Below, piece by piece: positions 1 to 64,000 of a stretch of 64,000 nt of DNA. Made by a program: the position numbers and the translations under genes. Under the pieces are notes generated by a model. That model saw only the letters and a program-made list of their open reading frames with translations. It did no database searches and was not told the origin of the DNA. The DNA lies in assembly GCF_003704095.1 (NCBI RefSeq), contig NW_020846334.1:310001-374000 (forward strand). The letters run 5' to 3'. The stretch's first letter is position 1. Every line of letters starts with the position of its first letter. The stretch comes from Pocillopora damicornis. Lineage: Eukaryota.

Positions 1-3000
1 TGTTTAGCCTTTCAAAACGGTTTCAAAAAACCAGAAACCAAACGAAAAACTTCAGAGGGGTTTAAAGAAAAACAAAAGATAATGATATTGCAATTCAAGG
101 CCAAATACTGCTATGAAGCAGTTTCGGTCTTAAGTCACTGGTCACGGGTGAATTGACCCAATTAAAAATATTGCGAAATGAATGCCATTATCAAGATAAA
201 AATCTCGTGCCGACATGCCAAGTCAAAAAGCGATTGGTCAACACGGGGTGTGAGATGTAAATTACTCATCCGATCATTCGTGCAAATGGTTTTCCTTTAT
301 CTTCTAACGACAATGAACGCAGACAAGTAACTCATGCAGCTGTAACCTCTAACCTTAGGCTTCCATAAATCTTGAGAGCTGATTGCGTTGTTAAAACTAT
401 CATTAACCATACATCATATATTACCATCATCACCAGCACCATAGGAAGAAAATTGTACGCTTAAAATGAACCGAATCCCGCTTTACTTGTTGTAAATATT
501 TTGAATGCATCTGTACACGGTCATTCTTTCAAACCCGCGGGTAATATAAAGATTAAGATAACCAGCAGGAGCACAGGCAAATTACTACCAATAAGTGTAT
601 TAAATGAAAGTTCTCACATTTCACGATCGAAAGGGAATAGGGGTAAATCCCACGAGCGTCAAAAGTCTCGAATTTAAAAAAAGAAAAACGCTAAAAAATT
701 TCGGAAAGATTTTTTTTATCCAGATTTGTAAACAATGTCCAATATACTTTATTGCTGTTAGCTACTTGTTATGTTAAAAATACATCGCATGATCATTATA
801 CCACCCTTAGATTTTCGAGCACGTTTCAGTGAGAATCGATTCTAGACACCAGCTGATGGCGAGGAGATTGGACTGTCCCCAGTTATGGTCCCTTTCAAGG
901 CTAATAAGCTTAACTTCGGAAACAATTTCGTCTTATAATTCGTATTTCTGACTGCTGGAACACAAGTTAGATGCTGCGCTTGTTTTGGGCAGACAAAATA
1001 GACCGAAAAGAATGAAACTGAAATCATTTGTCTTGCAGTCAGAAAGTAGGAGGCTTTTTTTTCCTCTACGTTTTCACTCAAAGTACAGCTGTTCTTGTTT
1101 TTCCAAAATGTCGCTCGAGTTTTAATTGTTTACAGTGCGTATAAAATTTATACCATAACTGAAGAGATAATTCGGAAAACAAGTCGTCATAACAGATGGC
1201 GAAAAGAAAAGGTAAAAAAAAAATTCAAGCTCCTATGTAAGGTATTTTTTTTCGAGAAAATAAAGCAACTTTTCCGTGTTGCCTTCGATGACGGTCAATA
1301 ATGGCAAACCAAAAGAATACATCTCGTAACTTGGGTACAACGGTTTGTTTCGTTGCGAATCTCGAAAGATTTCTTAGTTGTTATGAAACGGAAATTGGGT
1401 GTCATCCGGAAGACTTGGCCGATTTCATACACCTACTAGAATGTTTTAACCGGAAACACTCAGCTGTTCTACCACTCCTAACACCCGTTTTCAAAACTGT
1501 ACACGAGCCAAAAATTCTAATTCCTACTTTATTCCATTTCCTGAGCGTAGTGTCTGCGTTATATCGATGCAGGATTACTTTCAAAGTAAGTTATTGGCTC
1601 TACAACCGCCTTCTGCCAAAGAGCCTGGGGTAGTTTTGGCGCTCGATCTTGTCAAATAAAAGCAAATCTACTTTCACTGAGCCTATATCATTTATTGCTA
1701 ATATTTTTAGTTTAACTCGAGGGCCTCTCAGGTAAGGAATGCTATAAAACAACGATAAATTGCTGGTATTCCGGTGTACTTTAAAGAGGTTTCTCGAGTG
1801 TCCTCACTGAAAATGAACTGATAAGTTTCGGCTTCCTTCAAGATGTGACAGTCCCTTTAAATTGACGTCACGAATTTAAACTGGCAAAAAATCAATCTTT
1901 TGTCTGTCACTTAATCGCTAGTTATACTGCTAAAGTTTATTTCAATGGGCTTCTCAAATGCAGAACGATGAATTTTTAGCCGTATGAAGTTGAAGGCTGC
2001 GTGTTTAATTTGATATTTGTGTTGACTGTATTGGATATCTGTACAATATACTTTACTTATCTTTTGCCTAATTGTAAATATTTTACTTTCAGTATATCTA
2101 TGCCCACTGACGTCTAGTTAGTGGTTCCCGAGTAGATTCTTCATAGCAAGAAACTGATGTCGATGATATGTTTGGCTTACCAGGATATGCAACAAAAACT
2201 AACAAGGCAATTAATTTTTTTTAACGCACAAAAAATTACCTATGCATTAGTCTACTTTTTTTCCCATTCATTTCACACTTTTCTTTTCCTACTTTGAAGC
2301 GCAAGAATGAGCGAGGCTGTATGAGTAAAAAAATTCGGCCCCTAAATTTATCGTCCAACACGGACATTTATGTAAACATAGCATCGATGTAAGGAAACAA
2401 AGAAAGATAAACAAAAGTTAAACTTGAAACTTCGAGACATCTATTTTTGTATCCCGCTGTTCATACCAGCCGAGGTACTAAAGCAATTTGGTTCTGAGCC
2501 AAATAATTTAAGCATGATGTATATTGCAGCATTTCCTGCCGTTATCCGGCGTGATTCATTTTTCTTTTATCCCGTTGTAGACGAGACTTCCCCACCGGCT
2601 TTCTACAGTTCATAGTTATTTTAAGACGATTTAGTTGTAGCATCCATATTCGGTCTTGCTTAGGAATTTCTTTTGTACTTTTTCAAGATTCGAGCTAATT
2701 CCTGTTTTGGCTCTCCGTAAACAATAGATACAAACAGCCCTGAACTAGCGACACAGTTCAAACAAAGACAAGCTCAAAATAATTGTGGAGATCTTAAACG
2801 TCGCAAGATGATCCTCTCTCAAACAACTCGAGTTTGTTCCTGTTTCCTGTGCCTTAGGAAACGAGTGAGGACAGGCAAAACAGTGTAGCCAAAATTGGTC
2901 ATGATTTTAGGAAGTTGTTTTACACATAGGAAATTTTCACATCGAATATATTTCGTTGGGTTCTGCTGAAAATAAAGAAGGCTAGTCTGTGAGTTGCTCA

Positions 3001-4249
3001 GAAATGGAAATCCTTGTCCTCGTGTTGCTTTGATAGCTGTGTGTTTTCTTCTCAACAATCTGTTTTCCATTTCGTTCAGCTGGCCAGGTATAAACAGTTT
3101 TGATACGAAAAACAGATTTTTTTGGCTAGAAAAGGAAAAGGAAGAGTTTCATTTCCCCTCATGGTAACGCCTTAATTTTTTCACTGCGTTTGAAAATAGC
3201 TTTCTCCACCTCCTCCGTTAAAAAAACACCTCCGCTCCTAATCATATCCAATTGATAATTTTCCATCTGTCGTTACTTAATCGCCGAGTTTAAAGTCTTA
3301 AAATGCAGGTCACGTATAAGAGTCTCACCTACAAACTGGTATTCCACTAATTTTTTCCTTCAATCATACAATACTGAATATCTGATTTATTTATTTCGAG
3401 GCCTTGAACTTTCTCGCGGGCGAAGAATTGTTTTTACCACAGCGGCAACCGTGAATGAGGGCCAGCTCGTTTTCTGCTCACCTTGCAGAGCACGCTGTTT
3501 TGTTCAACTTATAGAGAAAAGTCTCATATGACTTTCAGGTAAGCTGCTTGTCTGTCCCATGACTGGCTGACTTACTTGCCGGGTGGTGACTGGTGAGAGA
3601 CAAAGTCAGGGTTCAGTAACCTTGTTCAGGAACACACACACGTGCACGAAATATAACCTTAGCTACAGCTTCCATTCCTCTTTAACCGCATTGCACACTG
3701 AGTAAGTTTTCCTGGACACTTTTCATCCCATGAAACAAATCCTCTTAACGCTGATTTGGACTGGAAATTTGTAGAGACGGAGTCGAGGAAAATGACCTCA
3801 TACTGAGCGCATAGGACCATATTTCCCCATCCTTTGAGAACAAGAAAAAATATACCCTTTTCTAATTGTCTCGCAATTTTCTTATTACAAGACGAAAAAT
3901 TCCTTTGACAGAAAAAGCTTCCAACAGCATGTAGCGATTGCATAATTGTAGCACTTTTAAGTTTGCGCGTTGCATGCGCAAGTATTTTAAAATAGTATTT
4001 ATTTTTTCATTTGGGGGCGTAGTCGAGGCGTTGCAGCAGGCGACGTCTTGTGGCCTTCTGACTTGTCTGGTCTGGCAATGACACAGAGAAGGCTGTCTCC
4101 CGTCTCTCCTCTTTAAGCGAAGTGTTTATCAAACTGTTTTTTCGAAATGGGGCTGCGATCTACCCTGTGAGAAAGCTTTCCTTGAGGGCCTGAAAGACTT
4201 CGGTCGAAGGCCAATTGCGACCCCACCGGAATTTTTCCGCCCCCTTCTT

Positions 4250-4814
4250 ATATTTTTAAAGACCCTTACGTCGGTCCGCGTTTTGGTAATGAATATTATC
4301 TTTGCACTTGGCGTTTAGCACACGTGTATGCGAACATAGCGAATCCATCCCTGAATGGCGAGAGAGCTGCAGCTGAAAGACAAACGATAAATATTCCAAC
4401 AGGGCCTAAGAGTCGTGCGAGTGAAGTAGGTCTCGTATTTTGGAGGACAATTGAATATGAATTTGGCGCCGGTCGCCTTAGGAAAATAACGCAACAGTCT
4501 AAATGAAAAATATGACAAAATTGTGGGAGAATATAATTGGCTATCAACAAAAGAAAGTCAAGCCTCTTTTCAGTTTTCAAAATCATCTGGACTGTATTTG
4601 TAGGAAAACAGTTAACAAAGTTTGTTCTTTGTAAATGCACTTAAAACAGTAAGCAAACTGTGACCTTATAATAAACATCTGTCTAAAATATCGTCTATAT
4701 GTGGTTATGGGAAAACAAAAAATATTTTTAAAGACCCTTACGTCGGTCCGCGTTTTGGTAATGAATATTATCTTTGCACTTGGCGTTTAGCACACGTGTA
4801 TGCGAACATAGCGA
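4250..4814 (+). repeat. Perfect 93-bp direct repeat (4250-4342 and 4722-4814) around a 379-bp spacer
   Basis: The two copies of atatttttaaagacccttacgtcgg...gaacatagcga are identical by eye, with an offset of 472 bp. Confidence 0.9.
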
Positions 4815-7800
4815 GCTTTTAGCAATCCTCCTTGTTAGCACCTCACGAAATATATCGGGAACAGTATGGAGTATGTGCGTATTAAACGTAAGGATGTATA
4901 GGGTTTAATGCTAAAAAATTTTCCTTTTAATGGAAGTATCATGTTGGGTAGATTGACAGCGAAATCGCTCTTTTTGCAGCGATCAGAAGGAAAATCTTAT
5001 CAACCTGATAAATTGCGAGAAAGCAATCATGTCCTTAAAATTTCTTAAAAGTTAATGTCGCAGTGATATGAAAGGATTAGCTAGATTAACCAGTGTGCCT
5101 TTTATAAACTGGTTCGCTCCCACGCTTGAGTTGGATTTGCAATAAACATTGTAAATGCTGTTTGAACTTTATCCGCTGAAATCGAATCAGCGATTTACCA
5201 GCGGTAGTAATTTGCTACTCTCTTCAAGTTTGACCTCCTGAAAGTGAAAGTTTCAATGGAGATGCACAGAGAAACCAAAGAAACCCTGGAACTGTTTTTC
5301 ATGGGAAGTTTCTTCAAATATACCTGCCGATTTGGTGCCAATTCCGTCGGGAGACGTGTATGAACAGATCCACCGTGTCCCTTCTTTTGATAGCTTACTT
5401 TGTGCCTGTGAGAGATAAGGTTCTACCATTTGCAACGACAAACATGGCTATAAACAAGTGGTGCAGAAATGTTTTTGACTCGCGTAAAAAGAAAAAAAAA
5501 AATATGACAGAAGCAAAAACCTCAGAGGGCATTCTCTTTGATTTGCAAGAGTAAAGAACGTTCTCTCCCTAGGCCACAAAACAAGCTTTAATGCTAGGTT
5601 CTCGCCATTCGCATTGCTGAGTTCGCTCCAGAGTTTCCTGTCGATTCTAAAGCCAGGTTGAGTCTAAGAAACTTCAAGTTACGCTTAGTTCTTAAAACCA
5701 ATGGACAGAAATTAATAAAACAAAGCAGTTTAAAGCGAAACAAGCCTGCTCAAAATACCACTTTCTTAATTAACACTGAGTCTGTTTTTGTGTTTAACAT
5801 AAATTGAATGCTTTGAAAAGGAGTCTTTTGTTCTGTCAAGTGATCATTTGTTTTTTTTGCACAATAAACTCTGAGAAACTGCTGTTTTTGTTTTTTTGGT
5901 GGCCATTTGATTTGCAAATAAAATGACATGTCTTGTTTTGACGAAGGCCTTTCTTTAATTTCTGAGCACCTGCAGAAATTGTTTCCATGAACTTAAAGCA
6001 ATGAAAATGCTTTTGTGTATTGATTTGATATAGTTAATTCTTCAGCCTTTCCCGGATATAAACTTATAATTTTCTCTCTTAAGTTAGAACTGCTAAAAAT
6101 CGTCCTTAATACCGACCTCCTTCTTTGTCACAACGAACAGTCGTTCATGTTTTATGTTTCCAAAACTAAAAGGACGTGTTTTATTCAATACAGAGCACAA
6201 TTAGTACAGACCATGCTTTCAAAAACAAAGCAACAGGTTCCAGCCGCTCTAAGTTTCTTTTCACACTTTTTACCGCGACACCTGCTTCAACAAAACATTA
6301 GCATATATTCTGCAATGACAAAATGTTGGATGTCTCAAAACATCAAAAGAATTAATATTTTGTCATTTACGTTTCTTTCAAGGGTCGATTTTAGCTTGTG
6401 GCTCTTTAAAATTCGCAAAGCGTTGGAAAATAGCGCATCGTTCTCATTCCGTCACCGAAAGCTATTCCATCGGTTCATTGAATAACGAACGCATGAACAA
6501 ACTCTATTCGCTATATCTACGACCATAAAAGAACGAAACAACTGAAACGAATAAACTCAAACGAAGGCTGATCCAGGCGTAGCATTCACTTGAAGTTTTA
6601 GATACATTGTAGCATTCGTTTGAAATTTGAGATATATTGGTCAGGATGAAGTTTCGAAGCCCTGTGAGCATGCCGAGTGAAAATGTTCGTGAGAACAAAC
6701 AGACAGCGCAAAATTTGAGGTAATTTATTTTCTCAGGCTCTAAAAAAGTTTCCTCTTCTCAAATATGTCGCGGACTTACACGATTCAGTAATCTGCGTGC
6801 TATATTTTCAACAGTCGAAAACCATTTTAGCTTTAGACAATTCGTTCACGCCATGTTTGGGATCCGCCCATCCGATAATAGGGAATTCGTTGGACTATTG
6901 TTCAGTTGGACGAAACAAAACACTCTTCTTCAAACGTCAGTTCTTTTCAACAGCAGATTTCGCGATCGATGTGCACAGAGGTTGATGTGCTACGTAGAGT
7001 GTCATTTGAACGAGGTCTTCATCATCTTACTTTGGGATTCATTTTGAAAATGTTGCGAAGCAGTGTTTAGATGTTTTCCTGGGAGATTTTAATTGCGCGC
7101 TGGTATATTGTCGTAGTCGGTCTTAAAAACAATTTTGAGATTTTCGGCTAAATGCAAAGTTATTGATATGCATATCATTTGTTTATAATAAGATTTTCCT
7201 ACGCCGGCCGTCCATTTGCTGTGGCACTGTTCGTGTGACTTTCACCGTGAATCATACTGTGAGCAATTTGGGATTTGGTTCATATTTTGTGAATCAGTTT
7301 CTCAAAAATATTATTTTCAACATTAGCGCAGGTTTGCGTTTCATTTCATATTTCTTTTAAATGTTGCCCGACTTCATGAGGAGAGGCACTCACTTATCTA
7401 ACCGTAACAAGAACGCTTCCGTTTAAACTACTAGCAATCTTCCCTTCCTTTTCGGCGAAGACCTTTGCGCGAGTAAAAAAATTAGCGAAGAAAGATTGCG
7501 CGTCACGCGGAACACTGGGATTTTGGCGCACGAAAGGTTCCGCTTGGCGGACTAATATCAGTTTTTTCACTGCTTTGTCATGACTCGCGCGACGGAATTC
7601 GCCGAAGAGGAGGGACTGCTCGTAAAACTCACGGTCTAGCTTCCGTTCAACTCAGAAAATACATTTTGAAACTTTCTGGTCCAAAGAAATTAATTTATAA
7701 TTTCAATGATTTAATAAACCCTACATATTTACTCAAGATTTTACCTCATTGGCGAAGGGTTTTGTTTGAATAGCCCACTCGGTTAGAGTAACAAGCGTGT

Positions 7801-8490
7801 GAAACCTTCTGACCTCTTGAGCTGAATTGGGTAAAGTCAAAGAAGTTATTTTAGACAGTTTTGTGAATTCATTTGGTCAGTTATGAACTCATACCTGAAA
7901 ATTGGCTTCGCGGCACGACTGCTACAAACATGAATAAATTCTGAGTTTCATGAAAGAAAATCAGCCCATAGATCTGTATAAACTTGAAAAATGCGGAGGC
8001 GTTATTTTTGTCAGGGAAATATTTAATCATTTATGGCGAGTGTGACAAAATAAATCAATGAAGATTGATTACTCAGGCGGATTCAAGTTTATTGACCTCA
8101 CGATCTCGTGGGAAGATTCTCCACCATTAAGCTGATTAACAACTTTTCACCGAAGTGGAGGTGGCTAATTCGCGGGTTTGTGAATATCCACCTCTAGCCA
8201 CCAACACGGAGGTGGAAAGCTGTTGTAGTATATGCTAAAACAGAGAGATAATTTAGTTTAAAAAGTTGATTTTAACTCCTTTATTCCTGTAACGATTACA
8301 TCTTTGGGCACAAATCCCGCGCGCGTTGCTCGAAGGTGAATAGCAAAGGATTTGAGTAGCCAATCAGAGCGCGGCTTCAACGTCATCGACTGTTTTATTT
8401 TAGACTAGTACCAAAATAATCTGTTTGCTGTAAATACAGTGTATTACTGCATCCGTCATTTATTTATTCGAAGTATACTCATTCTTTCAG

Positions 8491-8845
8491 TTCACCACCA
8501 GACGCCAAGAACCAGAAGGGAACGATTCGCCGACAGGAGAGAGAAGGAAGCCCAAAATGTTACCACTGTGACGGAGAGGAAAACATTACTGTTGAACATT
8601 TCCTGTTGTCCTGCTCAAAGTTTGAAGAGATTCGCTCAGAGCTACTTTGCCAACTCCGCGGCAAGCTGGAAGCTATCGGGGAGAGCGGTTTTCAAGTATG
8701 GGAGACCTTCACAGCAAGCAGCCCTGCATTCCAATCCAAGATCATTCTTGGAGCGCAGAGCTTTGGCGCCGAAGAGGACGAGGCAATCAATCACTTTCGG
8801 ACACAGTACGTCGCCAGGGCCTGGAGCGAGAGGCTTGTGATATGA
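8491..8845 (+). CDS. Putative terminal exon encoding a LINE-ORF2-like C-terminal CCHC zinc knuckle (small orphan gene or LINE relic)
   Basis: Acceptor attctttcag|, then an open frame SPPDAKNQKGTIRRQEREGSPKCYHCDGEENITVEHFLLSCSKFEEIRSELL...VARAWSERLVI*. Phase-2-compatible upstream donors occur at 6719 (ATG 6646) and 3538 (ATG 3528). Confidence 0.5.
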
Positions 8846-10041
8846 GGTCGTTCGCTAGCTTAGTGTAGCCGTAAGGAGAGGGGGGGGAGGGAAAGGAGGT
8901 TACAACTACAGGTAGGCCAGTCGTTCGCTGATGATGCATAACCTCGTTTTCTGATAAATTGTCCCTCATGACTAAGTCATGTTTTCAGTAACCACTCCCT
9001 ATTCTAGCTCTATTTATCAAGTAAAGAAATACAATTATTTTGAATTTTTTCGAGGAATCTAGGAGCGAAATATCTATTGTAATGGCCTGTTTACAGGCTC
9101 TCTTTTCTTACTCTCGAGGAGACCTCGGAAACAGTCATTCTCATTGGATTTTCGGTAATTCTTCTCCGCCTTTTTATTAGTCAGAGAATTGAATCGCTCA
9201 AAATCCAGCCAAAAAATAGTTATCTAAAAAAAAGCAATGAATTATTGAGAAAAAACAAAATTAAACCAAAAAATTAATGAAAAAAAAAAGCCTGTTTGAA
9301 CGACAACTTTCTTCAAAACACAACAGACTGATTAGGCATTCAAAGCGTGTACAAGAATAGGGATCGTAACATACTTCATATAAGTATTAAATAAATTTTT
9401 AGGTCAGTTCTGTAAGTATTTCTGTTATCAGCTTTAATTTAATGTAATAAAATAATCTTCAAGGTTTTGTTTTTGTTGACGTTCGATGTATAGTTACGAG
9501 AAAATGAAAATCGATATCACAGCGAACTATGGCCTTAAAATTAATTCTCATGGGAAACCACTGAAAGATTTTTAGAATGCGCTACTAAATCCGCGCATAC
9601 GTTTGGGCACCTTGCATGCTGAAATAAGCCATGGGCGAAACATTTTGATCCCGCGTAAAATGAACCACTTCAAACGCTAAGAAACTTTTTTTCAGTTTTT
9701 TCATTCCGACAAAGAGTCTGCATCATCGCTTGATTAATTTTGCAAAGTTTGAAAAATCTACGACGTTTTACGAGAACCCTTACCAGGGTACACAATCGAG
9801 ACCTGTCCCAAAATGACCATGGTTTGTCAAGCCCTGATCGAATGACGTTGTTGAGAACATAAAGGTCTTATTCCCATGCACTATTCAACTAAGAACGGAC
9901 ATGAGATCACCACTTTTTACCTATCGCAGGCTAAATGATTAGCGAGCGATAGGCCACAGAAATACCAGATATGTCACAGGATACCGAGCTCGAGGCAAAG
10001 GTTTTGATCTTCTGTAAGTAATTACCATGTTCCCTAACATG

Positions 10042-13000
10042 CTATGTGCTTAGTTTGGAGAACTCCGTGCTCAAAGCTTTCATGACATCCTGGTGAGAAA
10101 ATGTTTCATGGCCACTTTTGATACGAGCGTAGTTTTCTTTAACGAACATGGCAAATCGACTAGGAGTGCGATTCTGCGGTGTGCCATCCTTCTTCAGCGG
10201 TGGAACAAGCTCCAAACGGCTGTAAAAAACGAGAAAGAAGGAGAAAGAACTTGAAAAACTGCAGATCTTAAGCAAAGCCCTAAAGTTGAGAGAATATACA
10301 GTATAATTTGGTTTTATCAACTAAGTTGATGATAAATTGATAATTGGTCACGGTAAACTGACTCTTCGACTGTTAGCCCTGCGTCATTCGCTCTGAAATT
10401 GGAATGATTACTAGGTAGTCTTCTTTACAACTGTTTCGTGGTCTTGTCTTGGAAAGAGCACATTGAAAGTTAAGACCAAAGAAAGGCTGTGCTCTAAGAT
10501 TCATTCAATTTTACATAAACTTACAAGATAATTTGGTGTTATCAACTAAGTTGATAATTTAAATTGGCTACCGCAAAGAGTTTCTATAGCTGACGATTCA
10601 AGCGTTAGCCCTTCGTTAGGGAGTTCCTAAGTTTATTTGCTCAAGTGAGGTCCTAAGTTTCTTTTGCTCAAACGAAAACTACGCCTCCAATTTGTCAAGT
10701 TCGTCATTTACAATCGGTGTTAATCTTCTCCATGGTTGGCCATCCTTGTTCTCTCTTCTCTAAATTTCATCATACGTATATCTTACCGTTTCCTTCAAGT
10801 TTAAGTTATTGTGTTCGTCACAAAAAGGAACGAAAAAATGCTCGATCACAATGTCGCGACGCAGCTCTGAATCTCGCTGTTTTTCTGAAATCTTTTTTGT
10901 AGTAAACTAACCAAATCTCTCTCAAGAACGACACCACGCTAAAAACCAACGCTAGAAAAGACATCAACTTACCTGTGACAATAAGCACATCGACTTTTCT
11001 CCAAATTTACTGACTTAGAGTGACGGCCAAACCTAATAAGTGATAAACATCGGCAGATAAAGATCACTAACACATAATACTCGTGTTTTTGATAGAACTC
11101 ATTCCCAGCCCCAATGTTTAACGACCGACTAGTGAGCTGGTCTTCATTAGTGGCGCTTCGACGCGAGCGTTTCTTTGCTTGCGAGAAATTAAGACGCCCT
11201 GAGCAACGTGAGCCGTCGAGGGGTCTTCAAGAGGTCTGGCACTAATTATTACTAGTGCCAGACCCACGGCAAACCTCTCCCGACGCGTCTCAAATCTTCC
11301 CGAGGGCGGAAAAACGCGCGCAATGATCAGCGGTAAATGATCCATTACCACAGATTCTAGAAGTGTTAGATAACGCACTTTCTAAAGATACTCACGTGTT
11401 CCCACATTTGGTACACCTGTACGTGTATTTGGCTTTGATGGTGTAGCTGTGGCACCGCGAGATCGGCGGCAAGTCTTGATGGACATGATTTGCACGTAAT
11501 GTCCTACAATAGAATCAACGATAAAGAGACTACTGTGAAATAGAGTTCAGAATGTGATTACTACATCTGTAAAAGCCGGTTAAATTAAATAAAATAGGGT
11601 GGTAATTTTATAAAGAACGTCTCACCATCTTTTCCAAACGGGTCCGTGACCAGCTTTGACCCCGCTAATCATCCAGGCAGCAGCGTGACACAGCTCGTGT
11701 ATTAGTGTGTCACGCAAGCGATCTGCAAGTCGCAAAAGTAGTTATTTAAAAGAAGCAAGAGCACGACTCAAGTGCGAAATTGGTCAGACAAATAATGCAT
11801 CAGGTGCTCGATTACTTTCTGCACAATTTAAGTGTGAGAAATATTTTCTTTTCAGTCACCATGGCGAATCATCAGAGTAAAGGTGAATTTGACAAGAAAC
11901 TAAAGAAAATTTATCGTAAAAACAAGGAAACTTCCTACAGCGCGGGAAAAAGCGAGTGACCAAGACACGACTGGTCTTAGATCTGCATCTGATTGGTTGA
12001 GATTTTGGCGCGAGTTTTTAGGACCAATCACAGAGCGACGTAAAACAAGACAGATGCAATCTCGGATTACTTTTGACACTAAACTGAAAACTACTCTCAA
12101 CCGGCCGGTGGGTCAAATCGAGTGAGGCGTACTCCTTCACCCTAAAGTGAAAACAACGGAAACATTGTGGAACAAATCAACAATATCTTGCCTGCGGAAT
12201 CAATAACTTTGTCTGCTAATTCTATCCTGGCCATACGAAGACTGCCTTTCCTAGAAAAAGAAAAATGTAAAAGTTGCATGAACATAGTGTTAAGCCATTT
12301 ACGAGCGAGTGTAGTTGAAACCAAAGGTGATGCGGTGAGAACGGCTAGTTGGAACAAAGGCAAATGTCAAAAGGTGTCAATAAGAGCTTGAGGTGAAAAC
12401 AAGCAAGCTGTCTGAAGCTCGGGTAAACGCGAATAACCAGTTCACGATTGATTATAGGGTTGAAGTGAAGCGAGTTTTACTCCGATTTCAATCAACAATT
12501 AAAGTTACCTGCTGTAGTAGCAGAAGCCAGCAGTGCTGCGCATTCTTGAATTCCATGATATCTGGAAATCTGACGGCAGCTGGCGAAAAATAAATTTCAG
12601 GATATTTAAGGCTTTACTATTGACAAATTTAAAAATACAAGTCAATTGATAAAACTAAATAAATAAATTACCTCTATTTCAAATACCCCCTAATTCAAAC
12701 ATCATAATTTCATCGTGAAAAAATAAGTATCAATTTCACTTTTCTTTTTCCAAGTGCATGAGTGAAAATAAAGGTTACCGTCTTTAAAAGAAGAAATAAG
12801 TTACTTTTAAACGCAATTTTTATCTTCATAACTGCCAGGAAACTACAAATCAGAAGGTTAATTTGTATTACGAGGTACAAAATCCTGTAACCTGGATACT
12901 ACTGGTATCAGTTTTTACCTGGTTATCAAAGACTGTTCGGTTGTACAATTCAAAGAGATCTCTCACAAGTTTCTCTTTGTTCTTCTTAAAATCTTTCTCG

Positions 13001-16000
13001 GCGGAGAACGGGGTAAGGATATTTTCCAACACGCTTTTGGGTCGAGATGGTTTAGCTGATAACAATCCTAGAAGATAAAATATAAGTTATGTTTTGCACT
13101 CAAAGAAGAGCAGGGTAAGATGATGGCTTACTAAAAGGCTTGAAAAGTAAAAATAAAAAGTGGGTTAAGTTTGTACTCGAGCCAGTTGGCCCATCTAGTT
13201 GTAACTTATCTCGGTTTCCATAGCATGAAGCGATCTAGAGTATTACCACTTCCCCTTGAATGAGATGCCAGTCCATCGCAAGGTTACCCCCAGCATTTCA
13301 TCAGGCTTCCCTGATAATCCGCTAGAACCCACTTATACTTCTGCTGGTAGAAGAAGCACTGTGAGAGTAGAAACTCTCGTCTAAAACCCAGACCCATCGA
13401 CCTGGAGTCCAGTGCACTGACCATCGAGTCAGCCGCCTTGAAAAGCGCGATGCAAAAGAAAATGGACGAGAAAATAATTTAATGTTAGTTTTAAGATCTT
13501 ATATAATATAAGATCTTAAAACAAACATTAAATACAGGACTTAGACAAATAAACCTTGAGAAGAAAGCAAGAAGAAGAAAACTACAAAAACAACAAATAA
13601 ATTTCTCACCACTGTCATTTCTGGGTTTGGTTTTAGGAGTTCTCCACGAGAAATCTGTCGAGGGTGTCTGAAACGTAGGACGGTTTGGGGCTGTGCAAAG
13701 GATAAGGAGAAAGGGGATTGTAAAAAAAAAAAGTGTATACATATATATATTTTAGTCATAACTGCACGCTAATTTCGTGTAAGATCGCGCGTTGGTTTGA
13801 CGTTTATCAGACCATATGAATTGCTGCATAAGTTGATGCTATATAAAACTATATATATTAAATATTATTATATTATTATCAGTTTGTCAGTGCACTGAAA
13901 CTTGAGTGTCTAGGACGAAACGTACCTAACAAACTTTGTTTAAATTTATCTAGTTTGAACGCTTTTCGATTGGGTGTTGTAAGACCGAGAGCGATGTCGT
14001 TACGGTGGCCAATCGGAACAAAGGGATATATTACAAGGAGCCAATGAAAACACAAGGGAAAAAAAGGCGCGGGAAAACGCGGACAACCAAGTCATTAGTA
14101 AAGGTCTTAAATCTGATTGGATAAGACGGTGTGCAAGTTCTCGGGGCCACTCACATGGTAAAGATATGATAAATGGTGGCAATCTAGGACTTTTATTTTT
14201 TACTTAACTGAAAACTAAACTGCTTCATAATTTGAGCGCTTTTCAATTGAGTGTTACAAAACCAAAACTAAAGGAATCACAACAGCCAATCATAGCAAGG
14301 AGAATGAAGTAGCCAATGACAACTCAAAGTAAAAACAAGCAAACTACCTGAAGCGCGGGAAAACGTGGGTGATCAAGTAGCGATTGGGTTTAGTTTGAAC
14401 CTGATTGGTTGAGAAAGTGGTGCGAGTTTCTGGACCAATCACAGGGCGAAATAAGCGAAACCAAAGCAATCCCCAATTACTTTCGTCGCTCATTTAAAAA
14501 TTTCTCTATCTTACTTGAATGGGTGGCGGCCTTCCTGGATAAACTGGTCAATGAAGTCTTTGAAGGTGCATTACCTGCAACTGAAAAAAGAGAAAAAATT
14601 ACGTATTTGAAAAGTTGGCAATGAGAAGCTCCAATGCAAGTTTAAACCGAAAAAATTGTGAAAATCTTGGCAAACCCAAACCCCGAAATGAATGGCAAGG
14701 AAAGTGGGCAACTTCCTAGGGCTTCATTTCTCCATGGGACAGTTTTTATTTCATCTTATTTTAATTAATTTTTTTTCCAAAGCAGGTTGAATTACCTGGT
14801 GTTGCTAACTCGATACAATCTTCATTTTCTTTGTCGTCATCAAAGAATTCGCCAGGTTCAGGAGTGAAACCAGGGTCACAAAATACGTCATCGTCCTGAG
14901 CTTCGATGATGTCATTATAATCATCATCATCATCATCATCCACAATAAACATGTTTAGACTGTAGCCAAAGAAATTGTCAATATGATCAACACTGTGCAG
15001 AAAACAAGGCTCTTATTGAGAGAGAGCACCAGTAAGTTGTTTGGTACAATGTCCTAATAAGCTTTTATACCCTAACATCAGTATACACATTCTCCACACT
15101 ATTCTCTATACATTTCATAAGGTGCTGACAAGGAGAATTTGGGTGAAAATCAAGTGATTCTTTGGTTGATGATCATTTCCTTTATTCTCATGACCTTAAT
15201 GTGTGGTTCAAGGGTGATCATGTAAGGAGAAATTAGATGCTGGTCACCCTTTGGGGTCAAAGGGTTAATCCTGTTAGTTGTGTTTTTCCAACTGGGTTAA
15301 GATAATGAATGTTTAATCATTTGACTCACAATATTTAAAATGTAAAAAATATTTAAATTTAAAATTAAAAAATTTAACTTTATAATTTATATAGCACTTA
15401 TTGCAAGCCTCTAAGTGCATTACAGTATTTAAACATAAAGTGCTTGAAAATCCCATCTGGCAGGAGGCAGACCAGTTGGCTATTTACAGACTGCAGCCAA
15501 GGAGTTGAACCCAAGGCGACAAATCCATTGAGTGGCAGGGTGGAGGACTTGAACCCAGGACCACCAGATTAACAATTCCAGCACCCTAACCCCTCAGCCA
15601 CTCTGCCTCCACTCAACATTTAGAGTCATGTTCAATTGTAGAGTTAGTCTATCAATTGAGGATTGCAAAGTTCTGATTTTTATTCTGTTAGTAGTTGTTA
15701 AGTTGAATGATAAAACATTGCACCAGGAGTGATCAACCATTGCTATAAATAGCATTGTATTATCCCATCTCATTGCCAGATGAGAGCAAGCAGTATACCA
15801 CCAAAACTTTGCAATATTCAATTTAAAATAATCCTACAGTTAATGGTAACTCTTGATCATGTGAAAAATGATCAAACAACTATTTATTGAGGTGTCTAAT
15901 TATACTCAATTTGGATGGTAAAATAAAATTACTTTCAAGTAAATTATGGTTTGAATTATATAAGTAATCATAAACTCAATGATTTACACATAAACATATT

Positions 16001-19000
16001 TTTATTACCTTGATTCTGGTTTTCTCTCTTTTGCAAACAATCCTGATTGTTTGGGAGTCCGGATATTCTGTAAAACTATATAAAAAAACATCATTTTTTA
16101 AATTAATTCGATGTGTCTCAAGATGGCATATCAAAGTATGCCTGGATCAGATTCAGTAACAATAAGAATTCTTAAAGTTAAATGAAAATTTTCTTACACT
16201 GTTCAAAGTCATCTACATCATCACTTTCACTTTTCTCTGGATTATACTTGTTCAACAGTCTTTCACTTAGGCTAAAAACATTCAACAAGTGAGAAATATC
16301 ATTTATTGTTAGTAATCCACTACCTTCATTTTTCCTCCAAAATGATAACTTGTTAATTGCCACTTTTTAAATGATTAGTAAACACACATACAAAAATTAA
16401 CAATCGTAACATGCAAGTTGTCAAGTTGTTTCTAATACCTAGCTTTAACAGGACTGGTTTCTTCAATACTGCAGTTAATGGTACCCATGCTAGGGAAAAA
16501 TAGTAAAAATGTCAGGTTATATATAGCAATGAAACTCAGGATAGAAAGTATTTTATTATTAACTCATAACTGAAGCATCAATGTCTGGGCTACGAACAGA
16601 GTAAGGTCATAAAAATTACTATATGTAATAACATGATTTCAAGTGCTTTTTCAAGACAGCAAAATTGTACAAGCATATAGGGCAAGTGCAATTTGTAATC
16701 TTTGAAAAATTACCAATACTAATTAACAACAATTTAATTGAGAAATCTTGTTATTACCATGCAATAATACACAAAAAAAAGCATCATCATCAGAAAGTCA
16801 AGACAGACAAAATTTTTATAATTTGCAATTTGTAATTTGCACCTGTGTTACAACTTTGCACTGGTGTTACAACTCTGTACTAGTGTTACATGAAAAAGGC
16901 ACTTGTTTCCAGCCAATCAGAAGTGCACAATTTTTCATGTACATTATTACAAAGTTTACATGATAGCTTTCCTGTTACAGAGACTATGTAGAATTATGAG
17001 AGTAAAAAAAGGCTGTGCAGAAGATTTATTTCACTTAACCTGGTTTTAGCTTTGATTGATTCTTTTGATACATACCTTTCCCCATCAAAGTCGTCATCAT
17101 CATCATCATCATCACTTTTTCTATCATAGTCACATGCAGAAGATATTGCTAAAACTTGCATTTCTTCACTATCCAGAAGATTCCTATCATCATCATCATT
17201 ACACTTATCATCATTGCTTTTGTTTAAACACGTGTGGTCTTTGTTGTCTTCCTGACTATCACTGTAGCTGTCAGTGTTGTTAAGGGAGCTGGATTCTTGA
17301 AGTTTGGAGAGCTCATGATCAACACCCTCGACAGGACTGTAAGATCTATTGTTACTTTCAGAGCTGTTATTAAAACTGCTGCAACCATTTCTGCAAAAGT
17401 GGGAAAAAAAGAAAAGCATCAAGAGAGTCACAATGTTGCAAGTCTTGTGATAAAATTGTGCTCATTGACCACTAACCTGAGTGTGGTCCTGCTTAAATCT
17501 ATTGACAAAGCACCTTGGCCTTCATCATCTGTCACAGAGTTTAACATTTCTGTTTTTCTTTTTTCTATGTTGTTGCATTGTACATCTTTATCGTCAACAT
17601 CATCATTATGCTCAATATCGTCAACATCAGTGTTACTTAGTCCATTGTGGACACTATTGTTGTCACAAGGCTCATTACTGCCACAATGGGAACCAGTTTC
17701 ATCAAGTCTGGACAACTCGCTGACTTTTGCAGGACTATCAGATAAACTGATATTTTCGGTGCTAACATAGCTGCAGTCATCCCTATTAAGACATAAAGAT
17801 ATTTTCTTTACAATGTAAATGGTCAGAAAAAGCTCATTCCTTGTAAAGAACTAACAGTGGGTTCCTCAAACCCTTGATGCAATTATAAAGAAGCCCATCT
17901 GGTATCTTCTTCTAGCAATTTTAATACATTATCTGGAAAATAGGTGGTGAGAAAAGGCAGTTGTAATGGCTGGAGGCAAAGGGTACATTTTTGATACAAA
18001 AACAAACATATACAATCTTAATATAGTCACAGTCACAGCAAACTCCCTTAACTTATTCACATGGTAGTGTCAAATACCTAGAGGGGAGAAATATCAATCC
18101 ATTATTCCTTGAGGTGATAAACTTGTTACTTTTTCTTATAATATCTTTGCATTATCCACATAACAGGTAATGAGAATTCTCAGACTTATCAGGTAGAAGT
18201 TGTTCTCTTAATCTGACACCAAATTCTGATAACTAATCACTTCTGGGAGTGAAAGGGGTTAATAAACTAACTATATGATATAATTACGATCACGGTCAAA
18301 TGCTTATAATAAAGATTAAAATTAATTACAGAATCAGTATGGAATTTCATCTTCACAAAATAAGCAAGAAAATTAATTTTTCTTGCCTTCATTTTACCTT
18401 GACTGGGACCTGATCAATTCCCTTGATAAGTTCCTGCTGCAACTGTCACTAACTTCCAAGGAATTATCTAAGAGAGATGAGCAGCCTTCCTCTACAATCA
18501 TGAGTGATTTTGCTTCTATAATGTCTTCGTAATCATCCTTCAGCTGATCACACCTTTCAGCATTGTCATCATCATCCAATGCATCATCACTACCATTTCT
18601 GTACTTGAACTCATCATCAGCATCATCATTGCTATTTGTCTTTCCATTAGAATCATTCACAGTGTTGCCTTCCTCTCTGTTGTTATAAAAACAAGAATCC
18701 TCAACTTTGAAGCCCTCAAGGCTTGCTGTTCCGTTTGCATTCTCCAACCCTTCTTGAATGCATTGTTCTGTCATGTCAAACCCAGAACTGTCCCTCTCAA
18801 AACTGTGTTCAAGTGTGCCACTCATTAGATCATTGTTTTCAGAAAAATACATTTTTTCGCAAAGCTGAGAATCAGTTGAGGATTCTTGATTTACATTTGA
18901 GGTATTTCCTACAGCATCGTCACAGATATTTACGTAATCACTGCAGTCGTCTGCATCGTTGGAATACATGATCACGCTTGAAGTATTGTCCTCCTCCTCA

Positions 19001-19530
19001 ATTTCTTTTCCGTGGTCAGAGATCAGACCAACTGATTCCGTCTTTGTAACAATTCCATCTCTGTCTCCATTTGATTGCGATAATTTGATCAGCTACGGAA
19101 CAATATGAAATCATCAGAATGGATTAGACACTCTCGCAAATATTATAACACGTACAGACCATGATAAGGTGAAAGAGGGATATGCTACAGTACCGTACTC
19201 GAAATAAGCGATCAAAATCGGGAATGCATTAATCTACACAGCTGATTTGATCACGAGCTAGGAAGAGTCTTCTTAAACAGCTAGACCTCATAAGACACTT
19301 TGTAGATCGAAAAGTGTCAACTAAAGGTTAAAAGATACAATGGGCGAGATACTAAAACAAACATTTGCCAGAGGAGCATTCAATACGAAAAACTGAAATC
19401 GATTACGATTATTTAAAAGCTAAATTACCTTTTCAATTTTCCCACGCAAACTAGGCTGATCAAACCATCCAAATTTTATGCCTATGTTTAAAAATCGTTC
19501 CTCTACCAGTTTCTTCGTATACACTTCCAT
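10042..19530 (-). CDS. GCNA: Germ cell nuclear acidic protein (GCNA/ACRC): acidic disordered N-terminus, SprT-like metalloprotease, Zn finger, HMG-box-like C-terminus; ~863 aa
   Basis: Phase-consistent exons: 19530-19429, 19092-18398, 17782-17477, 17390-17076, 16271-16198, 16075-16009, 14959-14796, 14580-14515, 13690-13610, 13067-12919, 12579-12509, 12250-12192, 11722-11626, 11503-11396, 11032-10973, 10219-10042 (2592 nt). Motifs: LFELYNRTVFDNQLP..ISWNSRMRSTAGFC, IELADKVIDSADRLRDTLIHELCHAAAW (HExxH), GHGPVW, RCHSY..YRCTKCG..GRHSKS..CAYC, FAMFVKENY. Long D/E-rich N-terminal region. Confidence 0.93.
13165..13430 (-). mobile_element. SINE-like repeat, same family as 59375-59665
   Basis: gatgccagtccatcgcaaggttacccc..gcactgtgagag..ggagtccagtgcactgacc. 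Confidence 0.55.
14235..14500. repeat. Dispersed CCAAT-rich repeat family (other copies ~11830-12100, 13960-14200, 44045-44150, 45625-45870)
   Basis: Shared aagcgcgggaaaacg..gattgg..tgcgag..ggaccaatcaca core. Confidence 0.7.
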
Positions 19531-19708
19531 GATTCAACTCGCGATCGATCTCTCAAATCTTACTGCGAAAGTCAGAGGAACTACATTCGAATTTTGGCGC
19601 TGAACTAATCGGTAAAGCTGAAGACAGAGAAGGCGAGGTTACAAAAGATTGAGAGATGTTGATTGGTTGGCTGTTGAGTAGCCAAGCCTCGAGAAAAGTC
19701 AAAACAAC
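19531..19708. promoter_or_regulatory. Bidirectional promoter between GCNA and COQ2
   Basis: Only 178 bp separate the divergent start codons. It contains GATTGG (CCAAT box), and AACATGGCGG (YY1-like) overlaps the COQ2 ATG. Confidence 0.7.
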
Positions 19709-22700
19709 ATGGCGGTCTTTACTGCCTCAGCAACCCTTCCAGTTTTCAGAACAAGTTTATTTATGTTTAAATGCGTTTGTAGAAAATCACCTTTAGCTGA
19801 TGAGGTGGTCCTTGCGCGCCACATATGCGGATCGACCATCAGGACTAGAACGACTTGGTTTGATCGTCAAAAAGGCTCTCAAAATTGCACCGCGCGACGC
19901 ACGAAAGTAGAATTTGCGCCTGGACCTAATACATTCCAAAGAACTCAATCGACGTTTACAGAAAACAACTCTTCTCCTAGCACCAGGTGTACCCCGGAGT
20001 TCATTAAATTGCCGTGGGGTGTCCAACTAGGGCACTTCCAAGCAAAAGGAAGCAGGTACTATCATTCTCGACGGCGGCTGAATACGGCTAACTTTGTGGA
20101 CAGTTGCCCTCCTGGCGCACAGCCGTATCTACGGTTGATTCGTCTCGATAAACCCATAGGAACATGGCTCTTGTACTTGCCATGCACATGGAGCATAGGG
20201 CTTGCAGCTCCCGCAGGCTCCTTACCAGATCTCAAATTGTTGACCCTTTTTGGAGTAGGGGCCTTGGTGATGAGAGGGGCGGGTTGCACCATCAATGACA
20301 TGTGGGATGTTGACTTTGATAAGAAGGTGAGCAGGTGGAACAACTCTAGGGGTTGCAAGGAGATTTTCAAAGGTTTGACCTGATCTCAAATTCACGTCAA
20401 CTCTTGTGATGGTCCTCAAAGTCTTAAAAGTAGTGCTGGTGCAATTTACTTTGGTTTTTGAAGCCTCAAGGAGTGAAAGTTCTGAAAGACTGGAATTTTT
20501 TTTCCAGCCCAGGATCTTGGTCGATAGTAGCTAGAATAGGTTAATGTAAGATTGTTAATGTGGAAATCTTTGTATAGGTCTGTGTGAATAGGGCACATGG
20601 AGTAAGCTGAGTTACAATAAGGTAATAATTATATGAAGGAGTTGTGTGACTAAAATTGTTAGGTCCCAGTCTAAGATTTTCAAACAGAGGTCTCAACATC
20701 TTGGGGAGACTGAGATTTTACCATTTACAGCTCCTGTGTCTGTAATGCTTGTGTCTCCCACAGGATGTCCTAAAAAAAATTCAGATAAAATCCTTAACCC
20801 TTTCACCCCCAAAAGTGTCTGGCTTATAATTTGTCCTTACAGTATCACTCTTGAATCAAATGTGAAGGTTNNNNNNNNNNNNNNNNNNNNNNNNNNNNNN
20901 NNNNNNNNNNNNNNNNNNNNNNNNNNNNNNNNNNNNNNNNNNNNNNNNNNNNNNNNNNNNNNNNNNNNNNAAATAAAAATTAGAACAATTCTCTCTGCTA
21001 AAGAATTTTGGTAATTCTGTCAACAGTAGTCCAAGTTTGGAAATATATGGTTGATTTCCATTTGAGGCCTAATTGTGAAGAGATGTGAGAAGGAGAGAAG
21101 GAGAGAAGGAGATGGTAATCAAGTTGTCTTCTCAGGGTTCATTCATTAACACCTGAGTACTATACCTCTCTTGATATGAAATAAATTTTATCCTGGGTGG
21201 ATGGTGTTTTTTTTTTTTTTTCCTGGCTGGCTGCTAAAAAATCAATAGAGAATACTGTGTCTTCTACAATGATCAGCAATTTTATTCCTAAATTCCATTC
21301 AATAATTATGGGTTAAAAAATTTCCTTCTGCCCATGATTTTAACATCTTAGGTCATCATAGTGTAAGGAACCAATGATCATTTTAGGACATCCATCACCT
21401 GGACAATTACACCACACAAATGAATGAAATCTGAACCCTTCAGCAATGTTTTATTGATATCTTTCACACAGGATAAGGATGATGATGTCTTAATTGGTGT
21501 CAAGTCCACAGCATTGCTATTTGGAGATCAAACAAAGCCTTGGCTAACAGGATTTAGTGTGGTTATGCTTAGCAGCCTCATTCTTGCTGGAATGAACAGT
21601 GATCAGGCTTGGCCATACTATCTGGGACTGGGCTGTGTTTCTTCCCATCTGGCATGGCAGGTAAGGGAAACACGATTAACCTAACCTGGGCAACCTGGGC
21701 TTAGTGTTAATTTTTAATTCAGTATAATAGCTTTGCAGAGGGATTTTCTTTCTGTATTTTTACCCATTGGTCTTGAGTCATATTAAGATCAGCCCCCCAA
21801 AAACCCTTAGCTTTTACACAGGCACATGTACATGAGAAATTAAAGCTAAGGTTAAATTTTAATCTCAGGTGAACCAAGGGCACAAGTGAATTCAAGAAGT
21901 GAATTCAAGAAGTGGCAATCATGTAGCCTGAGCAATTAAAAATGTGGTCCTGTGGTCTTGGTCTTATGTAGCGCACTCTATAAGTCCTTAGGGTACTTCT
22001 CCAACCAGGGCCCAGTTATTCAACGAGTGAATCAACCAAGGCCCAGTTATTCCAAGGGTGAATGATGCTATCCAATGGATACGTTGCTATCCAGCGGTTA
22101 AGTGTCAACAAGAGATGCCGCAATATCACTAGATAGAGATTTATCCAGTAGATACAGGGTTTGTATGGGTCCTGGAAAACCTAGAAAGTCCTGGAATTTT
22201 ACTTTGACATTTTCCAGGACTGGAAAGCCCTGGTAGAAGACTACAGGTCCTGAAATGCCTGGAAATCTGCTTAACTCGAGTAATAAAGTTTTTAGAATTT
22301 ACATTATAAGAAATGTATGAAGACTGTAAGGAGAATTGATTTTGAAATTTTGGGAATGAAAGGGTTCAAGGTAAAATTTGGAGTCCTGGAAAAGTCCTTG
22401 AAATTCATTTCTGAAAATGGGTATGAACCCTGTAGATAAGGCTATCCAGCTTTAAAAGAACTATAAGAGTGGATGATTAAAGGGTATGTATCAGGTATTA
22501 GGGAAGATAGGCATTTACAAGAGAGCAAGTTGCCGCAAATAGTCTCCACTGCCGGTTTTTTGTGCCTGGTTCACTGGATCATTATGAAGAACGAGGAACT
22601 CATTAGCCAACATATCTAGGGTGTCTTTTCAAAGCTTTGACACCTAAGAACAGTATTCCTTCACTTTACCCTAATCAAAGTACTGTTGATGGAAGTAACA

Positions 22701-22910
22701 CATCTTGAGCAAACTCAGACAGATTTTGTGAAAATTTTTTTTCAGATTAAGACTGTAAATCTCTCCAATTCTGCTGATTGCTTATCAAAGTTCAAGTCCA
22801 ATAAGTGGCTTGGGTTGATTTTGTTTGCTGGTGTTGTGGCTGGTACTATTGTCAAGAAAACAACAGAGAAAGAAGAAACTGAAGAGGCAAGAAACAAACC
22901 AAAGTTATAG
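19709..22910 (+). CDS. COQ2: 4-hydroxybenzoate polyprenyltransferase, mitochondrial (UbiA family); internal exons missing from the assembly
   Basis: Exon 19709-20326 ([25 protein letters not shown]...[19 protein letters not shown]|gt), exon 21472-21660 ([18 protein letters not shown]), exon 22746-22910 ([12 protein letters not shown]). The segment from V.RT..RP to YDTIYAHQ is not visible, and an N-gap lies at 20871-20970. Confidence 0.93.
20871..20970. other. Assembly gap (100 N) inside COQ2
   Basis: Run of N. Other gaps are at 30152-30161, 46434-46533 and 49821-49982. Confidence 0.99.
22155..22432. mobile_element. Non-autonomous DNA transposon with CAGGGTT termini and a 6-bp TSD, nested in another repeat
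   Basis: tagata|cagggtttgta...tatgaaccctg|tagata, with repeated internal cctggaaa motifs. Confidence 0.7.
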
Positions 22911-24617
22911 CTTTCTTAAAAAAGAAAAGTGGTGTTCACAGGGAACATGAAACACTAAATGTGTTTCCATAGGCACAATTACCAGCTTCTGCCTAGGTAA
23001 TGAATGTGCTCACCTCACCCTACCCCCTCCTCCACCACCTCTGAAGTTGCTTCAAGTTAGGAGGATTGAAGACCTGACCCAAGAAGGTGGCTGAACAATT
23101 CTTTCCATTTTTATGAATGGATGAAAGAAATTGAAGGAAAGAAGAAGTATTTTTAACTGATCTGTGCTAAGTGAAAGGTCAGATGTAGATAGCATGCCCA
23201 GATTTCAAGTGGTCATAGGAAACTAGGATTGCCAAGACATGCAAATAAAATTGTCCAGCTCAATAGTGTGATTCAGTTGTGACAAAAGCAAATCACTGCA
23301 TTTTTATGTGCAAATAATTTATTTTTCTTGCTTTTTTCCCTAACTGCTATGTGTATTCAAAAGCTGGGAAAAAATTACACTAGTCAGCAATGAAGCTATA
23401 AATGTTTATCCCCATAGTGAATTTTTAATAAATGTTTGGAAAAATAAGTTATTTTCAATATTGATACCAAGGAGCAAAGATGGTACCTTCACATCGGATG
23501 ATCAATAAGTGTCTGATTTTGAGTAGATCCAAATAGTGTATAACACTATTTCCAGTAAACTTAATTATGGTCTAAAGAAAAAATAGAATCTGAGAAGTTT
23601 ATACAATGTAGCAAGAAAACTTTGAGTGCAAAATGAAATGTCTTACCATGAAATAAAGTTTGACAATGTTCTTTCCCTTCTTATTTGATTTTTTAATGTC
23701 TGTTTCTTTAACAGAAAATCACAAAAATTACCTTCTGGCAGAAGTTTCAGTCACCTAAAACTGCAAATTTTTCCCTAATAAAGATAAAACTTGCCCACCC
23801 ACAGAGTAGAACTCCCACAAATGTTTTCTTGCTTCAGGTAGCATATTAGAGAAATAATTTTTTTTCTTAAACAAAACCTCAAGTGCCACAGTCTAAGAGT
23901 CAGGCTGCAAGTGTGTTCAAATTGTACCAACTATTTCTTTCATTGATCAACATTATATTGAAGCATATTCAATAACTATCTAAGATAATGATTATATTTA
24001 CTATGACTTCTACACTTTTATGGCTGGCTTCAACCTGATACTGAATTGCTTCACGAACGTGTGCTGTATGTCTAAATTCATATTATTTCATGAATGACAA
24101 CGGTAACCCTCAATTTCAGGTGATAGTTTAAGCTATTCCTTGCATTTTTTTTCTGCACAATTATGCTACATTTGCCATTGGGGTGTTTTTAATGTACAAC
24201 AATATGGAAGAAAAGTGAAAACTATCTCATTATCCATTTACAAATCTGCCTAACAGTAAAATTTAACATTGCGTGATGCATTGGCAAAAAAAGTATTAAA
24301 TATGAAGACATTATTTTGCTTTAAGTAATTATTTTAGCCAATCTTGCAATAAACTAGCTTGATTACATGTACAGATGCTTTAGGAAAGATAGGAAATGAA
24401 TCAGATAGGAATTTGGCAGTTGTAATAAATGCAAACCTATTAATCCTACTCAACCATTAATGACACCAATATTACCATTATTACAATATACTTATATTTC
24501 TGGAAAAAGTCCCTTTTTATCTATGATAGTCACAATGCCATTGCATTCATGTATAAAATAGGTAGAAATGTGAAAAATCTGTACAAGGAATTCTGTGCAT
24601 CTGTTAATATTACAAAA

Positions 24618-39384: not shown

Positions 39385-42300
39385 ATGCCATTTTCTTTGC
39401 ACAGTCACAGTGGGCAGTTCTGTAAGCATGCTTTCTGTACTTTAGAAGAGGTCGTACAAAGAGCAATCGAAGTTGGTTTCACTCACTACGGGCTTTCAGA
39501 GCATATGCCAAGATACGAAGCCGAAGATCTGTACGATGAAGAAATTGAGGTGAGTAGTGCTTCGGTCTAGAATTTAAATAGCTTTGAAATGCAGGAAACG
39601 TAAAACGAAAAAGGTATGCTCTTTCGTTTTATCGAATTCAAGCTTATGTAACTTAAAGATTTAGAAAGTTTAATTCCAGAATGAAACAAATAGAAATAGT
39701 TTTTCTGTCTGAGTTTACGACAACAATGCATTCTATGACACCAGCTATCTCGAAGGCCACATATTATTGCTTTACTGCAACCTTTTCCAAAGGAATATTC
39801 TCAGGATTCGAAAAAATGCTCCCAAATAGGGGTTTCATGTAGAAGTAACACGTTAAAAAAAGTTATTGGTAATTGTGAAGAACAATTGGAAAAACCTGTC
39901 AACTAACATTTGGCATATGGTCAGCACGCAGTTGGCCAACAGACGGTCAACAGTTGACCAACATACAGGCCACAGTTGGCTGACAGTGGACGATAGACAG
40001 CTGAAAGTGGCCGACAGAGCAGGCAGTTGTCCAACAGTCAGCCAACTGTCAGCCCACAGTTTTAAGCTGACCTGTTAGTGCTGTAATCAGTCTGCCATAT
40101 TGGAAAGGTTATTTAGACCCCAGTTTCATGCTCACTGAAGCAACTTGTGTATGAATGAATTATTGTATTATTGTGCATTATTATGATAAATTAGGATGGC
40201 GAAGACAGGGTTGATCAATTTAATTGCAAGTATAATTACAGACCAAATTGGATGACATGAAGTCCTGTTACCAATTAATCAAAACTATGACTATGACAAA
40301 ATTTGAGAAAGAAACTAGACATCTATAATATGTTTCCAGTGTGTCAACTATCCAATTAAAGTGTCCAATAACCAATTTAATTCAAGAATTTTGTTGTAAT
40401 TTTGATTAGGGTTGAACTCAGATTCCCTTAGTCAATAAAATTTTCATTTTTTCCTTTTGTTTAATAAGGGACCTGTACACTTTTAAGAAATAGATTGAAT
40501 TGGGAAATGGAATATTTTGTGGAAATGGTAAAACTGAAAATTATATATCAGTAAAATAATGGCTCTTGTCATTTTTATAGGAAAATTTGACACCTGCTGA
40601 TCTTCAGAATATGTTTAATGACTTTGTTAAGGAAGCCAGGCATCTTCAAGCAAAGTACAAAGACAAGATTTGTCTCCTTATTGGCTTAGAAACTGAGGTT
40701 ATCAGAGAAGACAGTTTTGATCAGATAAGAACACTGAAAAAACAACATGAATTGGACTATATTGTCGGATCAGTTCATCATGTGGATGGAATTCCCATAG
40801 ATTTCAGCAATGAACTGTTTGATAAAGCAGTGGAACAGGCAGGTGGAACAGAAGAAGTCATGTGTCAATACTTTGATCATCAGTATCAGCTAATAAAGGA
40901 GTTAAAACCTGAAGTTATTGGCCACTTTGATGTCATCAGGAAATATCGACCTGACATTGAATTTACAGATATCCTATGGGAAAAGATTGTTAGGAATGTA
41001 AGAGCAGGGATGTCTTATGGAGCTTTGTTTGAGATAAATTGCAGCGGTGCATCACCAACAAAGAAACTTAAATGTCCATACCCACATCCAAGGATTATTG
41101 AGGTGAGACAAGTGAAGTGAAACAGAAATTTCATTCTGCATCCTTAACCCTGTAACTCACATTCATAACCAAGACATAATTTCTCCTTACAATACCAATA
41201 CCATATCAAGCAGATGAGTGATGAGAATAAAGAAAACAGCCTTTTGCTTTTTTTTGATCCAATAAAAAGCTGCACCTCGTTTGCCACTTGTTTTTCCTCT
41301 CCACGTTTTGATGTTATCTGTGATCTATTACTGAACAGATGCATGAAAACATGAAATCAATCTGTTAACTCTCTAACTCCCAGAAGTGATTAACATGAAA
41401 CTTCTCCCTATAATACCAATACATTATTCAGGAAACAGGTTTTGAGAATATTAGAACTTGTCAGGTTGAGGCTGCTATCTTGATCTAGCACCAAGTTCTC
41501 ATAACTAATTTGCAAGAGGGGAGAATTAACAATCAGATCTTGGGAGTTAAAGGTTTAAATGCAATATGCCCCACTGGCAATGGATAGAAAATGTATTTTT
41601 TAAAAAATGGAAACTTAGTGTGCAAAAATACCTGATAATCCAATTTTGAGTGAAAAAGAAATAATTTAGAGTGTCTACTTTTCACCCTCTTTGTCTGGCT
41701 ATTGTTACAAGTGCATTCCCTGACTGCTTTTGCCAGCAGTTTTTCCTTGTCATAGCACACATTTTCAAATGGAATATGGTGTTGTGTCATGCATGTGAAA
41801 GCCATTTGCTCTGAAGAAGGCTAGTGAATGTGGGGCAGAAGTATGGGTGTAGGATCAAAACATTATTTTGCTCTCTATTTATGCTTACTGTGCATGAAAT
41901 TGGAAAGAGAAATCATAGAATTATTGAAATGAGTTAATATGTGGTTCAATTAGGAATTATTCCTGTTCATCGCACTTAATTTACAATAATAACACCACTT
42001 GCAGTACCAATTCCACTTGCAATACAAAAATTATCTATAACAATAAGCTGATAACTACTGTAATATACTAACTTTTGATAAAAGACTAATCTTGACTCAC
42101 AAGACTTTATAACCTTCTTACAATGCTTTCAAATTACTCTTACTTAAATGTACTGTTAGATAATTATATATATTTTTAATATTTTTACATAATCTTCAAT
42201 AAACAATGCCTGTGAAAAACCTCTAACAACATAAGGACGCAAAACTTTACATACACAACTTGCCTTTCGATTCTTGCAGCTGCTCTCTGATGGATGATTA

Positions 42301-42783
42301 AACACACGTTTTCAATTTGTTCTCTGCTTGTATTGCGACTTATGTTAACTGTTAAGAACAGCTCCCCTCTACTGACTGTGGGCTAATTGTTAGCTGACAG
42401 ATAACTGACAGGCCGCCAACATAACAAACAGCTTACCAACAGCTTACTTGTTGCCGTTTCTCCTATTTTTTTGACCAGCCACTGCCTCCAAAAGACCCCT
42501 TAAAGCAATTTTCCTCTTTTTCCCGTAGCTTTTAGTGGCATCTGGGGCTAAATTGACTCTGTCAGATGATTCACATGGAACAGGAGATGTTGGTTTCTGG
42601 TACAAAAACTTGCCCCAGCACTTAGCAACTTACAGGGTCAGTGAACTATACTATCTGGACAGAGCACAGGTGACCAATGACTCAGCAGGACAAGAAAAAA
42701 GAGTTGTGTCTAAAAAGTTAACAGACTGTTGGGAGCATCCATTTTGGGAAAAATGTGCAGAAACTGTAAAATATGACAAATGA
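39385..42783 (+). CDS. HIS2: Histidinol-phosphate phosphatase, PHP family (fungal HIS2/bacterial HisK-type); 313 aa
   Basis: Exons 39385-39549, 40581-41102, 42529-42783, all phase 0 with GT-AG. PHP metal-ligand motifs are intact: MPFSLHSHSGQFCKHA, GLSEHMPR, LIGLETE, YIVGSVHHVDGIPIDF, VIGHFDVIR, FEIN, TLSDDSHG. Confidence 0.9.
41365..41556. mobile_element. MITE copy of the TTAA family (subfamily of 27040-27244)
   Basis: Shares cccagaagtgattaacatg...cagatcttgggagttaaagg with 27040-27244, 55708-55890 and 25975-26165. Confidence 0.6.
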
Positions 42784-43833
42784 CAATTTGTATTTTGTTA
42801 TATAATTTAATGTAATCTTTATCTAATTTTTTTTCTTGGGGAAAGGGGGGGGGAGGAAAGGTTTAAGAGTTAAACTCAGTGAAGACATAGTGCGCTTATT
42901 CTACTTAAAAAAATGATTCCATGTTGTGGTGCAACAGTTTAGTAACAGGTCACAGATGAGGTCAAAGCCTTGTGTAATGAGGGCTATTTGTGCATTTGTG
43001 TATTTATGTGTGTCACCCTCAAAGTTTTAATGACAACGTGCCTCATGGAGCTTTATTTATTGTTATCGTTTACTAAATATCCCCAAGCTCAAAGCAATAT
43101 TTAAGCCCTAAAAGGGAGCATGTTTCATTTATGTGGAATTTAAGATATAAGTCAGCAGTTGTTTCTTTGCATTTTTATTCTATTTTCATTTTGACTTAGT
43201 CATACATCATTAAAAATGTTCAACAAAAATCTATTGTTATGAATTTTTTGCTCTTAAACAAAACTAGTTTTAAAGTTACTTCTATGTTTTTTAACAAAAC
43301 CCAAACACTCCCCTCCCCTCCCCCTCCTATCCACTTGCAGTATTACTGTTATTGGGCTTGAAACGAAGACGAAGCCTTACGACATTTGCCCAGTCATTGC
43401 GAAGTCAAATTCGGTAAGTCTTCGTACTGGCCGAAAGATAACGATTCTACGGACGGTATAAAGGAAATAGGAAAACTCGGGGAGGAGGAGACATGGTCGA
43501 GGAAAAATTTGAAAAGAAGGGGTGAAATAGTACATTCAATTTTTCTTCCTCGTTATCTACAATTTACGTGTTCAAAGAAACCGTCGTGCGACCTGAAAAA
43601 TAATTGTCCTCATTTATGAACACTCTGAGAAACCGTAGTAAAGTTTCTGTTGGCCAATGTAATACGTAGTAACAAGAACAGACTAGGAAAGATGGGCGAG
43701 AGTTGTATATGCGTGCGTAGAAGCGGGCACGGGCGAGAAAAGAGCACCTGTCCCTTTTTATCGGACATAAGACGCTCGTATAAATCCTCGCTCCTTTTTC
43801 TTAGAATGAGTGTCAAAAGTAATCGTGGCTTAA

Positions 43834-44034
43834 CCCTTTAGACCCTAATATCAGTATGCATATTCTCCATACTGTTCTCGATACATTTCTTTAGGTGCTG
43901 ACAAGGAGAATTTGTTAAACAATCAAGAGCTTCAATTGTTGATCATTTCTTTTATTCTCGTGACTTTAACGAGTGATTCAGGGCTGATATTGTAGGGAGA
44001 AATTAGATGCCAGTCACTCTTAGGAGGAAAAGGG
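43834..44034. mobile_element. piggyBac-like MITE, same broad ~200 bp family
   Basis: ttaa|cccttt...aaaggg|ttaa. Internal sequence is shared with the copies at ~15065-15268 and ~60275-60478. Confidence 0.7.
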
Positions 44035-44324
44035 TTAACCACGATTGCATTCGTTACGTTTTTCTTCACCTCGCTTCGCTATTGGTCCAGAAAACTCATT
44101 CCACACTCGCAACCAATCAGGTCGCACGCGTTTTCCCGCGCTTCATAAACCTGTGGGGGCCGTTTTGATTACTTTAGTTATAGTAATACGAAAAACACTT
44201 CATTGCTTAAGAAGACCGTGCCTCATCACTCTTCTAAGTTAGCTGTCAAGGCTTCCAATGATGTTTACCTAAACGTTTGAGAAAAAATTTATTCCTGTAC
44301 TGCAAAAGTCTTCTATGTTTCTTT

Positions 44325-47300
44325 TTACAATAAATCGGGTCGTATTCCACCCTCAGTATCTGCGTGCTCCTCAGCACCACCGGGCGTATTCTCGTATACT
44401 GGCTCCTCAGGCCTTTTTGGCCCGACGGTTTCATATAAGTTTTCTGTTTGCGGTCCATTCATATTCACGTACGTGTTGCTGCCATTAAGAACATCCTTAG
44501 GTCTTTTATAGAAGTCCTCCATCGCTACTTCTTTGGGTGTTTTATAATGACCCTCGTCCAGAGAAGCCTGAGCCTGAGACCTCTCACACGTGGCTTGGCG
44601 CGCGGCGTTGATTTGATCTTGAGTGACATAACGATCTTCATCATCACTTTTGCCATTGGGCGCGCATCCAATTTTTGTCAGAGATCCAATACTGTCGTAC
44701 AATCCCGCAGATGCCCCGTCGTCGAGTTTACTCTGCTCCGAATTCAAATCAACCCGCAAAGGATCGCATTTTTCTGAATAACCGGAAGCCACCAAAGGGA
44801 CATTTTCCGTGTCTGTGCTCGGTACTGTTCCATTTGGTTGCTCTACAAGAATTTCAGGTTGATCTGGTTCATCTGAAGTAGATAACAGCCCCTCGGTCAT
44901 GGAGTCTCCACCGAGGGTGGATGCCGCGGAAGGAGACTCATATCGGACGCTGTACGCCCCTCTTGTTACCATATCTCTCGACCGCCTTGGCTTGGCGCCA
45001 TTTTGAAGCAGCTGTCTTCTTTTGCGTGAACGTTTCCGCGCTAAGGAGAAGACAATTACGAATATGATGACCAGGAGAATGGCGCCGCCCACAGGAGCAC
45101 CAATTATGAGAATTTTGTTTAGCATGTTGTCCTTAGATGTTTTTCTTGCTGAAAATTAAGCAGTGGATAATATATTAATGATTTTTTACTGAAATGAAAT
45201 TTGTTATAATATGGAACAGTGAACTCTGACGTAGACTTGTACATGTAAATAGAATGACCACAATGACCGTAAATATATGGAAATCATGTATGTGAACTTA
45301 TTTTTAAAGAAAGAAAAAATATGTGTGAACTGTGGATTAAGAAATAATGAACACCAATGAAGCAATAGTGAAAAAATATATTTACAGTCATTGATTCACC
45401 TCTTGATGGATTTATTACGAACTAATATAATGACCAGCTCCCAGTTGGTTCGTCAGCTCAGTTGGTAGAGCGCTGCACCGGAATCACAGAGATCCTGGGT
45501 TCAAATCCCGTACAGGTCCGATTTTTTCGGGCCTTATTTTCACTATTACTTGAGTAGTGTTCATTAATACGAAGATCGCTTTCATATTTAGAATGACCTC
45601 AATCAGTGTTCGAACCTATATATAGAGTGCTTTTCGATTGAATGTCCTCAAACCAAAACAAAACCAATCAGAAGAAAGGAATTTACCCAATTGAGCCAAA
45701 GAGAAAAAGCAAACTGCCTAAAGCGCGGGAAAACGCGGGTGACTAAGTCGCGATTGAATTTCTTTTGCATTTGATAGGTTGAGAATGTGGTGCGAGGTTT
45801 TTGGACCAATCACAGCTGCAGAGTGAAGTAATGCAAAACTTAAGCAATCTAGGATTTCTTTCGACACAAAATTTCTCTAAATCGACATCTTACAAATTGG
45901 CTGCGGTCTGCAGCATTATCCTATAAACGACAGCTGTAACAAAACTGGCCTCTTCACACAAACGTACCTTGATCAAGTTTAGCAACCACTGGTGTGAACG
46001 GCTCAGACGGATGGCTTGTTGCAGCCTTCTCTGAGGAAAGTGTTGATTGAACAGTTGCTACAGTCCTTGATAAAGTCGGTTCTGTTTTCTTTGGCTCGGT
46101 GGAGAATACAACTGCGATAGAGATGTGCATGTTAGTCGATACCAAATTAGTTAGTTTTGAAACTAAGTAGAAGTATTATCCTTCGCTTCTCGCGAATTCA
46201 AAGCATGTTTGTGATGATTTTAAGAATTTAGGAAAAGAAGCAGAATTGAAATGAATGTTATCTTTTAGTCCATAATAATTTTCACTCTTTAGCTAGTCTT
46301 CTGGATAGTTTGTGGACTAAGTGACGTCATTAAAGTAGTAATTTCACCTCTTTCATCTAAATAGTCCAATAAGGATCTTACTCGTTCCTATTCTCCTTCT
46401 AACGCTTTCTTACCGCCCGCGTTATGAAAGCAANNNNNNNNNNNNNNNNNNNNNNNNNNNNNNNNNNNNNNNNNNNNNNNNNNNNNNNNNNNNNNNNNNN
46501 NNNNNNNNNNNNNNNNNNNNNNNNNNNNNNNNNAGATGGCCGCGAAATCGTGACTTAGTCACTAGCGCGTTTTCCTGCGCTATAGGCATTTTGCTTGCGC
46601 ATTACTTTGAGCTCCCATTATAGCTTATTGCGATATTTAGCTCTGATCTAAATGGCTGTTGTAATAACTTAAGTTTTCTTCTTTTGAAGTCGATCACTGA
46701 TTGCTCTCTAAAGCTGTGGGCACATCGCGCCAACAAAGCCGTAATGGTAATCCTTTAGTAATGCTTATTGGTAATCCTCATAAGAAAAGGCGATTTCATC
46801 CGTTGCAGGCTGAGCTTTTTTCCCGTCGACGGCCTAGGATTTTCTTTTTTTCTCGCGATAAAATCTCTGAAGAAAGCACTTTGTAAAGTTTTTCTAGAAA
46901 GGCTTGAAAATTAACTGATGAATTGAAAGCGAAAGGAGCGATTTGAAAGAAATATCCAGCTTTCTTAGGTCATACATGGACAGATGAACTTGATAATTTG
47001 CCATAACATGGATATGCATTCCTTCTCTAAGTTCGGATGTGGTATTCTCAAACGGATTAAGATCATGACAGGCGGAGAAACACGTATTTGTTATCCCTCT
47101 CTCGTTTACAAATTTTTTTAATTTGAGAATATCACGTCAGCTTTTTTCGAGAAGTCTGAAAGGAGTAAGATCAAAAAATCTCGGCTGTATGAGAAATAAA
47201 ATTTTGAAACAAATAATTTGTTGGATTTTAAGAGCGAACGTTGGAGCGTGTTTCAGCGATTTCAGCTTCACAATTTTGAAAACAAGTTTTAGCGAGTATC

Positions 47301-48556
47301 TACATGTTCTTAATCAAATAACCACAGCCTTTTAACCGAAAAAAATTTTTGGCTGGCTTATTACAACCTTAGTAAGATCGCCTCTTTTAAATTCGTTCAT
47401 TTATTTCGCCAGTTGACAGCTAAAAGGTGAAGCACAAGCTTAGTATACGCGTTCCCTTTATTTTTTGTGATAACACTTTTTAGCAAGTATATAGTGCTAT
47501 GAAACCTTTAATAAGTCGTTTAGCCAATTATAAAAAAGATTAAAAGCGTATCAATTGTTGTAAATGAACTACAAAAGTAAATAACGCCAATTAACATATA
47601 ATTTTCGCTCTATTCATTGCACAAATAACTCATTTCCTAAATGGTTTGTTACGTTGAATTTTAAACTCTCTTGTTTTTCTTTAGCGGCAATTGTTTTTCT
47701 ATATGGTAAGGTCAAATAATTTGGAATCTCAGCGATAACATTTATGTGATAAATCCGGTTTCAAAAAATACCAATGGAAACTACACGCTGGCTTCATGTT
47801 CACTGTATCGACCGGTTGACGAGTACAGACCAGTTCAAAACGGAAAATTCCTGAACACTGAGAAAGCCGCATCATGGCACTAATGATAAAGTGGGAGGTA
47901 AATTAGAGAATTTTCAGAGAAGGGGAGGGTTTTGTTATCCAGGCAAATCTAATATTTTTGTAAACAGTTACATAGTTCGCCGCTGTTTTCTCTATATTTT
48001 CTGTTTTTTTCTGTGGTAACTATTTGTCTGAAGACTCTCTATGCAATGTTCCTGTCACTGATGATTATCAAAGATATCGGATGAATAAAGCTTATTCAGT
48101 AACATATGTGGTGATGTAAGTTAAGTGATCGAGATTTTTCTATTGTAAGACAACTAAAAAAGTTAGTGTTGCCTGAAATTGAAAAGACACTGAGAGGAAA
48201 CATGCCAAAAACGAACTTCAACAAGCCTTAGTCGAACTGAAGCAATATCACAAACAACAGAGAGGGAAAGGTCTTGCTGAAACCCAAAAAACCACTCCAG
48301 CGATCTTCGAAGTAAATCCGATTGGGAATGTTAAATCTTCTATTTAGTTTCGATCTTCTTTAACCATCACGAAACACAGTATTATTTGAAAAAAGGCAAA
48401 AGATGAATAATCACTTTCGCTCTAGATAGTAACAAAATAATTCTATGAAAACTTACTGCTCGAAGCTGAGCTTATTCCAGCCAGGTTTATAAGAACCCAG
48501 GTCAAATGTATCATCAAGAAATTTCTTCCAAAATCCATCATCTTCATTAGTGACAT
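44325..48556 (-). CDS. Uncharacterised type I single-pass membrane protein with a tyrosine-motif-rich cytoplasmic tail (>=355 aa)
   Basis: Signal-peptide exon 48556-48457 (MSLMKMMDFGRNFLMIHLTWVLINLAGISSASS|gtaagt, phase 1). S/T/P-rich exon 46111-45968 (phase 1-1). Last exon 45148-44325 with TM ILIIGAPVGGAILLVIIFVIVFSLA, stop-transfer RKRSRKRR and a ~235 aa tail. An N-gap at 46434-46533 could hide further ectodomain exons. Confidence 0.75.
45260..45588 (+). mobile_element. Repeat containing a tRNA-like module (A/B boxes), flanked by a 10-bp direct repeat
   Basis: agctcagttggtagagcg...gggttcaaatccc at ~45447-45519. tagaatgacc occurs at 45250-45259 and 45589-45598. Confidence 0.6.
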
Positions 48557-49183
48557 AATTTGTCTCTCGTTTCCCTGGCTGTGATTTACGACGGTGAACG
48601 AAACGTCGTGATGTTTAGCGCTGAAACCAAGAAGGCCACAGAATCAATGACAAAACGTCCGGTTTTCTTGTTCCCGTACTTATAATGTGGATCAAAGCGG
48701 AACAGCTTGAGTTGAAATACGTAGCCCTACGTGCTGACGGTAACCTAAGGAGACAATTAAATTTGAACTCATTGGTATGTTTTGGTAGGAGTGCCAAAAA
48801 TATTATCAAAGCTTTGAGTTGTACGTCTTTCATCACTGACAATAGCTCGACTTCTCTTTAAGTCTTTTAGAATGAATCGTGTAAATTTTGGCCAAAAAAA
48901 TACGATAGCATAAATCTCCTTCTAACTGAGAAGTCTGATTTTATAGCTTCGTGGACATGTATGGGTGGTTTCATAATGGAACCCTATTTCTCTACACCCC
49001 TACCCCCCCCCCACCCTTCACTCCCTAAGAATGTTTCATACACATCTGTCTTTCTTTTGGGTCGTCGAAGCAAAAATATTCATGATTTATGGGTGCAGAG
49101 TAAGGTTGCCCTTGCCAAAAAATGTCGACAAGCAAGAACACGCAGTAAAAGACACCAATTTGTCGTTTTCACGACAATATTTT

Positions 49184-49320
49184 GGATCAATATCAGTATC
49201 TGGGCAACTACCCACCTACCCCTCCCCTAACCCAACAACAGTCAATTGATAACATGTTAGGGTGAATGTTGGGTTAAGGGAGGGATAGATGGGCAGTTGC
49301 CCAGATACTGATATTGATCC
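49184..49320. mobile_element. 137-bp hairpin MITE
   Basis: Perfect 26-bp TIR GGATCAATATCAGTATCTGGGCAACT with imperfect pairing continuing inward. The flanks are aatatttt and catatttt. Confidence 0.8.
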
Positions 49321-51465
49321 CATATTTTTATCGATTTTGACGCCTTTTGTCCGATCTAGTTCCTGCTTCCTGTAATGCTGCAAGTTATACGGGAGGGGAG
49401 CTTCCGTTTCATGGCCAAAAACAAGTCTTGTCGAGCAGTGGGCAATAAAAAAAATCAAAATCATGACCTCGTTCGCTTTCCTTACAAACATAACTCAACC
49501 CAACAATAAAAACTGCATGAAAATCTTTTGTAAACAGCTCGTGCAAAAAATTTAATTTAAATGCAAAGAAGAGCTGACGGAAGAAAGGAATAAATCTACT
49601 TTTTCCCGTTTGCCATCAGCCCACGCTTAAAAGCTATTATTAACCTCTTTTAATTATACTCTTTTAACGTGCGCACCTACTACACATCAAGATAAAGCAA
49701 TATTAAAGATCTCAAGAACAACTACTTTTTGATCTTATTCTAAAAGTCCTTTCTGAAGTTGTAGACTTTGTTCCTTGAGGTTTTTTACAATAAAAATAAC
49801 TTAAGCGATTTTATGTCGTGNNNNNNNNNNNNNNNNNNNNNNNNNNNNNNNNNNNNNNNNNNNNNNNNNNNNNNNNNNNNNNNNNNNNNNNNNNNNNNNN
49901 NNNNNNNNNNNNNNNNNNNNNNNNNNNNNNNNNNNNNNNNNNNNNNNNNNNNNNNNNNNNNNNNNNNNNNNNNNNNNNNNNNCCCCCCCTCGCTCTTTTC
50001 TATGCACGAAACTTTTCTGGATTGGAGAGAAAAAGCAATCAAGAATCAAAATTTTAACGAGTTCTTTCTTTATAATATACGCGCTTGATTAGAAATAGTA
50101 GTGAACCATAATGCTAATAAAACTTTGCAGGGAATTAGATTTTCGTGTTTAAACTATTTGGCGCTGCTTAGTGAACCAAATCGACTCAAGTCCTCTTATC
50201 TTCACAAACAAGATATTTCAATTGGCAAAAGGTTTGTCATCAACACGAATTAGAGCGCTAATGTCGAATTATCTTCTCAGTTAACATTATGTAACTGAAA
50301 ACAGCTGGATGATTGCAAACCATCATGATTTGTCATTTATCACTGAGCGAAAGTATTCAGAAAGATAGTATTATGCGTATATGCTAATCAAACTCTTTTC
50401 TGTCTTTTGCGAGCGCAATGGATGTCTGGCTGACAGACCAGCCAATCTCGCCGTAATGAGTTCATCAGCTATATTTAAACAGAGTTAAGGAAATATCACT
50501 TACAAGAACACTGGGTCCTCGATGAGGTAACAAACTTCAATTCTTGAATGGTAGAAAGAAATCACTACGACCGCAAAAAATCCGTTCGATCGGTTGTGAG
50601 CAGGCACGCTTCAATGATTGTCTAAAGCATGTGGAATGCTTTATGATGTGAAGTGACCTTTATCATACTGAGTCGAACAATACACGCTGCGGGAATTTTT
50701 TGGCGCAAAGTTTCATCACCTCTACGTGATGTAGGTCAATATTAGCCACTAAGAATCTGTCAAAACAAATGGGTGGAATGGATGTCACTTCCGGTGGAAA
50801 GCGCACTAAAACTATTTTATGACATCTGAGGAGGGTGATCTGAGTTTGAGCCACCTTTACTTTTTTTAAAAATATTACTTCTCTTGTAATTGATCAAAAG
50901 AGAAGTTTTTTCAGCGCTTTTTAAGGACGAATAATAACGAAGTCTTGAGTGTGTGGAAATTGTTGCGGAAGTCTTTTAACCCCGCTCGCTTGTTCAAAAA
51001 AATCAAGAGGACTGTATTCATCCAAACCAACAATCTATTGCGATATACAATTCTCACATATTCAACGGTCGTAACACAAGGATCAACGATCAACGATCAA
51101 CTAACATAATCTAAGTATACAGAGGTTTTTTCTACTATCCTTTCGTAAGGCAGTATTTTTACATTAATCACATGTACAGCAAAAGTTCCCTTTGTAATGT
51201 ATCTAAATTAAGTGACTATTACAAAATCGCATGCTCTTTCACCTTATTAAGCCTAAGAAAATGCACGCAGTTACATCATTTTATATCGTAAATAAACTCG
51301 GACTTTGTCTACGTTATTGTGAGATCTAGTGTCAAAAAATCTAACTTCTTTGCGTTACAAATGTCAATTTCTAATTAATATTTATTCACAAAATAATCAA
51401 GCATCACCTATTTCTTTCCCGACAGAAATTAAAAAAACCATCAGTGCTGTTTGCAAAAAGATTAA

Positions 51466-51668
51466 CCCTTTAACTTCCAGATCAAATTTGTCATCGTCCT
51501 CATTGTCAACCACACAATTCTTATAATATTAGTTCGGAGAATTTACTATTGGATCAACTGATTATCCCCAAATTGATATTTTTCTTTATTCTCATCACAT
51601 ATCTGGTTGATATTGTGTTGATATTATAAGGAGAAATTCTGTCTTGGTCACTCATGGGAGTTGAAGGG
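51466..51668. mobile_element. piggyBac-like MITE copy
   Basis: ttaa|ccctt...aaggg|ttac. Internal sequence matches 30199-30392 and, in reverse, 59152-59358. Confidence 0.65.
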
Positions 51669-52250
51669 TTACCTTTTTCGAGCCGAGTAGCTCACTAATT
51701 AATACCTCGGTTTCCAGATCCAGCAAAGGCTATAAAAACAACCTCGTTCCCAGGGCCTTTTCCCACTCCCAACTAAGGGAAAGAGTCTTAAACTAAAGAG
51801 TCTTACTAGTTGGATGGGATGCTACGTTCGTTCATCTTTTCATCCCCTCCCCCCGGCCCTTTACCCCAAGGGCCAACTCCACTGATAAGGAGAGGATCGA
51901 AGACCGTACCCGAGTAGACGGCGAAAATTCGACCCCACCTAAAGGCCTAAGCGTGTTCCAGGCTATGAGTCTGTTCGAATTGCTTCAGCAACTGGATGTA
52001 GAAAACCTTTACAACATCAGGAGCCTTATTATCCTGACAGAGCCCTAGAGGTGTGAGGAACAGAAACAGCCTTAACCGCTGAAACCCTACTAGAAATGTA
52101 CCTATACCCAGTCTCTTCGCTTTCCCAGCCGCCATGTTTCTGGAGTATTCGAGTCCAATTGTCAATATACGTATCGATGTTTTCGAGTCGAAACAAGTAG
52201 CTTTTTAATGGCTTGTACGCTAGGAAATTCTTTAAAATTAAGATAGCAGG

Positions 52251-53194
52251 ATGGGATCTGTTGTTTCTAACATGTATGGAGGGCTACAGTACATGATGAG
52301 TTGTGGGGGAGACAATCAAACGTTCCCTGATAATGGCCGATCGTCTCTCGCCGCGACGCCATTTGTTTGGAAACGTACCAGGTATGTATTTCACTGTTAA
52401 TCGGTTTTATTTTGGTTTTTTCTCCTCAAACTAGTGTTTTGTATACCTTATGTGATTTTTGATCAAGTAAATTAAAAATTTTTTTGAGACTTTTCGGAAG
52501 AAATTCCGTTTCATCTGACGCAAGAAAAGCCGAACTGGTAATGTTGCAGCTGAGGCCGATTAAGTCTTCGTACTTTAGAAAAAAAAATGGTACAGGTTTA
52601 ATTTTCATCACTGGAAAATAGTTTGCGTTTTCTTCCTTTGTATAGAAAAGAAAAAACTAATTTAAGAGGTAATCATGTTTAATTAGTAGATGAATTAAGG
52701 GACGAGAACACCAAAACACGACGTAAGCTTTTGGTTCTTCTTGTGCGTCATACGGTTCCTATCGACATTTTATTTGCATTAAACAAGAGATCGACACACA
52801 CTTGTCGTGTCCTCTCTTTATCCTTAGTCGGTTTTATTTTCGAAAATCATTCCTGTACCTACGTAAAGCGGCGAAACAGCTGAAAGCAGGCAATTATAGT
52901 ACAATTTTGGTTAGCCGCAAATCTCGCGAAATATTTTATTTGTGATAAGTTGAATAATCATGATCCATGGCTAATCCAGAGAATCGCGTATTTTTTCTTT
53001 CACACAGCTCCATGTACTTTGATGAAGATGGTGATCTAGCCCATGAATTTTATGAAGAAGTTAAACCAAACAAGAAAGGGAAGAAGTATTCCATGAAGAA
53101 AGTAACTCGGCGACTATTACCTCAAGGACTAGTTGATTTACCGTATCCAAGATTAAATGTGGATTTTCCAGTTGTTATGTGCGAGGCATATTAG
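52251..53194 (+). CDS. TUSC2: Tumor suppressor candidate 2 (FUS1) homolog; 105 aa
   Basis: Exons 52251-52381 (MGSVVS.. myristoylation motif; ATPFVWKRT|gtatgt) and 53008-53194 (SSMYFDEDGDLAHEFYEE..PQG.V.LPYPRLNVDFPVVMCE), with phase 2 matched. Confidence 0.93.
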
Positions 53195-54858
53195 AGAAAT
53201 GACCTCAAAATTTCTAGATCTAACCTCATATGAGATGAATGTGGAATCTATCAAGAACATTGCTAAACAGCTGGGTCTTTCACGGACAAGACTTGCATGA
53301 AATTCAGAATGTTACCAGAAACATTTTGTTCTTGACCACAGAGTTATTGCATCGTCATGCCAGACATCTCTAGCTACTTTCTTTCCTTGAGCTGGCAGTT
53401 ACTCAGGCGACCAATTTAACTGAACTGATAGCAACAACTTCTGTTTTGTATTGAGGAAGAATGCAGATGTGTAAAATAAGACTGTGACTAAATGCCTGGC
53501 AGCTAGGTAAAGGCTTAAAGTGACTAAATGCTGACAGCCAGAAATTTTCACAGAGTTTCCACTGAAAGATTCTTTCACTCTTATAAAGAATGATAGATGT
53601 TTTTTAAGAAATGTGAAGCAATTCCACTTCACTCAGAAAAATTTCTGATCAGACTGACAGGTATGGTCTCAAATAGACTAAATGCCTGGCAGTCAGAAGT
53701 TTTCTGCCGAATTCTTGTGGAAAACCTCATTTAAATCTGTCAACCCTTCACACGCGAACATCAATATGCATAATCTCCACACTGTGTTCTCTACATTTCG
53801 TAAGGTGCTGACAAGGAAAATTTGCTTAACAAGCATTCTGACTGCTGGCATTCAGTCCTTTTAAGATCATGCCCAGCTGTGGGGCATTTAGCCTTTATGT
53901 TTAAATAATGTTTGTAATGAAAGGTTGGGGACCTCCTCTCCAATTGAAATAATTCTCTTCAGGGTATTGTTGTTTTTAGTAGAAATAACAAGAAGATTGT
54001 ACAGTATTATAAAAAAATTTGGATGATGTTTTAGTCATTTATTTTTTCTGTTATTAACTAAGGTAAGGTAGATAAATTATGTTCAAATAAGAACTTAATT
54101 GAATAAGGAATGATGGATGTTGTGTTATTTTCTACCTGTTGATGGCATGCATAAACATTCAGCTTCTTTTAGCTTCCAGTTTCAGAGCTGAAAGTGATTT
54201 GGAAACTTCATGTAAAGACCAAACAAGACAATAACAATTTCACTGACAGATCAAAACTGACTAATCACAACTGCTGATTGCCACTTTTTTTTTAGCCCAC
54301 AATATGGCAACAAAATTGACCAACCAGTTTCTTTAAGCCAGACTCTTACTTGATTGACAGACAATTTGTTACTTGATTCTGAAGATGAATTCTTCTCAGG
54401 TTGTCAAAATGTCAATCACCTTCACAGACAGCCAAGGGTTTCAATGAGAGTCCATGAGAGTTGGCATTACGAGAAATTTGCTGTCTGTGTCAGGTTATCC
54501 CAGGGAAGGTTTTTGCTTTTCATTTCTAGTGACCCAATGTTTTAGAACAATGCTGTCAAGTGAAGTTTGTGGATACAAAATAATAATGAAAATAGTCTTG
54601 AAAATAGGAAAATTTTATTGCCTGGAGTTGAGGGAGGCAAACTTACATCAAAAACTGTGGAAGGAAAGGAAGATCACAGGGGTGTACCTGGAAAAATAGT
54701 TCTAACAAAACAACATCACTCCACCCAACCCTGATAATAACCTTGGTTGATTTATTTTTATTTCACTCTTTTCACTCTCACCTTTTCTTTTCTTTCTTTC
54801 TTTCTTTTTTTTTTTATGCTTGACCCACCAAGTCAATTTCTATTTCCAGAAATGCATG

Positions 54859-54992
54859 CAGTAATGAAAATGGCAAAATTTGTCAAACCTTGACTTTGCT
54901 TTGACAAATTGGACTAAAATTCACCAAAATCATCAAATCTATGAACATTAACTCTGTTTGACAAATTTTGTCTCCTTCCATTTTCATTACTG
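54859..54992. mobile_element. Short hairpin MITE
   Basis: 15-bp TIR cagtaatgaaaatgg...ccattttcattactg. Confidence 0.65.
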
Positions 54993-56123
54993 GGAGCACT
55001 TTTGGACTTAGTGAAAGAAGGTAAAGATAAGGTCTGTTCTTGAGCCAAGCGGTGAATGCAGCTGGAACTCTTGGGAAGCTAAAGGTTCACAAGGCTGAGC
55101 AGTGGTATTACTTCATATACTGGCAGAATGATCACCTGAAGTCCGTTCGGAAAACCAAGTTTACAAAACTAGTTTAATTGTGTAGGAGTTTCATCAGTTT
55201 TCAGTACATTCTTTGTCAACAAAAAAGTTTGAAACAATAAATTTTAAGTGGCTTAATAAGTAAGTGCCAATAAACTTCCCAGCACACCGTCACATTTTGC
55301 TCTGCAGTTTTTTAATTCATTGTGTTTTCAATACATTCTATGAAATAAGAGAATAACTTTTTGGGAAATTTCTGTCCATCTGAATTTTACATCTTTAACT
55401 AGAGATGATTAACAATCCGATTTTGACCTTGAAAATGGGGGGTTGACTTAAACATGAGTTCAACCTTAACATAAGTAAATACCGTACTCTTGCATTGAAA
55501 CAATAGTCACAGAGATAAAAATTATCAAAAGTTTATTCTTTGGGCTATTTGAGAACCACCAATTATAAATACTGATATTCATCCATTGTATTTATTACAT
55601 ACTGGTATCAGGGTTTTCATTAAGAAATAAGGTTACAAGGCACTGGTAAAGAGTAATAGGTAACTAAACTACATACCTGAATAAAAACTAGCTCACACAC
55701 TTAATCTTTTAACACCTATAAGTGATTAAGATGTATCTTCTCCCTATATTATCCATACATTATCCAGCAAACAGGTAATGAGAAAACTCAAACTTATCAG
55801 GTAGAAGTTGCCAAAGTCTCGTAAGCGATTTACAAGGAAATGTGTTGCAGCTAGTGGGGAGGATTAATGATCAGATTTTAGGAGTTAAAGAATTGAAGCC
55901 AGAAAATTCCATGACATGATGCATAATGAAACACCTGGCACGTATGTTACTATTTTAAAAGTGACAATGTAAAGGCAATTATTACCGTTACAATAAATTA
56001 TTATCAGTGTTAAAACTAATACAATTTGTCAATGCAGCCACTTAAAATATCCTTCTCTATTTGTAGGTGTAAGTATTCTAAACTCATATATAATACAAAA
56101 TCTATAACAGAACCTCTTTCTAG

Positions 56124-59100
56124 TTATAATCTTGCTGTTTCACCAGACTCATCAGAAGGTGGTTTTTCTTCATCGCAGACTGTTTGGTTTGGTTGTACCA
56201 GTGCCAAAGCCTGCTCTAATCTTTCCTTGTAAAGTCTGTACTTTTCTTCCACCTGTTAAAGTTAAATATTTAAGTTTGTTAACCCTTAAACTCCCATGAG
56301 TGACCAAGAGATAATTTTTCCCAACAACATAATTGATACAATATCAAGCAGACAGGTGATGGGAATGAAGAAATGCGAACTAAGAAGAGACTTTTACTTG
56401 ATCCAATACCAAATTCTCCAAACTAACATCAGAAGAATTAGAATAAACATAGTCTGTAAATCACAGCATAAACCTCGAGTTGGGGTCAATAAGAAGTTTT
56501 GTGGCTACCATGATCATCTAGCAGTTCTTCTTTCTACATCAATATAAGCCCACAGATACACAAAAGGGGCACTGGCATAAGCCAGCTTAAATTTGGGGCT
56601 CAGAAATTTGTTCCTGTGAGCCCCTATTTAAAAATTCCTCTGTTGCTTGTGGGGAAATGAAAGTTACATTCATTCTAATATTTCATAAATACCTAGTATA
56701 TATATATGACAATGATGGCTGATATAACAATAAGCCACTGACCTGCAATATGTGTTCCTCCTCTTCTTTGTCCAGTATCTTCATGAAATTTTGAAGCTCT
56801 GGTATGGAGAATACCTCCCACTGAAAAAAAATGTCACACAGCTGTCAAAATGAAAATAGGGGTTGGAGTATTCTGCGTATTACACTACCATAAATCTTTT
56901 TTTTTTGGGCTATCTTTTTTGACTCATATGATAATGAATTCAACCAAAAGGACAGGCTACATAGATTCATTTGGATTCATAAGTTAGATTTATCTATTTG
57001 TTGTCCAACCTATAGGCCATTTTACAGTTGTGAACTCAGTTGCCAAGCCTTTGATTTGGAGTGAGGCTGAAGGTGACCTTGTTGTGATAGAGACCAGTAT
57101 CTAGTTAGCATGAAAACAAAGTAATTTACATTTGAAAAGCAGCAAGGTTTGTATTATAACAAGGTCACCCTTGGCCTTACTCCTATTCAAAGGCTTTGCA
57201 ACCAACCCAACAACTGTAAAATGAACTAGATTAATCTACTTCTTTTCAAACCAATTTACTTCATATAACTTTCAAAGGGCAAAAATTATAACTGTAAAAA
57301 TGTTAAGTGTAAAGTTAACCCCTGGGTTTACCCAATTTTAATTTGAAAATTTGGCTGCACTTACCACAATATCTCCTGTTTCATTCTCCTGGAGTGAGAA
57401 TTTGTGTCTTAAATCTGCTCCACCCCAAAGTAACCTTAGCACCAGGGGTTTCTCAAAGTCAGACATCCGACGAAGAATAACTGAAAGAAAAATCATCAAA
57501 AAAGACTTTATATAATGGGTTAAATACATTGCATCAAACTCTACCTAGTTTCACAGAAAGCATGTAAAACACTGATTAAAAAGGATAACATACTTCACAT
57601 GGTTTTCTTATGCCTTTCACATGACAAATTTCGCAAGTAAGATTGTGACATGTTATACAAATGTGTTATGAAAATGGTGTGAAATGTTTCACAAGATATT
57701 TCAAACACTGTATCACATAATTGCTTCTGGTAATGTAGACCATTATTGGAAATGAATGCATTCACTCAGCCATTTGATGGAAGCCTAAAAAATTTGAGCA
57801 ATAAGTCCGAAAGGCAGAGAGGTAATTATAATCTTTATTTGTATATACCAAACAGGGGAATAGTGCTATTTAGTTTTACTCCATTTTTAAATCTTGACTT
57901 TTAACACAACAAAATATTAAGCCAATCATTCAGTTTTTTTTACCAGTCATGTAAACTGGTCTTGCTTATGTTGTTTTCAACTTTTGCACACAGCTTATGC
58001 AAGCAATATGACATTCAGACAAAGTTGTGGGATATATTAAGAAAACTAGAGGCCAAAATACTGAAAACTAATTAAAAAGTGGTATAATAAATCCCTTGAT
58101 CAATGGTTTAACATTTAATAATGATGGACATTCTGCTCATTGCTTGTAATTTTCTTAGTAACTCCAGGGCTAAGAAAAACATGTAACTTGCAAAATATAC
58201 ATGTGTTGTGTGTTAAATTATTGATAAAGTTGTATGAAGTGCTTAGCAGGTAAAGAAAAACCTGTTGAAACCTACTATGGTCATCTTCTTCCTGGTAACA
58301 CTCAAATAATGCAAATTTTCTTGGATTATCAGCAACTTTGAACTTCTTGAGAAGAGCTACAATGACCTAGGGAAAAAAAAGGAATCTTAAAACAAAAATT
58401 CCAGCATTATTAACTGATGGTCACTAAAAACAGAGATTAGTTTCTTTTAGTTTTCTTTGAAGAGAATTGTGGTCAGTGTTAGATGTAGTGGCAAGCAAGT
58501 GAAACTTAGCAGTTGAATGTCACCTGGAAGTTGGAAAAGGTGTTAAATGAATTAATTGTTTAGAAAAACCCAATTTTGAATGTTAACCTCTTCTTGGAAC
58601 TTAAAAATGTTGCAGCTCTCTCTCCTCAAGGATCAACATTCAACAGTACATTTTCCAAAATTCCTCTAGTGGTAAATTCACCACATTCAGAATCAATTGC
58701 AGACAATCAACACATGATTGATTAAAGAACACTTATAAAAGGCTTAACAATTCAAACAAAAGTTGATAGAAAATAAACAAATATGCATTCAGAGAGACCC
58801 ACCTGATGAACAGTAGTTTCACTAGTTACATGTAAAGCTTTCTCAGTCTCAAGTGGAAGGAAAAATGATGTCCGCTGGGAAGTCTATGAGATGAGACTCA
58901 AGATTAGCTCTTTATTTAATGAAAGGACAAGGCTGTGTTGAAACCTTCAAAATTATATTTCCAGCTTTAATGTGTAAATAAAGCAGTGCTTCAAGCTGCA
59001 ACTGCTTTGCTTACAGAGACCAGAAGTAACAATTTTGTTACACTATTGGCAGTATTAATTGCTAGTTCAGCAGTCATCCAATCAGCTGTTTTTTTTGTGT

Positions 59101-61844
59101 TTTGACTAAATCTTTACTATGATCTAAGTGGAATGGTGGCTTTATGCTTAACCCTTTACCTCCAACCCATGAGTGACCAAGACAGAATTTCTCCTTACAA
59201 TATCAATACAACATCAACCAGATAAGTGATGAGGTTAAGGAAAAATATCAATTTGGGGATAATTAGTTGATCCAATACTAAATTATCTCAACTAACAATA
59301 TAAGAATTGTATGGTTGACAGCAAGGAGAATTACAAATTTGATCTGGGAGTGAAAAGGTTAAAGTGATGTACTATGGATGGGAGGTTCAGGTTTGAAATC
59401 CATCTGGGTCAATGTGTTATGCTCTTGAGCAAGACACTAACATGTACCTCTCACAGTGCTTCTCTCCACCCAGGAGTAAAATGGGTACTTGCAAATTGTT
59501 CAGAAAGCTTGGCGAAAAGCTAGGGAGTAATCTTGCAATGGACTATCATCCCACCCAGAGAGGGGGGAGGGGGTGGTGATACTCCTTATTGCTTCATGCT
59601 AAAAAGGAAACTGAGATAAACCTTCGTTGCAAGGGCCATTGGCCTTGAGTACAGATTTTACCTTTAACTTAATATAATTACAATCACCTTCTGATTCAGA
59701 TCATCATCATCCTTTGACTTTACAGCGGTCTGAAAAATTGACAGGGGTCTCTCTCCTTCGATGATGTGGATTGGACGGAGTAAGTTCATATTAACACGGA
59801 TAAAGCCTTGGTATGTGTCCTCAGTCCTCTGGCAAAAAAAAACAAGCTTTGGATTAGAAAATATAGAGCAAACTTTAAGGGGGGTCTTGATGGAGAAAGA
59901 AAAATCTAATTGCTAATTCTCCCCTTCAGCTTTTATACAACTCCTTGAAAATAAGTTGGGAGAATTTGGTATTAGCTCAAAGTAACAACTTCTACCTGAC
60001 AAGTTTGGGTTTTCTCATTTGCTGTTTGCTGGATAATGTATAGATAAGATAATGAGAAGTTTCATGTTAATCACCTCTGAGAAGTAAAGAGTTAAAATTT
60101 TGACCACTTAATTGCTAATGGTTTATTTCTCTCCATTATGGTTAAAAGAATTTTTTTACTGCATTTTTTCTTTGACTAGCCCATTATTATTTGTCCATTT
60201 TTATGGCTAACAGCTAATTTTTTTTTATTGTTTTACAGTTATGAGTAAACCCCAATGAGACCCTCTTTAACTGTTCAACCCCTAAGAGTGACCAGCTTCT
60301 AAATTCTCCTTACAATATCACCCCTGCATCAAACATTAAGGCCATGAGAATCAAAGAAATGATCACCAACTTAGAAAGCTCTTGATTTTCAAGCAAATTC
60401 CCCTCATCAGTGCTTAAGAAAATGTTCAGAGAACAGTATGGAGAATATGCAAACTGATGTTAGGGTGTAAAGGGTTGAAGCACTTACAGTTCTGACGTCA
60501 GGCCCTGGTTGTGTGAAGGTTGGATAAACCTGTCCACAGGATAAATCTCTTTCTGGTGGATAGTGCAGTACATTCTGTTAGCACTTATCCACTGGATAGT
60601 GATTTATCTGTTGGATAGCATTCTCTGCCCTTCATACAACCTGTCCCAGATTGGCACTTTTAAACATATGCTACGCCATGAATTCAAAATCTATCCACAA
60701 CAAGTACAAATTTGACATGATTAGCTTTCCCAACGATTTAGTACAAAAATCATGGTTACCATAGACATTATAAGTCCAGTTGTGCTTGAATTGTATTCAT
60801 CAATTTTCACACGAAGAAGGCTTCCTGTTGGGGAGTCTGTGTACAGCATAAACGGTTCTTTCCTCTTCTCTCCCTATAAAGATTCACAAGAAAGACAACT
60901 TCAGGTCAGCTATAAATTGTACAGATAGCTACACAACCATAGGTAATCCTTTAATTCCCATGTGTGACCAAGATAGAAATTTCTCTTTACAACATCAATA
61001 AAATATCAAGCAGAAAGCTGATGAGAGTGAAGGAAAATTCAGATTAGGGGATTATTAGTTTATCCAACATCAAATTCTCCAAAACGACATCATATGAATC
61101 GTAGGACAGACAGTAAGGAGAATTACAAATGAGATCTTTGGGAGGTAAAGGGTAAAGAAAAAGCTGTGTATCACTCATTCGCAGATAATTTTAAAGACAG
61201 TTGTAACTTGGCTGTATACCAAGTGGAGCCCACAAGTTTGAAGAAGATTGAACTGGGAGAAATTAAAAACTGATACAGAGAGGAACTGGCCAGAAGGTTG
61301 GAGCCTATGGCCCTCCTCCTCCCTCTAGCCACAGAAATAAATGAATGCCTGATTTCAGTTCAGGCTTCCTTCAAAATTATCCCTTAATATACCATTTTAT
61401 CCCAGTTAATCTCCTCTCCAACACACTCTAAGTCCCTGAAATGAAATGTATTTGTGTAACCCAACAAAAAAAAACCCTTCACCTAATTACAGCCCAAGTA
61501 TTATTTCAGGGAGTTAAAATTTACTTTAAATTACACCTTTTTGAGAGAAAAATATCCAAATTCACTTTCAAATGGGACTTTACCCAAACTGTATAGGAGA
61601 CCAGGACATTTGCTCTGACTACACAGTCACAAAAAACATATGGACATGCAGGGACAGTTTATATACAGCTGCACAGGCACTTAGCCACACTGCCCACTCA
61701 AAAGTGATGACATTACCTGATCTACAAGATGCAATGTCTTCATGGTCACCTCATCAACTGACATCATTCTTTCATACAGCCAGCCTCCAGTACAGTCTAA
61801 ATCCACATCCTCCTTGCATCGTCTGTGACAAGTGTACTTGCAAT
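56124..61844 (-). CDS. RASSF1: Ras association domain family protein, RASSF1/3/5-like (C1 end, RA, SARAH); 5' exons lie beyond the window
   Basis: Phase-consistent exons: 61844-61717 (CKYTCHRRCKEDVDLDC), 60873-60760, 59828-59688 (YQGFIRVNMNLLRPI), 58883-58803 (RTSFFLP), 58366-58276 (VIVALLKKFKVADNPRKFALFE), 57480-57365 (LQENETGDIV), 56820-56743 (WEVFSIPELQNFMKILDKEE, SARAH), 56252-56124. Confidence 0.9.
57018..57223. mobile_element. Hairpin MITE in a RASSF intron
   Basis: cattttacagttg...caactgtaaaatg termini and internal inverted ggtgaccttgtt/aacaaggtcacc. Confidence 0.7.
59152..59358. mobile_element. piggyBac-like MITE copy
   Basis: ttaa|ccctt...aaaagg|ttaa. Shares the catgagtgaccaagacagaatttctccttacaatatc core with other copies (35278-35457, 56279+, 60945-61153). 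Confidence 0.65.
59375..59665 (+). mobile_element. tRNA-derived SINE-like repeat
   Basis: Matches the reverse-strand copies at ~13165-13430 and ~26915-27300 (gcaatggactatcatccca..gcttcatgcta; gcaagacact..tctcacagtgc). Confidence 0.55.
60502..60650. repeat. Palindromic repeat family (ggccc.gtt..ggata..tatcc; also 29636-29781 and 22010-22460)
   Basis: Inverted termini and repeated ggata/tatcc units shared among three loci. Confidence 0.55.
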
Positions 61845-64000
61845 CTGTAAACACAGAAATAGGAAAATTCCCCTGAATTAACAAAGCTCCCAGCTTCAAA
61901 GCTTAATTTACAAAGACTCAATCATCAATTCTTCTGGACAGGAAGTGAAAATGAAAGCATTAAAACACAATTCTTGAAAGTTTCAAATTTAGCTTCAAAG
62001 TGAAATTGTCACCTTACATTTGAGTATTACTGTCACTGTTTTTTTCTTTGCTTTGGGGTTATTGAAAATGCTCTCGCTCCTATTTAGATCAAAAGAAACC
62101 ATTGAAGGTGAGCTTTTCAGAGAAAAAAATAACTTGAAGATGCCAGCAAAAACCAGACAGGAACAGTAGGAATGAAAAAAAATTAACATGGATTGAAGAA
62201 AGCTGATTGGAAGAAACTAAACCCATTTGAGGGTTTTATTTTATTGTAAATAGAAATAGCCCATTTAAGATTATGTGTGCCATTCGTTGAAAATGAAATA
62301 TATTTACATTTCACTCTAAGAACAGAAAATCAAAAAATAAATTTTCTTACATTTAGAAATTTTTTACTAGCAACACAGTAAAAATTCCCTGCAGAAAAAA
62401 AGGCCTTACTTCAAAGATAGCTCAATAATGACAGTCCATTCTTGAGAAATTAAGAAACAAATATTGATTGAAAGCAGACTCAAATGTAAATGACTAAATT
62501 GGATGTTAGAAGATGAATAATCTTCTATTTTTAATTAACAAGAGGTGAGAAGGTGTCAATTTTCTGATTAAATCTCATATTTTGGTCTCCACCCATTAAA
62601 AAATTCATTTCTTCACTTATTTTGCCCAATGAGACATTTTGGTTGTTTAATGAATGTGTATTTGGTGAAAAAACTTCAGACTTCTCATCCACCACAGTTG
62701 ATAATGAAAGGACGATTCATCTCTTTTGAAGATTATATCTGATCAAATGGAAGCCACTGGATTTCAAATTCTTTTAACTGTCACATAAAAAACTCACCAC
62801 AAAAATGTGGTCCTTTACTGACAGAAAAAAGCAATTTGATCCTTTCTGTAGTTAAAGGTAATTTTTGATTATTACAAAATTGCATGCAGCTGAACTCACA
62901 ATGTTTCTTTGCATCATATACTTCTCCTTAAAAATTAATTTTGTCCCAGCCTTGCCATGCATTTGTACTATAATGACAATGGTCACAAGATGACATAGAA
63001 ATAAAAATTTTTCTGATTACTTTGCAAACTCTCGTGTCTATGTAATATTTATTAATTTAATTACAGCTCTATCAATAATAAAATACAGAAGAATGTAAAT
63101 GAAAAAATTGTGAGGTAAGCATCCCCTTGTCAGTAAAATTATAATATATTAACCTGTCTTGAGTTTGCGTTTTTTTCATTAAACAAGTGGCTGTCCCTAC
63201 TGACAAGGGAACATCTCCATTAAAAAAAGAGCACCTACAAATGACAGAGATAAAGACAGTTTCTCTGATCTATTACATACGGACCAATACAGGCTGTACA
63301 TTTTTCACTTCAGTGGACAATTTTAGGGGTCATCAGTAAAATGAACATAAAAAAATTCTTTTAGCTAACAGTACCCTTCAAAGAATTTGTTTAGCAGAAG
63401 AGAAATATTTTGTTACTTGCCTGGAACTGATCAATAGTTCAAATTTCAAGGCCAAAGGAAGGTGAAGGAAATTTGTGAATATTGATTAAGATTATGTAAT
63501 ATTGCTTAGGATTTGAAGCTTATGATTTAAAGTTACAATAATATTATAATTCAAGTACAGGCACAAGTGCAAATGAAGGTAGATACTTGTGAATGCAGAA
63601 ATTAGTTTCAAAACTGCCATAAGACTCTTCTTGTCTTAGAAGAGGAACAATTTATACGGATGTTCCACACAATATAATTGACAATTCCAAATTGCACCAT
63701 CTGTTATTCAAGAGTTTTAGCTATTAAATGGGATGTTTACACGGCGATAAAGATTTCTTCTGCTGAGAATTTTTTAGGTATACTTAATTAAACATGATTA
63801 CTGGAGTAAGAAAGAGATTACCTCTCCCCACCCTCCCCCCCCCTCCAGCCTCTCTTCTCAACCAATACCCAAGTCAATGAATGCCTCAAAGACCAAACTC
63901 ATACTAACCACTTAGTGACAAAAAAGGAGTTTTCTTCTACAATATCAAAACATTTTCAGAAGACACCCACATCCATACTGAGAAATGTTGTTCCATAAAA

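What the first reader, a model, noticed from the sequence alone, without database searches (positions are those of the whole stretch)
44325..48556. Orphan receptor/transmembrane adaptor with a 10-tyrosine SH2-docking tail
Seen: signal peptide, a ~55-aa S/T/P-rich stalk, one TM helix, a polybasic juxtamembrane stretch and a disordered acidic tail with no catalytic domain. The tail has 10 Tyr, including LYDSI, HYKTP, FYKRP, TYVNM, LYETV and VYENT. Established: YxN binds Grb2 SH2, YxxM binds PI3K p85 (YVNM satisfies both), and YxxP binds Crk/Nck/Abl. Upstream acidic residues suit Src/Syk-family kinases. Inference: this is a LAT/PAG/TRAP-like or allorecognition-receptor-like signalling scaffold in a cnidarian, a plausible undescribed immune or symbiosis signalling component.
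Basis: partly seen in the sequence, partly recalled or inferred. Interest (0 to 1): 0.7.

Follow-up and report, generated by a model that had tools for sequence, protein, structure and literature searches.

The report
Coral FN3 receptor with ITAM-like tail
This stony-coral gene encodes an unnamed cell-surface receptor with three fibronectin-type domains (hidden in a gap of the assembly) and an enzyme-free tail whose conserved tyrosine pair likely switches on the immune-type kinase Syk, which makes it a candidate coral immune or self-recognition receptor.

Summary
The tail is as described: one TM helix, a basic stretch and 10 Tyr. The ectodomain is not. RNA contigs do not join the signal-peptide exon to the stalk exon. 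A transcript-derived 708-aa protein with an identical tail carries three FN3 domains and a longer mucin-like stalk; these 358 aa fall in the gap at 46434-46533 and were not found elsewhere in the assembly. So this is a receptor, not a LAT/PAG-type adaptor. Orthologues in Stylophora, Oculina and Orbicella share the layout; the gene is single-copy here. Eight of 10 Tyr are conserved; the two YxN sites hold up, the PI3K YxxM does not. Two near-identical variants differ at 24/104 residues of FN3-3 against 26/604 elsewhere, a hint of diversifying selection resting on two sequences. Best reading: a ligand-clustered, non-catalytic receptor signalling through Src, then Syk/Grb2/Crk-Nck (inferred). Ligand and cell type are unknown.

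The parts
48457..48744 (-). Exon with 5'UTR and signal peptide (coding 48556-48457, phase-1 GT donor); a further 138 nt of transcript lie upstream and are not on 43000-49800
   Evidence: RNA contigs X1, X4, X6; model
46434..46533 (.). 100-N scaffold gap inferred to hide 1074 coding nt (358 aa): FN3-1, FN3-2, FN3-3 and the first half of the stalk
   Evidence: P0037 vs window; RNA loose ends, and DNA contigs that run 670 nt and 212 nt into the gap; no high-identity match elsewhere in G000
45968..46111 (-). Exon encoding the distal 48 aa of the S/T/P-rich stalk (phase 1-1); the whole stalk is about 106 aa, 45% S/T/P
43997..45148 (-). Last exon: TM, cytoplasmic tail, stop at 44325-44327, and 3'UTR to at least 43997
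   Evidence: RNA contigs X1, X4 identical over 1152 nt
45042..45113 (-). Single transmembrane helix (res 447-470 of P0037), no Cys in or next to it
45015..45038 (-). Polybasic juxtamembrane stretch
44688..44702 (-). LY(D/E)SI site (Y585): Y, S and I invariant in the 30-row alignment
44619..44633 (-). RYVT(Q) site (Y608): R, Y and V invariant; +3 Gln in 20 of 26 homologues
44499..44546 (-). Two YKxP sites (Y636, Y648; YxxP = Crk/Nck/Abl-type, assignment recalled); kept in 22 and 23 of 26 homologues, absent from most of the distant ones
44424..44471 (-). ITAM-spaced tyrosine pair Y661/Y673 (here YVNM-x8-YETV; in orthologues typically YxN[LV]-x6-Yxx[LV]); the first Tyr is also a YxN site
44385..44396 (-). 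YENT site (Y686; YxN = Grb2-type, assignment recalled), kept in 24 of 26 homologues

Best explanation
The gene encodes a single-pass receptor of stony corals (signal peptide, three FN3 domains, a mucin-like stalk, one membrane helix and a disordered, enzyme-free tail with conserved tyrosines) that likely signals like an ITAM-bearing immune-type receptor. Shown: architecture, expression, single copy in this assembly, conserved Tyr sites and spacing, and Syk and Abl genes in the same genome. Inferred: the stalk is O-glycosylated and lifts the FN3 head; an unknown ligand (on another cell, a microbe, or matrix) clusters the receptor; a Src-family kinase phosphorylates the tail; the YxxΦ-x6/8-YxxΦ pair binds the tandem SH2 of Syk; the YxN sites recruit Grb2 (Ras/MAPK); the YKxP sites recruit Crk/Nck/Abl (actin). 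The likely output is an activating response such as engulfment or attack at cell contact.
For: Architecture: P0037 tail identical to the window over 274/274 aa, 3 fn3 stretches (E 1.5e-24). RNA loose ends lead into FN3-1 and come from the long stalk. The same three-FN3 layout is in Stylophora, Oculina, Orbicella and unnamed P0152, P0047; P0040 aligns over all three domains, with 2 Pfam stretches. AlphaFold gives three beta-sandwiches (FN3-1/2 mostly pLDDT 75-96, FN3-3 48-77) and a disordered stalk and tail. ITAM-spaced pair in 34 of 35 homologues by the relaxed pattern, against 1.1 expected from shuffled tails; 17 of 35 by the strict Yxx[LI]x6-9Yxx[LI] pattern, against 0.3 expected (pattern from PMC9546547). 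The Tyr-to-Tyr distance of this pair takes 2 values (10 in 32, 12 in 3), against 9, 10 and 6 values for the neighbouring intervals, while distinct spacers are only 34% identical. No ITIM in 35 of 35. G000 has a tandem-SH2 gene whose two SH2 domains best match Syk N- and C-SH2 (E 1.3e-34 and 6.3e-21) and an Abl SH2. Hydractinia Alr receptors carry ITAMs next to Syk/Shark (PMC9546547), and Syk/CBM distribution predicts ancient ITAM receptors (PMC5978004).
Against: No phosphorylation, binding or cell-type data. The window's own pair is non-canonical (Met and Val at +3, 8-aa spacer), and 18 of 35 homologues fail the strict pattern. One homologue, P0030, has His for the second Tyr. The next interval (Y673 to Y686) is also fairly fixed (27 of 32 at 13), so fixed spacing is not unique to the pair. 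The homologues are related, so the shuffle expectations overstate significance. The pair could be independent Grb2 and SHP2/Src sites. The closest FN3 folds are adhesion and guidance molecules (contactin, LAR-RPTP, fibronectin), not immune receptors.
Confidence: 0.58

Rival explanations
1. A polymorphic recognition receptor (allorecognition, or an arms race with a microbe), working like Hydractinia Alr1/Alr2: variable FN3 surfaces discriminate self from non-self and the ITAM-like tail fires the response. This is a narrower form of the best explanation.
For: P0037 and P0093 differ at 24/104 residues of FN3-3 but 26/604 elsewhere (stalk 0/103, TM 0/30, tail 9/238; Fisher p=4e-9). Each is as far from the other in FN3-3 as from Stylophora (22 and 27/104), although FN3-3 is the most conserved FN3 between genera. 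FN3-3 branch lengths are 0.17/0.13 against 0.034/0.04 (FN3-1+2) and 0.024/0.01 (TM+tail). Run X1, identical to the window over the last exon, differs from both proteins at 2 of the first 10 FN3-1 residues (read from the loose end). DNA contigs X15 and X17 match the window on the 3' side of the gap but differ about 3% around the first exon. Variable ectodomains with conserved tails are described for Alr (bioRxiv 2022.03.25.485889).
Against: Only two full-length Pocillopora-type proteins, both from contigs of public runs that may be chimeric or come from different species. Two Stylophora-type sequences differ at 1/104 and three sequences of the P0047 cluster at 0-1/100 in FN3-3, so no hypervariability there. 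Single copy rather than a gene complex. No Ig domains. A duplicated, alternatively spliced FN3-3 exon or introgression would give the same pattern. No dN/dS was computed.
Confidence: 0.14
2. An adhesion or guidance receptor (works like Robo, DSCAM, DCC or nephrin): the FN3 head binds a cell-surface or matrix partner, and the Tyr sites couple to Nck/Crk/Abl, Grb2 and SHP2 to remodel actin in development, nerve or skeleton-forming tissue. The ITAM spacing would be incidental.
For: Best sequence and fold matches are FN3 arrays of LAR-RPTPs, contactins, Robo, DSCAM, neogenin and fibronectin. Automatic names are 'sidekick-2' and 'titin-like'. Two YKxP sites; Abl present in the genome. One-to-one synteny with the PHP and ubinuclein-like genes in L018 suggests a stable single-copy gene.
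Against: No Ig domains. The YKxP sites are lost in most distant homologues while the ITAM-spaced pair is kept. Fold matches are ties (Z 13-14.6, many with rmsd above 6), so they only say 'FN3'.
Confidence: 0.22
3. A cytokine-receptor-like protein: FN3-1/FN3-2 form a cytokine-binding elbow and the YxxQ site (RYVTQ) recruits STAT.
For: Weak phmmer matches to gp130 and LIFR over residues 19-281 (E about 1e-7); weak CRLF2-like D2 hit on the Stylophora orthologue (E 6e-4, under cut-off); class I and II receptors among the fold ties. FN3-2 ends in xxWS in all 7 full-length proteins checked. YxxQ in 20 of 26 homologues.
Against: No WSxWS in 7 of 7; no Cys in FN3-1/2 in 3 of 3 checked; no PxP/PxxP Box1-like motif in the first 40 tail residues in 7 of 7. 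YxxQ is lost in most distant homologues. Canonical JAK and the JAK-STAT pathway are described as bilaterian (PMC3670263).
Confidence: 0.05
4. One reading: a 355-aa adaptor made by splicing the signal-peptide exon straight to the stalk exon (a LAT/PAG-like scaffold), at least as a minor isoform.
For: Both introns are phase 1, so the skip would keep the frame.
Against: No contig of X1, X4 or X6 shows that joint, and the loose ends go elsewhere. Every full-length relative found has FN3 domains. No palmitoylation Cys. Contigs drop rare variants, so a minor isoform is not excluded.
Confidence: 0.03

Closest known systems
Hydractinia Alr family (Alr1, Alr2 and relatives; PMC9546547, passages read)
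   Same: Cnidarian single-pass proteins with an FN3-like fold near the membrane, ITAMs in several tails, and Syk/Shark in the genome; ectodomain more variable than tail.
   Different: Alr proteins have 1-3 V-/I-set Ig domains and form a large gene complex. This gene has three FN3 domains, no Ig, a mucin stalk, one copy, and a tail alignable across corals. No sequence homology to Alr was tested directly.
ITAM-bearing non-catalytic receptors read by Syk/Shark (e.g. Drosophila Draper, cited in PMC9546547; vertebrate FcR-type chains, recalled)
   Same: No enzyme domain; a YxxΦ-x6-9-YxxΦ pair in a disordered tail; a basic juxtamembrane stretch.
   Different: An FN3-only ectodomain with ligand-binding and signalling parts in one chain; extra YxN and YxxP sites; the pocilloporid copies have Met at +3 and an 8-aa spacer.
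FN3-containing adhesion/guidance receptors and LAR-type RPTP ectodomains (contactin, sidekick, DSCAM, Robo, neogenin, PTPRF/D/S)
   Same: Tandem FN3 fold; FN3-3 is about 30% identical to LAR-RPTP FN3 repeats. The Stylophora orthologue was auto-named 'sidekick-2' and 'titin-like'.
   Different: No Ig domains, no phosphatase or kinase domain, only three FN3; the tail matched none of these. The automatic names reflect the FN3 domains only.
Transmembrane adaptor proteins LAT/PAG/LIME (abstract starts of PMC2213442 and PMC2194117 seen in the listing)
   Same: Long non-catalytic tail with many tyrosine motifs, including YxN.
   Different: TRAPs have very short ectodomains (PAG 16 aa) and most are palmitoylated (recalled). 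This protein has a signal peptide, an ectodomain of about 420 aa and no juxtamembrane Cys.

Membership tests
Transmembrane adaptor proteins (LAT/PAG/LIME) | Very short extracellular part with no ligand-binding domain | tested here: not met
   About 420-aa ectodomain with 3 FN3
Transmembrane adaptor proteins (LAT/PAG/LIME) | Juxtamembrane palmitoylation Cys (feature recalled) | tested here: not met
   No Cys in residues 456-490
Transmembrane adaptor proteins (LAT/PAG/LIME) | Non-catalytic tail with multiple conserved Tyr motifs | tested here: met
ITAM-bearing receptors | Yxx[I/L]x6-9Yxx[I/L] in the tail | tested here: inconclusive
   Strict in 17 of 35 homologues, relaxed in 34 of 35; the window copy is relaxed only
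ITAM-bearing receptors | A tandem-SH2 Syk-family kinase available in the organism | tested here: met
   G000:C1902 SH2 pair best matches Syk; its kinase domain was not checked
ITAM-bearing receptors | Dual phosphorylation by Src kinases and binding/activation of Syk | not testable with these tools
   needs biochemistry
Hydractinia Alr family | V-set/I-set Ig domains N-terminal to an FN3-like region | tested here: not met
   Three Pfam fn3 stretches fill the folded ectodomain; no Ig family hit
Hydractinia Alr family | Member of a tandem multigene complex | tested here: not met
   One match for the TM+tail in G000; neighbours are PHP, ubinuclein-like and UbiA-family genes
Hydractinia Alr family | Extreme allelic polymorphism of the ectodomain linked to fusion/rejection | tested here: inconclusive
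   FN3-3 divergence between two variants, none in two other small samples; phenotype link not testable
Class I cytokine receptors | WSxWS motif in the second FN3 of the cytokine-binding module | tested here: not met
   0 of 7 full-length proteins; only xxWS
Class I cytokine receptors | Conserved Cys pairs in the first FN3 (feature recalled) | tested here: not met
   No Cys in FN3-1/2 in 3 of 3
Class I/II cytokine receptors | Pro-rich Box1 for JAK next to the membrane (feature recalled) | tested here: not met
   No PxP/PxxP in the first 40 tail residues of 7 of 7; a crude pattern test
Sidekick/DSCAM/Robo/contactin/neogenin | N-terminal Ig array before the FN3 repeats (feature recalled) | tested here: not met
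   FN3-1 follows the signal peptide directly in RNA and in the full-length proteins
Receptor tyrosine phosphatases/kinases | Cytoplasmic catalytic domain | tested here: not met
   Disordered tail ending at stop 44325; transcript continues as 3'UTR

The most novel reading that the evidence does not exclude
This is a coral self/non-self receptor: a single-copy FN3 receptor with deeply diverged, balanced FN3 alleles in Pocillopora, wired to Syk through a conserved ITAM-like pair. It would be a direct candidate for a scleractinian allorecognition or symbiont/pathogen-discrimination determinant, built from FN3 rather than Ig domains.
Probability: 0.14. Interest if true: 0.85.

Novelty: new variant of a known kind. 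Interest (0 to 1): 0.52.

Why it matters
ITAM-Syk signalling is argued to predate bilaterians (PMC5978004), but the cnidarian receptors I found described with ITAMs are hydrozoan Alr proteins. A single-copy receptor conserved across several coral genera, with a fixed ITAM-spaced pair and a Syk partner in the same genome, makes the upstream end of that pathway testable in corals. If the FN3-3 divergence is allelic, it is also a concrete candidate for coral fusion/rejection genetics. Practically, the public Pocillopora damicornis model (pdam_00008721, 328 aa) lacks the signal peptide and all FN3 domains, and the Stylophora orthologue is misnamed, so the gene is easy to miss in immune surveys.

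Tried and rejected
Rejected: the 355-aa three-exon model; PI3K YxxM as a family feature; Y500 and Y558 as conserved sites (5 of 26 each); cytokine-receptor and TRAP membership. P0045 and P0046 were judged chance or TM-only matches (unrelated repeats) and dropped; P0041 (64 aa) was dropped as a fragment. Five of the 34 hits (P0019-P0022, P0024) were left out of alignment A1 as near-duplicates of P0018, judged from the table only. The FN3 exons were sought in G000 with the whole protein (63 of 287 candidates scored) and with FN3-1/2 (9 of 9 scored); no high-identity match was found. The metagenome scan gave 2 loci, neither reaching the FN3 exons. A homodimer prediction for the FN3 head gave no verdict (score 0.00 in two runs, alignment not used), which is no evidence either way. 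Fold searches gave only generic FN3 ties. No ESM Atlas look-alikes were obtained. A full-text search for six accession strings found one irrelevant paper; four supplementary files of PMC13319465 held none of three Stylophora ids. The supplements of the Stylophora cell atlas (PMC8162421) were not seen, so cell-type expression is open. No earlier scan findings by sequence or words. ARAGORN found no tRNA in the window.
Full report
Observation. The minus strand carries three coding pieces: 48556-48457, 46111-45968 and 45148-44325. The last exon holds one TM helix (res 447-470 in full-length numbering), a basic stretch and a 238-aa tail with 10 Tyr. The tail has no Pfam family above cut-off. TM+tail has one match in the genome.

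The gene model is incomplete. Eighteen public runs were listed as holding the last exon, 12 on record as RNA. In the three RNA runs laid (X1, X4, X6) the 45968/45148 splice is present, but no contig joins 48457 to 46112. The X1 contig carrying the signal-peptide exon goes on for 1005 nt that are not on 43000-49800, and the contig carrying the stalk exon has 86 unplaced nt in front. The loose ends read as the start of an FN3 domain and as further stalk. DNA contigs extend 670 nt and 212 nt into the 100-N gap, so the gap is larger than written. A search among longer proteins gave P0037, 708 aa, identical to the window over the last 274 aa, with three fn3 stretches. It has 358 aa (1074 nt) between the window's first and second exons. 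These residues have no high-identity match elsewhere in G000, so I infer they lie in the gap. AlphaFold on a 10-row alignment gave three beta-sandwiches (FN3-1/2 confident, FN3-3 less so) and a disordered stalk and tail (mean pLDDT 51.9).

Family. Named relatives are P. damicornis pdam_00008721 (328 aa; it reads like window exons 2-3 only), Stylophora XP_022800690 (706 aa, auto-named titin-like or sidekick-2), Oculina XP_078369847/9, Orbicella XP_020609826 and Desmophyllum KAJ7389694 (370 aa, partial). The full-length ones scanned carry three fn3 stretches. Among 1.84 billion representatives only 12 proteins matched TM+tail at E<=0.001; 10 are real relatives down to about 39% identity, all unnamed there. 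All named relatives are stony corals. Whether the family stops at Scleractinia, or the tail just diverges beyond detection, is not settled. Metagenome locus L018 has the gene tail-to-tail with the same PHP-family gene as the window. Sequence and fold searches of the PDB return generic FN3 arrays: LAR-RPTPs (best E 1.7e-26), contactins, Robo, fibronectin, and more weakly gp130/LIFR. The Z-scores are tied at 13-14.6.

Tyrosines. I compared 26 homologues (alignment A1: 30 rows, minus the window and three rows over 95% identical to it). Eight of the 10 Tyr are kept in 22-26 of 26; Y500 and Y558 in only 5. Mean conservation is 0.80 for Tyr against 0.51 for other tail residues (p=0.009 by permutation; rows are related). 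YxN at Y661 has Y and N in 26 of 26, and Y686 is kept in 24 of 26. The Met of YVNM is in 2 of 26, so the PI3K site is not general. The YKxP sites are lost in most distant homologues. SH2 assignments of YxN, YxxP, YxxM and YxxQ are recalled knowledge.

The ITAM-like pair. In 35 homologues (27 from A1 plus 8 more distant or full-length), Y661 and Y673 form YxxΦ-x6/8-YxxΦ in 34 (1.1 expected from shuffles). Seventeen meet the strict definition Yxx[I/L]x6-9Yxx[I/L] used in PMC9546547 (0.3 expected). None has an ITIM. The Tyr-to-Tyr distance is 10 in 32 rows (one of them with His for the second Tyr) and 12 in 3, whereas the neighbouring intervals take 9, 10 and 6 lengths; distinct spacers are 34% identical. 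Against this: the window's copy is non-canonical, the following interval is also 13 in 27 of 32, and the rows are not independent. I identified only these three by search.

Mechanism (inferred). Ligand binding to the FN3 head, held out on a glycosylated stalk, clusters the receptor. A Src-family kinase phosphorylates the tail. Syk docks on the pair, Grb2 on the YxN sites and Crk/Nck/Abl on YKxP. The output is an activating, actin-remodelling response. The architecture is shown (confidence about 0.95); the Syk step is likely but untested (overall 0.58). Rivals are an adhesion/guidance receptor (0.22), a polymorphic recognition receptor as the narrower form of the main reading (0.14), a cytokine-receptor-like protein (0.05) and a short adaptor isoform (0.03).

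Variation in the ectodomain. P0037 and P0093 are identical in stalk (0/103) and TM (0/30) and differ at 9/238 in the tail, 6/99 in FN3-1 and 9/106 in FN3-2, but at 24/104 in FN3-3 (p=4e-9 against the rest). That equals their distance to Stylophora in this domain (22 and 27/104), and in a 7-row FN3-3 tree the three are unresolved. The changes cluster at residues 281-299 and 321-337. Run X1 shows a third variant at the start of FN3-1 (2 of 10 residues) and 8 substitutions in the 100 coding nt of the first exon, against 2 in 188 nt of its UTR (p=0.004); four of the eight lie before a second ATG and may be untranslated. DNA contigs X15 and X17 differ from the window by about 3% around the first exon and not at all 3' of the gap. 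Against: two Stylophora-type and three P0047-type sequences show 0-1 FN3-3 differences. Species differences, introgression, a haplotype-mosaic assembly, chimeric contigs or a duplicated exon are not excluded. This is a lead, not a result.

Known families. Not a TRAP (large ectodomain, no Cys), not a class I cytokine receptor (no WSxWS in 7 of 7, no Cys in FN3-1/2, no Box1-like motif), not Alr or sidekick/DSCAM/Robo (no Ig), not an RPTP or RTK (no catalytic domain). It works most like an ITAM-bearing receptor, and its closest cnidarian analogue is the Alr family.

Literature seen: passages of PMC9546547, PMC5978004, bioRxiv 2022.03.25.485889 (53), PMC13319465 (4 supplementary files searched) and PMC3670263; listings with abstract starts only for the rest. 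No paper on this gene turned up in the accession search or in the topic searches. The library lacks most subscription journals, and the supplements of the coral cell atlases were not seen, so the gene may be listed there.

Verdict. New variant of a known kind; interest 0.52.

Noticed in passing
window 46953-48813: DNA contigs of runs X15 and X17 differ from the window by about 3% (plus a 16-nt insertion near 47657) in this stretch, but match it almost exactly at 43997-46433, 46534-46942 and 49329-49800: a local divergent haplotype or a haplotype-mosaic assembly around the first exon.
   Followed up: partly
window 40581-42783 (+): PHP-domain gene (Pfam PHP, E 2.6e-11; histidinol-phosphatase-like by recall) lies tail-to-tail with the receptor; the same arrangement is in metagenome locus L018.
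   Followed up: partly
window 26161-38811 (-), 19682-20383 (+), 10042-19092 (-): Neighbours: ubinuclein-like gene (weak UBN_AB hit), UbiA-family prenyltransferase (COQ2-like by recall), and an acidic protein with a weak C-terminal HMG-box hit (GCNA-like by recall).
   Followed up: no
window 45446-45554, 43830-44024, 45646-45756, 49177-49329: High-copy repeats in the introns and 3'UTR, very deep in RNA and DNA contigs. The first looks tRNA-derived by eye, but ARAGORN calls no tRNA.
   Followed up: no
L017 (G000:C3684:67261-70539): Another probable receptor gene: a C-type-lectin-like exon (recognised by eye), an FN3 exon 35% identical to FN3-1, and a TM-like exon on the same strand.
   Followed up: no
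L021/L030 (G000:C1902:15463-16897) and L023 (G000:C247:186479-186715): Syk-like tandem SH2 gene (tested); an SH2 followed by an ankyrin-like sequence that looks like Shark/HTK16 (recalled, untested).
   Followed up: partly
P0171 (Orbicella XP_020609826) and P0048 (Oculina XP_078369847): The Orbicella model ends in a second, near-identical copy of the TM+tail exon (tandem duplication or assembly artefact). Oculina has an isoform with 28 more stalk residues, pointing to alternative splicing of the stalk.
   Followed up: no
G000:C3127 (about 30-188 kb), C481, C2688, C2801, C4204: Dense arrays of FN3 exons (about 30% identical to FN3-3), over 30 on C3127 alone: very large FN3-repeat genes or clusters.
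   Followed up: no
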